Positions 1 to 64,000 of a stretch of 64,000 nucleotides of DNA are shown here, piece after piece. The DNA comes from a virus. Where the stretch lies: the IMG/VR virus record IMGVR_UViG_3300022752_000048, positions 1-64,000 of that record, one strand, 5' to 3'. The notes under the pieces were generated by a model. That model searched no databases. It had not been told where the DNA came from and was given only the letters and a program-made list of their open reading frames with translations. The position numbers and the translations under genes are program-made. How positions within the stretch are numbered: position 1 is the stretch's first letter; every line of letters starts with the position of its first letter.

Positions 1-2724
1 AGCGGGAATTTTCTTAAGTTCAGTGGGTAAAACTTCTGTACCTTTTAATTGGCCTAATAGACCAGTAAGTTGAAGCTGTTCATCGGCTGAAACCTTTTTT
101 TCTTTAAAATATTTACTTGGATCAACACTCTGAGTAAAGAGAGCTTTGTGCTTTTCCATCAACTTTGTTTCAGTTGCTGAAATATTTAGATCTTTATACT
201 GCTGTAATTGATCTATATTTAATACACCTTCGGAGATTTTATCAAAAAAAGTCGCCCGTGCATTTTTTGCTCCAGCTAACGCGGCAGCGGTATTGGCCGT
301 AGCCCGAGTCTGTTCAGCAGCATTTTTTCTATCCGCAGATTTTACTGCATCGTCATTAGAGGCACTTCCACCAAGATTAAGGTTTGATCTAGTACCTTTT
401 ATGATATCTTCGACCATTACGCCGCTAGAACCGGCTATTCTTCTGGCCTCTGATTTTACATTTTCTATTTCTTTAGCCGACATTCCCTTTGTCGTGCCAA
501 ACTTTTCTCTAAACTCTTTTAGAGTCATCATTACTAATGCAGAAACCATGGAATCTCGTAAGTCGTCCATGGCCTTGCCAGAGAATAGACCGGCTTTTTC
601 ACGTCCTACTGATTCGAGTAATTCTCGAACAGGCAGGGGCGCATTTGTATCTATTTTTCCAGTTTTGGAGAATTTTTTTGCGTAATCTCCAAGTACCTGA
701 AAGTCTTTTGTACCGAATTTTTCCCCTAAAATATTTAATGCAACGTCTTTATCTTTAATGTCTACTTTGTCCAAAAACGCTGCTATGTTTTCGCGTGTAT
801 ACGTTTTAACCCCGATGTTTTTATTTCTTACTTCATCAGCCTGTCCATAACTACGCTGCATGCGTTCAAAGTCTACTAATTGACCACCACCCGCTTGTTG
901 CATATTTGCTACAAGCTTAGAGACCATATCAATATCACCAGTTTTCATTTGCGCGGCAACATTTGCCACGTTTTGCACAAACGCTTGGCCTAATTCACTA
1001 TTATCCATTCCAACAGCAACTGCTCGACCGAGAACTTCTTCTAGCTTTTTAATGTTTCCTTCGACAGAAACACCGCCAGAAATTCTTCCTAAAAGAGCAG
1101 CCTGCCCTAATAATTGCTGTTCGTTTCCACGACCACTAACTGCCATGCGGCGAACACGTTCAAGAGAAGCAGCATCGGAAGCTTTAATTCCTCCAGCGCC
1201 AGCACCACCAACGGCGCTTAATAAAGTCATTATAGACTCGCTTGCCTCGGTACCTACAGTTACCCCCATCCTTCCTAAAACATTTGCAAACTGCTTCTTT
1301 TCGGGAGCGCGGAGCTGTTCGGCAGTGCGAATCATCGCGCCTTCTTGGTCATATGCTGGAGCTGTAACTTCTTTTGCAGATTCTTCAAGAACGTCAAAGA
1401 AACGCCCAGATTTTGTTGCACCCATACGCGGATTAACAGAACCAAGATATTTATTAAGATTATTAATATTTACGGTTTCGTTTTGAAGAACCGCGTTTTC
1501 CATCTTGCTAATTTGCTCAGTAAGAGTTTTAGTATCAAACGCAGTTCTATTTTTAAGGTATAGATCGCCTAGCATGCCACCAAATAAATCTTTAGTCATG
1601 CTTTGGCGCATTAAGATATTATTACCTGGCGCGTTAGCTGCAACATCAGCAGCAGCGGTTAAGCCACCGGCCAAAACAGATGCAACTGCGCCACCACCAC
1701 CACCAGAAGTAAAACCTTCTAATAAGTTTTTTGGATTAAAACCTTTATCAAATATTACCGTTTTGGCAATATCTTTTAATTCTCTTTGAGTTTCGGCAAT
1801 ATCAATTGCCTGTTTATTTTCCGTCGCTAATTTATCAATCCGACCGACTAAATTAGATGTTGCGGCGGTAGAAGACAAACCGGGAGAACGTAAAACTAAA
1901 GCTTCTGCGCTATAATCTTGAAAATTTCTTAAAAATCTTTTCTGTTGGAAACCGCTCAAGCGAGCCATATTTGCATAGGTATCAGTGGCTGCGGTAGCCA
2001 TTTCTGACTGATAATTTAAATATGCATCAATACCAGAATTAATTAAAGATCCAGCAGTTTGTAATCCAAGGCCAGTCAATCCCCCACGAAGACCTTTACG
2101 AGGTTTTGTGCCAAGGTTTTCAATAACATCTCCTAAACCACCTCCGCCACCACCATCTCCTCCGCCTCCGGCTCCACCGGCACCTGATCGTGATGGATTA
2201 GATAAATTTGTGTTAAGTTTTTCAACGGCTTGAGTTAATTTATCAGTAGAGCTGGCTAATCTGTCTTGTTTTTGTATAAACAAAGCTGATTGTGGTGCGT
2301 TTGCAATTTGGCTACGATCAAACACCCCGCTTCCAAACGTGCCTTGTGTTTGCATCAATGGTCGTTGAATAACCCCCATTCCTTGATGTGATGGTGAATA
2401 TTGACTTAAATTAGAAAGCCCTGTGTTGAATCTAGCTGCCTGATTCTGAGATTGAGCATACGAAGTATTATAAATAGATGGTTTGTTTTGTTCACCAATT
2501 ACAGAATAAATAGAATGAGGCTGCCCAAATGCTGGTGAATTTGATATTTTTGATGAAGCTGTTTGCGCAGAGGTTTTAATTTGATTGGGCGGAATTACAC
2601 TATTTTGAAGCTTATTAATATTTTCAGTTTGAACAATTTGTGTGCGATTTTTTGCAGAGGCGAGCTTTGCAGCATTCTCCATATCACGCCGGACTTGATT
2701 AAAACCGCCTTTGTTCTTGCCCAT
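1..2724 (-). CDS. Tape measure protein, N-terminal part (runs off the window)
   Basis: Not in the ORF track. Manual translation from ATG 2724 (MGKNKGGFNQVRRDMENAAKL...) appears open to position 1 (...ELKKIPA), 908 codons. Ala/Gly/Gln-rich and helical, directly downstream of chaperone-like and tube genes. Confidence 0.75.
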   Translation of the reverse strand, partial: MGKNKGGFNQVRRDMENAAKLASAKNRTQIVQTENINKLQNSVIPPNQIKTSAQTASSKISNSPAFGQPHSIYSVIGEQNKPSIYNTSYAQSQNQAARFNTGLSNLSQYSPSHQGMGVIQRPLMQTQGTFGSGVFDRSQIANAPQSALFIQKQDRLASSTDKLTQAVEKLNTNLSNPSRSGAGGAGGGGDGGGGGGLGDVIENLGTKPRKGLRGGLTGLGLQTAGSLINSGIDAYLNYQSEMATAATDTYANMARLSGFQQKRFLRNFQDYSAEALVLRSPGLSSTAATSNLVGRIDKLATENKQAIDIAETQRELKDIAKTVIFDKGFNPKNLLEGFTSGGGGGAVASVLAGGLTAAADVAANAPGNNILMRQSMTKDLFGGMLGDLYLKNRTAFDTKTLTEQISKMENAVLQNETVNINNLNKYLGSVNPRMGATKSGRFFDVLEESAKEVTAPAYDQEGAMIRTAEQLRAPEKKQFANVLGRMGVTVGTEASESIMTLLSAVGGAGAGGIKASDAASLERVRRMAVSGRGNEQQLLGQAALLGRISGGVSVEGNIKKLEEVLGRAVAVGMDNSELGQAFVQNVANVAAQMKTGDIDMVSKLVANMQQAGGGQLVDFERMQRSYGQADEVRNKNIGVKTYTRENIAAFLDKVDIKDKDVALNILGEKFGTKDFQVLGDYAKKFSKTGKIDTNAPLPVRELLESVGREKAGLFSGKAMDDLRDSMVSALVMMTLKEFREKFGTTKGMSAKEIENVKSEARRIAGSSGVMVEDIIKGTRSNLNLGGSASNDDAVKSADRKNAAEQTRATANTAAALAGAKNARATFFDKISEGVLNIDQLQQYKDLNISATETKLMEKHKALFTQSVDPSKYFKEKKVSADEQLQLTGLLGQLKGTEVLPTELKKIPA

Positions 2725-2736
2725 TCATAGTCTCTT

Positions 2737-3078
2737 TTATTTATCTAAAGCTTCCATATGCTCGTTTTGAGCGGCTTCTAAACCTTCCCTTATGGCAACA
2801 ATCGGATTTAAATCAACTAAATCCCAGATTTTCTCTTTAGAAAACCACTCAGGACATTTTTCGCACAACGTAGTTAGTTCACAGATTGCTTTTGTGATCT
2901 GTTGTGTTTCAAAATCAGAATCGTTTCCTAAATTGCGCCTACTAAATTCTACCGCAATTTGTTGGCGGTCTTTTAGAGTGGGAAAAAGCTTCAAAACAAA
3001 ACTTCCCCCGTAAACTTGCCCGCTGAATTCACCTTTTACGTTTACATCAAACACAGCTTTTCCGTTTACGACTGGCAT
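2737..3078 (-). CDS. Putative tail assembly chaperone
   Basis: 113 aa, immediately upstream of the tape measure gene; FPTLKDRQQIAVEFSRRNLG...PEWF resembles myophage tail chaperones. Confidence 0.55.
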   Translation of the reverse strand: MPVVNGKAVFDVNVKGEFSGQVYGGSFVLKLFPTLKDRQQIAVEFSRRNLGNDSDFETQQITKAICELTTLCEKCPEWFSKEKIWDLVDLNPIVAIREGLEAAQNEHMEALDK

Positions 3079-3080
3079 AA

Positions 3081-3461
3081 TTATTTTCCTTTCTTTTCCA
3101 ATTCATCTAACGACCAATTTACATCATTTTCAAACATTTTGTCCATAGCGACCTGTTCTTCGTCGGAAAACTCTTGTTCAAACAAACTAGCTAATTCTTT
3201 AGCTGATTCGCGCACTATGGATGCTGAATCAACTTTTTTCTCAGGCGTAGTCAGATAATAATATTCAAAAAATAGTTCTTCAACTGTATATTCATCAAAT
3301 ATTGAAGATTTTGAGGGCACTTTATAATAATCGGCCAGCCAAAAACGGACAAAATTTACAGAATCTTCAAACGAAGAAATTTCGGCGTATTTTAACGCCG
3401 AAGCTTTTTTTCTTATTTTTTCTATATTGCTATCTATTACTAGATCGCTATCGTGAATCAT
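3081..3461 (-). CDS. Putative tail assembly chaperone partner (GT-like)
   Basis: 126 aa, acidic, FWLADYYKVP...FDEYTVEELFFEYY; adjacent to the chaperone and tape measure genes. Confidence 0.45.
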   Translation of the reverse strand: MIHDSDLVIDSNIEKIRKKASALKYAEISSFEDSVNFVRFWLADYYKVPSKSSIFDEYTVEELFFEYYYLTTPEKKVDSASIVRESAKELASLFEQEFSDEEQVAMDKMFENDVNWSLDELEKKGK

Positions 3462-4465
3462 AAAAATGAACCAGTTGAGTTTCTTAAAAATGAGCCCGCA
3501 ACTGAAGGAAACCTATTTAGGTTATTAGCAATTTTTCCAACCTTTGACACTACTCCGGTAATAGAAGCTGTGTTTACTTCTTTAAGATCGGTATCAAATC
3601 GATTGATATCTTTTTGAGTACCAAATTCTGCGTTTGCATCTAAAAGATTCCAACATTTTAAAATAATTGTATAATTAATTAAATATGGGGTGTTGGCATT
3701 TTGTTGAAACTGTGCAGATCTTGGAACACACCGGTAAGTTGTATTTGATTTATAATCAGAAAAATATAATTCCAGAGCTGAGTCTTCAGATCTCTCTCTT
3801 TGATAAATTAAAAAAAATTGCCGCAAAGCCTGAGACCACGCCCATCCGTTTGTAAATGCAGTGTTTGGAATATCAATTTTTTTGAACGGATTCATTTTTT
3901 CAAGCCAATTTTCTGTGTCCCCTGATGTCGGATTAAACAATTGAGTTAACGCCCCTTTTGAAGGGGTATTAACAGAGCTTGGCGCATCTTGGTATGGCAA
4001 TGAAGTTTCTTGCTCGGTAAAAGAGAGAGAAATCAAATCTGATACATTATTTCGCAATTGAGATAAGATTTTACCCGCAAATGTATTTGTTCTTGTAATT
4101 TCATCTAACATTTTTCTTTGATTAATTGTTAAATCTTGTTCAACCCCATTTCCCAAAAATGGACTATTAATTGATAAACCAGTAGTACCTACTAAAGTTA
4201 TCATACTAAAAACAGGTTTGTTAATTTCTTCAACAACCCCACCAATTGTGGCATGAGCCTCTGCAGTTGACATATCTTGAATAGTATAGTTTTGTGGCGG
4301 AATGGGTAGGAAAAACCGACATTGTAATTCACGATTTTTTCTAACTTCAAATACAAATGGATATGTTTTATACCAATTAGAAGGATCTATACTATAGAAC
4401 AAATAACTATTAAATCCAGTAAACCCAAGGGCACCACCGCCCTCTCCTTCAAAAGCGTTTGCCAT
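3458..4465 (-). CDS. Putative baseplate hub / tube-initiator protein
   Basis: 335 aa; FFLPIPPQNYTI...TIGGVVEE...ITLVGTTG and PYLINYTIILK resemble tube-fold hub proteins; tail-module context. Confidence 0.5.
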   Translation of the reverse strand: MANAFEGEGGGALGFTGFNSYLFYSIDPSNWYKTYPFVFEVRKNRELQCRFFLPIPPQNYTIQDMSTAEAHATIGGVVEEINKPVFSMITLVGTTGLSINSPFLGNGVEQDLTINQRKMLDEITRTNTFAGKILSQLRNNVSDLISLSFTEQETSLPYQDAPSSVNTPSKGALTQLFNPTSGDTENWLEKMNPFKKIDIPNTAFTNGWAWSQALRQFFLIYQRERSEDSALELYFSDYKSNTTYRCVPRSAQFQQNANTPYLINYTIILKCWNLLDANAEFGTQKDINRFDTDLKEVNTASITGVVSKVGKIANNLNRFPSVAGSFLRNSTGSFL

Positions 4466-4472
4466 ATAAATC

Positions 4473-5096
4473 TCACTTAAATATTGAAGAAACTTTTTTT
4501 ACTAAAGAATTCTGTGTAAATTTCTTTTTGATTAAACTATCAACGCTGTCAGCAGCGTCTTCCGGAGAATAATCTTGTTTAACGTTTTCTCGCCAATAAT
4601 ATCCAACAAAGGACGCACCTTCCACTGACATTTGCCCAGCTTGAATATTTGCTTGGATATCTGTAAACATGCCTTTTGCATAAAATTGCAAATTACCTAA
4701 TTTATCTCTAATCTCAATAGATACGTAAGGTTGATGCAAATAAGACTGAATTGTCGAGTATAAAGAATCTGATCCTAAAGATCTATTTGGGTCAACAATT
4801 CTTCTTAAGTTAGCTTTTATAGACATTTGTCCTGGAACAATCTCCCACGGTAAATATTGATCAATTGTTCTTATTTCTGTTACACTAGCTGTAACAGAAT
4901 AACTTACATCTAATGCAGCACCAATCGTTTTTCCATTAACCAAAAGTTTTGCTCTGGCACCAGAGCCGTAATTAGGAAAATTAGGAGATGGTTTACCATC
5001 AAGAAGAGCATTAGTCTCGGCTTTTCTGCGTTCATTTGCAACGTCAAGATCCCCAAGCAAAGCATTTTTAAATTGATTTTCTTGAAAGATGCCCAT
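4473..5096 (-). CDS. Tail tube-like protein (paralog 3)
   Basis: SGARAKLLVNGKTIGAALDVSYSV...EIRTIDQYLPWEIVPG aligns by eye with 5862..6515 and 6532..7065. Confidence 0.6.
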   Translation of the reverse strand: MGIFQENQFKNALLGDLDVANERRKAETNALLDGKPSPNFPNYGSGARAKLLVNGKTIGAALDVSYSVTASVTEIRTIDQYLPWEIVPGQMSIKANLRRIVDPNRSLGSDSLYSTIQSYLHQPYVSIEIRDKLGNLQFYAKGMFTDIQANIQAGQMSVEGASFVGYYWRENVKQDYSPEDAADSVDSLIKKKFTQNSLVKKVSSIFK

Positions 5097-5122
5097 ATAT
5101 ATATTGTCTCCGTATTAATAAA

Positions 5123-5131
5123 ATCGTACCA
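5123..5131 (-). promoter_or_regulatory. Extended -10-like element TGGTACGAT upstream of 4473..5096
   Basis: Matches the TGnTAnnAT pattern also seen at 18198 and 25191; followed by GGAG and the ATG. Confidence 0.35.
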
Positions 5132-5151
5132 TGTATCAAAGAGGAAAATAC

Positions 5152-5865
5152 ATGATTTACGCTGATTTTCATGACGTATATTTTAATCTTTTGGAAGAAC
5201 TTTATAGCCGACCACAATATGTTTCTGCGCCACGGGGCCAAAAGATACACGAACTTGTCGGTAAACAGTTTGTCATTAATCCTAATCTTGGGATAAAACT
5301 GGATTGGACAAAGACTGGCCTACCAGAACGCCAACCAATCTACGATAATTACTGTAAAAAAGAACTTGATTGGTATCTAAGCGGTAATCTTAGGGCAGAT
5401 TCTGCACCCGCCAAATTCTGGCAAACAATTGCCGACGAAAATGGAATTATTACTAGCAACTATGGATACCTTACCTTGTTTGCCAAGAAGTACCCCACCA
5501 GTGGGGGGGAGTGGCTTACTGGTTATGAATTTGTGGTAAAAACTCTTAAAAAGGACAGGGATAGTCGCCAAGCAATTATGCATTACGGCGAATCAAAAAA
5601 TTTTTGGGAAGGGAATAAGGATACGCCATGTTGCGCTAATAATCAGTTTATTATTCGTAATGACGAACTAGTTTGTATTATTAATTTTCGCAGTTGGGAT
5701 ATATTCTTGGGTGTGCCATACGACATTGAATTTATGCACTATCTACAAACTAAAATTGCAGATCAATTAAACGTAAAAACCGGCACTATTATTTGTAATG
5801 CCGGTAGTTTACATCTATACGAACGAGACTTCGAGAAAGCTAAAAAGGCGCTGCGGAAAGATTAA
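5152..5865 (+). CDS. Thymidylate synthase-family pyrimidine C5 (hydroxy)methylase, dCMP-type specificity residue
   Basis: DRDSRQA, DTPC (catalytic Cys), RSWDIFLGVPYD, GSLHLYE. Asp (GAC 5722-5724) sits where dUMP enzymes have Asn. Start set at ATG 5152 because GAGGA lies at 5141-5145. Confidence 0.85.
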   Translation: MIYADFHDVYFNLLEELYSRPQYVSAPRGQKIHELVGKQFVINPNLGIKLDWTKTGLPERQPIYDNYCKKELDWYLSGNLRADSAPAKFWQTIADENGIITSNYGYLTLFAKKYPTSGGEWLTGYEFVVKTLKKDRDSRQAIMHYGESKNFWEGNKDTPCCANNQFIIRNDELVCIINFRSWDIFLGVPYDIEFMHYLQTKIADQLNVKTGTIICNAGSLHLYERDFEKAKKALRKD

Positions 5866-6515
5866 AGATCATTAACCTTAACACTAGAAGCTTCAACAGG
5901 TTTACCAGCTTTTTTACGAATAGCGATAAGTCCTTGGAATTCTACCGATTCTGTGAGCAGAGCCCCAGGCGAGATACTAGCGCTAGCGCCAGAAAGTCGG
6001 CAATCTTTAATTTCCATAAACACTGTTTCGTCCCCTTGAACCCAATCCTTATCTTTCTTAACAGATGGAACTTTCATTTTGATAGTAATGTCAAACGATT
6101 TAGACAAAAGAATGGTACGAGGATCAAGATGCTTAGCAAGCTCTGAACTGCCAGTTAATGCACCAGTGCCTTGTTCGGAAGTTGTAGAATTAGCAATAAC
6201 GGCATCTTTGGCAAGACCTTTTAGGTCACCGACCTCTTCTTTCGTTCTAACTAGAGAATTTGGCATTTTGGTGGCCGCACTCACATTTTCTTTACGGACT
6301 GCCTCGGTAAGAAGGCGAATAACTTGAAAAGAACCAGTAACAGGCATCATAGCCATTGGTTCAATTGATTCTAGTTCAAATTGACCAAGAACACGAATCT
6401 CTTGAAGACTAATACCAACATTTAGGCTTAGGCCAACTGCATACGCAATTTTGGCGCTGTCAACCTCAATTGTACAGAGAGGCGCAGAAGCAAATAATGG
6501 AAGTTTGTTGGACAT
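5862..6515 (-). CDS. Tail tube-like protein (paralog 2)
   Basis: KIAYAVGLSLNV...EIRVLGQFELESIEP...IKDCRLSGASASISPGALLTESVEFQG, a tube-protein pattern. Confidence 0.65.
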   Translation of the reverse strand: MSNKLPLFASAPLCTIEVDSAKIAYAVGLSLNVGISLQEIRVLGQFELESIEPMAMMPVTGSFQVIRLLTEAVRKENVSAATKMPNSLVRTKEEVGDLKGLAKDAVIANSTTSEQGTGALTGSSELAKHLDPRTILLSKSFDITIKMKVPSVKKDKDWVQGDETVFMEIKDCRLSGASASISPGALLTESVEFQGLIAIRKKAGKPVEASSVKVNDL

Positions 6516-6531
6516 GTTATCCTCTCTTTAA

Positions 6532-7065
6532 TTAGTCAATGGCTTTTGCGATTCGGTCTTCAATCCTTCGACAAAGGAATGAAACGTTCTCTACCAAAAG
6601 CTCACCGGGAACAAAGTTAAAATTATAATTTTGAATGCGACAATCTTTTAAAACAAATAGAAGAGTTCCTTCTACTTGTCCTTCGTCTGCTTTTTTCTCG
6701 TAGACTTCAATGTCAAAAGTTGTTGACAATAAAAGTTTTTGAGGATTAAATGCGGTGTCGCTAACAATAGAGTTGCCTATAAGATCTGGCTTAGATGCTG
6801 TCTCTGCCATATTGTCAGGAAGCGTGTTTTTGTCATTTTTACGTTTTTCCAGCATATCATCGGTCCAACGCAAAATCTGCATAGAGCCACTAGCGGCAAA
6901 GCTGGTAGGCTCTAAAGCTAGTACATCGTATGCACCAACACCCATTACTGCTGTATGGGCTACGTTTCTTTGGAATGAAAGGCTTTGTGCAAATGCTACT
7001 CGAATATCACCAATTCGAATAACAAGGTTTGCGCCTGTTAAAAACGATGGAATTTGTCCAGCCAT
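6532..7065 (-). CDS. Tail tube-like protein (paralog 1)
   Basis: FLTGANLVIRIGDIRVAFAQSLSF...LKDCRIQNYNFNFVPGELLVENVSFLC; clearly homologous to 5862..6515. Confidence 0.65.
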   Translation of the reverse strand: MAGQIPSFLTGANLVIRIGDIRVAFAQSLSFQRNVAHTAVMGVGAYDVLALEPTSFAASGSMQILRWTDDMLEKRKNDKNTLPDNMAETASKPDLIGNSIVSDTAFNPQKLLLSTTFDIEVYEKKADEGQVEGTLLFVLKDCRIQNYNFNFVPGELLVENVSFLCRRIEDRIAKAID

Positions 7066-7114
7066 GACAGCTCCTAATAAGTTCTAATACATTATATTAC
7101 ATAAATCTACAGCA

Positions 7115-8224
7115 TCATTGAATTGTATAACAGCCTGACAATGCAGGAATGCCTTTTGTTCCACTACCAGTAAATGCGGTTCCGTTTGCATCTTTTGAAA
7201 ATGTCATTGTTCCGTCTGTTCCAATGATAACCCGTCCAACTGTCAAAACGCCATTGTCTTTTACAATATGCGGTAAAGTTACTGCTGCCGTTGGCCTTAA
7301 CCAAAGAGGAAGTCCGGTCAAAGTCATGGTCGTCGCGTTGCTGGTTCCTTCTAGTGCAACGTTGGAAGAAAAAACAACCATAGAGCCGACGCGTACATAT
7401 GAAAAAGAGGCAGACAGAGAAGAAGAGCAGCCTGTTAAGTTGCCTGTAAAAGTTCCTTGGCCAAAAAATGTAAGAGCTGTGTTTTGAGCATTATACGCAT
7501 AGCTCGAATCTGAAAAAGTTAAAGATTTACTTGTAATAGCGGTGGATGCTGTAATATTGGGAACAGCTAATGTGCTACTAATATTCAATGCTGAAAAATA
7601 ACCCGTTCCCCAGCTAGAAGCCAAGCTTCCGATATTATATGTATTATTTGCAGCCGGAAGAACGCTTGTGTTTATAGATCCGGTTATTGAAACGTTTGAA
7701 CTAAAAGTCGCAGTTCCACTAACTGATAAACTCGATAAACTTGTAGTTCCAGAAAGAGATATGCTTGAAGGAAAGGAAACAGATCCACTAACAATTAAAG
7801 AGTTGGCAGTTACAGCGCCCGATGATGAAATGCTACCCGCTGTAACTGTTGTTGCATTAAGAGTTGAAAAATACCCAGTTCCCCATCTAACTGAAGAACT
7901 GCCAAAATCTCTAGCGTTAGAGTCTGGAACAACAGATGAATTAATACTTCCGGTAATTGCCACAGTAGAACTAAATGTCGCCGCACTGGAAACATTCAAA
8001 ACACTCAAATTAGTAGTATTGGATATTGTATTAACAGCGCCAGAAAGTGTAATAGTGCCTGTTACGGTTAAAGATCCGCCAACTGTTAGATTACGACCAA
8101 CCGAAGCATCTTTGCCAGACGGAATTGTGAAGCCTTGGGGCAAGATGACGGCAGTGCCATCGGAGACAATTCCAATTGGCGCATTAACTGGATCTAATTT
8201 TGTTGCGCCGTATATTTTTGCCAT
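7115..8224 (-). CDS. Fibre-like virion protein
   Basis: Ser/Thr/Gly-rich shaft with two P-x5-G-x4-W repeats and a C-terminal YVRVGSMV...LTGLP..LRP head domain typical of tail fibres. Confidence 0.55.
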   Translation of the reverse strand: MAKIYGATKLDPVNAPIGIVSDGTAVILPQGFTIPSGKDASVGRNLTVGGSLTVTGTITLSGAVNTISNTTNLSVLNVSSAATFSSTVAITGSINSSVVPDSNARDFGSSSVRWGTGYFSTLNATTVTAGSISSSGAVTANSLIVSGSVSFPSSISLSGTTSLSSLSVSGTATFSSNVSITGSINTSVLPAANNTYNIGSLASSWGTGYFSALNISSTLAVPNITASTAITSKSLTFSDSSYAYNAQNTALTFFGQGTFTGNLTGCSSSLSASFSYVRVGSMVVFSSNVALEGTSNATTMTLTGLPLWLRPTAAVTLPHIVKDNGVLTVGRVIIGTDGTMTFSKDANGTAFTGSGTKGIPALSGCYTIQ

Positions 8225-8520
8225 TACACAACATCTCCAGTGCCATAAATATCACCAGAACCATAAATATCTGAATCTTCAGTATAAATGGTGCCTATAA
8301 CATTATAGTCCGCGTTTACTTGGAGATTATTAGATAAATGGACTTGATTAGCATTTAAAACAAACGGGGATGCAGATGGGTTTAATACATCGATATAATA
8401 AAAAGCATCGTCGGTATAGTCGACAATAACTATACCGGAGGTAATATCAAATTCGACGGGATCTGTGATAATCGCCGAATATCGTAATGACTGCACGCTT
8501 ACTCGTTGATAATTAGCCAT
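8224..8520 (-). CDS. Hypothetical protein (probably structural)
   Basis: 98-aa ORF coupled to 7115..8224. Confidence 0.45.
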   Translation of the reverse strand: MANYQRVSVQSLRYSAIITDPVEFDITSGIVIVDYTDDAFYYIDVLNPSASPFVLNANQVHLSNNLQVNADYNVIGTIYTEDSDIYGSGDIYGTGDVV

Positions 8521-8521
8521 A

Positions 8522-9511
8522 TTAGCTCCATTGGTTCATCCCCTCCCGCTCGTAAATAACTTCTTCAACAGAACGCTGCAAAGAAATTTCTTCAAGTTCA
8601 TGGCGAATAATCGCTTCAATAATATGATCTGGCGTAAGTCCTTTACCGCGAAAGGCTTCTTTTTGAGAATCAGTCATTTTAATTTTACCAATGCCTTCTA
8701 CTAGCTGAAAAACTTCTTCATCTGATGGTGGTAAAACTTTGATAAGTTTATTAAAACGCCCAGGTCTATTGGTTAGTTGCGGTCCAAGCTGTTTAGCAAA
8801 GTTTGTTGTGCAAAGAATCATTGTTGGAACGCGGAAAAGGCCAGCAGTACCATCGAGAAAATTTAAACACGATGGATTAAATACCGTTGAGTTCGCAACT
8901 GAATCACGCTTGCCAAAATCTTCAATAACAATAATAATTCGTTTAACATCATCGGCATATGGTTTTAAAAAAATATGAGTAAGCATATTGAAGTTGATGT
9001 CTCCATCAACCTGAACTACCGCCGTACCTTCTGTTTTAAGAGCGTGTTCGGTGAAATGACGAATTAAAGCAGATTTTCCCATACCTGGTTCAGAATATAA
9101 CAAATACGCGCGTTTATTTTTTTTAAACTTGTTCCATAATAAATCGCTTTTTTCAAAAAAATTAGAAAAAAGTTTTTTTAAATATTTACTTGTGTTTGTC
9201 TCAAAAAATTTTTCTTCCGATTTAGGGATAGCAATCATTCCATGTTCTTGATGAAGATAATGAATTCCGCAACGAATTTGATGTTTTTCTTTAAATTCTT
9301 GTAGCGCTTCTTCCTTTTTCTTTTTAGCTTCTTCTAATTTTTGTTTTTCTTCGGCATTTTCTAAATCAATAGTTTCTTCTGAAATATATTTTGACTCAAT
9401 ATCATATGAAATAATTTTGTTATCTAGAATAACAAAATTATTTTCTATTTCAACTTCTGCGCCGACGGCGAGATCTTTAACATCTTTAACAATTAATTTT
9501 TGCAATTTCAT
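8522..9511 (-). CDS. AAA+ ATPase
   Basis: Walker A variant YLLYSEPGMGKS, Walker B IIVIEDF, LNFLDG, TTN sensor 1, RPGRF arginine finger. Confidence 0.85.
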   Translation of the reverse strand: MKLQKLIVKDVKDLAVGAEVEIENNFVILDNKIISYDIESKYISEETIDLENAEEKQKLEEAKKKKEEALQEFKEKHQIRCGIHYLHQEHGMIAIPKSEEKFFETNTSKYLKKLFSNFFEKSDLLWNKFKKNKRAYLLYSEPGMGKSALIRHFTEHALKTEGTAVVQVDGDINFNMLTHIFLKPYADDVKRIIIVIEDFGKRDSVANSTVFNPSCLNFLDGTAGLFRVPTMILCTTNFAKQLGPQLTNRPGRFNKLIKVLPPSDEEVFQLVEGIGKIKMTDSQKEAFRGKGLTPDHIIEAIIRHELEEISLQRSVEEVIYEREGMNQWS

Positions 9512-9526
9512 TGAACGCCCCCTAAA

Positions 9527-10120
9527 TTATTTTTTTTCTAATTTATTAATTCGATTAACTAAATCTTGTATTAAAGCTTCTTTTGCATCTGCCTCAGCCT
9601 TTTCTTTAGCTTTTCGCGCAGCAATTTTAGGTTCGTCTTCCGCACGTTTTTTAGCAAGCTCTGCTTCTTCCGCTGCTACTTTTGCTCTTTGTTCTTCTTC
9701 ATATTTTCTGTGATATTCTTCCATTTCAGATTCTTGCATTTCGCGTATTAATCTTCTTTCCTGCTGGAATCTTTCATTTTCCTGCTCCATTTCTTTTTGT
9801 CTTTTTTTATGAGCAGCTTGTAGTTTGGCGTTTTTTTCTTCCAATTGATTTTTAATATTTTCGATTTTTTCTTGTTCAAAATTTAATAATTGTTGTTCTT
9901 TGTCTTTAATAAATTCTGCAGAACTATCTAACGCAATCAAATACAGTTCATCCCATCTTTCTCGTCTAAGAGATTTTTTAACTCTTTCGACAGCGTCTGG
10001 ATTTGTAATAACAATTTCTTTATGCAATTCTTCACTAACTTTTGCAAATCCTCGATCATCTAAAATATGATGACCATCTTCAGACCAAAGAGGCTCACCT
10101 TTTTTAATGATAATTTTCAT
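9527..10120 (-). CDS. Coiled-coil hypothetical protein
   Basis: 197 aa with a long E/K/R/A-rich heptad region; GGAG SD. Confidence 0.55.
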   Translation of the reverse strand: MKIIIKKGEPLWSEDGHHILDDRGFAKVSEELHKEIVITNPDAVERVKKSLRRERWDELYLIALDSSAEFIKDKEQQLLNFEQEKIENIKNQLEEKNAKLQAAHKKRQKEMEQENERFQQERRLIREMQESEMEEYHRKYEEEQRAKVAAEEAELAKKRAEDEPKIAARKAKEKAEADAKEALIQDLVNRINKLEKK

Positions 10121-10144
10121 AAATACTCCGGTTAAATAAGAATT

Positions 10145-10879
10145 TTATATTTTTATAATATAATTCACATTTGCATTTAAAGGTCTAGTTTCAGATATAG
10201 ACCCACTATTATTAATAGTAACCGATGGCGTTGCTTCGTGAGTATGATTTACTGAACGGCCAGGTGAATCGTGATAATGGTTAGTGTTAATTCCACCAGT
10301 AGAATGCCCATGATTACCAATGCTAGCCCATCCGGAAGTTGTTCCGTGTGTTAATCTACCATTATCATAGTCATATGTCTGGTTTGTGCCAAACATACCA
10401 GCACTGGGGGCGGAACAAAAATGTGCATCAACGCGACCATGGGTGTGTGCTCCGCTTGGATTTACATAATGGCCATGGTCTGCACTAATATAACCAGTAT
10501 TTCCGTGCGTATGGTTTACATTTGGAATGTCCGATGTTGCTGATCGAGTATTGGCATGATCATGTCCGTGTGCGTTATCTTGTACACTTCCAACATTATC
10601 TCCAGTATTACCACCAGGATTTGAAGCCGTTCTGGCAGTTCTGTCTGGATCTCTAGCTATGCCGCCATCTTTACCTCTTAAAAACCTACCTCTCAAGTCT
10701 GGTAAATGGAAAGTGGAAGATCCATCTCCATTGCCCCAAGTTGTCCCAATGGCAGAGAATAAAGTGCTATATAAAGACCTGCTCACTGCAGAGCCATCAC
10801 ACAACAACCATCCAGCAGGAGCGGTCGGTCCTCCGAACGGTATAACAATTCCTGGTGGTAAAGAGTTAAAGTAAGTCAT
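10145..10879 (-). CDS. Tail collar-domain needle protein (triplet copy A)
   Basis: Collar motif PAGWLLCDGSAVSR..Y..LF.AIGT.WG.GDGSSTFHLPDLRGRF, seven HxH motifs, C-terminal ETRPLNANVNYIIKI. Confidence 0.9.
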   Translation of the reverse strand: MTYFNSLPPGIVIPFGGPTAPAGWLLCDGSAVSRSLYSTLFSAIGTTWGNGDGSSTFHLPDLRGRFLRGKDGGIARDPDRTARTASNPGGNTGDNVGSVQDNAHGHDHANTRSATSDIPNVNHTHGNTGYISADHGHYVNPSGAHTHGRVDAHFCSAPSAGMFGTNQTYDYDNGRLTHGTTSGWASIGNHGHSTGGINTNHYHDSPGRSVNHTHEATPSVTINNSGSISETRPLNANVNYIIKI

Positions 10880-11396
10880 ATTTTAATCACATAATTCATA
10901 TTTGCGTTAACTGGTCTTGTTTCGTTTCCGCCGTCTGTATTAATCGATAAGTTAAATGGTATTGTGTGGGTGTGCCACGCAGATACCGTATTTGTACCGT
11001 GATAATGGTTAGCAGAAACTCCGCCTGTTCCATGATCATGCCAGCCTTGAGATTCGGTAGCTTGCCATGTAGAATCTACACTATTGCTCCAATGTCCACC
11101 ATGATTACTGCCTTGGAATCCTCTATTCCATCCATTAAACTCAGAAAAATAAGCATCGTCTGAACCATGGTTATGATCGCCAGTAGGATTGACATAGTGT
11201 CCATGATCTGCGCTAATGTAGCCAGTATTATTATGCGAATGATCTACGCTTTCACCACCAGTAGAAACGCTGGCAGAGTTTGTGTGAGTATGAGAAGAAT
11301 ACGTATGGTCTTGTACACTTCCAACATTATCTCCAGTATTACCACCAGGATTTGAAGCCGTTCTGGCAGTTCTGTCTGGATCTCTAGCTATGCCGC
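10578..11396. repeat. 88-bp exact direct repeat (10578-10665 = 11309-11396)
   Basis: tcttgtacacttcc...ctctagctatgccgc occurs twice at an offset of 731 nt, equal to the gene period of the triplet. Confidence 0.9.
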
Positions 11397-11610
11397 TGTC
11401 TTTGCCACGCTCAAACCTTCCGCGCATATCTGGTAAATGGAAAGTGGAAGATCCATCACCGTTTCCAAAACTTGTTGATATTTTATTGAATAAATTTGCA
11501 TATACCGTTCTGCTAATAATTGAACCGTCACACAACAACCATCCAGCAGGAGCAGTTGTTCCTGCAAATGGCAAAATTGTTCCTGATGGTATTGAATTAA
11601 AAAAAGTCAT
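10876..11610 (-). CDS. Tail collar-domain needle protein (triplet copy B)
   Basis: Collar domain, seven HxH motifs, ETRPVNANMNYVIKI; 244 aa. Confidence 0.9.
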   Translation of the reverse strand: MTFFNSIPSGTILPFAGTTAPAGWLLCDGSIISRTVYANLFNKISTSFGNGDGSSTFHLPDMRGRFERGKDSGIARDPDRTARTASNPGGNTGDNVGSVQDHTYSSHTHTNSASVSTGGESVDHSHNNTGYISADHGHYVNPTGDHNHGSDDAYFSEFNGWNRGFQGSNHGGHWSNSVDSTWQATESQGWHDHGTGGVSANHYHGTNTVSAWHTHTIPFNLSINTDGGNETRPVNANMNYVIKI

Positions 11611-12341
11611 ATTTTAATAATATAGTTTAGGGTTACGTTTTTAGGTCTTGTTTCGTTTCCGCCATTAGCCGTTACCGATACCGAGGTCGTCACTGCATGC
11701 GAATGGCCAGCGCTTCTGCCACCAGTTCCATGTACATGGTTTGAATTAACTCCACCCGTTCCATGATCATGCCAGCCGGCATTACTATAGGTAATCCATC
11801 TATACCACGGTTGATTATCATAATCATTTCCATATCCCTCTCCTCGTAGACTCTGGTTTCCACCATTAGATTCTGCCCAATATGCATCGTTTTGCCAGTG
11901 ATAATGATCACCGTTGCCATTAGCCCAATGGCTATGGTCGTTAGAAACGTATCCAGTGCTGTGATAGTGATCTGCACTTTCGTTGCCAGTAGTGCCGCCA
12001 GACGTAGTTACGCCATGGTTATGGGTTTTATATCCATGGCCTTGCACACTTCCGACGTTATCTCCAGTATTGCCACCAGGATTTGAGGCTGTTCTTGTTG
12101 CGCGGTCGGGATCGCGACCTACTCCCCCATCTCTTCCCCTCAGAAACCGGCCTCTTAAATCTGGTAAGTGAAATGTAGTAGATCCATCTCCATTTCCCCA
12201 AGTCGTACCGATTGCAGCAAATAAATTGGGATAAATTGTTCGACTAATTGCAGAGCCATCACACAACAACCATCCTGATGGTGCTGCAGATTCGGAAGAT
12301 GGCAAAATTGAGCCTGTCGGCACAAAGTTGAATAACGTCAT
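11607..12341 (-). CDS. Tail collar-domain needle protein (triplet copy C)
   Basis: Collar domain, seven HxH motifs, ETRPKNVTLNYIIKI; 244 aa. Confidence 0.9.
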   Translation of the reverse strand: MTLFNFVPTGSILPSSESAAPSGWLLCDGSAISRTIYPNLFAAIGTTWGNGDGSTTFHLPDLRGRFLRGRDGGVGRDPDRATRTASNPGGNTGDNVGSVQGHGYKTHNHGVTTSGGTTGNESADHYHSTGYVSNDHSHWANGNGDHYHWQNDAYWAESNGGNQSLRGEGYGNDYDNQPWYRWITYSNAGWHDHGTGGVNSNHVHGTGGRSAGHSHAVTTSVSVTANGGNETRPKNVTLNYIIKI

Positions 12342-12673
12342 TTAATAAACCAGTTTCCATTAAGTGCCACTAATTCAAATGAAGAATATTGTGGCAAAAT
12401 TTGTGTTAACTGTCCATCAATTGTTTGTGAACCATTACCATCAATAGTTACATTACCAGTATTTATATTTTTAAAGAACAAAACGCAACCGTCTTTTCCG
12501 ACTGCAGAAGGCAAGACGACAGTTATGGCTGTTGCAGAGTTACATGCATAAAGATAATTTACTGGCAAATCAGTTAGAGTTGTACCAGATGTAAGAGTAA
12601 CAACATAGTATTGAAGGTAAAAGTCCTTCATAAATACTGGAGTTGGTTTGAATTTAGATGTATATGTTGCCAT
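12338..12673 (-). CDS. Stand-alone fibre adaptor domain (T4 gp9/gp10-like module)
   Basis: ITVVLPSA...FKNINTGNVTIDGNGSQTIDG...LVALNGNWFI; the same module ends 14995..18144, 23250..25094 and 25613..29317. Confidence 0.55.
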   Translation of the reverse strand: MATYTSKFKPTPVFMKDFYLQYYVVTLTSGTTLTDLPVNYLYACNSATAITVVLPSAVGKDGCVLFFKNINTGNVTIDGNGSQTIDGQLTQILPQYSSFELVALNGNWFIK

Positions 12674-12682
12674 AATAAATCC

Positions 12683-13450
12683 TTAAATTTTAATCAAATA
12701 TCTAACACCAACTGCATCTGGTCTTGTTTCGGCATCGCCAGCCCCTATTGTAATAGCAGGTGCCGCTACTGTGCTAGATGAAACTGTTTGAGCTGCGGCT
12801 GAACCAGTTGATAATGTTTGAGCGGCTGCTGTTGCGGACAATCCGTGAGTATGGTTATATGCAGAAGCACCACTTGAAGCTTCTGCAGTACCATAGCTAG
12901 ATGGAGTTGCAGCACCGCCGTTTCGAATTAAGCCGGTGGTACCATTGGAAAAATCTGCAGTAACTCTGTAAATACCTGCAGTGTGGGTATGATCTATACC
13001 TCCTGAAGTTGCTGAGCCGGAGACACTACTGCTGTTCATTGTTAATGAAATACTGCTGCTGTTCATTGTTAATGCACTAAGATTGCTCGTACCAGAAGTT
13101 GCTGTTAATCCATTTTTAGCAGTTTTGTGTGTTTGAAATTCCGCCAATCCAGTCGCAACACCTTGTGCGTTATTAGCTCCGCCGGAAGATCCTCGTAAAA
13201 ACGAACCCCTTAAATCTGGCAAACGGAATTTTCCCGCTGCTGGGCTTGCATATGTTGCACCAGTTAAAGGATTTTTAGCATTATTCCAAGTAGTTCCAAG
13301 TGCCGCTGATAATGACGGATATGCAGAAATATCAACTTCTGCCCCATTACATTCCAACCAACCTGCCGGCGTTGATGATCCGGCGTATGGCATAATCATT
13401 CCCGCTGGAAAATCGATAATTGTAAGTCCAGAAATTGCACTACTTGACAT
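12683..13450 (-). CDS. Tail collar-domain protein
   Basis: PAGWLECNG...FRLPDLRGSFLRG, two HxH motifs, ETRPDAVGVRYLIKI. Confidence 0.85.
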   Translation of the reverse strand: MSSSAISGLTIIDFPAGMIMPYAGSSTPAGWLECNGAEVDISAYPSLSAALGTTWNNAKNPLTGATYASPAAGKFRLPDLRGSFLRGSSGGANNAQGVATGLAEFQTHKTAKNGLTATSGTSNLSALTMNSSSISLTMNSSSVSGSATSGGIDHTHTAGIYRVTADFSNGTTGLIRNGGAATPSSYGTAEASSGASAYNHTHGLSATAAAQTLSTGSAAAQTVSSSTVAAPAITIGAGDAETRPDAVGVRYLIKI

Positions 13451-13453
13451 TTT

Positions 13454-14257
13454 CTATACCTTGATAATATAGTTAACGTTTATATTTAATGGCCTTGTTT
13501 CATTATCTCCATTACCAACTGTAACAGCTTGTGCTGGTGTTGTCCCTGATGCAGAAAAAGTTGCAGAACCCCCAAAATCCCAAGAGTGGGAATGGTCAAC
13601 ACTTTGACCTCCCGTTCCACCACCATGAGAGTGAGCTCCAGCACCACCCGTTTGAACCTGCGGATATGTGGCAAGGTTATTAGCATCGGAATTATAATCA
13701 AGACGGGTATTATACGGACCTAAACCAGGATTTGCTGTTACGTATTGCTGATGAGTATGATCACCTTCTCCGCTAATTCCATGATAATGGCCGGCTGATA
13801 CGCCACCAGAAGTTCCATTTAATTGATTTTTAAGCCCGTTTACTGTTGTAGTTACTGTTCCCGCTGTTGCAGACAATCCATTTTTAGCGGTAGCGTTTGT
13901 TTGGATACTCCCAACATTATTGCCCGTATTACCTCCAGTCGCAGCTGCGGTTCTAGTCGCTTTATCTGGATCTCGTCCTGCTGTTCCATCTACACCACGC
14001 ATAAATCGACCACGAAAATCTGGTAAATTAAATGTGGTGGAGTTATCGCCATAACCGTGCGATGTGCCAATCGCAGCAAATAAATTTGCGTATGTTGTTC
14101 TACTAATTGCTGAACCGTCGCATAATAGCCAACCTGGTGGCGCAGATGAGCCACCAAATGGCAAAATAACGCCTGATGGCATTAATGCAGAGATTGCGCC
14201 CGCAGCTTGGGACGAAGTTTGGTCTCCTAATGTTGCTAATAATGCTGCGTTTGCCAT
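13454..14257 (-). CDS. Tail collar-domain protein
   Basis: PPGWLLCDGSAISRTTYANLFAAIG...FNLPDFRGRF, four HxH motifs, ETRPLNINVNYIIKV. Confidence 0.88.
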   Translation of the reverse strand: MANAALLATLGDQTSSQAAGAISALMPSGVILPFGGSSAPPGWLLCDGSAISRTTYANLFAAIGTSHGYGDNSTTFNLPDFRGRFMRGVDGTAGRDPDKATRTAAATGGNTGNNVGSIQTNATAKNGLSATAGTVTTTVNGLKNQLNGTSGGVSAGHYHGISGEGDHTHQQYVTANPGLGPYNTRLDYNSDANNLATYPQVQTGGAGAHSHGGGTGGQSVDHSHSWDFGGSATFSASGTTPAQAVTVGNGDNETRPLNINVNYIIKV

Positions 14258-14266
14258 TTGTTCCTC

Positions 14267-14995
14267 TTATAACTTAATAATATAATTAAGAGCTAAAAAT
14301 GCTGGTGTTGTTTCCGTATCACCTGCACCTACAGTAATAGTTTGTGCTGATGCTGTTCCTGAAGACAAAGTTTGAGCAGCTGCTGTGCCTGTGGACAAAG
14401 TTTGCGCTGCGGCTGTCAATGATGGGGTTGCCGAGTGATTGTGAGAAGAACTTGGTAGAGTTGTGGCACCCCAGTTATAAAAATTTCCATCTGACCATCT
14501 ATCGTCAATCACTGTTTTTGCGCCTGAATTAGTGCTGCCTGTTGGACGCATGATTCCGTCCGTTGGAACTGTACTATTTCCTACAGATACGCTACCAGAA
14601 ACAGAACTGCTGTTCATTGTTAATGTTATAGAACTACTATTAAGTGTTAAGGCGCTGATGTTGCTGCTGTTAGCACTTGCCGTTAATCCATTCTTGGCAG
14701 TTTTTTGTCCGCCTTTTGCAGCTAAAGCTCCACCGGCTGGCGTATGTCCTGTCACTCCACCATAATTTGCTGTTCCGTTTGTTCCAGCTCCACGTGGATA
14801 AACACCGCGCATGTCGGGAACATTAAATGTTGTTGAATTATCACCAACTCCATATGTTGTGGAAATAACACCAAATAGTTTTGAATAGGTTGTGCGGCTT
14901 ATAGCACTGCCATCGCATAATGCCCAACCTTCTGGTGCTGCCGAGCCTGCAAACGGTAATACTGTTCCGGTTGGCGCAATGCCTAAAAATGCCAT
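14267..14995 (-). CDS. Tail collar-domain protein
   Basis: PEGWALCDG...FNVPDMRG, one HxH motif, ETTPAFLALNYIIKL. Start probably at MAFLGIAP (14995), overlapping the upstream stop. Confidence 0.85.
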   Translation of the reverse strand: MAFLGIAPTGTVLPFAGSAAPEGWALCDGSAISRTTYSKLFGVISTTYGVGDNSTTFNVPDMRGVYPRGAGTNGTANYGGVTGHTPAGGALAAKGGQKTAKNGLTASANSSNISALTLNSSSITLTMNSSSVSGSVSVGNSTVPTDGIMRPTGSTNSGAKTVIDDRWSDGNFYNWGATTLPSSSHNHSATPSLTAAAQTLSTGTAAAQTLSSGTASAQTITVGAGDTETTPAFLALNYIIKL

Positions 14996-17900
14996 TAGAA
15001 CATCTCCCAAGATGTGCCATTGCTAACTAAATGGCAAGATTCGTTTTGGAATAAGCCAACGGTTAAAGTTCCATCGATAGTTTCCGAACCATTTGCGTCA
15101 ATTGTCAAAACTTGGCCAGCATTTAGCCTACTTTTTACAACAAATATTTTACCGGACACTGTAGATGCTGCCGGCAAATTGATAGTGTATCCCACTGCAC
15201 CTGATGCTGAAACATAATAGTCCGAAGCATTAATTGTGTACGTTCCTGTTACTGCTTTATAATTTGCAACTATATTATTTCCGCCAATTGTTAACGGAAA
15301 GGTTGCGCCAACAGCTGGAGCGTTTAATGCAAAGTTAACGCTGGCATTAACAAATCCTGCAATATTTGGCAGAGTAATTTGTATTAAACCGGCAGCAGTG
15401 ATAGTAACGCTAAATCCAAGCGGCGGAACATCACCCATAGTTTGGTATGAAATGTTATAGTCAGTCCCGGCGCCGTTTTTAGCAAACTGGGCTTGAACAT
15501 AAAAACGATAATCGGTAGTTGCGTCAATAGTTACCCAGCCAGTTAATTCGCCGGCATCGTAAGCAGAGGCCACTTGGATTGTTGTTATTGCATTATTAGA
15601 TAAAGAAATCTGCGTTCTGGCATTAGCGCCACCAACAACTGAACCGCGCATGTTGAAAAATTCAAACGCAGTTGTAGAGCGTGCAACACCAAGAGGTTTA
15701 GATACTTGGCCAACCACTGTAGGATCTGATGTAGTAATTTTACCGGCAGTTGTTGGTGAAAGGAAATATGTTTCTCCAGCAGTTAAAGCGGGCGGTGCAG
15801 AAACAAAAACTTCTGCTGTTAAAGTAGACCCCGACAAAAATGGAGTCCATGAGGTTCCGTTACTACTAGATAATCCCCGGGAATTAGCTGGAATCCCTGC
15901 GGTTTGATTGTCCCAAAACAATCTAAATTGTCCTGCGCCTGATACAACATTATAGACAATAATTCCATAATATCTACCTGCAACAAGGCTGGCGGTTGTT
16001 GTAAAATTTAAAGAAACAATACTGACTACACTCTGAACTAACGTTGAAACATTAAGCGATTGTGTAACTGCAATAGGCGAACCTGTTGGAACACCCGTTC
16101 CGGTTTGATTTGTTAGCTCGTAAATTTGAACAACAGCAGTTCCGGTTATAGCTCCTGCAATTGCTTGGCACCTTAAATTAATTGAACTTGCATTGCCACC
16201 TACTGATGTTACAAAGGTAGAACCTGAATAAGTAGATGCTTGTCCAACCGTCCATGGATTTGTAAATGCATAGCCAGAAACAGCACTTCCGGCGCCTTCA
16301 ATTAAATTCGCTCCAACTGAGGCAACTTCGCCGCTTAAACAAATTAAGAATGTATTTGTGTCTACGATTTTGTATATTAATCCAGCCACTTCGGCTGTAT
16401 TTGTGGCATTGGCAATTGCATATGTATATGTAGATCCGTTTAAATATAACGGTCTACCAATATCTGCAGTGGTGAATCCATGTGAATTTTGAGTAACTTC
16501 TACAATTGTGTTGGTGGCCTCTGCCCATCGCAGTGTACCTGAACCATTTGTAATTAATGCTTGGCCATTTGTTCCATCTGCTGACGGCAATGTCCATGTA
16601 ACATTTGCGGCGATAGAATCTGCAGCTTTAAACGCAACTGAGTTTGTACCATTTGCTGCCAGCTCTCTAAATCTAAGCTCGCCACCATTTCCTGTTAATG
16701 TTCCGGTAGGACCAAGAATCAAAGAGGTTTCCGCAATACCGGGAAATCTATAAAGATGGCCAGAATCGCCTAGTACAAATTGATTATTAGCTGTAGCGTA
16801 AGAACCACCACCGGCTGCTGTTTTTCCGATGGTAACTGTACCGCTTAAAACAGAACCTGGAGTTAATGCTCCACCTGTATTGATGCAGACGTTGTTATTA
16901 CTATAACCGCCTAATAAAAGACCGGCACCAGAACCAATTGCAACGTTGCCAAATCCATCTGTAACGTTTCTTAAAGAAAAATAACCAACCGCAGTATTAT
17001 CTGTTCCGGTTGTCATTAATTCGGAAGATTGGTTACCAACCGCTGTATTGCTGTAGCCACTAGTAACAAGCCGCATCGAGCGCCAGCCGATTGCGGTATT
17101 GTCGGCTCCATCAGTAAGAGTGATAAGTGAGTTATAACCAACTGCTGTATTGTTTGATCCGGTTGTTAATGCAGTTAATGCATTAGTACCAAATGCTGTG
17201 TTTTGTACACCCAAAGTTACTGAATCTAACGATGCAACACCGATAGCTGTATTGTTTGTGCCAGTCATTGATGCATTAAACGCACCGGTCTCAAATGTTG
17301 ATCCAGTAGTAGGGTGTGCAATATCACCAATTTTCTTTTCAACTGCGGCAGAGCTTAGATAGTAAAGCGAGCCATCGGATTTAAAATAAATTCGTGTGTA
17401 GCCGGAAAGCGGAGACGAGGGTGTTACCGATTCATTTAAAAAATCAAAATATGCGGTGCCCGCAACGCCTGTGCCTTTTAATGTAAGAAAAGTGAATGCA
17501 CCAGAGCTTGCAGTGGTTGCACCAATCGAAGATGAGTTGATAGTTTTATTTGTTAAGTTTTCTGCACCGGCTAGAGTAGCTAATGTGCCAGAGGTGGGCA
17601 GAGTTAGACTTGTTGAAGCGGTTGTCGTTAATGTTATGTTATTAGAGCCATAACTGAATAAACCCGTATTGCTAGCGCCTGTACCACCTCTTGTCGGCGA
17701 TAGTTGGGCTTCACTTGTTAACGTATTAGTATTACTCCAATATGCAACATAATTAGACGTTCCTGTCCCTAACGTAACAGAGCCGTCTGCATTTGGAATA
17801 GTTAATGTTCTGGAAGTATTTCCGCTAATACCAGATAGTTGAAAATATAATTTTTTAGTCGGATCAGTTTCATCTGCAAAATAAACAGTGCTGTCTTGTA

Positions 17901-18144
17901 GAGCTGTAGATGTTAATGTTCCGCCTGTACCGGTTGTTAATGTTGGCGCCCATGCAGATGCGCCCGCGCCGTATTTAACGTAAAGCGTGCCGTTTGATCT
18001 TAAATATAAGGAGCCAAGCGGAGAGCTTAGTGACAACGTTGTAGGATCTGCAGATCCAGTTTCAATATACGCGGCTTCGCCAAGTTTTAACTTAGATTTT
18101 AACGCCTTGACATAATCGCCATTAAATATAACAGCGCCGCTCAT
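14995..18144 (-). CDS. Long tail fibre / branching fibre protein (1049 aa)
   Basis: NTAIG/NTAVG beta-roll repeats, VTWTLPSADGTNGQAL.TNGSGTL.W motif, C-terminal gp10-like module; N-terminus shared with 23250..25094. Confidence 0.8.
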   Translation of the reverse strand: MSGAVIFNGDYVKALKSKLKLGEAAYIETGSADPTTLSLSSPLGSLYLRSNGTLYVKYGAGASAWAPTLTTGTGGTLTSTALQDSTVYFADETDPTKKLYFQLSGISGNTSRTLTIPNADGSVTLGTGTSNYVAYWSNTNTLTSEAQLSPTRGGTGASNTGLFSYGSNNITLTTTASTSLTLPTSGTLATLAGAENLTNKTINSSSIGATTASSGAFTFLTLKGTGVAGTAYFDFLNESVTPSSPLSGYTRIYFKSDGSLYYLSSAAVEKKIGDIAHPTTGSTFETGAFNASMTGTNNTAIGVASLDSVTLGVQNTAFGTNALTALTTGSNNTAVGYNSLITLTDGADNTAIGWRSMRLVTSGYSNTAVGNQSSELMTTGTDNTAVGYFSLRNVTDGFGNVAIGSGAGLLLGGYSNNNVCINTGGALTPGSVLSGTVTIGKTAAGGGSYATANNQFVLGDSGHLYRFPGIAETSLILGPTGTLTGNGGELRFRELAANGTNSVAFKAADSIAANVTWTLPSADGTNGQALITNGSGTLRWAEATNTIVEVTQNSHGFTTADIGRPLYLNGSTYTYAIANATNTAEVAGLIYKIVDTNTFLICLSGEVASVGANLIEGAGSAVSGYAFTNPWTVGQASTYSGSTFVTSVGGNASSINLRCQAIAGAITGTAVVQIYELTNQTGTGVPTGSPIAVTQSLNVSTLVQSVVSIVSLNFTTTASLVAGRYYGIIVYNVVSGAGQFRLFWDNQTAGIPANSRGLSSSNGTSWTPFLSGSTLTAEVFVSAPPALTAGETYFLSPTTAGKITTSDPTVVGQVSKPLGVARSTTAFEFFNMRGSVVGGANARTQISLSNNAITTIQVASAYDAGELTGWVTIDATTDYRFYVQAQFAKNGAGTDYNISYQTMGDVPPLGFSVTITAAGLIQITLPNIAGFVNASVNFALNAPAVGATFPLTIGGNNIVANYKAVTGTYTINASDYYVSASGAVGYTINLPAASTVSGKIFVVKSRLNAGQVLTIDANGSETIDGTLTVGLFQNESCHLVSNGTSWEMF

Positions 18145-18171
18145 AATGATTGCCCTTAGTTATTTTTAAAG

Positions 18172-18206
18172 TGGCTTTCGCCAGTAATTGCTATTAAATT
18201 GTAGCA
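18172..18206 (-). promoter_or_regulatory. Extended -10 (TGCTACAAT) plus leader hairpin TGGC-GAAA-GCCA
   Basis: Conserved with identical spacing at 25165-25199 upstream of the paralogous fibre gene. Confidence 0.6.
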
Positions 18207-18210
18207 CACG

Positions 18211-18447
18211 TTATGTGGCTATGTGCACCCATCCATTTTGGATCGCAAGATCGACCATAGCTTCTTTTGATTGTGGAATTTGCATTGATTGTTCTAGACA
18301 TTTAGAAACACAGATTTGAACAATTTCGTCAATTGCAATACGCGCCCTATTTTTAATTGCATTATCTGCCCATTCCTGTGGAGATGCGCAAACCGTTTGT
18401 AACGCCTTTTGTTCAGTTTCTGTGATCTCAATTGTAATATTTGGCAT
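18211..18447 (-). CDS. Small fibre-associated protein
   Basis: 78 aa, EWADNAIKNRARIAIDEIV; follows the C1q-like gene. Confidence 0.55.
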   Translation of the reverse strand: MPNITIEITETEQKALQTVCASPQEWADNAIKNRARIAIDEIVQICVSKCLEQSMQIPQSKEAMVDLAIQNGWVHIAT

Positions 18448-18453
18448 ATTATT

Positions 18454-19002
18454 TTATCCTAAAAAAGTTATTGATACTAGTAAGTTTGCAGAACTATCTG
18501 GGTAAGAAGATACTGGTCTATATACGTCTGGTTCTAAATAATCATTTTGCGCTAAATACAAAATTTGCGAAATAGTATATGCTTCTTCACTGAAATCGGG
18601 TCGTCTTAAATCTAAAATTTCACTTCCGGGGACAATTGGATTATTTGTTGAAAATGATCCATACATACTTATTAATAAAGTTTGAGCAGACGATACAGAA
18701 ATTGCTGAAATATTTACTAAATACATTCCTGAATATGGAGCTGTAAATCTTACGACATTTCCAGTAACACCGGCAGCTGGTGAAGTATAAGTAGATGCGT
18801 TGTTTCCGATATTGCGAAAAATTGTTACGGTCCTAGATAATGAACAGGTAGTTTTCCATGTTGCTGTTGGACGATTTGGGGTTAATATCTGTCCATTAAA
18901 TGTTTTATCGCCCCCAAAAGTTTGTGCTCCAGTTCCAACCAATCCTGATTGTGTATCCGTTGCAAGTCCCGTCAATTGTTGGCTAATTATTGATGATGGC
19001 AT
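18454..19002 (-). CDS. C1q/TNF-like head-domain protein
   Basis: RFTAPYSGMYLVN...ILYLAQNDYLE...SITFLG; N-terminal GLVGTGAQTFGGDKTF fibre motif. Confidence 0.6.
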   Translation of the reverse strand: MPSSIISQQLTGLATDTQSGLVGTGAQTFGGDKTFNGQILTPNRPTATWKTTCSLSRTVTIFRNIGNNASTYTSPAAGVTGNVVRFTAPYSGMYLVNISAISVSSAQTLLISMYGSFSTNNPIVPGSEILDLRRPDFSEEAYTISQILYLAQNDYLEPDVYRPVSSYPDSSANLLVSITFLG

Positions 19003-19012
19003 AAATTAATTC

Positions 19013-19351
19013 CTATACTGCAGACCAACTGCCCCAAGTTGTTCCTGATGTACTTACTCGTTTTTGAAACTGACCATCGGCCAAAAATGCTAATTGCCAC
19101 ACCGGTCCGCCAGAAAAATCAGTAGTTGTACCGTATGATCTAAAAGTCATCAACCCTACGTAACCAGTTCCGGGCGCCCCTGTGATACCAACAACTGTTC
19201 CTGTTTTAAAATCAAAAGTAACGCCTGGAATATAATCTTGTGGATTTGTATTTACGTTACGTGTATCTGGAGACGCCACACGTCTTACCGTGCCATCTGC
19301 AGCAAGATTTTCAATCGTGCCTTGGTTTACTATTAAAGGTACATTTGCCAT
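19013..19351 (-). CDS. Stand-alone fibre knob-like domain
   Basis: DTRNVNTNPQDY..FDFK...YVGLMTFRSY..SGGPVWQLAF...WGSW resembles pyocin/phage fibre knob domains. Confidence 0.5.
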   Translation of the reverse strand: MANVPLIVNQGTIENLAADGTVRRVASPDTRNVNTNPQDYIPGVTFDFKTGTVVGITGAPGTGYVGLMTFRSYGTTTDFSGGPVWQLAFLADGQFQKRVSTSGTTWGSWSAV

Positions 19352-19365
19352 GATTTATCCTCTTA

Positions 19366-21789
19366 TCAGTCCGTATAATAAGCGCCGGAAATATGAACAT
19401 TCAGAGCGGCGTTCGTAACCGGCACTGTTCCTGCCGTCCCACCGCCCGTTGGCATTGTATGACCGTATAAATAATTTGATGGATTAATTAGCCAGCCGGA
19501 ACAGTAATGCCCCGCAGTCCATGTTAAATTATTACCATAGGCCATTGTAAATGCTGAATATGTTGCATTCCATGCATTGCCGGCATTTCCCGTTGCCCTT
19601 GGATATGGGAGATTACCAATTCGCAATTCTCCGGCTGCTCCTGACATTGTGCCGTTAAGATTAATAAATAAATAGACAAGTTTTCCAATTTTAATATAAT
19701 ATCCACCGGTTTGCGTTGCGTTTGGGGTCCAAGTTCCGGCTGTTGATGAACCATAAAAAGTTGGAGAAAAGCTACCTTCTTTATAATCGTCTAAATTGTT
19801 TGGATCAGAACTAGCAATCATTGTTGCTGGGAATTGAATTCCAGCATTTAGTGTTAATAAACTAGATTGAATTTGTAAGGGTAGTGATGCGCCAACAGCT
19901 GGTCCATTTAATGCAAATTGTGCAATTGCACTACTAAATCCAGTCACAGATGGTAATGTTACTTGAACCAATCCGCCAGTTGTTACTGAAATATTAAATC
20001 CAGTTGGTGGCGTATCACCAGATGTTTGATAGCTAATCAGATAATCTGTGGCATCGCCTTTCTTAGTTACCTGCGCTTTAAAAGTAAAGCGATATGGCGT
20101 TGTTGCATTTATATAAATGAATCCAGTTAATTCAACAGCGTTATACGCGGACGCGTTTTGAATTGTAGTTGTTGCAGCGTTTGTTAACGAAATCTGCGTA
20201 TAAACATTAGATCCACCAACCGAGCTACCGCGCATATTATAGAAATCTAATACAGTAGTTGTTCTGGCAATACCAATTGGTTTAGAAATTTGTCCAACAA
20301 TAGATGGTGCGGTTGCAGTTATTTTTCCGGCAGTTGTTGTAGAAAGAAAATAGACTGTTCCTGCAACTAAAGATCCACCGCCTTCAAGTGTATTTGCACC
20401 AATTGAAGTAGTTTCGCCGCCTAAACAAATTTGAAAGGTATTTGTATCAATAATATTGTATATAAGCCCAGCTACTTCGGCTGTGGCTTCCACGTCTGCT
20501 CTGGCATATGTATATGTTGATCCATTTAGATATAAAGGTCTGCCAATATCTGCGGCAACAAATCCGTGTGAGTTTTGAGTTACTAAAACAATAGTGTTTC
20601 CAGCAGCGGCCCAACTTAATGTGCCAGAACCATTGGTAATCAGTGCTTGGCCATTCGTTCCATCTGCAGCAGGCAAAGTCCATGTAACATCAGCCGTAAT
20701 ATTGTCTGCAGCTCTTAATCCAACTGAGTTAGTACCGTTTGCAGCAAGCTCTCTAAACCTAACAACTCCAGTATTGCCTGTGGCGGTTCCTGTTGGGCCA
20801 AGAACTAAAGATGTTTGTACAACACCTGGAAACCTATAAAGATGATTGGATGTTCCAAGAACAAATTGATTATCTGCGGTTGCAGTAGCTGACACAACAG
20901 TACTGTCCATGCCAATTGCAACAACGCCTGTTAATGTAGCACCAAAAGCAGTACCGGTGGCGTTAATAAATGTATTATTATTTCCTGAATTATATTGCCC
21001 CGCGGCAGAGCCAACAGCAACATTTCGGCTGCCAGCAGAGTTGAGTTGTAATGCATTAGAACCAATTGCTGTATTATCTTGTAAAAAAATGCTTGAGGCT
21101 GATGCATTTGCACCAATTGCTACGTTATTGCTTCCGATCGTATGTTGATACGATGCATTATAACCGATGAAAGTATTATTTACACCACTAGTAATTGCTG
21201 CACCGGCAGCAATACCAATACCCGTATTATACTGGCCTGTCATTGATAGATTATAGCTATCAACCTCAAAAGTTGATCCGGTTGTTGGATGGTCTAATCC
21301 ACCACCAACTTTCTTTTCGGAACCTGCAGAATCTTTTGTATAAAGTTTTCCATCTGATTTTGCATAAAGCCTCAGTGTACTTGACGCCGGAGATGATGGA
21401 GAAGTTATATACGGATAATCAGTATAACTATTAGTTATAAGTGCTAGTATTCCAGGTGCATTAACAATCCAAGATCCCGCTGATGCATTCCATGTAAATT
21501 CAATCCATATTTCATTTGCATCTAGAATGAGCGGTTCGTTTGTTGCTAAATTATTAATTTTTTGTCCAGATGCCGGATTAACAGTTACATTGTTCGTTAA
21601 AAACGTGCCCTTAGCATCTGAAATACGGATTGTTGTTCCGTCAATACCGATTGGAAGGTTTACAGTGATTGTGTTTAATGTTGTATCAAGAATATAGTGA
21701 TAACGGCTTTGTGCAGAAATAGGTCCAGAAGATGCGTAAACAGACGCTAATCCTGGGACTTGTACTGTTTTATTAGACCATAAAGCCAT
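19366..21789 (-). CDS. Tail fibre protein (807 aa)
   Basis: N-terminal gp10-like module, central region homologous to 14995..18144, C-terminal LDDYKEGSFSP...YIKIGKLVY head. Confidence 0.8.
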   Translation of the reverse strand: MALWSNKTVQVPGLASVYASSGPISAQSRYHYILDTTLNTITVNLPIGIDGTTIRISDAKGTFLTNNVTVNPASGQKINNLATNEPLILDANEIWIEFTWNASAGSWIVNAPGILALITNSYTDYPYITSPSSPASSTLRLYAKSDGKLYTKDSAGSEKKVGGGLDHPTTGSTFEVDSYNLSMTGQYNTGIGIAAGAAITSGVNNTFIGYNASYQHTIGSNNVAIGANASASSIFLQDNTAIGSNALQLNSAGSRNVAVGSAAGQYNSGNNNTFINATGTAFGATLTGVVAIGMDSTVVSATATADNQFVLGTSNHLYRFPGVVQTSLVLGPTGTATGNTGVVRFRELAANGTNSVGLRAADNITADVTWTLPAADGTNGQALITNGSGTLSWAAAGNTIVLVTQNSHGFVAADIGRPLYLNGSTYTYARADVEATAEVAGLIYNIIDTNTFQICLGGETTSIGANTLEGGGSLVAGTVYFLSTTTAGKITATAPSIVGQISKPIGIARTTTVLDFYNMRGSSVGGSNVYTQISLTNAATTTIQNASAYNAVELTGFIYINATTPYRFTFKAQVTKKGDATDYLISYQTSGDTPPTGFNISVTTGGLVQVTLPSVTGFSSAIAQFALNGPAVGASLPLQIQSSLLTLNAGIQFPATMIASSDPNNLDDYKEGSFSPTFYGSSTAGTWTPNATQTGGYYIKIGKLVYLFINLNGTMSGAAGELRIGNLPYPRATGNAGNAWNATYSAFTMAYGNNLTWTAGHYCSGWLINPSNYLYGHTMPTGGGTAGTVPVTNAALNVHISGAYYTD

Positions 21790-21800
21790 TACTAAACCCT

Positions 21801-22520
21801 TTACTCATCGATAGATGGTATACCACATTTATTATATTTTGCATTAAATCCAGAATAAAACCAAGTCACACCCATAGTTCTAGGCGTTTCTTTTGTGCAT
21901 GCAAAATCAACAGCGGTATGCCAATAATTAGATGGAAACATAATTGCAGTGTTATATGAATAATAAAAATCTTTATAGATTTTCCACTGTTTTGGATCTT
22001 TTTGTTTTTCTAAATTTGCGGGGGTATCTGCTCTGATATATCGCTCTCCGCTTTCATGTTCGCAAAAACAAAATCTTGCAGATTTTTCTTGCGGTGTAAA
22101 ATCAAAAATAAATGCCCAATAAGTGTAACGGGCGTATATATTTCTTCCTTGTTTATCAAAGTCATATTCTGGCAAACGATCAACGTGCGCTATTAATTCA
22201 GAAGAGCGAGGTTCTTCCAGTCTTCTAAATGACATAACTGGTTTATGTGTCCATACATAATCATTTAAAATATTTGAACCCGTATCTAAAATATATTCTA
22301 AAGTTTTATCTTTAAAAAATTTGGGAACAATAACATTATCACCCACCCAATATCCTGATGATTTATCATATTCTGCCTGCAAAACCATTTGACGATAAAC
22401 TTCTGGATTTGGCAAAAAATCTTTAATAATAAAAAATGGAAAATTAACAGATGTATCTCTAGTAACAATCATAAAGATCTTTCTTATTAAATTGTTAATT
22501 AAAGATACTAGTGTTTTCAT
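21801..22520 (-). CDS. 2OG-Fe(II) oxygenase-like protein (DUF6445-like)
   Basis: IIKDFLPNP, HVD (HxD), YNTAIMFPSNYWH (distal His), PRTMGVTWF (Arg). Confidence 0.65.
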   Translation of the reverse strand: MKTLVSLINNLIRKIFMIVTRDTSVNFPFFIIKDFLPNPEVYRQMVLQAEYDKSSGYWVGDNVIVPKFFKDKTLEYILDTGSNILNDYVWTHKPVMSFRRLEEPRSSELIAHVDRLPEYDFDKQGRNIYARYTYWAFIFDFTPQEKSARFCFCEHESGERYIRADTPANLEKQKDPKQWKIYKDFYYSYNTAIMFPSNYWHTAVDFACTKETPRTMGVTWFYSGFNAKYNKCGIPSIDE

Positions 22521-23248
22521 AGTTTGATAATATAATTTACCGCTAAAAATGCGGGTGTTGTTTCGGTATCCCCTGAAATTGTAGGCGCTGCAGCGGTTGC
22601 GGTTAATGCACTTGAATTAAGTGAAACTGAAGATACAGAACCAGTGGCGTTAAATGTACTGTCATAACTTATGCTATGGCTGTGATCAGTATTAACACTT
22701 GCTGCAGATGTCAGAGCGCCCGAGCCGGCATCTTCCCAACACGGACCATATGCGCCAGCAGCATAATTAAGTCCTGAACGTCTTACGTTTCCAATAGAAT
22801 GGCCATGGCTCGCATTTGCTGACATACCGGTAGAAGTGCGATCAAATTGAGATCGATTTCCAGAAACAGATAATGCTATGTTTGAGGCAAGTGTTTGCCC
22901 TGCGGCTGTACCAGAAACTGTATTTGAACCACTATTTGCCAAACCATTCTTTGCAGTCTTTTGCCCGCCTTTAGTAGCTAAAGCACCCGCTGCTGGCGTG
23001 TGGCCAGTAACTCCACCATAGTTTGCCGTGCCATTTGTTCCAGCACCACGAGGATAAACACCACGTAAATCTGGTATGTTAAATGTTAAAGCGCCATCAC
23101 CGTTACCGTATGTAGTAGAAATTGCAGCAAACAGGCGAGCATAAGTCGTTCTGCTTACTGCAGAACCGTCACATAATAACCAGCCGTCTGGTGCTGTTGA
23201 TCCGGCAAACGTTAATAACGTTCCTGACGGAAATGGTAAGTACGCCAT
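22517..23248 (-). CDS. Tail collar-domain protein
   Basis: PDGWLLCDG...FNIPDLRG, two HxH motifs; near-identical GTNGTANYGGVTGHTP block and C-terminus to 14267..14995. Confidence 0.88.
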   Translation of the reverse strand: MAYLPFPSGTLLTFAGSTAPDGWLLCDGSAVSRTTYARLFAAISTTYGNGDGALTFNIPDLRGVYPRGAGTNGTANYGGVTGHTPAAGALATKGGQKTAKNGLANSGSNTVSGTAAGQTLASNIALSVSGNRSQFDRTSTGMSANASHGHSIGNVRRSGLNYAAGAYGPCWEDAGSGALTSAASVNTDHSHSISYDSTFNATGSVSSVSLNSSALTATAAAPTISGDTETTPAFLAVNYIIKL

Positions 23249-23249
23249 A

Positions 23250-25094
23250 TCAGAAAATACTCCAATCAGAAGAACCGCGCCAAACTAATTTAACTGATTC
23301 ATAATTTGATGTTAATGGCCATGAGTTTGCGCCATCAATTGTTATGCCGGCACCAGGATCAATTGTGACAATTCCGGCAGCAGAGACGCGTTTAATATAA
23401 ACAGTAAACCCTACATCGCTCGCTGTTAATGTTGGCAGATTTAAAGTGATTGCTGCGGTTGCAATAACAAAATGATTAGCTTTTGTCAAATTTGTATTTG
23501 ACGAGTAGGCGTTGTAGGCTGCTTTAAATCCACCGTTAATATCTAACAACGCTTGTGGAGAAGTCGTACCAATTCCAACATTTCCGGTTGTATCAATTTT
23601 TAATCTAGTGGAATTATTAGTTTCAAACAATAGGGAGAAATTGTCATTTGTACCAATAACTAAATCAGTGCTAAGAGTATTTCCTGTATGAGTTACAAAA
23701 CCAAATGGTGTAGTTCCGTATGAGAGCGACCCTGTTACAACCCATGAAGAAGATGTAGAATCCCAAGAAAGTTCAATCCACGAACCATTAATGTCCATGA
23801 TTAACGATTCATTTATTGCCAAATTATCAATTTTTTGTCCAGAGGCGGGATTAATGATTAAATTATTAAGACCCCATTTTTCTTTTACATCTGCAAATCT
23901 AATTCTTGCGTTTATAAATCCAGATGGCAAAGTTGCTGTTACTGCACCAAAAGTTGTATCAACAAAATAATTCACATTGTTAGCGGCTGTAAAAGAGGCG
24001 CTTTGATATATTGAATTTGCATATTGAGCAATGGTATTCCAATTTGTGCCATCAGAAAAATATAAAAAACCGCTTGAATATTTAATTGCGCCGCTGCCGG
24101 CAGTTGCAGCCGATGAAGTTACGTTGCCAACTTGCAAACCACCAGTAATTGCCAAGCTTACTACGTTTGCCGTACTTAGAGAGAGTATGCCTGTGAACGT
24201 TTGATTTCCGTCTAATGTTGCAATTGTAGACGATCTATCTGGCACTGTTAATGTTTTAGATGTTGTTAGTCCAGAATAATCTAGCGCAAATATATAGTTT
24301 GATGCATTTTTTAAATTTAAAACATTAGGAGTTGAATAAAGTCTTGTATATCCAACGGTTGGAGATGTTGGTGCGGATGACTCATTTAATAAATCAATGT
24401 AGGTAGTTCCGGCAGAACCAGTCCCCTTTACCGTTAAATAAGTGAAGGCGCCTGAGCTGGCTGTCGTCGAACCAATCGATGAAGAGTTAATGGTTTTATT
24501 GCTTAAATTTTCTGCACCAGATAATGTCGCCAATGTTCCGACGGTTGGGAGTGTGAGGCTTGTCGTACCTAATGTGGTAAACGTAATATTATTAGAGCCA
24601 TACGTAAGAGTACCCGCATTATTAACCCCCGTACCGCCTCTTGTAGAAGATAATTGAGCCTCGCCAGTTAGTGTATTAGTGGCGCTCCAATATGTTACGT
24701 ATCCCGTTGTGCTAGCGCCTAGCGGAATAGTGCCGCTTGTGTTTGGAATTGTTAAGGTTATTGAAGTATTATTAGTAATACCAGAAAGCTGGAAATATAG
24801 TTTTTTAGTCGGATCTATTTCATCGACAAAATAAACAGTGCTATCTTGCAAAGCAGTGCTTGTTAATGAACCGCCTGTACCGGTGATTAATGCTGGAGCC
24901 CACGAGGAGGGACTTGCGGCATATTTAACATAAAGTGTACCGTTTGATCTTAAATAAAGAGATCCGGTTGGGGAAGTTAACGATAGAGTCGTTGGATCTG
25001 CAGATCCAGTCTCAATATAAGCAGCTTCGCTTAGTTTTAACTTAGGCTTTAAGGCTTTTAAATAATCGCCATTAAATATAACAGCGCCGCTCAT
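23250..25094 (-). CDS. Tail fibre / branching fibre protein (614 aa)
   Basis: First ~250 aa paralogous to 14995..18144; internal and C-terminal gp10-like modules; GNVGIGTTSP fibre motif. Confidence 0.8.
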   Translation of the reverse strand: MSGAVIFNGDYLKALKPKLKLSEAAYIETGSADPTTLSLTSPTGSLYLRSNGTLYVKYAASPSSWAPALITGTGGSLTSTALQDSTVYFVDEIDPTKKLYFQLSGITNNTSITLTIPNTSGTIPLGASTTGYVTYWSATNTLTGEAQLSSTRGGTGVNNAGTLTYGSNNITFTTLGTTSLTLPTVGTLATLSGAENLSNKTINSSSIGSTTASSGAFTYLTVKGTGSAGTTYIDLLNESSAPTSPTVGYTRLYSTPNVLNLKNASNYIFALDYSGLTTSKTLTVPDRSSTIATLDGNQTFTGILSLSTANVVSLAITGGLQVGNVTSSAATAGSGAIKYSSGFLYFSDGTNWNTIAQYANSIYQSASFTAANNVNYFVDTTFGAVTATLPSGFINARIRFADVKEKWGLNNLIINPASGQKIDNLAINESLIMDINGSWIELSWDSTSSSWVVTGSLSYGTTPFGFVTHTGNTLSTDLVIGTNDNFSLLFETNNSTRLKIDTTGNVGIGTTSPQALLDINGGFKAAYNAYSSNTNLTKANHFVIATAAITLNLPTLTASDVGFTVYIKRVSAAGIVTIDPGAGITIDGANSWPLTSNYESVKLVWRGSSDWSIF

Positions 25095-25164
25095 ACGTAA
25101 TACCTTTGTTAATTTCTGGCTAGAAATTACGCCTGAGCACTAATTGCTGGCCAGAATCTATGTG

Positions 25165-25199
25165 TGGCTTATGCCAGTGACCGCAATTAAATTGTAACA
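25165..25199 (-). promoter_or_regulatory. Extended -10 (TGTTACAAT) plus leader hairpin TGGC-ATAA-GCCA
   Basis: Paralog of the 18172-18206 element. Confidence 0.6.
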
Positions 25200-25219
25200 C
25201 GACAGTTTTTAAATATTTT

Positions 25220-25597
25220 TTAATTGAAAAAGTTGATGATTAACTCGCTGTTAGCGCCCGGAACAACAGATTCTGGCCTATAACAAATGCGTGTTGATGC
25301 ATCAATTTGAATCAATCCGTAGCCACCGCCACCGGGAATAATTCTAAAAAGAACCGTTTCAGATCCTGATGCTCCGGTTGCTAATACTTCTACTTCACCA
25401 CTAGAGCTGAATACTTCAATCATCGTGACTTTAGCTGCAGAAGAACTGAAAAGCTCAAGCCACGCCGATGTGCTTACCGTTACAGATGTTGGTGTGCCTA
25501 GATCTTTATATAATTGCGCAGAGCCGCCGCCTTGATGAACAAGACGAATCGAAGATAATGCTTTTTTCTTTCCGCGTTCTGTTCCTGAATATGCCAT
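25220..25597 (-). CDS. Hypothetical beta-rich virion protein
   Basis: 125 aa, GGAG SD, within the fibre cluster. Confidence 0.5.
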   Translation of the reverse strand: MAYSGTERGKKKALSSIRLVHQGGGSAQLYKDLGTPTSVTVSTSAWLELFSSSAAKVTMIEVFSSSGEVEVLATGASGSETVLFRIIPGGGGYGLIQIDASTRICYRPESVVPGANSELIINFFN

Positions 25598-25612
25598 TTT
25601 ATCTATCTCCGA

Positions 25613-28600
25613 TTAAATAATATACCAACGGCTTGTACCGTCGCTTTGTAATGTAACGGATTCTCCGTCTCTTTCAATAACAAATGGAACGTTTATGGTG
25701 TTAAATTCTACGTATTCATTAGAAGCAGGGGCAAGCTGAATAGATCTTCCGGTTGTTGATGCGTTATTTCCAATGTCTTTTATAACCAAAATACGTTTTG
25801 TGGCGGCTAAGGGTAGCGTAATTGTACATCCAGACACTGTAGTATTCACATTAAGAATTACATCAGTTGGTTGTACTGTGTATGTTGCAGAAGAGATGCT
25901 TGTTGAATTTACAGAAACCGCGCCAAGCAATTTAACCGCAGTTGAAGACAATTCAAGAACGGCGGTTGATGTGCCATTGCCAACATTTGAATATGTGTTT
26001 GCGCCAAATTGTAAAATATCAGTAAATTCAAATTTATTAACAACAGGGGTATTAAGATCAACGTAATCATAGATTTTAAAACATAGATCCGCCGCCGGGC
26101 TTATTAGCTGCCAACCAGATAATGCGTCGTAAAAATACGCTCTACCACCACCGTATGATGTATCGGCTTTTGAAACAATTTTTACGCAATTATCTAGATA
26201 TGATGGAGATGAAGGGGGTAATAATCCAGCAATTGGAACAACTTCTGCAGCAAGAAGGTAGGTTCCTGCGGCGAGTGTTTGCAATTCATAAAAATTAAAA
26301 TCAGTGAAAGAAGTTTGGAATCCGATAGGAAATCCTAACAAATTCAATGGCGCTGATGTTGCAATTGGTGTTGATTGAACAACACCGCCAATGACTTGAT
26401 ACAGGGCCACTGTCATAGTTCCAGATAAATTAGGAACGAGTGTTGGCGCAACGGTTGATAGCTGTAAACTAATTTTCTGAAAATTGGTTGTAGAAGACAA
26501 AATAAAAGTTTGACCAATACGCCTATTAGTTGAATTGAATGAAACAGAAGTTACTTCTGCCGGTTCTGGACCGTTTTGTATAGAAGTGGTTACATTAAAT
26601 AATGTCTCTTTAGTTCTTAACGCAATTGCAGAATTATTTTGACTATTTCTTATTCTAAATGAATCAGATTGATATTTTTTAATATCTAAAACATACGGCC
26701 CATCGTTTTGGCCTAAATTAAGTCGTTTATAGTTATTTTCCCAGAAAAAATTGCTATTATTTTGTGCCGCTTTAAATGTACTATCAATAAATAATACTGA
26801 TCCGGCTTGAAATGTAGGAAACGAGATAGAGGTGATATATGCGGTGTTCCAGGGATACGTTTCTGAACCGAGATTATAATTATTTGATGATGGAACTAGA
26901 CTTGTGCTAAATTTACCATTTGCGTTAATTGTAGTTGTTGAATCAACACCTAAATTAATAGTTCCATTTGCCTCCAAAGAAGATGAAAAAATGGCATTTT
27001 GAGCATACAAATAGGCCCAAGGATTTGCTAATGAACCTAAATTTTTACCGGAATTAGGAATGATGTTTGAATTTACATTTCCGACAAACGAGCTTGTTGC
27101 ATTAATTGTAAGAATATCAGATGATGCATCTCCAATAACTGCATCGCCGTAAGTTGTTAGATTATTTAAAAAAGCATTCCATAATTTTGATGATGAACCC
27201 AATGCTGTATTTGAAGTCTCTGGTAAAAGACCTGTAGCTACTACTGATATACCAGATGATGTTGCTTTTAACTCAACATTTGCGCCGGTGTTACTAATTT
27301 TAAAATAATTTAAGGAATTAGAAGGAGAATAAATCTCCCATCCTAATCTATCGGATGAAATTAAAATTTTACCGGAAATAGTTGGGTTAGTTGTTGTACC
27401 AAAATTCGTTTCATTAAATGCCGCGCTATTTACAGCTGTATTTTGTATCTCAAAATACGAATTAGTTAAAATACCAGTTACTGTGAATTGGCCATTGTTT
27501 TGACTAAAAGAAAATCCAGATATTAAAATGACAGAACCGATTTCGATATTTCCGGTATTAACCGCTGAATATCTAACAGTATTACCATTTTGCCAGGTTG
27601 GATTAGAAATTGTAAGAAAAGAACTGCTAGCTTCTTCAACAAGAATACCGCTATTTTGTGCGGTACCATTAAGTCCGCCGACATTTAATGAAAGAGTTTT
27701 GTCTGTAACAAAAGATTGTATAGTTTGGGTTGTTGTTACTGTACCATTAATATTGATAATATCAGAAGATCCGCCAATATTAATGGTGGTTTTTCCGGTG
27801 CCCGTACCAATATTAATTGTTTTTGTTAAAGAACCTGTACCAATATTAACAAATTGTGTTGCGGAATCAATTCCAATATTAAGTTCATTTGCAGTATTGC
27901 CGGATTCAACCGAACCCTTTATTGATGCAACGGATTCAACTTGCAATCCAGTACCAGAAGATTTGCTGAAATATGCAACGTCAGAAAAAACAGAAGTTCC
28001 GTTTACGTTAAAATTTTCAGATAAAGAAGCAGATGTGTTAATTCCAATTCTTCCGGATGTATCTATTTTTATACCATTGTTTGAACCAGTTGTTACCTGC
28101 AACGGAATGGCGGAAGAAGTATTAAGGACTGCAACTCCAGAATTAAAAAATAAAGAAACTTTATTTGTATCTGTAGTATCGTTTCTAACAACAACGCCAG
28201 ACGGTCCAGTGTGCAATTGCTTCCATCTATAACTCAATGTTCCTAAGTCGTAAAAATTATCTACAGATGGGTTAATAGGCGAAGCAAAACCTGCATTAAT
28301 GGTCACAGTATCGGATGGAGAATCGCCAAGAATTGTATTACCATCTACTTGAAGATTAGTGCCAAGCCATAAAGAAGCCCATCTTTGGGATAAACTTCCT
28401 AAATTATTTAAATTGTCTGACGAAGGAACAACCGAAGTTGATATTCTAGCATTTACTGCTAAAATATCGGCACTTGTATCACCAAGCACTGTGTTGCCAT
28501 CTACTTGAAGATTAGTGCCCAACCATAAAGAGGCCCATTTAAATAATGAAGAGCCTAAATCAAATGAATTATTTGTTGATGGAATAACTGGTGTTGAAAC

Positions 28601-29317
28601 TCTTGCATTTACTGCTAAAATATCGGCACTTGTATCACCAAGCACTGTGTTGCCATCTACTTGAAGATTAGTGCCCAACCATAAAGATTTCCATCTTAAT
28701 CCAGATGATCCAAAATCATAAAAATTATCTGTCGATGGAATAACAGAAGAAGCAACTCTTGCATTTAAAGTTAATGAATCGCTAGTTGCATCGCCAAGAA
28801 TGATGTTTCCATTTACTTGTAAATCACCAGAAAAAAGTCCGTCAACTGAAGTTAGCTTAACACTGAGCCATAAATTTTGCCACCTTAAACTATCCTGACC
28901 TAAGCTATATAAATTTGTAATAGATGGATCAAAATTACTGGCAATTCTAGCAGTGAATGTGGCTGTGTCTGATGTTTGGTTACCAACAACTAAAGAATTA
29001 TCAATTACTAAAGATCCATTTGTTTTTAATGTGCTAATATCAGATCTATATAAATTAACGTCTGGTACATTACCACCTCCCAATCCCCATTCAATTAATC
29101 CATCGCGTTTAATTGCAAAAAGAGCATTGGTATCGCCCGAAATCCTGCTTTCATAAATTGATGTATTAGCAGGTAATTGAGAAGATATTAAAGAATTGAC
29201 AGTTGTTTGACCAATAACGTAAAGCGTTGAATCAAAATTAACGGCGCCACCAACATCTAAATAGAGCGGTGATGACGGTGGAATTTTACCTATGCCAACT
29301 CTAGATACAATATGCAT
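25613..29317 (-). CDS. Long tail fibre protein (1234 aa)
   Basis: 52-aa shaft repeats (P..DN..DLG...RW..LWLGTNLQVDGNT.LGD), jelly-roll-like insert near the C-terminus, terminal gp10-like module. Confidence 0.8.
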   Translation of the reverse strand: MHIVSRVGIGKIPPSSPLYLDVGGAVNFDSTLYVIGQTTVNSLISSQLPANTSIYESRISGDTNALFAIKRDGLIEWGLGGGNVPDVNLYRSDISTLKTNGSLVIDNSLVVGNQTSDTATFTARIASNFDPSITNLYSLGQDSLRWQNLWLSVKLTSVDGLFSGDLQVNGNIILGDATSDSLTLNARVASSVIPSTDNFYDFGSSGLRWKSLWLGTNLQVDGNTVLGDTSADILAVNARVSTPVIPSTNNSFDLGSSLFKWASLWLGTNLQVDGNTVLGDTSADILAVNARISTSVVPSSDNLNNLGSLSQRWASLWLGTNLQVDGNTILGDSPSDTVTINAGFASPINPSVDNFYDLGTLSYRWKQLHTGPSGVVVRNDTTDTNKVSLFFNSGVAVLNTSSAIPLQVTTGSNNGIKIDTSGRIGINTSASLSENFNVNGTSVFSDVAYFSKSSGTGLQVESVASIKGSVESGNTANELNIGIDSATQFVNIGTGSLTKTINIGTGTGKTTINIGGSSDIININGTVTTTQTIQSFVTDKTLSLNVGGLNGTAQNSGILVEEASSSFLTISNPTWQNGNTVRYSAVNTGNIEIGSVILISGFSFSQNNGQFTVTGILTNSYFEIQNTAVNSAAFNETNFGTTTNPTISGKILISSDRLGWEIYSPSNSLNYFKISNTGANVELKATSSGISVVATGLLPETSNTALGSSSKLWNAFLNNLTTYGDAVIGDASSDILTINATSSFVGNVNSNIIPNSGKNLGSLANPWAYLYAQNAIFSSSLEANGTINLGVDSTTTINANGKFSTSLVPSSNNYNLGSETYPWNTAYITSISFPTFQAGSVLFIDSTFKAAQNNSNFFWENNYKRLNLGQNDGPYVLDIKKYQSDSFRIRNSQNNSAIALRTKETLFNVTTSIQNGPEPAEVTSVSFNSTNRRIGQTFILSSTTNFQKISLQLSTVAPTLVPNLSGTMTVALYQVIGGVVQSTPIATSAPLNLLGFPIGFQTSFTDFNFYELQTLAAGTYLLAAEVVPIAGLLPPSSPSYLDNCVKIVSKADTSYGGGRAYFYDALSGWQLISPAADLCFKIYDYVDLNTPVVNKFEFTDILQFGANTYSNVGNGTSTAVLELSSTAVKLLGAVSVNSTSISSATYTVQPTDVILNVNTTVSGCTITLPLAATKRILVIKDIGNNASTTGRSIQLAPASNEYVEFNTINVPFVIERDGESVTLQSDGTSRWYII
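28449..28687. repeat. Intragenic 156-nt period repeat; 83-bp exact copies at 28449-28531 and 28605-28687
   Basis: gcatttactgctaaaatatcggcac...aaccataaaga occurs twice, with degenerate copies on both sides. Confidence 0.9.
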
Positions 29318-29332
29318 TGTAATTATCCATAA

Positions 29333-29587
29333 TTAAACGTTTAATGGAATTTTTTGTCCAACTTTATTTTCCATATTTTTTTGCATTGCTAAAACCCAAT
29401 CAATACCTAGGAAAATTTCGCATTCATCCCATTTTACAATTTCTTTTAAAGAGCCGTCTTCAAAGTATAAAACCATTTTACCAGAATCTTTATCAATAGC
29501 GTGGCCAATCACCTTATATTTTTTGCAAAAAGAAAAAATATTTAAAAATAAATGCCGGCGATATTTAAAAATATATGGATGATTCAT
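29333..29587 (-). CDS. Hypothetical protein
   Basis: 84-aa ORF coupled to the stop of 29587..31074. Confidence 0.45.
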   Translation of the reverse strand: MNHPYIFKYRRHLFLNIFSFCKKYKVIGHAIDKDSGKMVLYFEDGSLKEIVKWDECEIFLGIDWVLAMQKNMENKVGQKIPLNV

Positions 29588-31074
29588 TATTTAATCCTCA
29601 TTACATATACAGTAGAAATGTATTTAGGGCGAGAATCATATGAAGACGTCGAACCTGTATTTCCGCTGTTGCCACTCATATCTGTTGTATAAGTGGTATG
29701 TGCATGGTTTAGATCACCACCATCAGAATATTGTTGCCAATATGTAGTAAGATCGTGATCGTGATCCGTATTTACATACCCATGGTCATAAAGTCCGCCT
29801 TCTCCTTCTACCGCCGACATTGTATTAAGATCAGAACCTAAACCGGAATTAGAAGCAAATCCGGCACCCCAAAATCCACCTCCGCCTCTTGCCTCCTGAA
29901 ATTGCTGTCTCCATCTATGCCTATGAAATGAATTAGCTTTTCTTTGTGGTAAAGAATCGTCAGTAGCGTGAGAATGGCGAGCATTAAATGCGGATGAACC
30001 CGACTGTGAGTGCCCATGAGTAATTGTGTGATTATGAGAGGGTATGTTTGCTGTTGAAAGCGTTGTAATATTTGTACCACCAGTACTGCCCGCAGTAACA
30101 TTACCCATCAAAAATACATCATTATTTATTCTTGGAATTGATTGTCCATTTAATGGACTGGTTGCATCGTTTATAATCTGATTACCAGATTGTCCGTTGA
30201 ATCCGCATAATACAAATCCATAGCTGTCTGCAACTGTTGTAGCAGAACAAACATATGCACCAGAAAGATTTGATGCTAGGGCAATAATTCCACCTACAGG
30301 AATAAAACCTACGCCAACTGCGGTGCCCGAAATAGTAAAAGTTCCGGTAACAATTGTGTTATTTAGCGTTTTGTTATTTATAGTCTGAGAATTATTTGTG
30401 CCAACAAATATATCTGTATTATCTGGAAGAGTCCATACACGATCTGCAGAAGCTTGAGAAAGGATTTTATGAGTAAATGCAGAACTGCCAGGTTCTAAAG
30501 AAATTATTCCAGATTTATTAGGAGTTTTAAGCAGCCATTCATTTCTGTTTGAAGATGTTTTTACGTATGAAACTATTACATTATTTTCTTCAATTTCAAA
30601 TCCTGCACCAGACGCAGAAGAAGCTGTTCCGTTTTTATTAACCGTAAACAATTTATCAAATACTTGAAGATCGGTTGATTGTATTTTATTAAAAATGCCA
30701 AAAATATTAACAGTAGAATTATTATTTCCAATATTAATCGTGGTCGCAGAAACTGTACCAATATTTATAATTGCGCCATCAGATTCAACAGAACCTGCAT
30801 TTTTTATAACTAAATTCTGTGTGTAGGTATTGCTCCAAAATAAAGAAGAAGAGCCGAAATTTCTTGAAAGAGTCGTAGAAGGCTCAACGTTTGTATCAAT
30901 TCGTCCATTTACAGAAATTAAATCAGCTGTTGTATCGCCTAACTCTACACCGGCATTAAAAAATGCAGTATTTTGAAAAAATACTTGAGAATCAAAATTA
31001 GAAGATCCAGAAACATCTAAATGATAAACTGATCCAGGATCTTTACCTATGCCGACTCTACTAATAATTCTCAT
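29587..31074 (-). CDS. Short tail fibre with divergent collar domain and HxH needle
   Basis: N-terminus MRIISRVGIGK shared with 25613..29317; IPVGGII...GFVLC collar-like region; six HxH motifs; SRPKYISTVYVMRIK. Confidence 0.75.
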   Translation of the reverse strand: MRIISRVGIGKDPGSVYHLDVSGSSNFDSQVFFQNTAFFNAGVELGDTTADLISVNGRIDTNVEPSTTLSRNFGSSSLFWSNTYTQNLVIKNAGSVESDGAIINIGTVSATTINIGNNNSTVNIFGIFNKIQSTDLQVFDKLFTVNKNGTASSASGAGFEIEENNVIVSYVKTSSNRNEWLLKTPNKSGIISLEPGSSAFTHKILSQASADRVWTLPDNTDIFVGTNNSQTINNKTLNNTIVTGTFTISGTAVGVGFIPVGGIIALASNLSGAYVCSATTVADSYGFVLCGFNGQSGNQIINDATSPLNGQSIPRINNDVFLMGNVTAGSTGGTNITTLSTANIPSHNHTITHGHSQSGSSAFNARHSHATDDSLPQRKANSFHRHRWRQQFQEARGGGGFWGAGFASNSGLGSDLNTMSAVEGEGGLYDHGYVNTDHDHDLTTYWQQYSDGGDLNHAHTTYTTDMSGNSGNTGSTSSYDSRPKYISTVYVMRIK

Positions 31075-31078
31075 TTTA

Positions 31079-33361
31079 TCACCTTAGATGCCTTGTAAAC
31101 ATTACTGTCAAAGACTGAGCGCCATCTGGCGTTGGTGCTAGAGTCACTCCAGTACTAGATTGTGTTCCACCAATCCACACGTTTTGCCCAGTAGATGTAA
31201 TTCGTGCGTTCCACATAAAATCAGAAGTCAACCTTAAAAATCCATGATTGACAACGGTTGTCGCAGAAGTGCTTGTCGTCACTCCTGTAATAATTTTAGT
31301 TAAATCACGTTGTAATGCAAGTCCTTCGATTTGGACTACTGAACCATCAAAGAACTGGAGGCTTACAACACCATTAACGGTCGTTCTTCTAGCAATTAGC
31401 AGAACGTTTTTATTGCGAAGATCTCGACGCGGGTTTTGCGATGCTGGTAAAACTTGGTAAGTATTATCAGCGGCTCCGGGCTTATAATAATCTACTATGC
31501 CGGATGAAAGCGTCACTGGAGTGGATGTGGTCGTATCATCTAATCGTACCCATAATCCATCGCCATCATTAGAGAACAATAAAGAAACAGATGAAATATT
31601 AAATGTCTGCCAAGCGTCGGCGTTATTTAAACCAACTTCTACTAAGTTGGAAGTACGGCGTTTTTGAATAGTTAAAACATCAGTATTCAACGAGGATAGC
31701 GCTCCAGCCCCATCCATTTGAATACCATAATTTAATTTAAGAAATAAGTTTGGAATGCTACGAATCGGCGAAGAATCCGCATCTTCCATAAGGGGGACTT
31801 CTTCACCCGGTTGCATAACACCATAGTTACGCAATTGAAACAAGTCGCCTTTTCGTCGACCGAGGAAATATAAGTTAATATCATCAACAGGGAGAATCAA
31901 TGGGGAGACGTCTACACTCTGTACTTTTAGCCCTTGGGCATCAGATGTTACGAACAAGTCGGATAATTGATATCTAGACCTAAACCACCTGAATGGTTCC
32001 GTTGTGGGTGTATCGATGGGAAACTCAACAATCAATGCAGTTGTAATTGCAGTAGACACACGACCAGTGGTGCTATAAACAATTCCGCCTTCTACCAGGC
32101 CAACTACTCGATTATATTGATAATAATCTTCACCAAGCTTGCGAATATAATCGCCAATTGCCACACCAGTGAAATCACCTTCTTGGCCGGAAACAGTATA
32201 TTCTTGGAGCGGTGGCGTAGGAATGAGAAGTGTTTCGACACCCCATTTAACGCTATTTCCGCTAGAATCTACTGGAATTTTTTCACGATCTAGTTTTACA
32301 AAAAACGCAGCATTGTCCGGAATTGACGCAGTAAAATCTGTGCTTGTAAACACTCTATTAGTAAATGCGTTTACAAAAGAGCCGCCAATTTCCCATTTTA
32401 CAGGGCCGTAGTTCATGGCAAGACCAAGAGGGCTTGACGAGCCACTTAAAGAACCGCTTTTAAGTTGAGTTCCAGTCCACGATAAAGTACGACCATCAAT
32501 TGATGGCATAAAAGATGTTGCGTTAGGATTCAAAAACAAAAGGTTTGGAATGGTTTTTCCAGCGATTGGTGTGTACCAACTTGCAGAACCTTTCATTTCT
32601 GCAATAATAGTCATTGTAGCATCCATCCAATCTTTAAGATTGGTCAGAGCCTTATCATTAATAATACCGTTTGCGTCTTGAGTATAATATGGATTTTGTG
32701 GCGTAAATTGATTCAAATAAATTGCTTGAGCCGGGAGAGCGTTTTCTACACGAGTAGAAGACCATGCATATTTTTTGTATGGACTTGGAAGTGCTCCGCC
32801 AGATCCTAATCGGAAAAATAGGTCGCGAGCATCCGAAATATCAATAACGCCGGCACTGCCAGTCCTCAAAATTGCAAGAGGAATCGCATCTACTGAAAAT
32901 CCTTCGGTGTTATATCTAAGTTGCAATTTTACAATCGATTGAAAATCAACGGACGCATTAAACTCTTGCCCTGCTGGGTTTTGATCATTTGTATTACTAG
33001 GGTCGAAAAATGCGGCAGTAACGGGAGTTTCTGTAACTCTCTCTAGAAATGCTTCCAAAAATACTTTTTCTGTGCTAGGCGGAACGTTAATAATTTCGTC
33101 TGATGCGTCAGCCAATCCATAATAAAAACATGCTTCATTATCTAGAGGAAAAAGAATAATAGAATTAGCAACTTTTACAGTTACGGTAAAACCGTTTAGT
33201 GCTGTGATTTCTAAACCACGAACCACATAGTTTTTTTCAAGACCGTTTAAAATATATGAAAAAGCGCGTAAATCAAAGGCGTTAAATGAATCTGTGGCAA
33301 TGACATGTTGCAAATCTAATCTTTGTTGAGAAAGATAATTCACTCTGCTTAAAATTGCCAT
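31079..33361 (-). CDS. Baseplate / fibre-attachment protein
   Basis: 760 aa; RVNYLSQQRLD...NYVVRGLEIT N-terminus typical of baseplate-peripheral proteins; lies between wedge and fibre genes. Confidence 0.55.
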   Translation of the reverse strand: MAILSRVNYLSQQRLDLQHVIATDSFNAFDLRAFSYILNGLEKNYVVRGLEITALNGFTVTVKVANSIILFPLDNEACFYYGLADASDEIINVPPSTEKVFLEAFLERVTETPVTAAFFDPSNTNDQNPAGQEFNASVDFQSIVKLQLRYNTEGFSVDAIPLAILRTGSAGVIDISDARDLFFRLGSGGALPSPYKKYAWSSTRVENALPAQAIYLNQFTPQNPYYTQDANGIINDKALTNLKDWMDATMTIIAEMKGSASWYTPIAGKTIPNLLFLNPNATSFMPSIDGRTLSWTGTQLKSGSLSGSSSPLGLAMNYGPVKWEIGGSFVNAFTNRVFTSTDFTASIPDNAAFFVKLDREKIPVDSSGNSVKWGVETLLIPTPPLQEYTVSGQEGDFTGVAIGDYIRKLGEDYYQYNRVVGLVEGGIVYSTTGRVSTAITTALIVEFPIDTPTTEPFRWFRSRYQLSDLFVTSDAQGLKVQSVDVSPLILPVDDINLYFLGRRKGDLFQLRNYGVMQPGEEVPLMEDADSSPIRSIPNLFLKLNYGIQMDGAGALSSLNTDVLTIQKRRTSNLVEVGLNNADAWQTFNISSVSLLFSNDGDGLWVRLDDTTTSTPVTLSSGIVDYYKPGAADNTYQVLPASQNPRRDLRNKNVLLIARRTTVNGVVSLQFFDGSVVQIEGLALQRDLTKIITGVTTSTSATTVVNHGFLRLTSDFMWNARITSTGQNVWIGGTQSSTGVTLAPTPDGAQSLTVMFTRHLR

Positions 33362-33371
33362 TATTTATCAC

Positions 33372-36300
33372 CTATGCTTGAAACGGCGCAATTCCTGAAT
33401 CATCATATTTTAGATCTGGTAATTGGACCTGTATATTTAATTTTACCCCAACACTTACAAGCTGCTCTAGAGTCTTTTGAAGAGTAACGCGCACTTGGGT
33501 TGCACCGGTAATATACACGGGATATTCCTTTCCTGCAATTCCGATAGTGGGTGCTGATGTTTGACTAATAACTCTGACAACTGAATTATTTTCATGCGAT
33601 TGCTTAAAGATATAAGCTGGATCGATTTTTAATTGAGTAGGAGAGCCGTCAATAACTAAATCATATTTAATAGGCCCTTCTTGCCGTGAATTTCCGTAAT
33701 TGATCATAACGAACCCAGAAGAAGGGAGGTTGCCTATTCCGTCTATAAGAATAATTCCTGGAGATTCAAACGCCACAATAGGCTGTTCAAGCCTACAAAA
33801 TTTATCTGAAATAACATACGGAGAATACGTACCTACTGGATCATATAAATAAGAACCTACAATGTACTCATTTTCAGGGACGTTTGCAGAAACTAAATAC
33901 AATTTTGAATTTTTAAAGAATGTTTCCTTGTTCCATTCAGAAAGTGGTTTCTGCATGTAGTATTTAAACTCTGTACCGCCAAATTCTCCAGATCGTTTAC
34001 ATTTACCGTCACGAATAATCACCCATGTATTTGGAATAAAGGGGTTGTAATCTAATGGAATACCAATATTGGATTTAAAATAAACATATTTACCTTCTTG
34101 GCTGTGAACCTGCAGATAAATTGTTTTTAAATAGGTTGCAATACCATATCTAGATTCTGGAATAAAACCAAAGTCTAATAGTTTAACAGTTGAGCCTTCT
34201 TGAAAATTTGCATATCCACGAGAAATACGATCCGGGAACTCAAACGCAATATCAGTTTTCCGTATTGGATCTGGTCTAAATATTACGTTAAATCCATAAA
34301 TCCACGCGCCATCGTATTTAATAGGAGCGCCAAGAGGCGCATCATTTGCTGAAGGCGAGGCGACTTTATAAACTGCTGGAGTCGAAATACTCGGATAAAA
34401 ACCGCTTTTAAGACGAAGTTTTGTATTAGAAACAATAGATGCTACTTCGCGATTTTGTCCCGTTGCTAATACCAACAAATCACCCGGTTGGACTTGTGTT
34501 AAAAACTGAGTGCCAACACCAGCTACGTTTTTGCCAATAGTTGTAATAGTTCCAGAGCCATAGGGCGCAGGGCCAGTTCCTAAAATTTCAAAAATAAATT
34601 TTTGTTGACTGTCAACTCGTTTAATTTTATGGGCTTTATCAATATCTGCTCTTAGTAGTTTTCCGTTAACAGATTCAACGGGATTAAAATAACTTGCCAT
34701 CAAAAAAACATCTACACGCAAATCTTCAGTAGTGTTCATGTATTTTAATTGGAATTGAGTATCGCTTTGGATTCCATTAATATCTGTAAAAAATATGCGG
34801 GGGCCTTCAAATATAGAATTTGGCAAAAGACCCATATTATTAGCCGGATCTTGCCTGATTCGTATTTCGGTAATCAGATTAGTAGAAAACAAATTATGTA
34901 TAACCGTGATGCTATTTTCGCTCAGAGGGGAGGCTGGCAAAAGAATGTTTATAGCCACGGCTCGTGTGAAATTTTGAAACACATGTTGATAATCTAAAAC
35001 GTATGTATTAACATTTGTTAAAGATTGGTGTGGGGCAGAAATAAATTTTACATTATTTGGGTCATCTACTATTCTAATCCCGTGCAAATTTGAGTTAATA
35101 TCCGCATCTGACATCATAAAGGATGTGAATTGTGTATTGAAATTATGCGTATAAGTGGTTTGTGTATCTACATTAGGATATGAATTAGGGCCAATTGATA
35201 GTGTGACTTCACCAGGCGTAACCGCTGGATTCATTGAGCACATGATAGCTCTTACGAATCGTTCATCTGGCATTGGAATGCATTTTAAAATAGTGCTATT
35301 ATCTGCATCTTCAGGATCTGGTTCATAATTAAAATAATATTTTTCATTAGTAGATTCATCCGCAAATTGGATATAAAGAAGTTGAGTATCCATTCCGTTT
35401 TCAAACGAAACTTCATCTGTATTTGGCGGAATCCTGATATTTTTTACTGTTTTATGTTTAAAAATAGGTTGGTCAAGATTTGTGTCTTGAAAGACAACTT
35501 CTTCAATATTTTCTAAATTATGCCGCAATCCCGGCGTATGGACAAATAATTCAGAATTATCTACTAATCCTCCAACGGGATTAGTCATTTCTATAGCCTC
35601 AAAAGCAATTTGGCACTCAACGGGGGATAAAAATGGAGTACTATTCTGTATAGAACCATCTATAGATAATGCCTGTGTGCCACCTGATGGTTGTTCTTTA
35701 TTTGTATAATAAAAATATTTTTCTATGAATCCATTTAAAAATTTTGCCGATTCAAACGCAACTACTCCAGATTCTGGAAATGAGTTTGGATACGGAATAA
35801 TAAGTTTGTTAGATTCAATATCGAGCAATTGAACTGATTGACTTCTAAACCTAGAAACACCTTCTTGGTTTTTTCTAATAATTGGCGGAATTACCGGAAT
35901 ACTAATATCTACGGTGCCTGCACTTGCTTCGGTAATATATGCATACTGATCATTAGTGAAAATTGTTTTAAACTCTTGGCTAGTAACTGCAAAATTATTA
36001 CTGGATTCTTGTGTCCACAAAACATTTGTATAGGGAAATTCGAAAGAATTTATTTCAAAATAATCATAACCACAATCTATAACTTCAAATGTTCCGTTTA
36101 GTTTTGAAAATAGAATTGTAGATGTGTCTTGTAGATTATATATAGATATAAAGTCGCCAGTATTAATAGACGCTAAGTTAGGATTTGAACCCCCAACCCA
36201 AGTAAACCTAATTGTTTTTGAATATGTTGCATCGGAAAAATGGGAGATATTCCATTCAGTTCCAGCTAAATTACACGCGTCTTTATAGCCCTGAAATTTA

Positions 36301-36920
36301 AGTTTATTTTGTACTGCGCCACCAATAACTCTGATTTTTGCGGCGATGCCAAATTCCCTACTAACGACACGAACACTACTGCGTCGAGTGTTTTTATCAG
36401 TAACTATATCTGCGTATAATTCTGGAACCTGAGCGTTGATTGTACTGGCAATTTGTGATGCAGAAAGATTTGTTATATCGGGAAAGCGCTCTGCTAAAAA
36501 CAAAACACTAAAAACGCCAGACTCGGTTTCAATTATTAAAGTGTCACCATTTTGAAGGCCGTACGGTTCGGATACTGTGCTTGATACAACCGGATGAAGA
36601 ACAGCCGTGCCGTAAAATACTTCAATAATTTTATTGAATGTAGGAATTGATTGTTTAGGAGCGAATATAGCTGGTAATGCTAATTGGCGAAAAGAGTTTT
36701 GATCTAAGCCTGAATTTGGAGGAACAGAAAAATTATACCTGTTAGCCAAACTAGTTAAAAATCCGCCTTCGGCAGTAGTTAAGAATAACTGCCTTCTGGC
36801 TTGAGATAATAATTCAATAACAAATGTGTCACCAGTAGCAATAGCTTCTAGCAAGCCTTTTAAAACTATTTGCTCTTCTTTAAGAAAAGAATCTGGCAAA
36901 AAATCAAAAAGAGAACTCAC
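33372..36920 (-). CDS. Baseplate wedge protein (gpI/gp7-like) with large insertion
   Basis: QLFLTTAEGGFLTSLANRY...FRQLA...IIEVFYG at the N-terminus and LEQLVSVGVKLNI at the C-terminus; directly follows the J-like gene. Confidence 0.65.
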   Translation of the reverse strand: MSSLFDFLPDSFLKEEQIVLKGLLEAIATGDTFVIELLSQARRQLFLTTAEGGFLTSLANRYNFSVPPNSGLDQNSFRQLALPAIFAPKQSIPTFNKIIEVFYGTAVLHPVVSSTVSEPYGLQNGDTLIIETESGVFSVLFLAERFPDITNLSASQIASTINAQVPELYADIVTDKNTRRSSVRVVSREFGIAAKIRVIGGAVQNKLKFQGYKDACNLAGTEWNISHFSDATYSKTIRFTWVGGSNPNLASINTGDFISIYNLQDTSTILFSKLNGTFEVIDCGYDYFEINSFEFPYTNVLWTQESSNNFAVTSQEFKTIFTNDQYAYITEASAGTVDISIPVIPPIIRKNQEGVSRFRSQSVQLLDIESNKLIIPYPNSFPESGVVAFESAKFLNGFIEKYFYYTNKEQPSGGTQALSIDGSIQNSTPFLSPVECQIAFEAIEMTNPVGGLVDNSELFVHTPGLRHNLENIEEVVFQDTNLDQPIFKHKTVKNIRIPPNTDEVSFENGMDTQLLYIQFADESTNEKYYFNYEPDPEDADNSTILKCIPMPDERFVRAIMCSMNPAVTPGEVTLSIGPNSYPNVDTQTTYTHNFNTQFTSFMMSDADINSNLHGIRIVDDPNNVKFISAPHQSLTNVNTYVLDYQHVFQNFTRAVAINILLPASPLSENSITVIHNLFSTNLITEIRIRQDPANNMGLLPNSIFEGPRIFFTDINGIQSDTQFQLKYMNTTEDLRVDVFLMASYFNPVESVNGKLLRADIDKAHKIKRVDSQQKFIFEILGTGPAPYGSGTITTIGKNVAGVGTQFLTQVQPGDLLVLATGQNREVASIVSNTKLRLKSGFYPSISTPAVYKVASPSANDAPLGAPIKYDGAWIYGFNVIFRPDPIRKTDIAFEFPDRISRGYANFQEGSTVKLLDFGFIPESRYGIATYLKTIYLQVHSQEGKYVYFKSNIGIPLDYNPFIPNTWVIIRDGKCKRSGEFGGTEFKYYMQKPLSEWNKETFFKNSKLYLVSANVPENEYIVGSYLYDPVGTYSPYVISDKFCRLEQPIVAFESPGIILIDGIGNLPSSGFVMINYGNSRQEGPIKYDLVIDGSPTQLKIDPAYIFKQSHENNSVVRVISQTSAPTIGIAGKEYPVYITGATQVRVTLQKTLEQLVSVGVKLNIQVQLPDLKYDDSGIAPFQA

Positions 36921-39900
36921 AGTAAGATATCCTCTGGTTTAGAAATACGTGGTACTTCAAAACTTCCGACTTTAATAACACCCTCATTTGCTATTGGCAG
37001 GGTGTATGTAATTTGGACGCTTTTAACACCAGGTACTTCTTGAATATGCTTTATAACTTGGCTAATTACAACTTCTTTACCAACGCCCAATGAGTTGATA
37101 TATGTTGTGATTGAAGATTTAATTGGATTTTTAATTGTATTTAGAGAAATACCATCACTCGACTCTACGGAAACGCCAATCTGAATGCTCTTAATCAGAG
37201 GTGCAAGAACTTCGATTGAGGTACCCGCAGCTCTAACACCGGGATAAGCAATAGTGTTGGAGGGCAAGCCATCAAGCACCTTGTGAGCTTCTGCAATTAA
37301 TTCAGAATAGTAATTATATGCATCAACCCCAACGGTTGTTGAAGAATCAAAATTAAGTTTATGCAAACATTTAATTTGAGTGTTAAAGGCCGGACTTAAT
37401 TTATACGCCGAAACTTGGGGCATTAAATATAATTCTGCATCGGTTTGAATTGTATTATGATGCGCATAACCAGATACCCATCTATAGCCTTTATAGGGAA
37501 CTGCTTCTTCAAAAGTAATTGCATTTTTTGAGTTTGCCAAAACAACTTGTTTTGAAACGCTTGTTGCATTAACAATATCGGCTTCAACAAAAATATCAAA
37601 TTCGCTGTTAACACCAATTTTAGTGATTGGCCATTTTCCGATTAAAGACGTATCAAACCAGGTTGTTGTACCGACATTTGGAGTTTTAACAATCAAATAA
37701 TCATTTTCAAATACAGAATCAATATCCCATATTCTCACATGGCGCTTGTCTTGTGTGTTAATTGTGTGTGTGTCCCCAATTGGCCCTACTTGCCAGTTTG
37801 AGCTTCCTATTGTGTTATCTGAATTAATAACATCTTCTTTGAAAGAAAGAACTTCTTCAACGGCTTCATCATTTTTAATAATGAATGCATTCTTACCATT
37901 ATGGGCAATAATTTTGAATCGACCGCGATTCGCAACCGCAAAGGCATCGGAAAATGAAATTAAATCATCAGAACTTACTGATAAGTCATGTAACTGCATA
38001 TCGTCATGTGAATCAAATGCAAAATCGACATAAACAAACCCGTTTCCTAACGGTTTAATTCGGTAATAAACTGACTCATCTGAAGATATCTTCCACGAAG
38101 AAAGATCTTTAGGCGCACCAGATTTATAGTTTGTTTTAACATTTTTCTCATTTTTAAGCATCGAAACAAACATAAATTCTGTTGTTTCGCGAATAATACC
38201 AATGCCATCTCTATTTGATTCGTTTTCCGTATCATTTAATCTGGCTGTTGTTACATAAATATTCGAAGCATCTTTGCCTATAATCCTAGATCTTGTGTTG
38301 TTTAAATCATTTGTGAACCCAGAAATAGTTACCGTATCGCCTACATAAAAATTGGCAATGTTAACCAACGGACCAATTTTTACAGAACCGGTATATATAC
38401 CAACACTTTGATAAATTGCAGACATTTCATTAGAATCTGTAGTTTTTCTAGCATAGACTGTTTCTGGAACAATGTTTGGAGCAATCACGTAAATAACTTT
38501 TTCGTCTTCAATATGAACAACTGGATAGCCAATATATTGATCTGTTAAGTCTTCTGTTGGCGTAACACATTGGTTGTTAACATTAAATAATGATGTGTAA
38601 TTAACGGGATATGGGGAAGATATATTTTTTGATCCTCTAAGGATCAACATATCTCCAACTTTTGTATTAAAGGTACCAGTTCCCGAAATGATTGCTATTT
38701 TTGCAATTGAACTTGTTGGTTTTGTGATTTCAACAGTTTCATCGCCAACTAATCCGCTAAGAGATTTTCTAAATACAAAACGGCCTTTATTTGGTGAAGG
38801 TCTTGTGTATGAAACAACAGTTGAGATTTTAAACCAGGTTTCAATATCAGATGAATTTGTTGCAGTAATTTTTGAATCTGTAGGCAATGCACTTGGTTGT
38901 GTACGATATGCTCTGTAAATGGGGGCGGTGATTGAGTTATATACTTCTACAAAAGATCCACGGGCAAATGACTGAGCTAGAGGAAAGTCTGTTCTGATTT
39001 TAACCGATGTACCTTGTTTAGAAGCAGCATTTTTTGCTTTTGCCGTTACTGTGTTTGCAGTTACACCGGTAATCTTAACAGCTCCAGCAGCTCCTAAGTG
39101 TAATGAATTTATTTGAATGTTTTTCTCATCGGTGATACGAGAAACCTCGGCTTGAATATTAAGCGGGCTGATGGCTGTGAATTTTAACCATTTTTCTAAA
39201 GCTTTTGCTGAAGCAGGAATCAAAACACATTCTTGGTCAGAATAAACAGAGCTAAATCCAGTATTTAAAATTTTTGATGATTCTGGCAACACGGAATCAT
39301 CGGACTGAACGAGAGCGATGATTTTATTATCAATTGGAGAATATGTATGAATATGCGCAACACAGCCAAAAGGTGCCCGCGCAGAATGATAATAATTACT
39401 TTCTGTAAGAGTTGTGAAATCGGTTCTCGGAACTATATTTCCGTGAGTGTGATACGTTGGAAATTTAATTGGAGAACCAGTATTAGTTGTTGGTGTAGCT
39501 TCAATTGTAAACACTGGATTATTTGTATAATATTCGCCAGCTTTAGCAATTACGTCTTGGATAGACTTTTGTAGTGTAGTGAACGACTGGATAGGAGCGT
39601 AATCGGAAATGTAACTAACTGGTGTATACGTAGTTTGGCGAACACCGGGAGCAGAAACAACAATTGTGTTAGGATCTGGAGTTTCGATAATTAAAAATGA
39701 GCCTGAATATGTTTGAGAACCGCCGATATTTAAAATATCGCCAATTAAGAACGCTCCAGATAGGTTAATAGAAAGAGCACTAATTGTCAGTTTAACAATT
39801 TCTGCGCCAGTAGGACTGGTGTAATCAGATGGCGTAATTGTATAAGAACCGGTATATTGGGTACCTAAAACAGTCGCACCTGAACAAAGAGTACAGTTTA

Positions 39901-42900
39901 CGACTAAAACAGAGCGATCTTCTTCTTGAAAAGATTCATGCGTGAATTGAATTTGCGACGAATTTGGATGTAATGGATAAGAAAAATTAAATCTAAAATC
40001 ATGCACTGGGCCATATTGAGTAGACCTAATAACTAATGCGTCTGATGGATTTCCACCGAACGGCAAAGTTGGATATATTGTATGAATAATTGTTGGTTTA
40101 AACAAAATATTAAAATCGGTAAAATCAAACGAACGATATGGGCTGTTAGGTTCAAAAAATGGACGTGGTTCATCCGTAATTAATTTATCTTCTGGATCTT
40201 TTAGCGTAAAAATAAGTTGATTTCCTGGCCCCGCTCCAAACGGCTGAACAACTTCGGTTAATGCCTTTTTATACATTGGTATATTAGTTGTTTTGTTAGT
40301 TGAGTCTAAATCCATTTGCACAACTAGACGATCAACTGGAGTTAATGGAATATCGTTTAGTCTTAAAGATAGATTTGACCTTGTTGCATTTGAGCCATAA
40401 ACGGTTTGAGGCAGAGGAGGAATTGTGTCTACTCCGCGTGCAAAACCACCAAATGGAGCAGTTGAATCGTTATTATAAATACGAGAAATAATATTCTCAT
40501 TGCGACCAGTGATAAAAGCTTCTTGTAAACCTTTTGGATAATGAATGATATTTGCAGATGCGACAATTGCTGGATCTGCAACATCGTTTAAAACTTCAGT
40601 TTCCGTTGTTAGAAAACCTAAATAACCACGAGTGTTGTAAAAATCTTTTGGTAAAGTAGGATCACCGGTATTAGTAATATACGGAGCGCCGCTTCCAACA
40701 AAACCACTTTTCTTTGCAGCGATATGCGGCTGAATACTATCAGCAATCATTTGACTGAATAAATTTGTAGCCGATGAAATAGAAGCTAAAATGGCTATTG
40801 TAGATTTGTTTTGATCAAAATTATTTGATCTAATAGCAATTTGTCGAGGAGATAGTTTATATGCAGTTGCACCGATTAATTGTTTGTTAATTTCTGTTAC
40901 AAGAACATCAGCTGTTTGATAATCCGAAACTGGAATGTTTATGATTTGAGGAACAGCATTGTCTATTTTAAATGCAGAAAGCATCCCAGAAGTTAAGTCA
41001 AAAGATGATGGAGTCAAAGGAGCATATCCATCAATTGTGGTGTCACCAGAACCAGAAGAAGCGACAGCAGATACTGGAAGATCTACATAGAATGTGTCCG
41101 TGGTTGGCGCGGGGGACGATTTAACAACGGCTGTAACTGGGAATGATAATCCTGGGAAAATAGATTGTGTTAACGCACTTGCGCCTGTAATTTGAAATGA
41201 ATCTAGTTGTAAAAATCCATGATTTGGAAGAATCACTTTGATTGTCGGAGAACCAAGGGTCGATTCAATTAAAGTCTCGGAGAAAATACCAAAGAAAGCT
41301 TCTCGTTCAACTTTTGAAGTTTCAATATCAATAAATGTATCTTTAGAAACAGAAAAGTTAATAGTATTAGGAGCAAAAACTGCGGTAACACCAGCAATTT
41401 GTTTTTTGAATTTAAAAACAGTACTGCTATCTACAGCAGAAACTACATGGGTTCCAATAATTGCTGAATCTAAAAAGCTTGTACCAACAGCTAGGCTGGC
41501 TGCTGTAATTTCGAACGACTGCCCTACAACAAATTTATGATCTTCTGTTGTAGTGACCGTAAATGTTACATTGCCATTTACGTCAGTGGTTGAATATTGA
41601 GTTGGCACTAAGTTAAAATTTTGATCTGCGCTTCTTGTGCAAAGTCCTTTTTTCAGAACTTTCATTACACTATTAGTACGACCGGGTAGTCTATTTGCTA
41701 CGGCGGAGTCACTATTTAAATAAATATAATCACCTAATTCGATACTAGAATATAACGCTATATCAGAACTGTGTAGTCTAACTACTGTAGAATTAGGCGA
41801 TACGATTTCTGGAGTAAGAGAGCTAGCACCTGTAAGTCCAAGTGTTCTTAATTCAAATTGTCCGTCGACACCAACAATAATTCTTGGAGTGCCAAGATTT
41901 GTGTTACCTGCCGAAAATAAACCGCTCGGTGCTGACTTTGATTGAATTTCTGCACGAGTAAATTTTGATGAAACGGTAATATTATCATTTAGTTGTGGCT
42001 CGTTAAGAAGTTTAATTTCGCCGCTGATTCTGTTAATTTCAAAATCCGGTGTTGCACCAACGCTTTCTAATACGTGTGAAGATTTAAATATTTTATTTAC
42101 GCCAATCCACGTTGCTGGTGCGCCTGTGGAAGTTGTCGATTCGATTTTAATTGAACCAAAAGGGCTCAACGATTGCCATGAAGCAAAGGCGAGTTTAGAA
42201 CCAACTTGATAAACATTAACACCCGCAACTTTTTTCTTAAATACTGTGATCCAATCGGTTAACTGCGCAGATGCAACGGTGCGACCAAGAGCAAGCATAT
42301 CATTATTATCGATAGTGAATGTTTGGGTTACACCATCAACTGTCATTCTGACATTCTGTAAATCTAAATCAGTTAGCGACAGCCAAGGAAAATCTGCTGA
42401 GTAAACTACTGCAGATAAACCTTTGAATGACAAAAGCTTATTATTTTTGTAAACGTAAATTGGTCTAATCTGATGAGTGGGAAGTCCTAAAATAGCTTGA
42501 AGTTTACTCGGTAAAATCTGTAAAGTTTCTGCACGACCAGAAATATCAAATACAGAAAACGTAGTTCCGTCGTTAGCAGTTCTGAATCCTAATGCTGAAG
42601 AGCCACTAAGAATAACGCCGTTAAAAGCTCGCACGATTTCGGATGGTGAAACTGAAGAGAGGTTTGTATATTCGGATTGATTAATTTCAAATCGAGTAGG
42701 CACACCATCAAGAATGATGTCCAAATACATGCCATCTTGCAATACATATGGAGCAGGCTCAACTCCAACAGCAACACAGGGTGTGATTGGTTTATTAGAA
42801 GTTTTTAAGAAGATTTCTTGCCCACTAGAATTCACCAACAACTGTTCAAAATCTTGCCCTTTATACGAGGGCTCTAATCCTGAACCATCATCAATATAAA

Positions 42901-43888
42901 TTTTCGTCGAATCAATTCTATTTGTAGGTTCGACAATATTTAGCGATGTGATAGTTTTGCCGCTAATGGGATCTCGTAGTCCTTGTAAAGAACTCGAAAT
43001 GGATTGTTTTGTACCTCGGCTGAGTGACGCAATATAGTTTGCAATACGAAGCCTTAAAGCTTCGTCACCTTCTGCGCTAGCACCATTTGTGATTGAAGAT
43101 GGGTTAGTAACAATTGCGCCAGTAAATGGTGGCGTTAAAAATTGTTTAATTGCCCCAACTGACGCATTTCCAGTTTCGCCAAATGAGCTACAAGAGACAG
43201 ACACTGTGATAGTGTCTTCACCATCGGGGAGAGTGAAAGTTCCATCTACAGTATATTGAACGGGCACATTACCGCTAGATCCTGGCGCAACGACTACCGT
43301 CCCTGCAGAAATTTGCCTTGTACCACCCTGCGACAAAATAGCTGTTTCGCCATATGCGTGGTTATTGACCAAAGGGGTTGACGTATTTAAATTTAAAGTC
43401 CAATAAGTATTGTTATTTTCAATACTTGTATATTGAATCGGCCCTTCTTCATTTGCGGTTCCGCGACCTAAATAAAATGCACCTGCAGATGGCCATCCAA
43501 TACAGTCTTGCAGATAAACTTTAATACTGCCAGCATATGGTGTTGGTTTACCGATATATACCAAAGTGGATTTTTTAGTGAATGGAGAAGAAATACGTAC
43601 TTGACCATTAGCTCTTTTTGCAGGAAATCGACCGAATCCGCCAACTCCATTAGGGATTTGCGCCTCGATAGCTTTTTCATCTAGCTCACTACCGACCAAA
43701 GTCTGTAAATTTGAGCTTTCCAATACCTTAAGAACACCAATTTGATTTTGATAATCTTGTAACGCAGCAGCTTCAAGGATTGTGGAGGTGATACTACCTT
43801 CGCTGACATCTGTAATGTCAGTATTGGCAGTTAGCTTTCTGATCATGTCAGCTAAAATCGATTGAACGCTTTTAACTGTAATTGCCAT
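36917..43888 (-). CDS. Giant baseplate J/gp6-like wedge protein (~2320 aa)
   Basis: N-terminal DVSEGSITSTILEA...G..GN...NGASAEGDEALRLRI...SRGTK and C-terminal RAAGTSIEV...YINSLGVG.EV..SQVI..IQEVPGV are baseplate-J halves. Start taken at the ATG of MAITVKS. Confidence 0.85.
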   Translation of the reverse strand: MAITVKSVQSILADMIRKLTANTDITDVSEGSITSTILEAAALQDYQNQIGVLKVLESSNLQTLVGSELDEKAIEAQIPNGVGGFGRFPAKRANGQVRISSPFTKKSTLVYIGKPTPYAGSIKVYLQDCIGWPSAGAFYLGRGTANEEGPIQYTSIENNNTYWTLNLNTSTPLVNNHAYGETAILSQGGTRQISAGTVVVAPGSSGNVPVQYTVDGTFTLPDGEDTITVSVSCSSFGETGNASVGAIKQFLTPPFTGAIVTNPSSITNGASAEGDEALRLRIANYIASLSRGTKQSISSSLQGLRDPISGKTITSLNIVEPTNRIDSTKIYIDDGSGLEPSYKGQDFEQLLVNSSGQEIFLKTSNKPITPCVAVGVEPAPYVLQDGMYLDIILDGVPTRFEINQSEYTNLSSVSPSEIVRAFNGVILSGSSALGFRTANDGTTFSVFDISGRAETLQILPSKLQAILGLPTHQIRPIYVYKNNKLLSFKGLSAVVYSADFPWLSLTDLDLQNVRMTVDGVTQTFTIDNNDMLALGRTVASAQLTDWITVFKKKVAGVNVYQVGSKLAFASWQSLSPFGSIKIESTTSTGAPATWIGVNKIFKSSHVLESVGATPDFEINRISGEIKLLNEPQLNDNITVSSKFTRAEIQSKSAPSGLFSAGNTNLGTPRIIVGVDGQFELRTLGLTGASSLTPEIVSPNSTVVRLHSSDIALYSSIELGDYIYLNSDSAVANRLPGRTNSVMKVLKKGLCTRSADQNFNLVPTQYSTTDVNGNVTFTVTTTEDHKFVVGQSFEITAASLAVGTSFLDSAIIGTHVVSAVDSSTVFKFKKQIAGVTAVFAPNTINFSVSKDTFIDIETSKVEREAFFGIFSETLIESTLGSPTIKVILPNHGFLQLDSFQITGASALTQSIFPGLSFPVTAVVKSSPAPTTDTFYVDLPVSAVASSGSGDTTIDGYAPLTPSSFDLTSGMLSAFKIDNAVPQIINIPVSDYQTADVLVTEINKQLIGATAYKLSPRQIAIRSNNFDQNKSTIAILASISSATNLFSQMIADSIQPHIAAKKSGFVGSGAPYITNTGDPTLPKDFYNTRGYLGFLTTETEVLNDVADPAIVASANIIHYPKGLQEAFITGRNENIISRIYNNDSTAPFGGFARGVDTIPPLPQTVYGSNATRSNLSLRLNDIPLTPVDRLVVQMDLDSTNKTTNIPMYKKALTEVVQPFGAGPGNQLIFTLKDPEDKLITDEPRPFFEPNSPYRSFDFTDFNILFKPTIIHTIYPTLPFGGNPSDALVIRSTQYGPVHDFRFNFSYPLHPNSSQIQFTHESFQEEDRSVLVVNCTLCSGATVLGTQYTGSYTITPSDYTSPTGAEIVKLTISALSINLSGAFLIGDILNIGGSQTYSGSFLIIETPDPNTIVVSAPGVRQTTYTPVSYISDYAPIQSFTTLQKSIQDVIAKAGEYYTNNPVFTIEATPTTNTGSPIKFPTYHTHGNIVPRTDFTTLTESNYYHSARAPFGCVAHIHTYSPIDNKIIALVQSDDSVLPESSKILNTGFSSVYSDQECVLIPASAKALEKWLKFTAISPLNIQAEVSRITDEKNIQINSLHLGAAGAVKITGVTANTVTAKAKNAASKQGTSVKIRTDFPLAQSFARGSFVEVYNSITAPIYRAYRTQPSALPTDSKITATNSSDIETWFKISTVVSYTRPSPNKGRFVFRKSLSGLVGDETVEITKPTSSIAKIAIISGTGTFNTKVGDMLILRGSKNISSPYPVNYTSLFNVNNQCVTPTEDLTDQYIGYPVVHIEDEKVIYVIAPNIVPETVYARKTTDSNEMSAIYQSVGIYTGSVKIGPLVNIANFYVGDTVTISGFTNDLNNTRSRIIGKDASNIYVTTARLNDTENESNRDGIGIIRETTEFMFVSMLKNEKNVKTNYKSGAPKDLSSWKISSDESVYYRIKPLGNGFVYVDFAFDSHDDMQLHDLSVSSDDLISFSDAFAVANRGRFKIIAHNGKNAFIIKNDEAVEEVLSFKEDVINSDNTIGSSNWQVGPIGDTHTINTQDKRHVRIWDIDSVFENDYLIVKTPNVGTTTWFDTSLIGKWPITKIGVNSEFDIFVEADIVNATSVSKQVVLANSKNAITFEEAVPYKGYRWVSGYAHHNTIQTDAELYLMPQVSAYKLSPAFNTQIKCLHKLNFDSSTTVGVDAYNYYSELIAEAHKVLDGLPSNTIAYPGVRAAGTSIEVLAPLIKSIQIGVSVESSDGISLNTIKNPIKSSITTYINSLGVGKEVVISQVIKHIQEVPGVKSVQITYTLPIANEGVIKVGSFEVPRISKPEDILL

Positions 43889-43900
43889 TATCAATCTCCA

Positions 43901-45451
43901 TCAAATCACAAAGGCTAATGGTATCAACTGACTAGATCCAGCTATTGTAACAAGAACAGTCATGCCGATTTTGTTATCCGCCGATATTTGTATATCCTTT
44001 AGTGTAACAGATGTAAAACGTAAATCTCGTTTTAAAGTTTGCTCTATTACAGATGCTATTTTCGTAGAAGTTGTCGATCCTTGCAAGGCAAAACCAATGT
44101 TATTTGCCAGACCATATTGCTGATGTAGAGGTAATTGTCCATGCTCTGTTTTTAGGGCAGAAATAATTGTTTGCCTTAAATTATTTATTCCAAATTGATA
44201 CTTTAAATCACCGTCTGTACCAAGCAGCAGATCGCCAGATATATCATCTACAGCAATGTCTACTCCGAAAGAAAGCAAGGCTTTATCGAGCCTTTTGAGT
44301 TCACCTTCAGAGGGCTCCGGAATGTTTGTGTTCGCTGCCGTAAGCGATAGAGGAATTTTTACTAGAGAAAAGTCGGAAAGAGTTTCTGGCGCATAAACTC
44401 TTATATATGCGACGTGACTAGTTAAAAGTTTTGAAAGATCTTGTTTTCCACTAAGATGTACTGTGGCAGAGCCATCGCGGTTGTCATTTACTCGCTCTAC
44501 TTTTCTAACTTCTTCGGGTACTAAACGACTACCAATTTTGATAGAAGAGTTGATTCGGAATTTGTCTTGTTGAGAAATTGGAACCCTTACAGTCGAAGCG
44601 CTGCCGCTTTCTAACAAAAGAATTTTTTCACCATAAAGATCAACATAAGGTGCTTTCAAATTATTGACAGTGACTAGTTCGTACCATCTATCTGAACTGC
44701 CAAGATAATCTTGGGCCATTTGCTGCAAACTTTTTTCAAACGGAACTACTCGATAACTGCGATAAATATCTAAAACCCTAACTTCTGAGCCACCTTCGAT
44801 CAATTTTGAATTAGCAAACGATAAAAGGTTCGGGGCGATATTTTTTTTGTATTTGAACTGTAAAATTATTCCTTCGATATATTTTTCTAACTCTATAGTA
44901 TTATTCAAAAAAACTAAGTCAGAAATAAAATAATCTCGTTGTTTTGGAGAGCTTTTTCGCCCTCTAAGACTATCATAATATGGATCGCCGAGTCCAATAA
45001 AGTCAAAAGCAATTTCTCTTTGGCTCTTCAAAAACCGAAGCATAGCTTTGAAATTTTCAACGTCAAACTGGGCAACTCGTTGTTTTTCTTCTTTTATATA
45101 TTGAGTTTCGGGATCAGTCAGGTCCAGTGAATTAGCTTCAATTAGCTCAAGAAGCTCTGACATTTCTGCAAAAATATTCAAATCTGTAAACGGGTTTACG
45201 TCGGCTCCATTTTGGTAACTTTCAACGTAGTCATGAAACTCGAGAATCTTTCTAGTTAAAAATTCGTCCCCGTTTGCGTACTTTTCAAAACTCTGAGCAA
45301 TAGCACTCGCGTTCTTAACAAACCAGGGCCATCTATCTGCTGTGAGTTTGGGGAGAAGATTTAATGTTATCTTTCCCCCATCCCTCTCCCGTAGATAAAG
45401 TGACAAGTCTATTTGTATAGAGAATCTGTCTGTGTATTGTTTTTGCGCCAT
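43901..45451 (-). CDS. Baseplate protein with LysM-like and gp25-like domains
   Basis: SLQQMAQDYLGSSDRWYELVTVNNLKAPY (LysM/tail-X-like) and FGVDI...GDL...GINNLRQTI..ALKTEHGQLPLHQQYG (gp25-like). Confidence 0.7.
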   Translation of the reverse strand: MAQKQYTDRFSIQIDLSLYLRERDGGKITLNLLPKLTADRWPWFVKNASAIAQSFEKYANGDEFLTRKILEFHDYVESYQNGADVNPFTDLNIFAEMSELLELIEANSLDLTDPETQYIKEEKQRVAQFDVENFKAMLRFLKSQREIAFDFIGLGDPYYDSLRGRKSSPKQRDYFISDLVFLNNTIELEKYIEGIILQFKYKKNIAPNLLSFANSKLIEGGSEVRVLDIYRSYRVVPFEKSLQQMAQDYLGSSDRWYELVTVNNLKAPYVDLYGEKILLLESGSASTVRVPISQQDKFRINSSIKIGSRLVPEEVRKVERVNDNRDGSATVHLSGKQDLSKLLTSHVAYIRVYAPETLSDFSLVKIPLSLTAANTNIPEPSEGELKRLDKALLSFGVDIAVDDISGDLLLGTDGDLKYQFGINNLRQTIISALKTEHGQLPLHQQYGLANNIGFALQGSTTSTKIASVIEQTLKRDLRFTSVTLKDIQISADNKIGMTVLVTIAGSSQLIPLAFVI

Positions 45452-45576
45452 GAGTTTCCCCTTCCTATAATATTACCCCATATTTATATAAAGCCAACTG
45501 TCGGACAATACCAATAAAATAAAATAATAAGTCAGCAATTAACTCAAGTGTTAGTATCCAACCACTGGAGGCTCTA

Positions 45577-45840
45577 ATGAAAAATTTAAACGGAGAGCTA
45601 ATATCTTTTCTACAAAAAATCACTGAAGAGGAAGACTTAATGGAGATAAGCCACCAGCTTCTAGCAAGAAACTACCGGTCAATGCGGCTAATCGAGAACA
45701 CCCAATCAAAGACAAACTTTTATAATACCGATTTTTTATTCAATAATCAGCAGTACAAATTAGTGGTAACCAGAAAACTGCCGTTATTTCATAATTCCGA
45801 AGACGAAACTGAAGAAGAGCAAGAAGAGTACGAAGAATGA
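45577..45840 (+). CDS. Hypothetical protein
   Basis: GGAGG SD, acidic tail; first gene of the divergent + strand unit. Confidence 0.6.
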   Translation: MKNLNGELISFLQKITEEEDLMEISHQLLARNYRSMRLIENTQSKTNFYNTDFLFNNQQYKLVVTRKLPLFHNSEDETEEEQEEYEE

Positions 45841-46097
45841 TATACCTCTATGAATTAGTAAATCCTTTATATCGCGACATTTCTATCGAAGATCACGGTC
45901 ACCCGTTTTTTATTATAGATCGTGATCTTCATAAAACAGAAGACTTAAAACATCCAACAGCACCACAAATCAAATTTCAGCGACTAATATCGAAATTTAA
46001 TACTATAGATGAATTAGCCGATTATGTTATTTCTTGGGATCAAAATATCGAACCGTATAAAACTGCATTGTTAAACCAATTAACAAAAGAAGTATAA
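45837..46097 (+). CDS. Hypothetical protein
   Basis: ATGA overlap with the previous gene; ends 1 nt before the polymerase start. Confidence 0.55.
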   Translation: MIYLYELVNPLYRDISIEDHGHPFFIIDRDLHKTEDLKHPTAPQIKFQRLISKFNTIDELADYVISWDQNIEPYKTALLNQLTKEV

Positions 46098-46098
46098 A

Positions 46099-49047
46099 AT
46101 GTCGCACTTTAAATTGTTTGATTTTGTTGACCAACATCCCGAAGAAAAACGTCCATGGAATAACCATTGGAAGAACAAAAAAATCTGTACAAATATGCAC
46201 TGCCATTCACACTTCTCATTAGATGGTGGTTCAACCGTTCAGACTATGGTTGAACGAGCTGTGGAATTGGAATACACACACTTTACTCTTTCCGAGCACG
46301 GCAACGTAAACAGCGCCGTTGCTTTGTATCGAGAGGCTGAAAAGATTAATAAGAAAGAAAAGAAAATTAAGTTGTTTCATTCTGTCGAAGCTTATATTCG
46401 TCACCCTAAAGATGAAAAATCTACCCATATTACTATCGGATTTAAAACACAGGCCGCGTTTCAAAAATATTGTGAGCTCACCCACACACTTTACGATGAA
46501 AAACACATGGAAGTCAAATGGGGTGATGTTAAACCGGTAATGACTACCGAACACTTAGAAGAACTGGCAGCTCATGGAATTGTCATAGGGACTGGCTGTA
46601 TTGGTTCATTCTTTAACTATCCTATCTATAAGCACGGTAACGTTAAAGAATCACGCGACCGCCTTGAATGGGTTATGGGTCTAGTTGGCAAAGACAACAT
46701 TTACGATGAATGGATTGTCGATGACCTTAGTAAATACTATGCGCCTGCAAAAGTTGAAGAAGGTAAAATTATTAAAGAGGCGGCGTTGGAACTTAACGAA
46801 TGCTCACCACATTTATTGCAATACGGACAAAACACTCCAAACATTGGTAAAGCTGTAAATAATGTTCGCCGCCAGTACGTTACTGGCCCACTAAACGTTA
46901 AACCTATTGTTTCGCTCGACTCCCATTATGCCCGTAAGAAAGATAAAGTAATTCAAGATTCTAAGAATTATGGTTCAGACTGGATTATGTCGAATTTTCA
47001 ACATATGCGCGGTGCAGAAGAATATGCATATGAGGCTAAAAAATACGGTGATCTAGACGATAAATTTATTGAAGAGCTAATCGATAACACCGAAGACTAT
47101 GCCGAACAGTTTAATAGTTATGAGTTTGGTCCATCAAAAGAATGGATCATGCCTAATTATGAAGACTCCAACCTAAAATGGATTGTCGACAAGATTAAAT
47201 CTGAAAAACGAATTAACTTGGAAAGTAAAGATTACGCTGAGCGCCTCAATTATGAAATTAAAGTGCTTGGCAATAATGGCGTATTTGACGGTCTAGCATA
47301 TCTAAGAACGGTTAGCGAAATTTGCGACGAGGCGGAAAAACGCAATATTTTGGTTAATACACGTGGTTCAGCTGGTGGTAGCCTTTCGTATTTTGCTGTG
47401 GGTGCATCCGTTACTGATCCAATTAAATATGATCTTCAGTTTGAACGTCATATTACTCTTGGCCGTATTAAGTCTGGATCTTTGCCAGACTGTGATTTGG
47501 ACTTTGACGTAAAAGACGAAGCCCTAAAAATGATCTACGAAATGTATCCTGACCGAGTTTTGCCCATTTCAGTAAACCAAAACCTTAAACCTCGCTCGGC
47601 AATTAAAGATGCAGAACGTTTTATTCTCGGATCTGTACGGCAGGAAACGGAAATCCTAACTAAGTCAATGCCAATTGTTCCACAAGGTAAAGACGAGACT
47701 GAATGGTTGTTTGGTTACGAAGATCATGAAACTGGTGAGCACGTCCAAGGCTATTTTGAGACTTCCCCAGAGCTTCGCACCTATGCAGAAAAGAATCCAG
47801 AAATTTGGATGATGGTAGAACAAATGTGTGGTGTTATGCGGCAAAAATCTTCACACCCGTGCGGGCTTATTATTACACCGTCCGATAGCAAGAAATGGCT
47901 GCCAGTTTGTCGCGTAGGTGGAAAGAATGGCGCACTTGTTACAGCGTGGTGCCCAAAAGATTTGGAATGGTATCGTGCAGTAAAGTTTGACGTGCTTGGT
48001 GTTAAAAAGATGCAAACAATCAAGAAAACATTCGAGCTGATTAAACAACGCCATGGAATTGATTTAAAATGGGGTGAGTTTGATCATAATGATCAAGTGT
48101 TTGAGAATATTTATCACGCAGGTAAAACCGATGCCACGTTCCAAACAAATACTTCCGGTATTCGTTCGTTGTGTGTAAGAACTAAACCAAAAAACATTGT
48201 TGATATTTCCAACCTAATTGCTTTGTATCGTCCATCTACAATTGACTGGCAGATGCATTTGCAGGCATCTGAAGAGCGACCAAGCGGATTTCACGGCAAC
48301 GCTATGGAATTTTATGTGCAATGCTCTGCCGGCAATCAGAAACCGTATTATATTCATCCCTCGCTCGAACCTATTTTTGGTTCGACGTTCGGAGTACCAT
48401 TGTTTCAAGAACAGATCCTAAAGCTTGCTCGAGAAGTCGGCGGCTATTCATTTGAAGAAGCAGAAAACCTTCGTCGCGGTATTGGTAAAAAAGATAAAAA
48501 GCTTATTAACGAAATTCTAGATGATATGGAAAAACGAATTATTGCCAAAGACTCTTCCTGGACCAAAAGCCAATTGCACGAATTGCGGGAAATGGTTATT
48601 GCATCTGCACGTTATGGATTCAATTGTGCCCATAGTACATCTTATGGAATTGTTTCTTACGCTACGGCATGGCTTAAAAATAATTATCCGTTGGAATTCT
48701 GGACGGCAGAGTTGAGCGTTGAATATGGCGATGAAGACAAACTCCGGGAATATTCACAATTAATTTCTGATAAACTACTTCAGCCATCCGTCCTGCATTC
48801 CGACACTACAGACTTTGTCATTGAAGGAGGCAAGATTCGCGTCCCCTTATGTGTTTTAAAGGGAGTTGGAGAAGAAGCTGCAAAAGCGGTCAAAAAACTC
48901 ATGCATAATAGTTTAGAGGAGATCGGTTTAACCAAAAAGCCACAAGTGGTCAAAAACCCGAAAGAATCCACTAAACGTGCAAAAGTACTTAGTGACCAAA
49001 AACCGGATGATAATTTGCTGTCGCTCAGGCAAGGGCAGGAAACCTAA
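46099..49047 (+). CDS. dnaE: DNA polymerase III alpha (family C), N-terminal subunit: PHP, palm, fingers, first HhH; lacks the C-terminal OB region
   Basis: HCHSHFSLDG/EHGN/DSHY (PHP), RGSAGGSL, PDCDLDFD, KFDVLG, LFQEQI, YGFNCAHS, LKGVGE, then a Lys-rich tail. Confidence 0.93.
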   Translation: MSHFKLFDFVDQHPEEKRPWNNHWKNKKICTNMHCHSHFSLDGGSTVQTMVERAVELEYTHFTLSEHGNVNSAVALYREAEKINKKEKKIKLFHSVEAYIRHPKDEKSTHITIGFKTQAAFQKYCELTHTLYDEKHMEVKWGDVKPVMTTEHLEELAAHGIVIGTGCIGSFFNYPIYKHGNVKESRDRLEWVMGLVGKDNIYDEWIVDDLSKYYAPAKVEEGKIIKEAALELNECSPHLLQYGQNTPNIGKAVNNVRRQYVTGPLNVKPIVSLDSHYARKKDKVIQDSKNYGSDWIMSNFQHMRGAEEYAYEAKKYGDLDDKFIEELIDNTEDYAEQFNSYEFGPSKEWIMPNYEDSNLKWIVDKIKSEKRINLESKDYAERLNYEIKVLGNNGVFDGLAYLRTVSEICDEAEKRNILVNTRGSAGGSLSYFAVGASVTDPIKYDLQFERHITLGRIKSGSLPDCDLDFDVKDEALKMIYEMYPDRVLPISVNQNLKPRSAIKDAERFILGSVRQETEILTKSMPIVPQGKDETEWLFGYEDHETGEHVQGYFETSPELRTYAEKNPEIWMMVEQMCGVMRQKSSHPCGLIITPSDSKKWLPVCRVGGKNGALVTAWCPKDLEWYRAVKFDVLGVKKMQTIKKTFELIKQRHGIDLKWGEFDHNDQVFENIYHAGKTDATFQTNTSGIRSLCVRTKPKNIVDISNLIALYRPSTIDWQMHLQASEERPSGFHGNAMEFYVQCSAGNQKPYYIHPSLEPIFGSTFGVPLFQEQILKLAREVGGYSFEEAENLRRGIGKKDKKLINEILDDMEKRIIAKDSSWTKSQLHELREMVIASARYGFNCAHSTSYGIVSYATAWLKNNYPLEFWTAELSVEYGDEDKLREYSQLISDKLLQPSVLHSDTTDFVIEGGKIRVPLCVLKGVGEEAAKAVKKLMHNSLEEIGLTKKPQVVKNPKESTKRAKVLSDQKPDDNLLSLRQGQET

Positions 49048-49330
49048 AACCTACTTTTTATGGTGGCGTGCGAATTTCCCAAGCTGGAAAACAATCATTA
49101 AATATAAAATGCCAACAAGAATAAATAAAAAAACAATATATCATGGCGGTTTAGGACTGCCGCGATTTTTTTGGGTTATGTTAACTGACACTAAAGGGCA
49201 AACAATAACTTATGACGAGGTAAAAAAAGAATCTATTTTTGAAACAAGTTCAAAGATAGATCTTCTAGAATTTTTAGCAGATAATAAATTCCCATCACAA
49301 ATATTAGATGTTTTTATGTCAAAACTCTAA
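49006..49330 (+). CDS. Hypothetical protein
   Basis: ORF overlapping the polymerase 3' end; start uncertain (GTG 48977 or ATG 49006). Confidence 0.45.
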
Positions 49331-49873
49331 TTTAAAGCCGAATCCTAAGCTTTTATCTTTAAATTCATATCCAGTTTCTAGCCAAAGCGGGCCGTATAAT
49401 CGAAACCCAAGATTTAATTCAATGTTTAATTCTTCGGTTGGTTTTGTCGTTAACAATTTATCAATAGATTTTTCAGCCATTAATCCGGCAGAATATTTAG
49501 ATAAATTTTGTTTTTGAACTATTTCTGTTTCTTTCTTTACGCTTTCTTTTTCTTTTGTTTCTTTAGAATTCTTGGAATCTTTGTCTACAACTTCCGAATT
49601 GCTTTCCTCGGTTTTGCTTTCTTCTTTAGTAGTTTCAATAACTTCGCCATTTGGTTTAGTTATTTTTTTAGTAATTTTTTTCTCTGTTTTTTTAGATTGA
49701 TATTCTTTTTCAAGGCGTTCGCGCTCTTCTGCAATTACTTTTTCTGTTTTTTCTTTATCTACAACAAGAACTTCTTTGATTTGAATATCTGGTGCTGGGC
49801 GATTACCATAGCCAATGGCATAACCGCCTACTAAACATAATGCTGCCGCAATTATATATTTTTTATCAAGCAT
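49319..49873 (-). CDS. Spanin-position membrane protein
   Basis: Last gene of the lysis cassette; N-terminal hydrophobic helix, K/E-rich linker, C-terminal amphipathic beta-strands ending in Phe. Confidence 0.55.
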   Translation of the reverse strand: MLDKKYIIAAALCLVGGYAIGYGNRPAPDIQIKEVLVVDKEKTEKVIAEERERLEKEYQSKKTEKKITKKITKPNGEVIETTKEESKTEESNSEVVDKDSKNSKETKEKESVKKETEIVQKQNLSKYSAGLMAEKSIDKLLTTKPTEELNIELNLGFRLYGPLWLETGYEFKDKSLGFGFKLEF

Positions 49874-50312
49874 AAGGATTTTTCTTTTGCAGATCTTTCC
49901 AAGTTAAATCTTGGGGATTGTATTCAAAATGAGCCGTCTCTTTAAATTTTTTCCAATTACCAGCCCATCGTAAACCCTTTGGCTCTAGTATTGGTTTGAT
50001 TAAAGTCCAAATTTTTTTGTAAAGTTTTTCATCCCAAACAATATCGCCCTTTTTATCTACAAAATGGAAATCGCCGGCTAGTCTATAATTGTGAGTTGAT
50101 TGTCCGCCTTTGGCGTTTGTAACAATCTTTCCGGCTTCGGAACGGCCAAGCGCGTAGAGTTTATCTTGATCTTCGGGAGATCTATAGCCAGAATGGCATT
50201 GCATATTTAGCCCATTGGCATATGCAATTTCTAACATTCGATTCATTACTTCTTGCGCGGGTGGGATTAACTCAGCTACTAGCTTTTTTGTTCTTTGATC
50301 CATTTCCAGCAT
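49866..50312 (-). CDS. Endolysin, peptidase M15 (L-Ala-D-Glu peptidase-like)
   Basis: SGYRSPEDQDKLYALGR, VTNAKGGQSTHNYRLAGD (SxHxxxxAxD-like), RWAGNW, ETAHFE. Confidence 0.88.
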   Translation of the reverse strand: MLEMDQRTKKLVAELIPPAQEVMNRMLEIAYANGLNMQCHSGYRSPEDQDKLYALGRSEAGKIVTNAKGGQSTHNYRLAGDFHFVDKKGDIVWDEKLYKKIWTLIKPILEPKGLRWAGNWKKFKETAHFEYNPQDLTWKDLQKKNPYA

Positions 50313-50514
50313 TTTCAGATTCCTCTTTCTTTTGCATGCGAGGTTCTTTATATGCCTTTTCTACACCATTCACAGCAGCTAGCGCAATGGCTACTGATGC
50401 AATAGAATTTGCAACGTCTACATTATGGGTATAGCCCAAAATGGCTAGTAATGTGATTGTATAAAAAGCAATTGCCGTACGTCTGCAGCCATTGAATGGT
50501 TTTAGCAACATCAT
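50272..50514 (-). CDS. Putative holin
   Basis: 80 aa with two hydrophobic segments and a charged tail; directly upstream of the endolysin. Confidence 0.55.
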   Translation of the reverse strand: MMLLKPFNGCRRTAIAFYTITLLAILGYTHNVDVANSIASVAIALAAVNGVEKAYKEPRMQKKEESENAGNGSKNKKASS

Positions 50515-52217
50515 TTATACTTCTTTTTTAATAAAGAATGCGCCTTTTTAAGGATCTCTACGCTTCCAAACCCTTGTTTTTTTACTGGTTTGTCATTTAC
50601 AGATTGTTGTTCGCCCATTCTTTTAGAATAATCACCAACAATATCAGATTCTGGGATTTCTCCCGCCACAGCACCCTCTTTCGGCTTGCTTGGAAATGCT
50701 GGATTTTTAGCCTGCTCGGCAGATTTGTACATAGACTTGGCAGCTTCTCCGTTGCCAGACCCTTGTTTTTGTTTCATCTTTCTTTCAATTTCTGCTTTTG
50801 GCATAGCTATAAACCCTTCATTTGCCGAAGGGATTTCTTCCGGTTTTTGAGTTTCTGTCTTTTGCTTTTGAGCAGCTTCCTGTCTGGCCTTTAGTTCTGC
50901 GATTCTAGCAGCATATTCTGCAGCGCCGCCACCAGCGACCATTGAGCTGCCGCCTTTTTTGGGCTTTGTTTTTGCTCTGAATTCACCAGAACCCGGCGAA
51001 TAATTTTCTTGTGAAACAATTCCTTGCGCCTCTTTGGTAGCGCCTTCTGTTGCGTCACCAATATCGCGTTCTGTCGCTCCTTGTGGTCTTAAACCTGAAC
51101 CGCCTTTGGCTCCTTGTCGAGCTAAAAACCAATCCATGTGCTCGGCCTGAGCCTGTGCACTTGGGCCGTATTTAGAACTACGACCCGGCACGCCTCTTGA
51201 TCCAGGGCCAGTAAGTTGTGTTAAAGAACCGCGTGAATCTGGGGAATAGTTTCTTGAATATAAATTTTGATCTGCGCTTCCCTGGTATTGGCGTTTTGTT
51301 TCAAAACCAGGAACTCGCCTAGTTTCTTCTTGTTCCATAAATTCTTTTGGCATTTCTTCAGAAGCAGGTTTTTGTTCAGCACGAAATTGCTCTGCAGCCA
51401 TAGAAACTTTTGGATCATAAAGAGCGCTCTTTGTATCAGGATCTTCGAAATCGGGATCATAATTGGGAGACTGAGGATCACCAAGACCAAGAGCAGCCGC
51501 GCCAAATTTTTGTTTTGCGCTCAAGATTTGCTCATTAAGCTCTTTCATTCTTTTTAATCTTTGAGGTGCAAGTTTTGGATCTTGAGCGTTTTTAATTTCT
51601 TCTTCGGTTTTTGGCTTTGCAAGTGACCTGAGTTCTTCTTGCAAGGGAGCAATATCTTGCTCAAATTGTCGACGTACTTCGGTGTCACGGCCAACTTTCC
51701 TTGGTACTGAGACTGTTTCAGTTTTTGGAACTTGAACATCAACAGGTTTGCCTGTGTATTCTTGTTCGGCATGTTTATTGTGATATTTCAAAGCAGTTTT
51801 GTAGTGCGCTTGAGCTGCTTTTGCATCTCCACTTCGCTCTGCATCTTCGCCCATATCTTGAGCTAATTTAGCTACTTCTCTGTACCTTTTTTGACGTTTT
51901 AGGTCTTTCATTGCATCTGTAAGTGCAGCATCGTCGTTTTCTTCGTCAGCCTTCATCATTGCCGTTTGAGAAGAAGTTTGTACCATTCCGGGGCTCATCT
52001 CCCCTGCTGGACGCGACCCACCCATTGGCATTGCCTGTTTTTGCAGTTCCGTAGCTTTTTCCATTCTGAGTTTGTTAAATACATCAGAGCGATCTTCTGG
52101 AGCAACCTTTGGCATTACTTCATTGACTTTAGCGGGGCCTTTAATTTCTTTCACTGCTTGGTCAACGGACATAGCTTTGCACATTTTATGCATTTTTTTA
52201 AGATGCTGGATGCTCAT
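50511..52217 (-). CDS. Low-complexity charged protein, possible internal head protein
   Basis: 568 aa, E/K/Q/G-rich and likely disordered; recurrent (L/M)xK(A/S) motifs. Confidence 0.5.
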   Translation of the reverse strand: MSIQHLKKMHKMCKAMSVDQAVKEIKGPAKVNEVMPKVAPEDRSDVFNKLRMEKATELQKQAMPMGGSRPAGEMSPGMVQTSSQTAMMKADEENDDAALTDAMKDLKRQKRYREVAKLAQDMGEDAERSGDAKAAQAHYKTALKYHNKHAEQEYTGKPVDVQVPKTETVSVPRKVGRDTEVRRQFEQDIAPLQEELRSLAKPKTEEEIKNAQDPKLAPQRLKRMKELNEQILSAKQKFGAAALGLGDPQSPNYDPDFEDPDTKSALYDPKVSMAAEQFRAEQKPASEEMPKEFMEQEETRRVPGFETKRQYQGSADQNLYSRNYSPDSRGSLTQLTGPGSRGVPGRSSKYGPSAQAQAEHMDWFLARQGAKGGSGLRPQGATERDIGDATEGATKEAQGIVSQENYSPGSGEFRAKTKPKKGGSSMVAGGGAAEYAARIAELKARQEAAQKQKTETQKPEEIPSANEGFIAMPKAEIERKMKQKQGSGNGEAAKSMYKSAEQAKNPAFPSKPKEGAVAGEIPESDIVGDYSKRMGEQQSVNDKPVKKQGFGSVEILKKAHSLLKKKYK

Positions 52218-52265
52218 TTTTTTACTCCAAAAACCTTGACTTTTATTGAAATTAATGCCATTGTC

Positions 52266-52290
52266 TTATATTAGCAAATCGCTAATATAA
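52266..52290. promoter_or_regulatory. Perfect inverted repeat TTATATTAGC-N5-GCTAATATAA in a divergent intergenic region
   Basis: Read directly; flanked by a TATAAT on the minus strand (52291-52296) and overlapping TTGTCT-N16-TAATAT on the plus strand. Confidence 0.6.
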
Positions 52291-52299
52291 ATTATACAC

Positions 52300-53235
52300 T
52301 TGGAGTCGTCTATGGCAATTGATTTAAGTAAGATGACATTTGGCGCTGAGTTAGAACTGGGTGATGTTGATACAAAAATTGTTTTACCGCCCGGAAATAG
52401 ATGGTGCGATAAAGACGGATCTATCTGTAATTCCAACGGAACTGCAAACGATCCCAAAAAAATCTTCAATCGATATGGCGGCGAAATCCAAATGAAACCG
52501 GAAAACACACCGGAAGAATTGCTTCGTGCTACGAAGGAGATTTACGACCTTCTCCCTAAAAAACATTTTAACTTTACAACTAATTTACACGTTCATATTC
52601 GTATCCCCGGCCTTAAAGACGATTTAGAGGCCCTAAAGAAAATTGTCACGTATCTTCGAAAATATGATGAAGAAATCTATGAACTTATAGATCCAAACCC
52701 ATTTCCAGAGCGTCAGCTAAAGTTTTCAAATCCAGATTTTTATAATGGTGCAGTCTCAAGATGGCGTCGAAGGAATAAATCCCATAGATACCGGGTTACA
52801 GAAAAAGTTTATAAACTTATGATGAATGCCAAATCTCCACGCGAATTTTACGAGGCACACGCCCCCAAGAATCGTTTTGGACAACCTATGTGGCATGTTG
52901 TTGTTAGGGCTGGTGTTAACCTAAAACAAATATTCGAAGATACGGAAACTATTGAGTTTCGGCATTTCACGATGTCGCCAGATTTAAACAAAATGCTTTC
53001 CGCCTATAAATGGCCAAAGCTTTTGATGGAAGCTATTTTTGTTACTGGTCATACACCAAAACAAATTTTAGAAAACAATCCAGATCTGGTATTTCAAAAC
53101 TTTCATCCGTATGACCACGGGCTAGACAAAATTTTTAGGCAGACTAATGTTTATCATAACAAACGTTCAGAAGTACGAGAGAATTACAAGCGTTTAATCG
53201 AACAAGGTTTGATAAACGAACAGTCCTTATATTGA
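52300..53235 (+). CDS. Amidoligase (glutamine synthetase-like COOH-NH2 ligase family)
   Basis: TFGAELE, DGSI, GGEI, LHVHI, ETIEFRHF motifs. The real start may be the ATG of MAIDLSK. Confidence 0.8.
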   Translation: MESSMAIDLSKMTFGAELELGDVDTKIVLPPGNRWCDKDGSICNSNGTANDPKKIFNRYGGEIQMKPENTPEELLRATKEIYDLLPKKHFNFTTNLHVHIRIPGLKDDLEALKKIVTYLRKYDEEIYELIDPNPFPERQLKFSNPDFYNGAVSRWRRRNKSHRYRVTEKVYKLMMNAKSPREFYEAHAPKNRFGQPMWHVVVRAGVNLKQIFEDTETIEFRHFTMSPDLNKMLSAYKWPKLLMEAIFVTGHTPKQILENNPDLVFQNFHPYDHGLDKIFRQTNVYHNKRSEVRENYKRLIEQGLINEQSLY

Positions 53236-53242
53236 GGAATAT

Positions 53243-53695
53243 ATGAAAATTTTATTTATCTGTACTGGCAATAAATTCCGCAGTCCAACTGCGGAGCATA
53301 TTATGAAATGCCTAGCGCCGCATTTAGAAGTTAAATCCGCTGGAACCGCAGAAGGAGCTGATAAAAACTATTTAATGGCTAAAAAAATGCGTCGTTGTTT
53401 AGTGGAATTAGGTTATCCCGAGCCTAAAATTCGGTCGCAGCATGTTACGGATGATCTTATGAATTGGGCTGATGTAGTTTTTTATATGGCACCAATTCAT
53501 GGTAAATATTTGTTTGAAAACCATTACCCGTTTATTAATAAAACCCAAGGTTTATACAGTTGGCTTCCAGAAGAAAGTTTAAAAAGGATTGAAGACCCCG
53601 CCTTTATTAAAAATCACGAAGATGTAATGGAAATTACTAAATTAATTGAAAAAGCTGTAAAATCAATTCTGGCACAACAAGCTAAGCGTATTTAA
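53243..53695 (+). CDS. Low-molecular-weight phosphatase (LMW-PTP/ArsC fold)
   Basis: ILFICTGNKFRSPTAE (CX5R), SAGT, WADVVFYM, IEDP general acid. Confidence 0.88.
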   Translation: MKILFICTGNKFRSPTAEHIMKCLAPHLEVKSAGTAEGADKNYLMAKKMRRCLVELGYPEPKIRSQHVTDDLMNWADVVFYMAPIHGKYLFENHYPFINKTQGLYSWLPEESLKRIEDPAFIKNHEDVMEITKLIEKAVKSILAQQAKRI

Positions 53696-53925
53696 ATTTC
53701 AGAATTGCTGATTTTGTTTTTTTGACGAGAGCCTGTTGGGATAGAGGTACCCGGAAGTTTAGGAGCTTCCGGCATTTTTATTTCTGGAGCTTTAAATGTA
53801 GTTTTCTTGGAAATAGAAGATACAGTGCCGTCCAGAATTTTATACATTCTGTCTTGGACAGTTTCGGCAGGGGTGGATTTAGCCATTTTCTTGCATAGTT
53901 CGACTATTTCTAATAGCTTGTTCAA
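53692..53925 (-). CDS. Small basic protein
   Basis: 77 aa; LCKKMAKS resembles the N-terminus of 50511..52217. Confidence 0.45.
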   Translation of the reverse strand: MNKLLEIVELCKKMAKSTPAETVQDRMYKILDGTVSSISKKTTFKAPEIKMPEAPKLPGTSIPTGSRQKNKISNSEI

Positions 53926-54415
53926 GTTCGGCCTCTGTTACAATCCAAGGTGGTACGCAAACCATTTTATGCTCTATTTTACCATATTGGATATTGGATA
54001 AAAAAGGCTTCATGAGTTCTTGTTCATCTTGGTGGCGATTTTCTTTAATATAACCGATACTATTGATATTTTTATCAAGTAGTTTAGACATACAAGCCAT
54101 GCAGGGCTGGATACTCACAATAAATTGATATTTATGAATATTCATTGTTTCTGTCATCTTTTCAATAAGATCTGCCTCGGCATGACGAACTAAGAATTTT
54201 TTGGCAGGATTTTTGTCGATTGCAAGTTCAGCAAGAGCCTTTGAACTTTTTTCAAAAGCAGAAATTATCTTATTAACGCCGTAGGCAACAACCGAATTTG
54301 TTGAAGGGTCTATGGCAATTGAAACTACCTGAACTAGTGGATCGCTACTTCGTTTTTTAAGAACGTCAAATAGGATCTCGGTGCTAACTACAGGATAGGT
54401 GCCGTAGACAAACAT
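53879..54415 (-). CDS. Zn-dependent (d)CMP deaminase-family protein
   Basis: HAE...QPCMAC zinc motif; overlaps the kinase 3' end. Confidence 0.8.
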   Translation of the reverse strand: MFVYGTYPVVSTEILFDVLKKRSSDPLVQVVSIAIDPSTNSVVAYGVNKIISAFEKSSKALAELAIDKNPAKKFLVRHAEADLIEKMTETMNIHKYQFIVSIQPCMACMSKLLDKNINSIGYIKENRHQDEQELMKPFLSNIQYGKIEHKMVCVPPWIVTEAELEQAIRNSRTMQENG

Positions 54416-55026
54416 TCTTTAATTCCTTGCTGTAGCTTTTGCACTACTTGTTCGGGTGAATCTTCAAAATCTACTTTTACTAGAGTAACAGGGGCGCGGC
54501 ATAAATCCAAGAAATATCCTACGCACATCTTTGCTCTATCTGTAAATACCTGAACATTATTAAATGTTAAATCAGGAAGTCGTTCTTCGACAATTCCGGC
54601 ATTTTTTCTGCGGAGCGAAAGGCGTTCTCTGATTTTTTCTACTGCAAAGTCGTAATGAACTACTACAACACGAATATCTTGTTTATGGCGATATTCGTTC
54701 ACCATTTCAACCCAACGTGAGGTCGACATAACGCCATCGATAATAACTGTATCTGATAGCTCTAGAGCATCGAAAAAACCAGTTCTAACTAAGGATGGTG
54801 TGGTTATAGAATCCGTGCCAGAATTTTTATTACCAACCAAAACACAATTATCATATTGAACAATACTATATTTTTGCTCAATCGTAGCACCTCTATTTGG
54901 CATCCGCTTTTTAATGAATTTACCCATCTTAGAAATTTCTTTGCCGGCCCCCTGGCAAAAAGTGTTTCTAGTGGTAGTTTTACCTGTTGCGCCTGCGCCC
55001 ATAAGGAAAATTGCTAGCTTAGTCAT
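54388..55026 (-). CDS. P-loop kinase, 5-hydroxymethylpyrimidine DNA kinase (5-HMUDK)-like
   Basis: IFLMGAGATGKTT, VLVG...SGTDSI, VIIDGV, RERLSLRR; neighbour of an aGPT-Pplase2 gene. Confidence 0.75.
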   Translation of the reverse strand: MTKLAIFLMGAGATGKTTTRNTFCQGAGKEISKMGKFIKKRMPNRGATIEQKYSIVQYDNCVLVGNKNSGTDSITTPSLVRTGFFDALELSDTVIIDGVMSTSRWVEMVNEYRHKQDIRVVVVHYDFAVEKIRERLSLRRKNAGIVEERLPDLTFNNVQVFTDRAKMCVGYFLDLCRAPVTLVKVDFEDSPEQVVQKLQQGIKECLSTAPIL

Positions 55027-55393
55027 GGAAACCCTCTATGTACTCCTGATTAGTTTTATGGCATTTAACGCAAATTCTATTTCCGTGTGGCGAAAAGAAA
55101 ACAGTATTACACTTCAAACAATTTCTGTTTTTTGGCTCTGCAGATCCATGTTCCAAAAAGAACTTTTCGTCTGCCTTCCGCAGTTCTTCCATAAGCTGTT
55201 TATGCCTCTGTTTACGTCTATTTGACGTTTTTTCTCTATTCTTTTTAACTTTTTCTGTCAAATCATTCCAGCTCAAATTATGATGTTCGACATAATTTTT
55301 CATGAAAGATTCATGATTATCTGTAACAGGAACTGGAATGTTAAGAGTTTTGCAAAACACCTTTAGTGTAATTTTGATTTCATTAACAATCAT
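55019..55393 (-). CDS. Zinc-ribbon protein
   Basis: CLKC...NRICVKC. Confidence 0.6.
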   Translation of the reverse strand: MIVNEIKITLKVFCKTLNIPVPVTDNHESFMKNYVEHHNLSWNDLTEKVKKNREKTSNRRKQRHKQLMEELRKADEKFFLEHGSAEPKNRNCLKCNTVFFSPHGNRICVKCHKTNQEYIEGFHD

Positions 55394-55403
55394 TGTTTTG
55401 CCT

Positions 55404-55733
55404 TTACTCTAATTCTGCACCCATATCGACGATCCCCTCCTTTTGAAGGAGCGAAAGGGCAAATACTCTTTTAGAATCTGCAAAGTTTTTAGTTTCGTTA
55501 AACGCACTTCTAAAAGTTTGTAAAATTTCTTGTGCAGCCTTGAATTCTGGATTAGCTTCCATTTCCTTCTTAGCTTTAAGTACGTGCGCATTTTGTTCTG
55601 CAATAATCTGTTTTAGTTTATCTACATTATAAGTTTTAAGCATTTGCAATTCATCATAAGAATAGTTTTTTACAAACGCTTTTTCAATGTCACTCAAATG
55701 GCTATATTTATTTGACTTACTCTTCTTTCTCAT
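55404..55733 (-). CDS. Hypothetical helical protein
   Basis: 109 aa, ATGA overlap with the transferase gene. Confidence 0.55.
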   Translation of the reverse strand: MRKKSKSNKYSHLSDIEKAFVKNYSYDELQMLKTYNVDKLKQIIAEQNAHVLKAKKEMEANPEFKAAQEILQTFRSAFNETKNFADSKRVFALSLLQKEGIVDMGAELE

Positions 55734-56593
55734 ACGACATCCTCCACAAAAAGTAATTGCTGGTTTTTAATATATGCAGTTTTTTCTTTTACTGAAAAAT
55801 GGTGTTGAAGAAATTTATGATCAAATCCGCATTCATCAATTAAATTCCAAAATACGTCATCTGTATAAATTTCTGGCTTTTTAAGAACTAAAAACTCATT
55901 GATATCATGTCCAACTACATAACTCCCCTTATGCAATATTTTAGGTACTTTACACAAACAACTTTCGACTTGACCAATTGGCGCATTCCACACTCTAGAT
56001 AAGTTCCAACCTAGAGCTTCCCATTCTGGAATTATGTCTTTTGTAAATTTTTGGTTAATTCCATATAGGTAGCGAAGCCCAAACACCGGCCCAGTGTTTT
56101 TATTAGGGTCAGCATTCTCGATTCCTAATCCATTAATGCGAAGGCTGTTATATCTCAGTGTTTGATCCATAAGCTCACAGGTTTTATAGCAAGCCCAGTC
56201 CCCAAAATATGGGATCGTTTTAAACAGTTCTCGTCCGCTATTAAAATCTAGAGGTTTTGTTTTGAGTGTAGTTTCGACTTTTGTCCATTTATCAAAAGCT
56301 TTTTCAAAATTTTCAATACGACGAACTTGCGGAGTTCTACCCCGTTCCATACCAAAGCGGCTGATTTTTTCAAACATTTGTGTAGGACTTTTTCCATCAG
56401 AAAGTCCACGCATAAACAAGATCATGCTTTCGATAGAATAATAATAAACGTACATAAAAATTGCGGTTTCCGGATCAAATTTTTCATGTTTAATAATTGA
56501 TTTTAGGAGAGGATAAACAGGATCAACGTCTTTGGTATGGATTAAGGCTAGGCTTGCCTTCTCGAAATCGGAAAAATTAAATAGATGTTGCAT
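55730..56593 (-). CDS. aGPT-Pplase2-family amino acid:DNA transferase
   Basis: LIHTKDVDPVYPLL, GMERG, FGDWACYKTCELMD (HhH-like), ESCLCK, YVVGHDI. Confidence 0.8.
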   Translation of the reverse strand: MQHLFNFSDFEKASLALIHTKDVDPVYPLLKSIIKHEKFDPETAIFMYVYYYSIESMILFMRGLSDGKSPTQMFEKISRFGMERGRTPQVRRIENFEKAFDKWTKVETTLKTKPLDFNSGRELFKTIPYFGDWACYKTCELMDQTLRYNSLRINGLGIENADPNKNTGPVFGLRYLYGINQKFTKDIIPEWEALGWNLSRVWNAPIGQVESCLCKVPKILHKGSYVVGHDINEFLVLKKPEIYTDDVFWNLIDECGFDHKFLQHHFSVKEKTAYIKNQQLLFVEDVV

Positions 56594-57482
56594 ACAAATA
56601 CTCTTGAACTGCGTCGGCTAGTTCTTTAATATATGTTGGTGCATGGCGTAAACCATTTGCGGACTTTGGTGTCACATACATCGAAGCACCTTCTTGAATA
56701 AACGCATGTGAATAGTCTTCCATATAAGCCGGCCTCCACCCTGTTTTAGGATCACCGGTAACTTGGATGCCTACCTTCCCATCGGTTACTTTAGAAATAT
56801 GTTCAATAATTTTTTCAATTTTATCTTTAATTTCTAGATCTTTTTGTTCTTTTTGATAAATAAAATGAGTACCTAGATAATAGGTGTCTGTAGTTGGCCT
56901 TGGATATAAATAGGCGTTAATAAAACGGCCTTCTTTAGCATTTAAACAAAACCTTGGATAACGATCAAATACTTCTCCACTTGGTTTGCATTCTACTGAC
57001 CAACCCCAACGATAATCCGTTGGTTTGTATTTGTGAAAACCATTTGCATGGATAACAAGTCGATTGGTTGGTGTTTTGTCTACGCGGCTAGAAAAGAAAA
57101 ATTCTTGAGTAAATTGTACAAATGCCTGTACATTAACATGCATTGATTGTTTATTTAAAATTTTAATATTTCCGACAGTTTCAACAAATTTTAGTTCTTT
57201 GGAATTATTATGATGCGGAATGCTTTTCTGTGTATACCCATAAGGAACAGCTTCGGAAAACAAAATAATCGGGCGACGATCTGCTTGGCCAAATGATTGC
57301 AGCCATAAGTTATAGTTAACTTCGTCTAGCTCCTCACCGGACGGATAAATACACCCAGTGCTGGCTTTCCATGCACCGGGTGAATCATTGTCTTCCCACG
57401 AAAACATAATTTTTCTATTTGTTAATTCCCAAGCAAGGAGCGAGCCAATTAATCCAAAGCCCTTAATATGTACTGTAGACAT
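56577..57482 (-). CDS. FAD-dependent oxidoreductase (DAO/glycine oxidase-like)
   Basis: VHIKGFGLIGSLLAWEL Rossmann motif, AWKASTG, GWRP, NGLRHAP; overlaps the transferase gene. Confidence 0.8.
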   Translation of the reverse strand: MSTVHIKGFGLIGSLLAWELTNRKIMFSWEDNDSPGAWKASTGCIYPSGEELDEVNYNLWLQSFGQADRRPIILFSEAVPYGYTQKSIPHHNNSKELKFVETVGNIKILNKQSMHVNVQAFVQFTQEFFFSSRVDKTPTNRLVIHANGFHKYKPTDYRWGWSVECKPSGEVFDRYPRFCLNAKEGRFINAYLYPRPTTDTYYLGTHFIYQKEQKDLEIKDKIEKIIEHISKVTDGKVGIQVTGDPKTGWRPAYMEDYSHAFIQEGASMYVTPKSANGLRHAPTYIKELADAVQEYLYATSI

Positions 57483-57498
57483 TTTTTAATTCCCGATT

Positions 57499-57996
57499 TT
57501 AATATGGACCAAAGGCTCCACTTCCGCGCCGGCGTGACGGAATTGCATTCTGGCGCTGTTGTTCTTCCCATTCCTTCTGTAGCTCCTCCTGTGTTGCTGT
57601 GATTACTGGCGACGGTGTGCGTGGGCTTGCTGTCGTCGCCAATGTCCCGTTTCCCACAGGAGTTTGCTGTTTTGGTGCGGGAGAAGAAAGATTTTGGTTA
57701 ATACGTTGCAAGACTTCTACCACAGGATTGCTGGAAATTTCTTTAAACAAAGCTGCTAGTTTAGTTGCTTTTTCTTCTACCTCGGAAACAGCCTTAACAG
57801 TTTCTGGATTATTATTTTCCAGCAGCTGTTCTAGCACAGTGTTTAAACTTTTTTGAATATGTCCCCAAAGAAATTCTCCGCTTGGCAAAGACAAAATACC
57901 TTCTTTTAGAACTTCGTTCTCTAGGGCAGATTGAACGTCACTAAGTAATTTAATTTTCTCTTTCTTGTCCATATTATCCCTCGTAAATATCGGCAT
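57499..57996 (-). CDS. Hypothetical protein
   Basis: 165-aa ORF (start probably MDKKEK) between the recA-like and FAD genes. Confidence 0.55.
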   Translation of the reverse strand: MPIFTRDNMDKKEKIKLLSDVQSALENEVLKEGILSLPSGEFLWGHIQKSLNTVLEQLLENNNPETVKAVSEVEEKATKLAALFKEISSNPVVEVLQRINQNLSSPAPKQQTPVGNGTLATTASPRTPSPVITATQEELQKEWEEQQRQNAIPSRRRGSGAFGPY

Positions 57997-59062
57997 TCAT
58001 GGCAATGCCCATGTTCTTAGAAGTAAACACTTCTTGTTTGATTTTGGCGTACAGGTTTTCATCCATTTTGACCAAATCAACAAACTTGGACATATTGCCT
58101 GCCTTAATTCCAAGCTCTTCTGGGCCAAAGTAAATGGTGTTGCCAGTTTCTTTCTTATGGAGTACGCCAAGATTTAGCGCTAGCTCTACAAGCTCTTCAT
58201 ACTGGTTAGCCAGTTCACCGCTTTCCATGTTTAGCCAGAATTCAGCAGCCTTGCCCTCGACAGTAAGACGAGTCTTATTAACTTTGCAGCGAACCTTGGA
58301 ACCGACCGCAATATTCTTGCCTTGGCCGTCTTTGGATTCGGAAACCAGCTTGTCCTTCATGCCAGTTGCCTTTTCCAAGAAAATAATAGTGGAGCACAAG
58401 TGTTTTAGCCGTTGACCACCAGTAAGCACCCATGGATAGTATTTAGCCATGCGAGTATCAAGGTTGGCCATAGCGTGGTTAGTAAGGACTACTAGCACTT
58501 CGCACTCGTTAGCAATACGATTTAGTACGTTTAGCGCTGGATTGATGCTCTTAGAAATGCCACCGTAACCATTTGCAGCACCACTAACATCGCCTTCTTC
58601 CATCGCACCTTGTTCACCAAGCGCAGTAAGGGCCTTAACGGAATCGAGTACAATTGCGCAGCAGTCCTTGTTCTTCTTGATTTCCTCTTCAGCCTTAGCT
58701 AGGGGCTTAATAGCGCCTTCAAATGTATTTGACTGGATAACTACCAGACGGTCGAGATCAACACCCAAGCTGGCTGCCCGTTCAGGGTTAAACGCATATT
58801 CTGTGTCAATAAAGATGCCGTACTTGGTTGGGTTCATTCGTTGCTCTTGTGCCAGCAACTTTAAAGCCATAAGGCTTTTACCAGAACCAGGCGATCCCCA
58901 TAGCATAACCAATTCACCTACTGGAATACCGCCACCAACAGCCCAGTCAAAAGAAACTGAACCGGTGCTCCTGACTTGTTTTTGTTTATTAGAAAATTCT
59001 TTGGCTACGGCAACTCGTTCCATTTTTAGCATTGACGACAAATAGCTTGGTAGTTTTGACAT
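57974..59062 (-). CDS. recA: RecA/UvsX-like recombinase
   Basis: STGSVSFDWAVGGGIPVG, GSPGSGKS, IDTEYA, VLDSV, TGGQRLKH, KVNKTR. Confidence 0.9.
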   Translation of the reverse strand: MSKLPSYLSSMLKMERVAVAKEFSNKQKQVRSTGSVSFDWAVGGGIPVGELVMLWGSPGSGKSLMALKLLAQEQRMNPTKYGIFIDTEYAFNPERAASLGVDLDRLVVIQSNTFEGAIKPLAKAEEEIKKNKDCCAIVLDSVKALTALGEQGAMEEGDVSGAANGYGGISKSINPALNVLNRIANECEVLVVLTNHAMANLDTRMAKYYPWVLTGGQRLKHLCSTIIFLEKATGMKDKLVSESKDGQGKNIAVGSKVRCKVNKTRLTVEGKAAEFWLNMESGELANQYEELVELALNLGVLHKKETGNTIYFGPEELGIKAGNMSKFVDLVKMDENLYAKIKQEVFTSKNMGIAMNADIYEG

Positions 59063-59070
59063 TTATTACC

Positions 59071-59541
59071 TCATGCACGGATGTGAATATTGTTGAAATT
59101 AGTACGGCCATAGATATTTTTCTTAACATCATCTATTGAAATTGATAGCACCGAACGAACAGATGATAAATAGGAATAAACGCTATCCCAATAGGCTTCG
59201 TCTTCTTGGGCTATTTGATATTCTGGTTGAATACAAATAAACGCCTGTTTGTCTTTTTCGGTAGGTTTTTGGATATTTTTCTCCGCCGCCCACTCTGGAA
59301 ATTTTTCTATTCGAAGAACTGATTCTACTCGCTCCTTTTCAATCTTTGCTTTTGATAACGAATATTGCGCTTTTGTCATTAATTCGGAAATAGCTAGCAA
59401 TCCTTCGCGCATGGATTGTAGAAACACCGGTGCATCGTGTTCAGTTACACTTACTGACTGCTTGCTCTTGGCAATAAAGGGGGCGAGCTGGTTGGCAATC
59501 ATGTTCATTTGATCACGTTTTGAAATAATTTCTGTACCCAT
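59071..59541 (-). CDS. UvsY-like recombination mediator
   Basis: Helical 156-aa protein (KPTEKDKQAFI...PEY) between the SSB and recombinase genes. Confidence 0.5.
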   Translation of the reverse strand: MGTEIISKRDQMNMIANQLAPFIAKSKQSVSVTEHDAPVFLQSMREGLLAISELMTKAQYSLSKAKIEKERVESVLRIEKFPEWAAEKNIQKPTEKDKQAFICIQPEYQIAQEDEAYWDSVYSYLSSVRSVLSISIDDVKKNIYGRTNFNNIHIRA

Positions 59542-59558
59542 GTTTCCGCCTTAAATAT

Positions 59559-59586
59559 AAAAAAAACCGACCAAATACATGGTCGG
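59559..59586 (-). terminator. Rho-independent terminator after the SSB gene
   Basis: Minus strand CCGACCA-TGTATT-TGGTCGG followed by T8. Confidence 0.8.
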
Positions 59587-59610
59587 CCAAAAACAATTTA
59601 ATGAGTACTA

Positions 59611-60525
59611 TTAAAACGGATTCCAATTTTCTTCATCTGCACCGCCAAAGTCAACAGAAGCAGAACTGGCAGCCGACTTTTTATCTTCCGCAGAACCTTC
59701 GCCTTGGTTTCTAATTAAGCGAGAAGGAAGTTCGGTACCGCCAGATGCTACGAATGCTGCCATTTCATCTTCACTCCAAAGACGAGATGCAAACATCTGC
59801 ACCAAGTCGATCATCTTTTCAGGATCTTTAAGACGATCTTTAACTGAATTAGGGAGTTGTTGTTCAAACAGCATTTCTGTTTTTTGACGTCCAACCATTT
59901 TTGATTCAACGCAAAGATCCGCAGAGTAGCGAGTATCCAATTTTTCGCCAGTTTTATTTAGTATCATCCAACCAGTGGGCTCAGATGGGTTGTAAACCTG
60001 GGCATTGTAATCTTTGAACTTATGCACTACACCACTGATTTTTTTGCTGGCATCACCAAACATTGCTTTAATCAAAGATGTTTTTGCGTCAAGAACAGAG
60101 ATCTTATCGTCACCGCGAAGAACGACTAGGACGGAAAACCTACGCTTCTGTTCAAAAGCCTTAGAAAGAGTTGAATGCTCAAGATATTTTTCATGCATTT
60201 TATGTGCGGGCGCTTTTGCTCCAAGTTCTTCTAGCTTAGCAGCTTCATCACGATGCTTCCAATGAGCATCACAAATAGAACAGGTCTTTCCAACAGAACG
60301 AGGACAAGGAATACGCATGTATTCGCCATTTAGCGTATATTCATGAAAATGGTTTTCTGTGTATGGACGAGGCTTACCAACGTGTTGATTAACGACTACG
60401 CGTAATGTAAGTGGCCATGTAGTGTTTTTTGCACCACCAACGTAATTGATCTTTTCACGTTGCTCTTTTTGTTTACCAACAGAGAAATCTTCGTTTTCGA
60501 GTAGAGAATAATCAAAATTTTCCAT
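59611..60525 (-). CDS. gp32-like single-stranded DNA-binding protein
   Basis: HFH...CPRSVGKTCSIC zinc site, KTGEKLDTRY, acidic tail DEENWNPF. Confidence 0.75.
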   Translation of the reverse strand: MENFDYSLLENEDFSVGKQKEQREKINYVGGAKNTTWPLTLRVVVNQHVGKPRPYTENHFHEYTLNGEYMRIPCPRSVGKTCSICDAHWKHRDEAAKLEELGAKAPAHKMHEKYLEHSTLSKAFEQKRRFSVLVVLRGDDKISVLDAKTSLIKAMFGDASKKISGVVHKFKDYNAQVYNPSEPTGWMILNKTGEKLDTRYSADLCVESKMVGRQKTEMLFEQQLPNSVKDRLKDPEKMIDLVQMFASRLWSEDEMAAFVASGGTELPSRLIRNQGEGSAEDKKSAASSASVDFGGADEENWNPF

Positions 60526-60538
60526 TTTACGGCTCCTT

Positions 60539-61165
60539 TTAACGGTATTGGAATTTAGCTAGCGACGGATTCATAGAATTATTAGCAGCGGCGGTTACTC
60601 TTGATAACTCGATACCTTCTTCAATGGCCTTGAGTACAGTTACAACTTTTTCTTCTTGGGATTTCTTTCCACCTCCTTTGGGCACGGCAACTACGGTTCT
60701 TGACAAACGACTATTAAGCGGCGAACGACGATAGGTGTAAAAAACATTTGATTGTAATTCACCGGTTTTAAAAATTTGCGAAACGCTGATATTATCTTGC
60801 TGCAATGTTAGGTCGTCGACAATTCGTACAAAATCACGAATACTTTCAATCTTTTTTAACACTCGACTAGTATCAGGAGTCCTACGAATAGCGGTTGTGC
60901 CTGAAAACAATTTAAGGCAGTTAGCAAACAAAACATTTGCCTCTGTTGCAGAAATTTCAAAGGGCATTTCTCTGCTAAGAGATGCGGCATAACCTTTAGC
61001 CTTCATTTCTTCGGCTACTTGAATTGCATAGTCAGACACATATCCAAGCTGGACTGGCGCATATTTTTCAATACCTTGGAGGATCACTTGTGCTTCGTCT
61101 TCTTTAAGGTCTGATAAATCGATAATTACTGGAATTGAATATGAACGGTCGTACATAACGGTCAT
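60539..61165 (-). CDS. Hypothetical protein
   Basis: 208-aa ORF coupled to the HNH gene. Confidence 0.55.
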   Translation of the reverse strand: MTVMYDRSYSIPVIIDLSDLKEDEAQVILQGIEKYAPVQLGYVSDYAIQVAEEMKAKGYAASLSREMPFEISATEANVLFANCLKLFSGTTAIRRTPDTSRVLKKIESIRDFVRIVDDLTLQQDNISVSQIFKTGELQSNVFYTYRRSPLNSRLSRTVVAVPKGGGKKSQEEKVVTVLKAIEEGIELSRVTAAANNSMNPSLAKFQYR

Positions 61166-61617
61166 TTTTTTCTCCTAGACGGTTTTTTGATTTTTCTTCT
61201 AGCTTTATTTTCAACAATACTTTTTTGTTTGTGACAAGGAATGCACTTAACGGTTAGTTTTGATAATATATTTTGTTTCATTTCATCGGTTATGTTTTCC
61301 TCATCAAAAAAATCTACGCCAACAAACATCCTGTCAACATATGTGTTCCAGTCTTTCCAACCAGATATGTCAATAACAGGATCTTCATGGTCGACCTGAA
61401 TTTCTTTATAATCAAAAATTTTGTTGCAGGCACAACATTTGTATTTAACACGTCTAGCTTTACTTTCTGTACCATCTTTTTTTGAAGCTTTGTATGGAAT
61501 TTTGGCATTTTCTAAAACAAGTTTTTTGATTGGACTAATAGAAAATAACCGGCGAATCGCTGAAATAAGCGATGCTCTTAACACCCATTTGCGTTTCTTT
61601 TTAGATTTCTTTGCCAT
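61162..61617 (-). CDS. HNH endonuclease-like protein
   Basis: YKCCAC...IQVDHEDPV...CIPCHKQKS. Confidence 0.75.
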   Translation of the reverse strand: MAKKSKKKRKWVLRASLISAIRRLFSISPIKKLVLENAKIPYKASKKDGTESKARRVKYKCCACNKIFDYKEIQVDHEDPVIDISGWKDWNTYVDRMFVGVDFFDEENITDEMKQNILSKLTVKCIPCHKQKSIVENKARRKIKKPSRRKK

Positions 61618-61635
61618 CTATCGATGGTAATAAAT

Positions 61636-62439
61636 TTAAATTGAAAAGTCGATGATATCTTGCAAATTAAAATAAGGCTTTTTAGTAAAGCTACTCACAC
61701 CGACTTTTCCGACAAAAAGGCATAGCTTGTGGCGGTATGATCCAAGCTTTTTATTTATCTTAGGATCGTATTCAAATACTTTTTTCTTTATTCCACTCAC
61801 GGGATCATCAACTAATCTTTCTTTAGGCCACATGCGCACGCGAACATCATCACTTCCATCAAAGATGGAAACTTCTATAAACTCTTTTCCGTCATATTTT
61901 TTAGTAGCATATCCATTAAAATAACCAAAAAAAGCCTTACGCCACATTCCTGTTTTTACGGAAAAATCTGATATTGTACCCTTATAATTTTTAGCAATCG
62001 CCACGCGATCTTCTATTTTGTTTCCGTTTTGATCAATTGTGAATTGGCGGGCAAAAGGAAATACTTCTGTAAACTCTTCTTTGGTAGTCTTAAACCCGAG
62101 CTGCTGTAATGCGGATTGGTAAACATTGCAGAAGCTAATAGAAAAAATAGGATTAAAATCAGCTAGCCATAATTGCCGATCAAAATCGGACGTAATTTTC
62201 TCCATTGGAATACGCTGTTCTTTGATTTTTGGAAACCCGGCAGTAGATTTGCAAGCTTTTTTAAGCTGCTCGATGGCCACAAACCGTTGTTCTACTGTTA
62301 ACGGATCTGGAAAACAGTCATCAAATGCACCGCTCATGATCATAGTTATGATTGGCGAAACCATAATTTTAATTTCGCCAGTTTCGTAATTTTGTTTTAC
62401 GTCTTTGACTTTGACCAAAAAATCTTCCCACTTACTCAA
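61636..62439 (-). CDS. DnaE C-terminal subunit (second HhH region plus OB fold)
   Basis: SKWEDFLVKV...ITMIMSGAFD and FFGYF...TKKYDGKEFIEVSIFDGSDDVRVRMWP...LFVGKV match DnaE C-terminal patterns. TTG start at 62439 with GAGGT 8 nt upstream; an ATG at 62454 is an alternative. Confidence 0.7.
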   Translation of the reverse strand: MSKWEDFLVKVKDVKQNYETGEIKIMVSPIITMIMSGAFDDCFPDPLTVEQRFVAIEQLKKACKSTAGFPKIKEQRIPMEKITSDFDRQLWLADFNPIFSISFCNVYQSALQQLGFKTTKEEFTEVFPFARQFTIDQNGNKIEDRVAIAKNYKGTISDFSVKTGMWRKAFFGYFNGYATKKYDGKEFIEVSIFDGSDDVRVRMWPKERLVDDPVSGIKKKVFEYDPKINKKLGSYRHKLCLFVGKVGVSSFTKKPYFNLQDIIDFSI

Positions 62440-64000
62440 TGTAAATAACCTCATCAAAGAAGTAATCTTGTGTATGATGCTCAATCATCAAAACAAGTTT
62501 ACGGTCTGAAATTTCCTTAATTGCACTAATACAGATTTCCTGGGTCGCAATATCACACCCCTGTAGGCTCTCGTCAAGCATCAAAATGGGGCTATTGTAC
62601 ATATCGGACAACGCTAGTTGGAACGCTAGAACTAAACGGCTAAACTGACCACCTGACAAATCATCTTCATTCAGAGTGTCTAGCACTTGGCCATCACAGG
62701 TTAATTCCAAGTTTATTGCAGAGATCTCTTTGTCTTTAGACTTTAGCTTGCGAGTTGTTTTAAGTTCAGCCTTAACACGACCGTCCAATAGGAGATCAAG
62801 CCAATATGTTGCGCGAAAGTTAATTTCATCAATGATGCTTTCTAGCGACTCCAACATTGACTTTTGCCAAATATCATTAATTTCTGAACAGCCGGAATAT
62901 AAATCTTTGGCGTCTTGTTTTTGTGTGGCGATTTCTTCCAAAGATTCTGTTAGAGCATTAAGCTTTTGCTCATATTGGTCGATTTTAGTCTTGATTTCGG
63001 CGTTTTTATTTAATTGGTGTAGTTTGGACTGATATTCTGATTTTTTATTAGCCTCTTCATTCAATTCATTTGAGTGGAGCTCAATTGCTGAATAAATAGT
63101 TTGAATTTTATTTTCCAGCTCTGTGATAGGAATCAAATTATTATTTGTGCTAATAATTTGGTCCGCCTTGAGCTTTTTCTTTTCAAGAGTAGCTGTGTTT
63201 GTTTCCACATCGTCTAAAAGAACTTTTTGTTTTCGCATATCTCTTAGATAAACACTCAATTCATTAGCCGCGTGTTCAAACTTTTCAATCTTTTGCTTAC
63301 CAGCTTTAATTTTTGTATTAATTTCCGACTCAAAATTAGTTACAGAAATTGATTCTACGGCGTCGTGGTAACCTAGAAACTCTTCACACATCATCTTTAA
63401 ATCTAGAACTTTATCTACAATTTCAGGCTCGCCGTATAATTCAATATTTTGCGTAAGATTTAATATCTTGCTTAAAGATAGTTGTTTTTGCTCTTGATGT
63501 CTTTCTAAGTTTTGCATCTGCGAAAGCAGCCATTCCATTTTATTAAGATCTTGTTTGAGCGTTTTAACTTCGGAATTATATTCATTTATTTGCCGCTCAA
63601 CAGCCTGTTCTTTAAAATCTTTTAATTTTTGTTGATACTCTTTTTGACGTGACTGCAGTTCACCCAAACTTTCTTCGTATTTTGATAAGAAATCTGAGGC
63701 CGTTTGGAAAACGGCGCGAGCTGGATGGTTTTTATTTTCGGTAAGACTAGTTCGATCTGTTTTGAGTTCATTAATTTTTGCTGTTAATGCAACAATATTC
63801 TTTTCGGTTGCTGCGATTTTGCGCTGCAAATCGACTGGAGAGCCTTTAACGTCAAACATTGTTTCGCTTAAAGACTTAATTGTGTTTTTAATTTCTTTGA
63901 TTTTATCTTGAGTATTTTGCTCTTTATGTTCTAATTGATTAAGCAGATTGCCAACTTCTTTGATCTTTTCTGCAATTTCTTCTTTTTGTTTAAATGGGTC
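62432..64000 (-). CDS. SbcC/Rad50/gp46-like SMC ATPase, C-terminal part (5' end outside the window)
   Basis: Long coiled coil, LSGGQ signature, LMLDES Walker B, MIEH. The frame stays open from 63859 to 64000. Confidence 0.88.
   Translation of the reverse strand, partial: DPFKQKEEIAEKIKEVGNLLNQLEHKEQNTQDKIKEIKNTIKSLSETMFDVKGSPVDLQRKIAATEKNIVALTAKINELKTDRTSLTENKNHPARAVFQTASDFLSKYEESLGELQSRQKEYQQKLKDFKEQAVERQINEYNSEVKTLKQDLNKMEWLLSQMQNLERHQEQKQLSLSKILNLTQNIELYGEPEIVDKVLDLKMMCEEFLGYHDAVESISVTNFESEINTKIKAGKQKIEKFEHAANELSVYLRDMRKQKVLLDDVETNTATLEKKKLKADQIISTNNNLIPITELENKIQTIYSAIELHSNELNEEANKKSEYQSKLHQLNKNAEIKTKIDQYEQKLNALTESLEEIATQKQDAKDLYSGCSEINDIWQKSMLESLESIIDEINFRATYWLDLLLDGRVKAELKTTRKLKSKDKEISAINLELTCDGQVLDTLNEDDLSGGQFSRLVLAFQLALSDMYNSPILMLDESLQGCDIATQEICISAIKEISDRKLVLMIEHHTQDYFFDEVIYIE

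Follow-up and report, generated by a model that had tools for sequence, protein, structure and literature searches.

This locus raises the question of what a gene of the thymidylate synthase (TS) family, stranded among structural genes, does for the phage that carries it. The gene, a predicted dCMP 5-hydroxymethylase and the only TS-like gene of this phage (5152–5865, +; 237 amino acids plus stop), was found in a window of 64,000 nucleotides, which is the whole stretch of viral DNA that was analyzed. As the initial annotation had stated, it is stranded on the opposite strand from its neighbors; it is the sole + strand gene within a run of − strand structural genes. A 207-amino-acid structural-module protein, syntenic in the complete 169-kb relative G001, is encoded on one side (4473–5096, −), and a possible tail-tube-like protein of 217 amino acids is encoded by the convergent gene on the other (5862–6515, −). 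The two convergent genes share a TTAA double stop at 5862–5865, where TAA (5863–5865) is read on the + strand and TTA (5862–5864) is read as TAA on the − strand. The next gene (6532–7065, −) encodes a 177-amino-acid paralogue of the 217-amino-acid protein that is assigned to phrog_985, "virion structural protein". The flanking genes had been described as tail-tube paralogs. Their paralogy was borne out (217 vs. 177 amino acids: E value, 1e-18; 207 vs. 217 amino acids, a weak paralogue: E value, 7e-5, 20% identity), but their tail-tube identity is weakly suggested by a match of the 217-amino-acid neighbor to Phage_tube_2 below the cut-off (E value, 0.022).

The + strand ORF spans 5131–5865, and its translation includes INFRSWDIFLGVPYDIEFMHY. 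ATG at 5152 is most likely the real start, because a Shine–Dalgarno-like AGAGGA (5140–5145, +), read from the sequence, lies 6 nt before it and because the equivalent Met is the start in the orthologues P0002 and P0003 and in the 169-kb relative. The in-frame ATG upstream at 5131 is probably not used. No promoter was found upstream of the gene by sigma-70 scan. A terminator-like hairpin of 10 pairs plus a T run (5779–5805, −) was picked up by a consensus scan only; it follows shortly after the stop of the convergent gene and falls within the 3′ end of the TS-family coding sequence. When the first 20 kb was searched at the nucleotide level against cultured phages, no match was returned, and the phage is known from metagenomes only.

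The encoded protein belongs to the TS/pyrimidine hydroxymethylase superfamily (PF00303), as demonstrated by a profile match above the cut-off (E value, 2e-23; 83.3 bits, cut-off 24.3) and by its TS fold. The best sequence matches in the PDB were T4 dCMP hydroxymethylase (T4 dCH, gp42; 2e-18) and MilA (3e-17), with ThyA at about 3e-14. The AF2 model (pLDDT 93.9) had MilA, the highest structural match, and T4 dCH as its top folds, and its TM values to MilA, T4 dCH and ThyA were about 0.75–0.84. The core catalytic residues all align: Glu71, Tyr104, Cys160, Arg180, Ser181, Asp183, His221 and Tyr223 are equivalent to Glu58, Tyr94, Cys146, Arg166, Ser167, Asp169, His207 and Tyr209 of the E. coli enzyme.

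The residue at the base-specificity position is Asp191. Its codon, GAC at 5722–5724 (+), was read in the ORF translation and specifies the Asp of the INFRSWDIFLGVPYDIEFMHY motif. In the fetched sequences, this Asp aligned with E. coli ThyA Asn177 and T4 gp42 Asp179, as had been proposed; each of the 70 homologues found has it, and it does not vary in a 22-sequence alignment. The catalytic Cys160 is followed by Cys161, which replaces His147 of ThyA. Positions 177 and 147 are known to discriminate modified-cytosine from unmodified contigs (PMC8670742). The protein also bears the published hydroxymethylation signature of T4 dCH, which consists of Asp at the Cys-3 position plus Ser-x-Tyr (PMC6400193). 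The Asp is found in D157-T-P-C160-C161 (5620–5634, +) and the second motif is Ser102-Asn-Tyr104 (5455–5463, +; Ser94/Tyr96 in T4 dCH); both are invariant in alignment A1. Asp at Cys-3 is the water-activating residue in T4 dCH (residue roles: PMC6400193, PMC8670742), and the activity of that enzyme is abolished by D145N and by D179N (PMC6400193).

T4 gp42 (PDB 1b49, 1b5d, 6a9a) and the query have the same fold and agree at every discriminating active-site position. Common to both are Glu, Ser-x-Tyr, Asp at Cys-3, a catalytic Cys followed by a residue other than His (Cys in the query, Thr in T4 gp42), Arg-Ser-x-Asp, Asp at the base-specificity position, and the lack of a C-terminal tail. A small hydrophobic residue replaces Trp83 of ThyA in both (Ile93 in the query, Val85 in T4). 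Unlike T4 gp42, the query gene stands alone on the opposite strand in a structural module and is paired with thymidine-type hypermodification genes. The phylogeny with ThyA, T4 gp42 and dUMP hydroxymethylases that had been suggested as a check was run. The query fell into a clade of 18 uncultured sequences (support 99/99), which was placed with T4 gp42 in one 27-row set (97/88), apart from a separate clade of four dUMP hydroxymethylases (100/98); the branch to the ThyA root is long. Among cultured phages, Acinetobacter AB1I1M-1 has the nearest homologue (33.6%), whose gene adjoins two glucosyltransferase genes.

A modification cluster is located at 52.3–57.5 kb, at the distance of about 46 kb from the TS-family gene given previously. 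It begins with an amidoligase-like protein (52300–53235, +), whose match to Pfam Amidoligase_2 is below the cut-off (E value, 0.0011) and whose homologues adjoin the transferase described below in the unrelated contigs L120 and L121 (1e-27 to 1e-29). The low-molecular-weight phosphatase-family protein that follows (53243–53695, +; Pfam LMWPc, 4.6e-15) has a homologue that comes after the transferase and amidoligase in L121. A divergent cytidylate-deaminase-fold protein with the pattern HAE ... PCxxC is encoded at 53879–54415 (−; Pfam dCMP_cyt_deam_1, 6.6e-6), with PDB matches to a nucleoside deaminase (4e-7) and human dCMP deaminase (0.004). Its gene overlaps the kinase gene, and this position after the kinase is kept in G001 and G004.

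The P-loop kinase (54388–55026, −) was assigned to the 5-hmdU DNA kinase (5-HMUDK) family by profile-level homology together with linkage or fusion to the transferase. A family profile built from 65 homologues of the cluster kinase matched PaMx11 gp49 (2.8e-13) and, at the expected places, the M6 ORF 41631–42245 (9.6e-12) and the ViI ORF 38206–38910 (1.8e-9). In pairwise BLAST and phmmer comparisons, the kinase had no significant match to PaMx11 gp49 or Tonitrus gp7, and the link to PaMx11 gp49 is through the family profile only. Kinase homologues are fused to the amino-acid:DNA transferase (P0129), a PLP enzyme, GNATs and dual-specificity phosphatases.

The gene at 55730–56593 (−) encodes an amino acid:DNA transferase (AADT; Pfam "ADDT" PF18724, formerly aGPT-Pplase2), as indicated by the family profile and by the catalytic Glu...Cys with its surrounding residues. 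PF18724 matched 12 of 15 family members (best E value, 1.6e-13) and the single cluster sequence with an E value of 0.036, and the family profile matched the solved AADTs 25qc (5e-8) and 8z2m (4e-6). Of the 12 active-site positions of PaMx11 gp46, all are conserved in the cluster transferase, two of them through conservative substitution (Ser for Thr244, His for Lys261). The transferases of G000/G001, G006 and G008 have an additional Cys (E-[ST]-C-x-C), which was considered as a residue tracking the TS type and was rejected as polyphyletic and of no clear meaning; it is also present in Tet_JBP contigs without C5-methyltransferase (G014, G029). The last member of the cluster is a Rossmann-type (GxGxxG) oxidoreductase-like protein (56577–57482, −), which as a single sequence had no Pfam or PDB match. 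It is similar to gp8 of Rhodococcus phage Tonitrus (blastp, 1e-26), which lies in the annotated thymine-hypermodification cluster of that phage, and marginally similar to PaMx11 gp47 (0.02–0.04). Only the GxGxxG motif and the homology to Tonitrus gp8 suggest that it may bind FAD.

The PaMx11 and Tonitrus clusters thus share the kinase, transferase and oxidoreductase families with the query phage, including the conserved active-site residues of the transferase. They differ in the source of 5hmU, which is an Asn-type dUMP hydroxymethylase in PaMx11 and a TET/JBP-like dioxygenase with ParB in Tonitrus; the query phage instead carries an Asp-type enzyme, and its cluster further encodes an amidoligase and a phosphatase, with a deaminase embedded in it. 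To our knowledge, all characterized kinase/transferase pathways use 5hmU as a substrate, derived from Asn-type dUMP hydroxymethylases or from (thymine) dioxygenases.

The proposed comparison of synteny with relatives was also carried out. The 169-kb genome G001 shares both the modification cluster and the position of the TS-family gene, which is its only one, and no Tet_JBP match above the cut-off was found in it. When the cluster proteins were searched by tblastn against 80 viral Asp-type-TS loci (up to 10 kb on either side), none were found; therefore, linkage was tested genome-wide through the transferase. Two complete phages, G006 and G008, carry the kinase–transferase pair, an Asp-type TS and a nearby deaminase, and no Tet_JBP was found in either. 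Tet_JBP is present in G005 and G009, which have the transferase but lack a TS gene.

The explanation that we consider best, with good though not full confidence, is that the TS-family gene encodes a dCMP 5-hydroxymethylase and is the only evident source of hydroxymethyl-pyrimidine for the 52–57 kb cluster in this lineage. By analogy with T4 gp42, Cys160 would attack C6 of dCMP, Asp191 would bind and protonate the cytosine, and methylene-tetrahydrofolate would supply the one-carbon unit. Water positioned by Asp157 with Ser102 and Tyr104 would then attack the exocyclic methylene to yield 5-hydroxymethyl-dCMP rather than a methyl product. We infer both this substrate and this product, as well as every step that follows. 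In the favored branch, the cluster deaminase would convert part of the hm-dC nucleotide pool to hm-dU nucleotides, which would be incorporated as 5hmU and then hypermodified on DNA in the thymine-type manner; the remainder of the hm-dC pool may enter DNA as 5hmC. Because the marks of a cytosine-type hydroxymethylase and enzymes known to decorate hydroxymethyl-uracil are found in one phage, this phage probably uses a so far undescribed route to modified DNA.

Deamination of this kind has a precedent. In phages, 5mdCTP is converted to dTTP and 5hmdCTP to 5hmdUTP by enzymes of the dCMP deaminase family whose genes lie next to those of Asp-type TS homologues (bioRxiv 10.1101/2024.12.05.627091). 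Like the query phage, the Xp12/PaMx74 route combines an Asp-type TS homologue with a dCMP-deaminase-family enzyme; the C5 group is put on the cytosine nucleotide and is retained when deamination moves the nucleotide into the uracil series (bioRxiv 10.1101/2024.12.05.627091). Unlike in Xp12/PaMx74, the query enzyme bears the hydroxymethylase signature, its deaminase is encoded in the hypermodification cluster and not beside the TS gene, and the proposed hm-dU nucleotide product would supply a post-replicative pathway. Some observations count against the main reading, among them the origin of the 5hmU in the characterized pathways described above. The query is only about 26–28% identical to T4 gp42 and its clade is not the sister of that enzyme. 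The cluster deaminase is divergent, and G001 encodes a canonical deaminase elsewhere in its genome. A MazG-type dCTPase was sought in G001, G006 and G008, and none was found. Finally, 5hmU could also come from a 2OG-Fe(II) oxygenase of G001, whose Tet_JBP match is below the threshold.

Other activities of the enzyme were weighed against this reading. An ordinary thymidylate synthase, after which the family match is named, or a ribonucleotide (CMP) hydroxymethylase like MilA, the top structural match, is hardly credible. E. coli ThyA has Leu143, His147, Asn177, Trp83 and a 55-residue tail after His-x-Tyr, whereas the query has Asp, Cys, Asp, Ile and a 14-residue tail (28 residues in T4), which agrees with the earlier view of a cytosine-nucleotide enzyme distinct from ThyA. 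MilA has Ala176 and Lys133, which favor the ribonucleotide (PMC6400193), whereas the query has Ser181 and Arg139 at these positions, as in T4. The initial annotation had left open a hydroxymethylase or a methylase. A dCMP methylase of the Xp12/PaMx74 kind would make 5-methyl-dCMP, leading to 5mC in DNA and, after deamination of some of it, to thymidine nucleotides. The Asp at the 177 position is common to such enzymes and the query, Asn-to-Asp mutants of ThyA methylate dCMP (literature summarized in PMC8670742), and a deaminase is encoded in the cluster. However, PaMx74, which reportedly has 5mC replacing C, encodes a TS homologue with Asn at Cys-3, Ala-x-Tyr and a tail of 61 residues. The query departs in its Asp at Cys-3 and short tail from the methylase rule (Asp177, non-acidic Cys-3 and long C-terminal tail), which was derived from this one sequence. 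The T4 dCH signature is present and invariant in the query, hydroxymethylation is lost in T4 dCH D145N (PMC6400193), and a methyl group would leave the kinase/transferase cluster without anything to act on. The hydroxymethylase is therefore favored on sequence and context, and we regard a methylase as improbable. We give an equally small chance to a dUMP hydroxymethylase that, despite the Asp, directly feeds the classical thymidine-hypermodification pathway. The dUMP hydroxymethylases SPO1 gp29, M6, ViI, phiW-14 and PaMx11 gp51 are likewise TS-family enzymes with Asp at Cys-3, phages with such enzymes also carry the 5-HMUDK kinase and the amino-acid:DNA transferase, and these cluster gene families have been shown to act only on 5hmU-derived DNA (PMC8989533). 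Some Asp-type homologues are labeled "deoxyuridylate hydroxymethyltransferase" in GenBank, but these labels appear to be annotation only. All five of those enzymes have Asn at both 177 and 147, where the query has Asp and Cys, and Gly or Ala in place of the Ser; four that were measured have C-terminal extensions of 119–157 residues. The base preference is altered by D179N in T4 dCH and by N177D in ThyA (PMC6400193, PMC8670742), and the consistent Asp of the query homologues and the separate dUMP hydroxymethylase clade also argue against this activity.

Two further alternatives accept the hydroxymethylase and differ in the fate of its product. The enzyme and the cluster may be unconnected, with plain or otherwise modified 5hmC made by the former and the latter using 5hmU made otherwise, for example by the 2OG-Fe(II) oxygenase. 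The 46 kb between the two would fit this, as would the G001 oxygenase gene (79205–79858), which lies beside a homologue of PaMx11 gp50 and matches Tet_JBP at 17.8 bits (cut-off 34.9). However, this oxygenase matches PF13640 (prolyl-hydroxylase-like) far better (1.8e-17) and is not similar by BLAST to the TET-like protein of Tonitrus, and the kinase–transferase pairs of G006 and G008 occur with an Asp-type TS and no Tet_JBP, which makes such a separation doubtful. A somewhat larger, though still minor, likelihood is assigned to incorporation of 5hmC, with the DNA kinase and the amino-acid:DNA transferase acting on 5hmC itself. The hydroxymethyl group would be phosphorylated, the phosphate would be swapped for an amino acid, the oxidoreductase would trim the adduct and the amidoligase would extend it, and the cluster deaminase would serve some other role. 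We know of no amino-acid-type hypermodified cytosines.

Taken alone, the enzyme is divergent but otherwise an unremarkable representative of a well-understood family. Its significance lies in its context, where a cytosine-type hydroxymethylase is the only candidate source of the hydroxymethyl group, here and independently in at least one other lineage (G006/G008). Through hypermodification of their DNA, phages block restriction enzymes and other host defenses, and these modifications are a source of enzymes for epigenetic sequencing. If the preferred reading of a dCMP 5-hydroxymethylase followed by deamination is true, this cytosine-first route to 5hmU would parallel, with a hydroxymethyl group, the Xp12 route that leads from 5mC nucleotides to thymidine nucleotides. 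If the 5hmC alternative is true instead, the phage would contain a hypermodified cytosine belonging to a chemical class for which only thymine examples are known so far. Either outcome, a new 5hmU route or a hypermodified cytosine, would extend the known biosynthetic logic.

The gene at 5152–5865 (+) lies in an open reading frame (5131..5865, +) whose translation includes RSWDIFLGVPYD. Direct reading of the sequence confirmed three points of the initial annotation: an Asp codon (GAC) at 5722–5724 (+), the placement of the gene on the opposite strand, where it is the sole + strand gene amid − strand structural genes, and a shared TTAA (5862–5865), in which its stop TAA (5863–5865) overlaps the TAA of a convergent gene for a 217-aa protein. 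ATG 5152 is the likely start, based on AGAGGA six bases upstream and an equivalent Met start in the orthologues P0002 and P0003 and in a 169-kb relative. The consecutive structural genes at 4473–7065 encode diverged paralogues of 207, 217, and 177 aa, and the thymidylate synthase (TS)-family gene lies between the first and second. They had been described as tail-tube paralogs; the paralogy held (217-aa vs. 177-aa protein, E 1e-18; 207-aa vs. 217-aa, E 7e-5), and the neighbors may be tail-tube proteins, a label backed by profile matches below threshold. A terminator-like hairpin of 10 pairs with a T run (5779–5805, −) was located inside the 3′ end of the TS-family gene, directly after the stop of the convergent gene, and the structural transcript may end there, in the antisense of the TS-family gene.

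The parent contig (79,376 bp, IMG/VR virus) is estimated to be approximately 48% complete and is collinear with G001 (IMGVR_UViG_3300020204_000007), the 169-kb relative (169,059 bp, rated 100% complete). The G001 orthologue (77% identity) is the single PF00303 match in that whole genome; it keeps its position and opposite strand, flanked by the same structural genes, and lies between the first two of the three paralogues. This shared placement indicates that the odd position is a stable feature of the lineage rather than an assembly artifact.

The encoded protein matched Pfam Thymidylat_synt (2e-23) and PHROG 160 (8e-38). Among solved structures, the best matches by sequence were T4 dCMP hydroxymethylase (T4 gp42; 2e-18) and the CMP hydroxymethylase MilA (3e-17), followed by E. 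coli ThyA (approximately 3e-14). An AlphaFold2 model built with 22 homologues had a mean pLDDT of 93.9, and Foldseek ranked MilA first, T4 gp42 second, and thymidylate synthases after them. No protein from cultured phages was more than 34% identical to the query. The nearest, from the T4-like Acinetobacter phage AB1I1M-1, is encoded directly upstream of two glucosyltransferase genes, and a TS homologue with adjoining glucosyltransferase genes is the classical 5hmC arrangement. The enzyme is a new, divergent representative of a known family.

To discriminate among family members, the query was compared with T4 gp42, E. coli ThyA, and the TS homologues of the 5hmU phages SPO1, M6, ViI, phiW-14, and PaMx11 and of PaMx74, in which C is reportedly replaced entirely by 5mC (bioRxiv 10.1101/2024.12.05.627091). 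The preference for uracil or cytosine is set by Asn177 (ThyA) or Asp179 (T4), and positions 177 and 147 best separate viral contigs with modified cytosine from unmodified ones (PMC8670742). In T4 gp42, Asp145, three residues before the Cys (Cys-3), activates the water attacking the exocyclic methylene, D145N is inactive, and Ser94 and Tyr96 keep a catalytic water in place; Asp/Glu at Cys-3 plus Ser-x-Tyr was proposed as a hydroxymethylation signature (PMC6400193). Alignment to the references confirmed Asp at the ThyA 177/T4 Asp179 equivalent. The query has Ser at the T4 Ser94 position, Asp at Cys-3, Cys at 147, Asp at 177, and a tail of 14 residues after the His-x-Tyr motif; T4 gp42 has Ser, Asp, Thr, Asp, and 28, respectively. 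The two therefore share the Ser, both Asp residues, a non-His 147, and a short tail, but the residue after the Cys is Thr in T4 and Cys here. The corresponding series is Pro, Leu, His, Asn, and 55 in ThyA; Ala/Gly, Asp, Asn, Asn, and 119–157 in the dUMP hydroxymethylases of SPO1, M6, ViI, and phiW-14; and Ala, Asn, Pro, Asp, and 61 in the PaMx74 homologue. In PaMx11 gp51, the Cys-3 residue is Asp, and 147 and 177 are both Asn. An Ile of the query aligns with T4 Val85 and ThyA Trp83. The CMP preference of MilA depends on Ala176 and Lys133 (PMC6400193), where the query has Ser and Arg, as in T4.

A search of 5.8 billion proteins yielded 70 homologues, every one of them with the base-specificity Asp, and Asp157, Cys160, Ser102, Tyr104, and Asp191 (query numbering) were invariant in an alignment of 22 sequences (A1). 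In a maximum-likelihood tree, the clade containing the query (99/99) comprised 18 uncultured sequences and, together with T4 gp42, fell in a larger supported set, and the four dUMP hydroxymethylases formed their own clade (100/98); ThyA sat on a long branch and is an unreliable root. The gene therefore most likely encodes a dCMP hydroxymethylase, as judged from sequence. The initial annotation had proposed a dCMP hydroxymethylase or methylase rather than a ThyA, and the Cys-3 Asp, Ser-x-Tyr, and short tail favor narrowing this to the hydroxymethylase. A methylase is disfavored by comparison with a single reference, the PaMx74 homologue, classed by the reported 5mC of its phage. The TS homologues of Agathobaculum phage AB434P2 (L099 3838–4500) and Pseudoxanthomonas phage PW916 (L102 3280–4098), labeled “deoxyuridylate hydroxymethyltransferase” in GenBank, also have Asp at the base-specificity position, with Thr at 147, and are probably cytosine-nucleotide enzymes.

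The modification cluster, noted earlier as lying about 46 kb away, was checked gene by gene and family assignments were obtained. Its 287-aa amino-acid:DNA transferase (55730–56593) belongs to PF18724 (formerly aGPT-Pplase2), with E 0.036 as a single sequence and matches in 12 of 15 family members (best 1.6e-13). The family profile matched the solved transferases 25qc and 8z2m, and BLAST relatives included Tonitrus gp6, Kozie gp2, and Phelemich gp3. Twelve positions have been described in the active site of PaMx11 gp46 (PMC11472151), and every one is kept, two with conservative changes (Thr244 to Ser, Lys261 to His). In approximately one-eighth of the subfamily (L177, L206, L149, L150, L178, and L179), a further Cys stands two positions ahead of the catalytic one (E-[ST]-C-x-C); this polyphyletic trait failed as a uracil/cytosine substrate marker, being found with genomes carrying an Asp-type TS and in Tet_JBP contigs alike.

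The 212-aa kinase (54388–55026) was assigned by profile to the 5-hmdU DNA kinase family. A search of 1.84 billion representatives gave 65 homologues, and in some of these the kinase is joined to a transferase domain, a PLP enzyme, GNAT acetyltransferases, or dual-specificity phosphatases. The family profile matched the characterized 5-hmdU DNA kinase PaMx11 gp49 (2.8e-13), an M6 ORF flanked by the transferase and TS genes (9.6e-12), a ViI ORF adjoining the TS gene (1.8e-9), and, more weakly, a 301-aa T4 ORF at 134.0–134.9 kb, which we take to be polynucleotide kinase. PaMx11 gp49 (L137 11218–11787) is labeled “terminase small subunit” in RefSeq despite its characterization, and the sole PHROG match of the window kinase is phrog_800, “terminase small subunit”; this label seems apt to mislead annotation throughout the kinase family. 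A divergent deaminase-fold gene (53879–54415) with intact HAE and PCxxC motifs overlaps the kinase gene, a placement kept in relatives whose transferases are as little as 48% identical. G001 has a second, more canonical deaminase (PF00383 5.7e-12) at 124040–124552 (L110:4040–4549), and BLAST detected no similarity between the two deaminase-fold genes of the lineage. The 301-aa oxidoreductase-like protein, with a Rossmann-type motif, gave a full-length match to Tonitrus gp8 (1e-26) and only a marginal one to PaMx11 gp47. Genes like the amidoligase-like and low-molecular-weight phosphatase genes (52300–53695) also directly adjoin transferases in unrelated viral contigs (L121 9866–12145; L120 1832–3614), and P0095 and P0111 are kinase homologues fused to dual-specificity phosphatases; a phosphatase seems to be a regular component of amino-acid:DNA transferase pathways.

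Genomes that encode a transferase and have a rated completeness of 90% or more were then compared for the source of the hydroxymethyl group (Tet_JBP cut-off, 34.9 bits). G005 and G009 had a clear Tet_JBP match and no TS-family gene. G006 and G008 had an Asp-type TS with a deaminase near its gene, a kinase-transferase pair, and no Tet_JBP. G001 had an Asp-type TS, the embedded deaminase, kinase, and transferase, and an oxygenase reaching only 17.8 bits for Tet_JBP, which scored far better as PF13640. A TS gene was found in one of 50 further transferase contigs and was Asn-type. Based on this pattern, the pairing of an Asp-type TS with the amino-acid:DNA transferase pathway is uncommon but recurrent, and it is quite improbable that the TS-family gene and the cluster are unconnected.

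Beyond the window, this G001 oxygenase, of the 2OG-Fe(II) type (PF13640 1.8e-17), overlaps a homologue (2.9e-9) of PaMx11 gp50, the two together spanning 79205–80699 (L107:19205–20000 into L108:1–699). In PaMx11, gp50 is uncharacterized and is flanked by the genes for the kinase and the dUMP hydroxymethylase; the G001 pair might be part of the modification system. A small nucleotide-metabolism group (132950–135330; L110:12953–15330) encodes, at 133–134 kb, a dUTPase-family protein (9.9e-16), which also has a weak dCTP-deaminase-like match, and a thymidylate-kinase-like protein (1.9e-5); a further P-loop protein completes the group. With the dUTPase-family and thymidylate-kinase-like proteins, the genome has separate nucleotide-level enzymes, and the kinase of the cluster does not have to act on nucleotides. 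MazG was not found in G001, G006, or G008, a search that speaks to MazG-type dCTPase only.

The initial reading of a cytosine-type enzyme making a modified dCMP was supported, and the residue pattern sharpens the predicted product to 5hm-dCMP, which would be formed from dCMP and methylene-tetrahydrofolate. All later steps are inferred. The embedded deaminase would convert hm-dC nucleotides, as monophosphates or triphosphates, to hm-dU nucleotides, and 5hmU would be incorporated in DNA and then phosphorylated, aminoacylated, trimmed, and amidated as in PaMx11-like systems, from which this system differs in that the PaMx11 TS is Asn-type. Phage enzymes of the dCMP-deaminase family whose genes adjoin those of Asp-type TS homologues deaminate both 5mdCTP and 5hmdCTP, and 5mdCTP deamination was proposed as the dTTP source in Xp12-like phages (bioRxiv 10.1101/2024.12.05.627091). 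We tentatively favor this route through deamination and 5hmU in DNA to hypermodification. Direct action of the kinase and transferase on 5hmC in DNA is the less likely course; the sequence of the transferase showed no feature by which a uracil substrate could be told from a cytosine one. The predicted dCMP hydroxymethylase would be the only apparent source of hydroxymethyl-pyrimidine for a thymidine-type hypermodification cluster, a new variation on known systems.

What the first reader, a model, noticed from the sequence alone, without database searches (positions are those of the whole stretch)
10145..12341. Three tandem needle genes of exactly 244 aa, each with seven HxH motifs: possible heterotrimeric receptor-binding needle
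Seen: three 735-nt genes joined by ATGA overlaps. They have conserved collar domains and C-termini, four HxH motifs before and three after a divergent aromatic tip, and compensating indels that keep the total length identical. Established: the T4 gp37 tip is a homotrimer holding seven iron ions through HxH pairs. Inference: matched length, metal-site count and coupled 1:1:1 translation fit an A/B/C heterotrimer or combinatorial trimers with asymmetric tips. Three separate homotrimers of equal reach is the alternative.
Basis: partly seen in the sequence, partly recalled or inferred. Interest (0 to 1): 0.72.

Follow-up and report, generated by a model that had tools for sequence, protein, structure and literature searches.

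The report
Three coupled phage fibre-tip needle genes
A large uncultured phage carries three old, always-together copies of a short metal-stapled tail-fibre tip (like the tip of phage T4's long fibre); they may assemble as one mixed three-chain needle, as reported for a virophage, but this could not be settled here.

Summary
Genes A (10145-10879), B (10876-11610) and C (11607-12341) on the minus strand are each 244 aa. They are joined by ATGA overlaps and each carries a Pfam Collar domain plus seven His-x-His motifs, four before and three after a divergent tip. All 14 motif histidines are invariant in 12 relatives.

They are stand-alone versions of the T4 gp37/gp12-type receptor-binding tip, in the fibre module of a roughly 165-kb metagenomic phage that has seven collar genes in all.

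New here:
- The triplication is ancient. A, B and C each form a 100%-supported clade, and gene order C-B-A is kept in every relative whose DNA or contig membership could be read.
- Equal length is not kept: one lineage has 244/246/242 aa.
- In other close relatives the same slot holds a single 230-aa collar gene.
- The upstream, also ATGA-coupled, 111-aa gene folds as a gp9/gp10/TSP4 XD1-type domain. The same domain ends two long fibres that are also followed by collar genes, and it is fused to a collar in another phage. It is probably the socket for the tips.

An ABC heterotrimer (about 0.42) and three separate homotrimers (about 0.38) remain unresolved; no multimer prediction was available.

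A published precedent exists (virophage DSLV2, J Virol 2025). This scan has already reported such triplets on other DNA, including one note that shares sequence words with gene B.

The parts
12338..12673 (-). 111-aa protein: free-standing XD1-type beta-sandwich with a conserved, disordered N-terminal tail of about 20 aa. Proposed socket or adaptor for the tips, and first gene of the ATGA-coupled run.
   Evidence: AF2 pLDDT 84. VIA Z 11.4 to the Solidus gp83 C-terminal domain, 10.3 to CBA120 TSP4 residues 78-175, 9.3 to T4 gp9, 8.7 to T4 gp10. 82-86% identical in relatives. Has an AAGGA Shine-Dalgarno.
11607..12341 (-). Gene C: 244-aa collar-needle-tip protein with 7 HxH (spacings 18/11/10/45/11/11).
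   Evidence: The C clade has 100/99 support. It carries a type-specific G17E at a Gly that is 98% conserved in the rest of the family.
10876..11610 (-). Gene B: 244-aa collar-needle-tip protein with 7 HxH (spacings 17/12/10/45/11/11).
   Evidence: The B clade has 100/100 support.
10145..10879 (-). Gene A: 244-aa collar-needle-tip protein with 7 HxH plus one overlapping HGH (spacings 17/12/10/45/11/11).
   Evidence: The A clade has 100/100 support.
11309..11396 (-). 88-nt tract of B identical to A (10578-10665); encodes about residues 72-101 at the collar-needle junction. A gene-conversion patch.
   Evidence: Longest identical run is 88 nt, at gene position 215 in both genes, against about 72-78% nucleotide identity in the rest of the collar.
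10578..10665 (-). The matching 88-nt tract in gene A.
12683..15010 (-). Second collar triplet: F (14267-15010, probably starting at the ATG at 14995), D (13454-14257) and E (12683-13450). HxH counts are unmatched (1, 4, 2).
   Evidence: The counterparts in relative L086 have 4/4/3 HxH in different registers.
14995..18144 (-). Fibre A (1049 aa). Its last ~95 aa are the same XD1-type domain as the 111-aa protein, and it is followed directly by collar gene F.
   Evidence: BLASTP 40% over 72 aa, E 1e-9; HMM hit on aa 956-1049.
22517..25094 (-). Fibre C (23250-25094, 614 aa, ending in the same domain) followed by the single collar gene G (22517-23248, 243 aa).
8522..10120 (-). Conserved downstream pair: a K/E-rich coiled-coil protein (9527-10120) and an AAA ATPase (8522-9511). 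Possible fibre-assembly helpers (inference only).
   Evidence: Weak AAA hits. The same pair follows the collar slot in L081, L082, L083 and L086.

Best explanation
A, B and C are three paralogous stand-alone receptor-binding fibre tips of the T4 gp37/gp12 kind. Each chain starts in a collar domain and runs out along a thin needle. On the way out it contributes four His-x-His pairs to metal sites on the three-fold axis. It then forms a 40-residue aromatic, Gly-rich head and runs back, contributing three more pairs. It ends with a strand (ETRP..NY.IKI) that re-enters the collar.

The tips have no shaft of their own. They probably plug non-covalently onto a trimer of the upstream 111-aa XD1-type protein. 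That protein is translated from the same message by stop-start (ATGA) coupling, with no Shine-Dalgarno before C, B or A.

The triplication is ancient and is fixed in order C-B-A. My leading reading is that one chain of each type co-assembles into a single pseudo-threefold ABC needle with seven mixed 6-His metal sites and an asymmetric head. On this reading the one socket carries one tip, just as it carries one homotrimer in relatives that have a single gene.

Shown: gene anatomy, family membership, orthology, synteny, the fold of the 111-aa protein.
Inferred: metal binding, docking to the 111-aa protein, and above all the heterotrimeric assembly.
For: Family.
- Pfam Collar at E about 1e-23.
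- T4 gp12 matches both the collar and the C-terminal strand.
- The A-1(L) gp34 arm matches through the HxH region.
- Foldseek top hits are 8KEC, gp12 and the gp37 tip 2XGF.
- The seven gp37 irons on HxH pairs are described in PMC11705849.

Triplet as a unit.
- A, B and C are each clades at 100% support, and ABC together is monophyletic at 100/100.
- They co-occur in the window, L081/164-kb contig, ENA 12.8-kb, Logan 6.1-kb and 2.2-kb, ENA 2.2-kb and JGI 11-kb contigs. The first three hold all three types; the other four are cut by a contig end and show two adjacent types.
- The slot after the 111-aa gene holds 1 or 3 collar genes and was never seen with 2.
- All 14 motif His are invariant.
- The spacing across the head is 45 residues in all three types of this window, although head identity between types is only 27-31%.
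- The heads are as conserved between lineages (65-75%) as the collar, so they are not hypervariable.
- C alone carries G17E at a 98%-conserved Gly, a symmetry-breaking change.
- C, B and A have no Shine-Dalgarno, whereas the flanking genes do.

Socket.
- XD1 fold with Z 8.7-11.4.
- The same domain ends fibres A and C, and both are followed by collar genes.
- In 13 of 14 ORFs that end in this domain, a collar gene follows within -15 to +10 nt; a natural fusion of domain and collar exists in L020.

Precedent. Three consecutive collar proteins of virophage DSLV2 co-purify as a heterotrimer and show the same positional orthology (PMC12724248).
Against: - No direct test of assembly was possible. 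The AF2 monomer model is confident only in the collar (pLDDT 56 overall).
- All solved collar/needle fibres (gp12, gp37, A-1(L) gp34) are homotrimers.
- Close relatives have a single 230-aa collar gene in the same slot, which must homotrimerise.
- Site spacings drift independently per type, with no matching change in the partners. C has site 2 shifted by one residue. In the L081 lineage B has +2 between sites 2 and 3 and A has -2 in the head. One B-type protein has +8.
- Paralogues from the same genome are no more alike in needle and head than paralogues from different genomes (0.412 vs 0.400), so there is no co-variation signal.
- The neighbouring triplet F/D/E has HxH motifs in unmatched registers. 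Tandem collar genes in this same phage family therefore need not share metal sites.
- ATGA junctions are copied automatically by tandem duplication.
Confidence: 0.42

Rival explanations
1. Three separate homotrimers. A3, B3 and C3 are alternative receptor-binding tips that compete for the same socket (or use different ones). Each virion then carries a mixture of specificities. This is an ordinary multi-RBP arrangement produced by tandem duplication.
For: - Every solved relative is a homotrimer.
- The same slot is filled by a single gene in L082, L083 and L086.
- Indels drift independently per type, and lengths are 244/246/242 in L081.
- There is no co-variation between paralogues of one genome.
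- The neighbouring triplet F/D/E has unmatched HxH registers and mosaic middles, typical of independent swappable tips.
- The phage has seven collar genes and three long fibres, that is, many receptor-binding proteins.
- Tandem collar arrays of 2 and 4 also exist in other viral contigs.
Against: - Exactly three paralogues, matching the oligomer order, are retained together in every lineage seen, and the slot is never seen with two.
- The heads are frozen rather than fast-evolving.
- The three share near-identical N-termini and 70-78% identical collars, with a gene-conversion patch, but there is only one socket gene. They would compete for it, and nothing obvious prevents mixing.
- The only experimentally studied collar triplet was reported to be a heterotrimer.
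Confidence: 0.38
2. Promiscuous mixing. The three chains co-assemble statistically into up to ten trimer species (AAA, AAB, ... ABC), giving combinatorial heads.
For: All three types have the same seven sites in the same order, near-identical collars and co-translation from one message. Random mixing is the default outcome for recently duplicated homomers (general knowledge of paralogue interference).
Against: The duplication is old. Each type has strongly conserved type-specific segments (residues 101-120 and the head), which argues that some assembly or binding specificity has been selected. No such system is known.
Confidence: 0.12
3. The proteins are not virion tips at all. They could be, for example, secreted or cell-directed lectin-like proteins, like the cellular MdpB-type collar triplets.
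For: JGI names the relatives 'microcystin-dependent protein'. Earlier scan notes describe non-viral collar triplets in many bacteria.
Against: The genes sit inside a tail-fibre module, between long fibres and tube-like and virion proteins. The best PHROG hits are tail fibre and tail collar families. The partner domain is a fibre/adaptor fold. They have no signal peptides (sequence).
Confidence: 0.05

Closest known systems
T4 gp37 long-tail-fibre tip (PDB 2XGF)
   Same: Collar, then a needle stapled by a ladder of seven HxH sites (out and back), then a head. Foldseek E 7e-5. The seven-iron description is cited in PMC11705849.
   Different: gp37 is the C-terminal ~216 aa of a 1026-aa fibre and is a homotrimer from a single gene. 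Here the tip is a free 244-aa protein present as three fixed paralogues. There is no sequence-level hit to gp37 (E > 1).
T4 gp12 short tail fibre receptor-binding domain (1OCY, 1PDI, 5IV5)
   Same: Best sequence match. The collar (residues 5-110) and the C-terminal strand GNETRP.N..NYIIK both align.
   Different: The aligned part of gp12 shows one His-x-His (SYHKH); from recall, gp12 has a single zinc site in a compact head. Here there are seven sites along a needle. gp12 also carries its own shaft.
Cyanophage A-1(L) long tail fibre gp34 arm domain (8KEC; PMC10966104)
   Same: Closest solved homologue through the HxH region (E 1.9e-8). It is also the Foldseek top hit.
   Different: gp34 has an N-terminal shoulder domain (residues 1-155) that anchors it to the baseplate, and it is a homotrimer. 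A, B and C have no anchor domain.
Tripartite tail proteins of virophage DSLV2 (Chu et al., J Virol 2025, PMC12724248)
   Same: Three consecutive, co-oriented collar-only proteins described as gp37-tip-like. Positional orthology holds across relatives. A heterotrimer is reported from AF3 and co-purification.
   Different: The host is a virophage with no tail or socket protein. The chains are much shorter (58 kDa for the trimer). No HxH ladder is discussed ('HxH' and 'histidine' have 0 occurrences). Sequence relatedness to A, B and C was not tested here.
XD1 domains of T4 gp9/gp10 and CBA120 TSP4 (PMC8825819), for the 111-aa partner
   Same: The beta-sandwich fold matches, with Z 8.7-10.3. These domains occur in trimeric adaptor proteins that carry other fibres or spikes.
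   Different: In TSP4 and gp10 the partner-binding modules are XD2 and XD3, and XD1 is regarded as a spacer. Here the domain is either free-standing or at the very C-terminus of a fibre. Its docking role is inferred only from gene adjacency and one natural fusion.

Membership tests
Pfam Collar (PF07484) proteins | Match to the Collar HMM above the gathering score | tested here: met
   80.8-88.6 bits against a cutoff of 24, covering residues 10-67 of all three proteins.
gp37/gp12-type receptor-binding tip | The chain leaves the collar and returns to it (N-terminal collar plus C-terminal returning strand) | tested here: met
   T4 gp12 aligns to residues 6-111 and again to 228-244 (GNETRP.N..NY.IK).
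gp37/gp12-type receptor-binding tip | His-x-His motifs positioned to build axial 6-His metal sites (seven in gp37) | tested here: met
   Seven HxH per chain, four before and three after the head. All 14 His are invariant in 12 sequences. P <= 5e-5 against shuffles. This is sequence evidence only.
gp37/gp12-type receptor-binding tip | Bound Fe/Zn ions | not testable with these tools
   Needs metal analysis or a solved structure.
gp37/gp12-type receptor-binding tip | Intertwined trimeric needle fold | tested here: inconclusive
   The AF2 monomer is confident only in the collar (pLDDT < 50 for most of residues 69-235). Foldseek lists 8KEC, 5IV5 and 2XGF first, but with TM 0.25-0.29.
gp37/gp12-type receptor-binding tip | The tip is the C-terminal part of a long fibre polypeptide | tested here: not met
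   The proteins begin 5-9 residues before the collar. Fused forms exist in other phages (L048, L020).
DSLV2-type tripartite (heterotrimeric) tail proteins | Three consecutive co-oriented collar genes with positional orthology across relatives | tested here: met
   Order C-B-A is read directly in the window and in L081, and the three types co-occur on the ENA 12.8-kb contig. Each type is a clade at 100% support.
DSLV2-type tripartite (heterotrimeric) tail proteins | The three chains form one 1:1:1 complex | not testable with these tools
   No multimer predictor was available. The covariation proxy was negative but weak.
DSLV2-type tripartite (heterotrimeric) tail proteins | Sequence relatedness to the DSLV2 proteins | not tested
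XD1 (gp9/gp10/TSP4) adaptor-module fold, for the 111-aa protein | Beta-sandwich superposable on the XD1 domains | tested here: met
   Z 10.3 with rmsd 2.2 A over 88 residues to TSP4 78-175. Z 9.3 to gp9 66-163. Z 8.7 to gp10 48-146. The next unrelated row is Z 5.2 or lower. The domain assignment follows PMC8825819.

The most novel reading that the evidence does not exclude
A tailed phage builds an obligate A-B-C heterotrimeric needle with seven metal sites. The result is a pseudo-threefold, asymmetric receptor-binding head that snaps onto a separate XD1-type socket protein. This arrangement evolved from the single-gene homotrimer still present in sister phages. It would be the first heterotrimeric fibre tip in a caudovirus, with a natural before-and-after pair (single gene versus triplet) for studying how a homotrimer becomes a heterotrimer.
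Probability: 0.4. Interest if true: 0.72.

Novelty: new variant of a known kind. Interest (0 to 1): 0.5.

Why it matters
If the three chains form one needle, phage receptor-binding tips need not be three-fold symmetric. An asymmetric head could read a single, non-symmetric receptor. Sister phages with one gene in the same slot would then give a clean natural experiment on how homomers turn into obligate heteromers.

If instead they are three homotrimers sharing one socket, the locus shows protein-level assortment of host specificities on one virion.

Either way, the split 'socket domain + detachable collar tip' grammar found here is a practical annotation rule for fibre modules of uncultured phages. 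It states that a fibre gene ending in an XD1-type domain is followed by its tip gene.

Tried and rejected
- **The look-up of encoding contigs.** Contexts of the Logan and ENA relatives could only be inferred from shared contig lengths in the listing of cluster members.
- **Megablast against phage records.** No match for the region, so the phage is not among deposited phages.
- **The search for related loci with protein B alone.** Found nothing. With the whole-family alignment it returned only generic collar loci, because the patterns came from the collar. A C-type needle/head alignment found only L081.
- **AF2 of B as a monomer.** It gave no needle.
- **Covariation test.** Same-genome versus cross-genome paralogue identity showed no excess. 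An apparent parallel Y-to-W change in all three paralogues of the L081 lineage did not hold up in the other lineages.
- **Promoter and terminator scan.** Counts were within the range of shuffled controls: 15 promoter-like sites against 15.9 expected, and 6 terminator-like sites against 4.5 (sd 1.7).
- **Pfam on neighbours.** Nothing for the 239-, 112-, 182-, 125- and 98-aa neighbours.
- **Rejected argument: equal length requires a heterotrimer.** Lengths differ in one lineage. The compensating indels lie close together, or at the two collar-needle junctions of the same chain, so closure within one chain explains them.
Full report
**1. Observation**

The window is the first 64 kb of a 79,376-bp IMG/VR viral contig estimated to be about 48% complete. 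On the minus strand, ORFs 11607-12341 (C), 10876-11610 (B) and 10145-10879 (A) are each 244 aa.
- Each junction is an ATGA stop/start overlap. The 111-aa gene upstream (12338-12673) overlaps C in the same way.
- All three proteins match Pfam Collar at 81-89 bits.
- B and C carry seven His-x-His motifs. A carries the same seven plus one overlapping HGH.
- First-His spacings are 17/12/10/45/11/11 in A and B, and 18/11/10/45/11/11 in C.
- Shuffled sequences give about 1.0-1.25 motifs, with P <= 5e-5 for the observed count.
- In an alignment with nine relatives, all 14 motif histidines are invariant.

Two additions apply. The contig holds seven collar genes in all, including a second triplet F/D/E at 12683-15010 and a single gene G at 22517-23248. 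A and B also share an 88-nt identical tract at the collar-needle junction, which is a gene-conversion patch.

**2. What the proteins are**

By sequence, the closest solved structures are the T4 short tail fibre gp12 and the arm of cyanophage A-1(L) long tail fibre gp34.
- gp12 aligns both to the collar (residues 5-110) and to the C-terminal strand GNETRP.N..NYIIK.
- gp34 aligns on through the HxH region. Its authors describe that arm as gp37-like and homotrimeric.
- An AF2 monomer model of B is confident only in the collar. This is expected for an intertwined, metal-dependent trimer.
- Foldseek nevertheless ranks 8KEC, gp12 and the gp37 tip 2XGF first.
- The seven gp37 iron ions on HxH pairs are documented in the literature held.

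A, B and C are thus miniature gp37-type tips: collar, four sites out, a 40-residue aromatic/Gly-rich head, three sites back, and a closing strand. Unlike gp37, gp12 or gp34, they have no shaft or anchor domain.

**3. Relatives**

Protein searches found orthologues of each of the three types. Cluster membership shows which ones share a contig.
- Three contigs hold all three types: the window (244/244/244), the 164-kb contig represented by locus L081 (244/246/242), and the ENA 12.8-kb contig (244/244/244).
- Four short contigs hold two types and are cut by a contig end.
- L081 shows the same order as the window: 111-aa gene, C, B, A, coiled-coil gene, AAA ATPase. The ATGA overlaps are kept.
- A maximum-likelihood tree places A, B and C each in a clade with 100% support. 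ABC together is monophyletic at 100/100 against the other collar proteins of these phages.

The triplication therefore predates the divergence of these lineages, and positional orthology is strict.

Between lineages the head is as conserved (65-75%) as the collar. Between types it is only 27-31% identical. The heads are three fixed, different structures, not fast-evolving host-range loops.

Sister phages with 81-82% identical flanking genes (L082 and its copies, L083, L086) have a single 230-aa collar gene with five HxH in the same slot. In every relative read, the slot holds one gene or three, never two.

**4. The partner**

The 111-aa protein is 82-86% identical in relatives. With a 12-row alignment it folds confidently (pLDDT 84; residues 20-111 mostly above 88) into a beta-sandwich.
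- VIA-align gives Z 11.4 to the C-terminal domain of the Solidus tailspike, 10.3 to CBA120 TSP4 residues 78-175, 9.3 to T4 gp9 and 8.7 to T4 gp10. There is then a gap down to Z 5.2.
- According to the TSP4 paper, that TSP4 segment is the XD1 module, shared by gp9, gp10, CpaA and StcE. These are the same proteins my search found.
- The last ~95 residues of fibre A (1049 aa) and fibre C (614 aa) are homologous to the 111-aa protein (E 1e-9 and 2e-4). Both fibres are followed directly by collar genes. Fibre B lacks the domain and is not.
- With an HMM of the domain, 13 of 14 ORFs in the held loci that end in it are followed by a collar gene at -15 to +10 nt. These include independent phages L002 and L006.
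- L020 encodes a natural fusion, with the domain at residues 56-140 and the collar starting at about 148.

I infer that the collar tips dock on the trimeric XD1-type domain. The 111-aa protein would then be a free socket whose invariant N-terminal ~20 residues attach it elsewhere. This is inference from adjacency and one natural (Rosetta-stone) fusion. In TSP4 and gp10 the known docking modules are XD2 and XD3, not XD1.

**5. One heterotrimer or three homotrimers?**

For a heterotrimer:
- A precedent exists. Chu et al. (J Virol 2025) report that three consecutive collar proteins of virophage DSLV2 co-purify through one tagged chain, run as a ~55-kDa native species, are favoured as a heterotrimer by AF3, and show positional orthology.
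- The number of retained paralogues equals the oligomer order, and the three are never separated.
- The slot holds one or three genes for one socket gene.
- The seven sites are kept in all three types.
- The head spacing is identical (45) despite 27-31% identity.
- The heads are frozen.
- C, B and A lack Shine-Dalgarno sequences, while the first gene of the run and the next gene downstream have them.
- C alone carries a radical G17E change at a Gly that is 98% conserved in 47 other family members.
- In other viral contigs, triplets are the commonest multi-copy collar array (L007 195/195/193, L018 378/380/375, L070, L071).

Against a heterotrimer:
- All solved relatives are homotrimers.
- The single-gene state in sister phages shows that the socket accepts a homotrimer.
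- Spacings drift independently. C site 2 is shifted by one residue in all lineages. In L081, B has +2 and A has -2, with no matching change in the partners. One B-type protein has +8.
- Same-genome paralogues are no more alike in needle and head than cross-genome ones (0.412 vs 0.400).
- The neighbouring F/D/E triplet has 1/4/2 HxH here and 4/4/3 in different registers in L086. It is probably three separate trimers with swappable middles.
- Tandem duplication copies ATGA junctions for free.

The 'equal length' argument fails as stated. Lengths differ in one lineage. The compensating indels lie either within 12-25 residues of each other or at the two collar-needle junctions of one chain, so hairpin closure within a chain explains them.

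My estimates are: ABC heterotrimer 0.42, three homotrimers 0.38, statistical mixing 0.12, other 0.05-0.08.

**6. Comparison and novelty**

- The fold family (collar plus HxH needle) is known.
- Triplets of collar genes proposed to be heterotrimers are published for a virophage.
- This scan has reported them repeatedly on other DNA: many bacterial cassettes, and a note on 'two tandem triplets of collar-needle genes' in a large freshwater phage whose sequence shares short words with gene B.

What is specific here:
- a full seven-site needle version in a tailed phage;
- a one-gene versus three-gene contrast in the same slot of sister phages;
- the split socket-plus-tip architecture, with an XD1-type partner.

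I class it as a new variant of a known kind, of moderate interest. The decisive experiments are simple: multimer prediction, co-expression pull-down and native MS.

**Limits**

No multimer prediction was available. The host is unknown.

Noticed in passing
window 8522-10120 (-): A K/E-rich coiled-coil protein and an AAA ATPase follow the collar slot in every relative seen. The coiled-coil protein has a conserved N-terminal 60 aa and a coil length varying from 125 to 205 aa. The ATPase is 81-86% identical. They could be fibre-assembly helpers; from recall, T4 uses a coiled-coil chaperone, gp57A, for gp12 and gp37.
   Followed up: partly
window 14995-15010 (-): Collar gene F probably starts at the ATG at 14995, which overlaps the fibre A stop as TAATG and has GGGAG 8 nt upstream. 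That makes it 242 aa rather than the 247 aa listed from the TTG start.
   Followed up: partly
L020:8306-9235 (+): A natural single-chain fusion of the XD1-type domain (residues 56-140) to a collar and head (from residue 148) in an unrelated viral contig. It is the unsplit form of the 111-aa-plus-tip pair.
   Followed up: partly
L002:3915-4700 (+): A 261-aa protein that begins with a collar-like segment and ends in the XD1-type domain. It sits between long collar proteins that have 5-14 HxH motifs and long AAAQ/TGTN repeat runs. This is another way of chaining these modules.
   Followed up: no
L007:9881-11633 (+); L018:3909-7326 (+): Independent viral triplets of near-equal-length collar proteins (195/195/193 aa and 378/380/375 aa) with HxH at matching positions. 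In L007 the reading frames overlap at both junctions.
   Followed up: partly
window 21801-22520 (-): A 239-aa gene directly after collar gene G, overlapping its stop, has no Pfam hit. Its function is unknown.
   Followed up: partly
window 5131-5865 (+): A thymidylate-synthase-family gene (PF00303, E 2e-23) sits on the opposite strand among tail genes. An earlier first-reader note had already flagged it.
   Followed up: no

Follow-up and report, generated by a model that had tools for sequence, protein, structure and literature searches.

The stretch of DNA analyzed here, referred to below as the window, comprises 64,000 nucleotides from an uncultured freshwater phage (IMGVR_UViG_3300022752_000048) and carries a gene cluster through which a pyrimidine base of the phage DNA would be chemically rebuilt. 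A packed minus-strand run of genes faces a convergent plus-strand pair, and a hydroxymethylase gene lies about 46 kb from the cluster, alone among tail genes:

52300-53235, plus strand: amidoligase, recognized by model fold; probable ATG start at 52312
53243-53695, plus strand: low-molecular-weight (LMW) phosphatase (LMWPc)
53692-53925, minus strand: o77, a short ORF and doubtful gene
53879-54415, minus strand: deaminase with HAE and PCxxC motifs
54388-55026, minus strand: P-loop kinase with GAGATGKTT and GTDSI motifs
55019-55393, minus strand: o124, a small ORF with a C-terminal, zinc-ribbon-like CxxC...CxxC motif
55404-55733, minus strand: o109, a small conserved ORF with no assigned family
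55730-56593, minus strand: amino acid:DNA transferase (AADT) with the motif TKDVDPVY
56577-57482, minus strand: FAD-type ORF, recognized by fold
5131-5865, plus strand: TS-family pyrimidine hydroxymethylase (Thymidylat_synt); probable start at 5152

Adjacent ORFs of the minus-strand run overlap by 17, 4, 8, 28 and 47 nt. The sequence-only reading had described this layout correctly, with every named ORF of the cluster in its place, and its family calls for the AADT, kinase, FAD enzyme, deaminase, amidoligase and LMW phosphatase are upheld by profile, fold or context. Since the same gene order recurs in the independent contigs L002, L004/L005 and L006, the cluster is no accident of assembly; it is a real gene cluster, predicted to serve DNA pyrimidine hypermodification.

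Judged by its sequence, the product of 55730-56593 is an AADT (formerly aGPT-Pplase2), an enzyme in which an amine nucleophile would displace the phosphate of a 5-phosphomethyl pyrimidine. The window protein itself reaches only 0.036 against the Pfam ADDT profile and 3e-8 against phrog_6364, a tblastn search with it retrieves an "aGPT-Pplase2 domain protein" of Rhodococcus phage Tonitrus, and PF18724 is present in its homologues P0011, P0013 and P0014. A profile of its homologues (A1) matches the solved AADT 25qc (5.2e-8) and gp46 of Pseudomonas phage PaMx11 (8z2m, 4.2e-6). The catalytic residues of the PaMx11 enzyme (D24, Y47, Y51, W146, K150, E243, T244 and C247) have counterparts in D24, Y48, Y52, W133, K137, E210, S211 and C214 of the window protein. 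Relatives of this enzyme can also use diamines (PMC13458397), a point against the explanation preferred below.

The kinase (54388-55026) is assigned to the 5-hmdU DNA kinase type (5-HMUDK / Ploopntkinase3), within which it forms a divergent branch, and would phosphorylate the 5-hydroxymethyl group within DNA; profile comparison, family members and gene fusions form the basis of this call. It displays a Walker A motif (GAGATGKTT), a GTD motif and a Walker B motif (VIIDG), and a Pfam search returned no match; that it misses every curated family threshold counts against the explanation preferred below. Among the PHROGs it matches phrog_800 alone (0.007), to which the verified kinase M6 gp54 also belongs (2e-39). 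In hhalign comparisons, the HMUDK group gave an E of 4e-5 at a probability of 70%, the Ploopntkinase3 group gave 1.5e-4, and the dNMP-kinase-like proteins of G006 and G009 gave a probability of 0.9%. An exhaustive profile search gathered 114 representatives of the family, and HMUDK_HMUD1 is matched by 5 of the 89 that were scanned. Natural fusions join kinases of this family to an AADT (P0091), a GNAT (P0066, P0071), a DSPc phosphatase (P0070, P0084) and a PLP enzyme (P0097).

The ORF adjoining the AADT gene (56577-57482) yielded no Pfam match and no PDB match by sequence. It opens with a dinucleotide-binding motif (GFGLIG), and its AlphaFold model (pLDDT 79.7, pTM 0.81) identifies a predicted FAD-dependent oxidase or lyase of the D-amino-acid-oxidase (DAAO, GR2) fold, with Foldseek matches to DAAO (7ct4, 6.9e-11), glycine oxidase (7cyx, 1.9e-8) and NGTO (8z79/8z2o, 2e-8). 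Homologues adjoin the AADT gene in L004, L006, L007, L013/L015 and L017. The enzyme is likely to correspond to PaMx11 gp47/NGTO, a lyase that cuts the attached glycine so that a 5-aminomethyl group stays behind (PMC8989533, PMC11472151).

On the opposite strand, structural modelling (pLDDT 95.8) points to an ATP-dependent carboxylate-amine ligase of the glutamine-synthetase/GCL superfamily. The amidoligase scores below the cut-off against Pfam Amidoligase_2 (1.1e-3, 19.3 bits against 22), PF12224 is present in its homologues P0053 and P0058, and the model resembles gamma-GCS/GCL in Foldseek (7e-5) and, in VIA, YbdK-like 1tt4 (Z 10.2), GCL (9.6) and GS (about 9). Residues E17, E19, E62, H97, H99, R203, E219 and R221 are invariant across 32 homologues, and because these homologues begin at ATG 52312 this is probably the true start. 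Membership of the amidoligase in the hypermodification pathway is supported by its position next to AADT in the unrelated contigs L010 and L011 and by P0057, a natural fusion of an amidoligase with an HMUDK_HMUD1 kinase (5-hmdU DNA kinase). From the sequence it had been suggested that the usual PLP/rSAM/GNAT tailoring enzymes give way here to an amidoligase, and this proved correct. In L006, whose AADT is 48% identical and has the same flanks, a GNAT occupies the convergent slot held here by the LMW phosphatase and amidoligase, and L007 shows the order AADT-FAD-GNAT, as in PaMx11. This substitution argues for the amidoligase as the acylating step, and likely as the terminal tailoring enzyme, although its target could instead be the tethered amino acid, whose carboxylate it would then amidate.

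Its neighbor (53243-53695) has the sequence hallmarks of a low-molecular-weight Cys phosphatase of the LMW-PTP/ArsC fold, with a match to LMWPc (4.6e-15, 56.5 bits against a cut-off of 23.2) and the motif C7-X5-R13-S14 followed by a later DP motif. The two genes are neighbors in L004, L010 and L011 too, and we propose for the phosphatase that it may remove unused 5-phosphomethyl groups. Other Cys phosphatases (DSPc) occur fused to members of the window's kinase family.

The hydroxymethyl pyrimidine is presumed to come from the TS-family enzyme encoded at 5131-5865, which matches Thymidylat_synt (2.2e-23) and whose sequence marks it as of the dCMP (Asp) type. Among solved structures, its best matches are to T4 dCMP hydroxymethylase (1b49, 2.2e-18) and to MilA, a CMP hydroxymethylase, and the Asp of its PYD motif aligns with T4 D179 and E. 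coli N177, the D179N mutant chain 6l18 marking this specificity column in the alignment. The protein ends 13 residues past LHLYERD and therefore does without the TS C-terminal segment. It is the sole TS match in the contig, in agreement with the earlier claim that the only such gene in the window has the dCMP-type Asp, and the search for an Asn-type dUMP hydroxymethylase beyond the window found none in G002, a 169-kb, 100% complete relative that has no second TS-family gene and whose only TS homologue likewise carries the dCMP-type Asp.

The deaminase (53879-54415), to which the sequence-only reading gave no role, is by sequence a zinc deaminase of the dCMP-deaminase family (dCMP_cyt_deam_1, 6.6e-6, 26.4 bits against a cut-off of 25), with its HAE and PCxxC motifs intact. 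Its gene overlaps that of the kinase by 28 nt, to which it is translationally coupled, and is retained in the operons of L004 (70%) and L006 (40%). We propose that it acts on 5-hydroxymethyl-dCMP (hm-dCMP), or on dCMP, and it could thereby offer a route from hm-dCMP to hm-dUMP.

The closest characterized system is that of PaMx11, in which 5-HMUDK, the gp46 glycinyltransferase/AADT, the gp47 FAD lyase NGTO and a GNAT lead to 5-acetylaminomethyl-dU (PMC8989533, PMC11472151). The window shares with it a kinase, an AADT whose catalytic residues agree with those of gp46 and, adjoining the AADT, a flavoenzyme of the DAAO fold, and its relatives L006 and L007 even have the GNAT. Unlike PaMx11, the window has an amidoligase and LMW phosphatase in place of the GNAT, a kinase and flavoenzyme that have diverged beyond Pfam, an operon that includes a deaminase and two small ORFs, and a hydroxymethylase of the Asp rather than the Asn type. 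Uncharacterized amidoligases, or glutamine amidotransferases, were already known beside 5-HMUDK and aGPT-Pplase2 in metavirome contigs (Lee et al. 2021, PMC8989533). To such contigs, and to the ParB-dependent thymine dioxygenase clusters of PMC13229309, L010 and L011 can be added; they share AADT, amidoligase, LMW phosphatase, FAD enzyme and kinase with the window, and carry this set together with ParB and TET/JBP. The window lineage, in contrast, lacks ParB and TET/JBP and appears to rely on a cytosine-type hydroxymethylase acting at the nucleotide level and on a deaminase. Neither of these papers describes the LMW phosphatase partner or the exchange between GNAT and amidoligase; this swap within a relative and the amidoligase-kinase, kinase-AADT and phosphatase-kinase fusions are new here. 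In Acinetobacter phage SH-Ab 15599 (PMC13458397), a 5-HMUDK and an aGPT-Pplase2-family transferase also act on 5hmdU-DNA, and the supply route includes a dCMP deaminase, but the transferase uses 1,3-diaminopropane as its nucleophile, the hydroxymethylase is of the dUMP type, and there is no flavoenzyme or amidoligase.

Our preferred, if tentative, explanation is that a DNA pyrimidine is hypermodified after replication by a PaMx11-type pathway that proceeds via 5hmU and ends in a new way. The dCMP-type hydroxymethylase would produce 5-hydroxymethyl-dCMP, which the operon deaminase would convert to 5-hydroxymethyl-dUMP for entry into phage DNA as 5hmU. There, the P-loop kinase would phosphorylate the hydroxymethyl group and the AADT would exchange the phosphate for an amino acid, most likely glycine. 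In the presumed order of the late steps, oxidative cleavage of the amino acid by the flavoenzyme would leave 5-aminomethyl-uracil, the amidoligase would acylate its amine with a carboxylic acid in an ATP-dependent reaction, a step for which relatives would employ an acetyl-CoA-dependent GNAT instead, and the LMW phosphatase would clear unreacted phosphomethyl groups. Because the pathway ends in an amidoligase and a phosphatase and is fed by a cytosine-type hydroxymethylase, the final base, N-acyl-5-aminomethyl-uracil if this explanation holds, has probably not been described before.

The identity of the target base is the main point of contention, and we estimate 5hmU to be the leading candidate, still short of an even chance, with 5hmC a substantial but less probable one. 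The sequence-only reading had pointed to an amino-acid or acylamino-methyl hypermodified cytosine, or at least a new tailored pyrimidine; its kinase, AADT and FAD core, amidoligase and dCMP-type TS enzyme all stand, but cytosine is not established. According to the cytosine version, hm-dCTP would be supplied to yield 5hmC in DNA, the kinase, AADT, flavoenzyme and amidoligase would act on it to give N-acyl-5-aminomethyl-cytosine or a related base, and the deaminase would merely balance nucleotide pools, as T4 cd does. The hydroxymethylase speaks for this version, with its Asp at the specificity position and T4 gp42 as its best solved match; the enzymes of the experimentally known hmU phages SP8, M6 and ViI, in contrast, all have Asn at this position and a Cys-Asn nucleophile motif. 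With T4 gp42 the enzyme also has the nucleophile Cys and the short C-terminus in common, but the two are only about 28-30% identical, and Cys rather than Thr follows the nucleophile. The cytosine version is further supported by G002, with neither another TS-family gene nor a true TET/JBP, and the near-complete genomes G006 and G009 of another lineage, where a Pfam-positive 5-hmdU-DNA-kinase-AADT-PLP cluster coexists with a single Asp-type hydroxymethylase, set in a T4-like operon (NTP-pyrophosphatase-hydroxymethylase-dNMP-kinase-deaminase), and no TET/JBP was found. Moreover, experimental enrichment for modified cytosine yielded metagenomic contigs that carry Asp-type TS homologues together with an NTP pyrophosphatase and a deaminase (PMC8670742), and hence a nearby deaminase need not divert flux to uracil; it also counts against the uracil route that, in our literature search, no phage was reported to use hm-dCMP deamination as a dedicated route. 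Uracil is nonetheless favored by the coupling of the same module, in L010 and L011, to ParB-dependent TET/JBP-type enzymes, which are thymine dioxygenases making 5hmU (PMC13229309). No change in the AADT active site follows the type of hydroxymethylase: the base-contacting Glu-Thr/Ser-x-Leu-Cys motif is unchanged in every lineage. In PaMx11 gp46, the Glu and Thr of this motif bind a metal that sits on O4 of the uracil ring; the argument carries little weight, however, since the crystallization mix was the source of this metal, a calcium. The operon deaminase also argues for uracil, since its nearest families in the Atlas are dCMP (mononucleotide) deaminases and since it stays in the operon, overlapping the kinase, across relatives, while G002 has a separate, more canonical and better-scoring dCMP deaminase at 124 kb; the cytosine version leaves the tight linkage of this second deaminase unaccounted for. 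Against the cytosine version stand as well a search of G002 that found no PRA-PH or MazG dCTPase and a literature search that found no published 5hmC DNA kinase or cytosine AADT. Further differences from T4 and its hmC pathway are that no glucosyltransferase was found in G002 and that the hydroxymethylase gene is isolated.

It is unlikely that the hydroxymethylase is unrelated to the cluster, making plain hmC or another cytosine mark while the cluster draws 5hmU from elsewhere, such as an unrecognized thymine oxygenase in the half of the genome absent from the contig. The contig is only about 48% complete, the hydroxymethylase gene is unlinked to the cluster and, past the point where the contig ends, G002 encodes a 2OG-Fe(II) oxygenase adjoining a stand-alone HMUDK_hel (aGPT-Pplase-like) protein, so that the lineage holds further DNA-modification genes. 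This oxygenase, however, is a generic 2OG-FeII_Oxy_3 protein (1.8e-17; phrog_61) that scores below the cut-off for Tet_JBP (5e-4), gives no BLAST match with the dioxygenase of L010 and has no ParB partner next to it, and the operon deaminase would be left without explanation. Less probable still is a cluster acting on free nucleotides or another metabolite instead of DNA. The mononucleotide type of the deaminase, and a kinase and flavoenzyme without curated family matches of their own, would suit such a role, but the AADT retains its catalytic residues, kinase-AADT and amidoligase-HMUDK fusions exist, and the module is repeatedly linked to DNA dioxygenases and lies close to the terminase in other phages.

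A family search with o124 gave sub-threshold matches only, and the ORF is conserved in L004 (65%) and L006 (34%, 4e-13 by tblastn). A plus-strand terminator-like hairpin (53751-53772) sits within o77, which is 90% identical in L002 and 36% in L006. No significant family match was obtained for o109, although L002, L004 and L006 all have it in the corresponding place, the L006 copy being 47% identical.

The window spans positions 1 to 64,000 of an IMG/VR viral contig that is 79,376 bp long and ~48% complete by the CheckV estimate. The candidate modification genes at 52300-57482 comprise a tightly packed minus-strand run, with gene overlaps of 4 to 47 nt, that faces a plus-strand amidoligase and low-molecular-weight (LMW) phosphatase pair:

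56577-57482, minus strand: flavoenzyme ORF, 301 aa
55730-56593, minus strand: amino acid:DNA transferase (AADT), 287 aa
55404-55733 and 55019-55393, minus strand: two small ORFs
54388-55026, minus strand: P-loop kinase, 212 aa
53879-54415, minus strand: deaminase, 178 aa
within the minus-strand run: o77, 77 aa, a doubtful gene
52300-53235 (true start probably 52312), plus strand: amidoligase, 311 aa
53243-53695, plus strand: LMW phosphatase, 150 aa

The same gene order is found in independent contigs of relatives, L002 (AADT 89% identical), L004/L005 (75%) and L006 (48%). A hairpin with a 9-bp stem and a T-run (53751-53772, plus strand) lies 56 nt past the phosphatase stop and could plausibly end transcription of the amidoligase and phosphatase genes; because it sits inside o77 on the opposite strand, o77 is doubtful as a gene. 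Terminator-like sites show a modest excess in the locus (9 against 4.6 in shuffles) and promoter-like sites none (21 against 18.6).

The 287-aa protein can be assigned by sequence to the AADT (aGPT-Pplase2, PF18724) family. Alone it scores 0.036 against the Pfam ADDT model; a profile of this protein and 14 homologues matches PDB 25qc (5.2e-8) and gp46 of Pseudomonas phage PaMx11 (8z2m, 4.2e-6), and PF18724 is carried by homologues at 45%, 38% and 26% identity. All of the active-site residues named in the PaMx11 structure paper are kept, and C214, E210, S211, W133, K137 and D24 show little or no variation across two AADT alignments (A1, A10). In gp46, C247 attacks C6, E243 and T244 form the metal site, and W146, K150 and D24 hold the amine donor (PMC11472151). 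The predicted activity of the window protein is amine transfer to a 5-phosphomethyl pyrimidine in DNA.

In the window, as in L004 and L006, two small genes separate the AADT from the P-loop kinase downstream of it. The kinase matches neither of the curated Pfam models HMUDK_HMUD1 (PF18748) and Ploopntkinase3 (PF18751), and its sole PHROG match, falling short of a curated-profile assignment (0.0072, 15.9 bits), is to phrog_800. This family contains the verified kinase M6 gp54, mislabelled there as small terminase. Pairwise BLAST against M6 gp54 reveals no similarity, and tblastn against cultured phages no match. Profile comparison by hhalign points to a possible remote relation of the kinase to the HMUDK group (E 4e-5, probability 70%, 121 columns) and to the Ploopntkinase3 group (E 1.5e-4, probability 51%), remote homology being judged by the Walker A, G-x-D-G/GTD loop, hhhEG/DG and R-x-x-x-RR motifs. 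An exhaustive profile search yielded a family of 114 representatives; among the 89 scanned, five match HMUDK_HMUD1 and one Ploopntkinase3. In one of its members (P0091) a window-type kinase is fused to an ADDT domain (5.9e-18), and further fusions join the kinase to GNAT (P0066, P0071), to a DSPc phosphatase (P0070, P0084) and to a PLP enzyme (P0097). A role as dNMP kinase, like that encoded in the hydroxymethylase operon of two near-complete genomes of another lineage (G006, G009), was rejected at an hhalign probability of 0.9%. We place the protein, by function and context rather than by curated membership, on a divergent branch within the DNA kinases.

Searches with the flavoenzyme gave no match in Pfam, NCBIfam or PHROG, nor among PDB sequences, whether it was used alone or as a 4-sequence profile. 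Its structural model (pLDDT 79.7) resembles D-amino-acid, glycine and sarcosine oxidases as well as PaMx11 gp47 (Foldseek: DAAO 6.9e-11, TM 0.70; NGTO 8z79 1.9e-8, TM 0.58-0.60) and indicates a two-domain DAAO/GR2 fold, with the N-terminal dinucleotide-binding motif GFGLIG. NGTO itself binds base and substrate through W51, Y180, Q182, R242 and K268, of which Q182 reads O2 and N3 of T. PaMx11 gp47 is a FAD lyase that cuts N-alpha-glycinyl-T to 5-aminomethyl-dU (PMC11472151).

The amidoligase scores 19.3 bits against Amidoligase_2 (PF12224), below the cut-off of 22; its homologue in contig L010 reaches 23.2 bits, and the homologous proteins P0053 and P0058 carry the domain. Its model (pLDDT 95.8) has a GS-like fold (VIA Z 10.2 with 1tt4, 10.1 with YbdK 1r8g, 9.6 with GCL 2gwc, and ~9 with GS and PafA), and the acidic, His and Arg residues of the active site are conserved: none of E17, E19, E62, H97, H99, R203, E219 and R221, all with presumed catalytic roles, varies among 32 sequences. 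The LMW phosphatase matches the LMW-PTP/ArsC family (PF01451) at 56.5 bits (cut-off 23.2), with the C-X5-R-S/T loop as CTGNKFRS at residues 7-14 and the DP general-acid motif in a later EDP.

Several lines of evidence tie this pair to the pathway. Two unrelated contigs, L010 and L011, carry the genes for AADT, amidoligase, LMW phosphatase and FAD enzyme one after another; a single 536-aa protein (P0057) combines a window-type amidoligase with a Pfam-positive 5-hmdU DNA kinase; and in L006 a GNAT occupies the convergent position held here by phosphatase and amidoligase, with the same genes on both sides, while L007 has AADT-FAD-GNAT, as in PaMx11. Hence both genes belong to the pathway, and the proposal of the sequence-only reading that an amidoligase stands in for the usual tailoring enzyme is upheld. 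The exchange further suggests that the amidoligase does the job of GNAT by other chemistry, in which ATP would activate a carboxylate and the 5-aminomethyl group would be acylated. Since phosphatases also pair with the kinase in the DSPc-kinase fusions, the LMW phosphatase might serve to remove unconsumed phosphomethyl groups. Among characterised systems, the PaMx11 pathway, with its kinase, glycinyltransferase, FAD lyase and acetyltransferase, comes closest; among those described but uncharacterised, this holds for metavirome contigs in Lee et al. 2021, where amidoligase and amidotransferase hits are listed beside 5-HMUDK and aGPT-Pplase2 (PMC8989533). The novel elements here are the exchange of GNAT for an amidoligase and phosphatase unit, the fusions that serve as Rosetta stones, a deaminase within the operon and a supply of the cytosine type.

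This supply rests on the TS homologue at 5152-5865, whose best match is T4 dCMP hydroxymethylase and which shows all of the T4 gp42-type features sought: the TS fold, the nucleophile Cys, the lack of the TS C-terminal segment, and Asp at the position of T4 D179 and E. coli ThyA N177, a column marked in the alignment by the D179N mutant chain 6l18. SP8, M6 and ViI, phages of known DNA chemistry, have Asn at that position, and the Asp rule for dCMP specificity comes from published mutagenesis as cited in PMC8670742. The enzyme is thus of the dCMP (T4 gp42) type by sequence and is predicted to make hm-dCMP rather than 5-methyl-dCMP or hm-dUMP. That the only TS-family gene has the dCMP-type Asp had been noticed in the window, and it holds in the complete relative G002 (169,059 bp, CheckV 100%), where a separate Asn-type enzyme was sought and not found, and where the single TS-family gene has the same Asp and the same place among tail genes. 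In the window the gene (5131-5865, plus strand) stands alone within a long minus-strand tail/tube block, its stop overlapping that of its convergent neighbour (5862-5865), and its placement in G002 is the same.

The operon deaminase matches the dCMP deaminase family PF00383 (26.4 bits, cut-off 25), with H-A-E and P-C-x-x-C zinc motifs, and its nearest families (Atlas neighbours) are mononucleotide dCMP deaminases; dCMP or hm-dCMP is the predicted substrate. Its gene shares 28 nt with that of the kinase and has been retained in the operon of relatives whose deaminases are 70% and 40% identical. A further deaminase, more canonical and with a much higher score on the dCMP-deaminase model (45.9 bits; L028:4040-4552, plus strand), is encoded in G002, where a GP88-family gene follows it; G002 also has a dUTPase-family gene (L043; G002:132956-133369, minus strand), and both lie outside the coverage of the window's contig. 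Two ORFs beside the latter have no PDB match, and neither G000 nor G002 yielded a dCTPase-like gene when searched for PRA-PH and MazG proteins.

The base on which these enzymes act can be approached through their relatives. ParB and TET/JBP genes accompany the modules of L010 and L011; such enzymes are ParB-dependent thymine dioxygenases linked to kinases and AADTs (2026 PNAS, PMC13229309), and Lee et al. 2021 drew the same inference (PMC8989533), so that in those contigs the enzymes act on 5hmU. Across all lineages, moreover, the AADTs share an identical motif, V-E-[S/T]-x-L-C; in PaMx11 gp46 its Glu and Thr hold a metal contacting O4 of the uracil ring (PMC11472151), and none of the residues in known active-site motifs tracks the Asp or Asn type of the hydroxymethylase. 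We tentatively lean, at somewhat less than an even chance, towards uracil (5hmU) as the target, reached by deamination of hm-dCMP to hm-dUMP. A dedicated step of this kind, performed by the operon deaminase, would explain the 5hmU-linked modules, the constant AADT motif, the retention of a second deaminase in the operon and its kinship with dCMP deaminases. A counter-argument comes from MetaGPA, in which contigs selected for modified cytosine were seen to combine Asp-type TS, pyrophosphatase and deaminase (PMC8670742). A supply of 5hmU from a source unlinked to the hydroxymethylase seems unlikely, and a role of the cluster outside DNA very improbable.

Alternatively, kinase and AADT may act directly on 5hmC in DNA to give an N-acylated 5-aminomethyl-cytosine, a possibility that we regard as real but doubtful. 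The dCMP-type Asp speaks for it, as does G002, with one TS-family gene and no TET/JBP protein above threshold, and so does the unrelated lineage of G006 and G009. These genomes pair a Pfam-positive HMUDK_HMUD1 kinase-AADT cluster with a single Asp-type hydroxymethylase (L019/L041 in G006, L038/L042 in G009; also L009, where a PLP enzyme follows kinase-AADT, and L012), the latter in a T4-like supply operon of PRA-PH NTP pyrophosphatase, hydroxymethylase, dNMP-kinase-like protein and deaminase located elsewhere in the genome. This second, independent coupling makes the combination of cytosine-type supply with kinase/AADT chemistry a recurrent one, and we found no literature discussing it, nor anything specific on a DNA kinase for 5hmC, an AADT acting on cytosine or a deaminase route from hm-dCMP. 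Weighing against a cytosine target are the thymine dioxygenases beside the L010/L011 modules, the invariance of the AADT motif and the deaminase kept in the operon. The sequence-only reading is borne out in its enzyme families by profile, fold and context, the kinase having no curated match, and its cytosine target is not yet supported by the evidence.

Hypermodified bases in phage DNA thwart restriction enzymes and CRISPR nucleases, and the pathways behind them are a source of enzymes for DNA labelling and for sequencing chemistry. The cluster asks what an ATP-dependent amidoligase, seen beside such pathways since 2021 and never assigned, adds to a DNA base, and why Cys phosphatases recur beside, or fused to, the DNA kinase; the natural fusions provide useful Rosetta stones for the whole pathway family. 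It also asks whether a cytosine-type hydroxymethylase feeds a thymine-type pathway by deamination or the chemistry works on cytosine too, and both outcomes would be novel, the one a supply route leading from dCMP through hm-dCMP to hm-dUMP, the other a hitherto unseen class of hypermodified cytosine. The latter would be the first hypermodified cytosine that carries an amino-acid-derived rather than a sugar group and arises by the phosphorylate-and-displace chemistry, which to date is known for thymine alone, and the same would apply to G006 and G009, with their '5-hmdU' kinase, AADT and complete T4-like hmC supply operon.

The locus has no blastn match among cultured phages. Contigs that contain it nearly complete occur in metagenome assemblies of lakes and fresh water, produced by several studies between 2015 and 2019, and this recurrence points to an environmentally common modification in fresh water. 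Its surroundings include replication and repair genes, namely a RecA-like gene, an SbcC/SbcD-like pair, a Cpn60/GroEL-family chaperonin and a DnaB-like helicase (window 57974-59062, minus strand; in locus L003, 2432-5366, minus, 8080-9690, plus, and 14818-16182, plus). The amidoligase side is variable, with a 568-aa low-complexity ORF in the window (50511-52217, minus strand), a 180-aa ORF in L002 (14333-14875) and 715-aa and 791-aa ORFs in G002 (30566-35088). Past the end of the window's contig, the gene for a stand-alone HMUDK_hel protein of G002 (PF18723, 1.6e-24) overlaps that for a 2OG-Fe(II) oxygenase (2OG-FeII_Oxy_3, 1.8e-17) in L021 (G002:77720-80944; L021:2057-2980 and 1486-2139, both minus strand). 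The former shows no relation to the AADT profile by hhalign, and the latter no similarity to the L010 dioxygenase. The tblastn matches of the HMUDK_hel protein include 'alpha-glutamyl/putrescinyl thymine pyrophosphorylase', and the lineage may have a second DNA-modification step.
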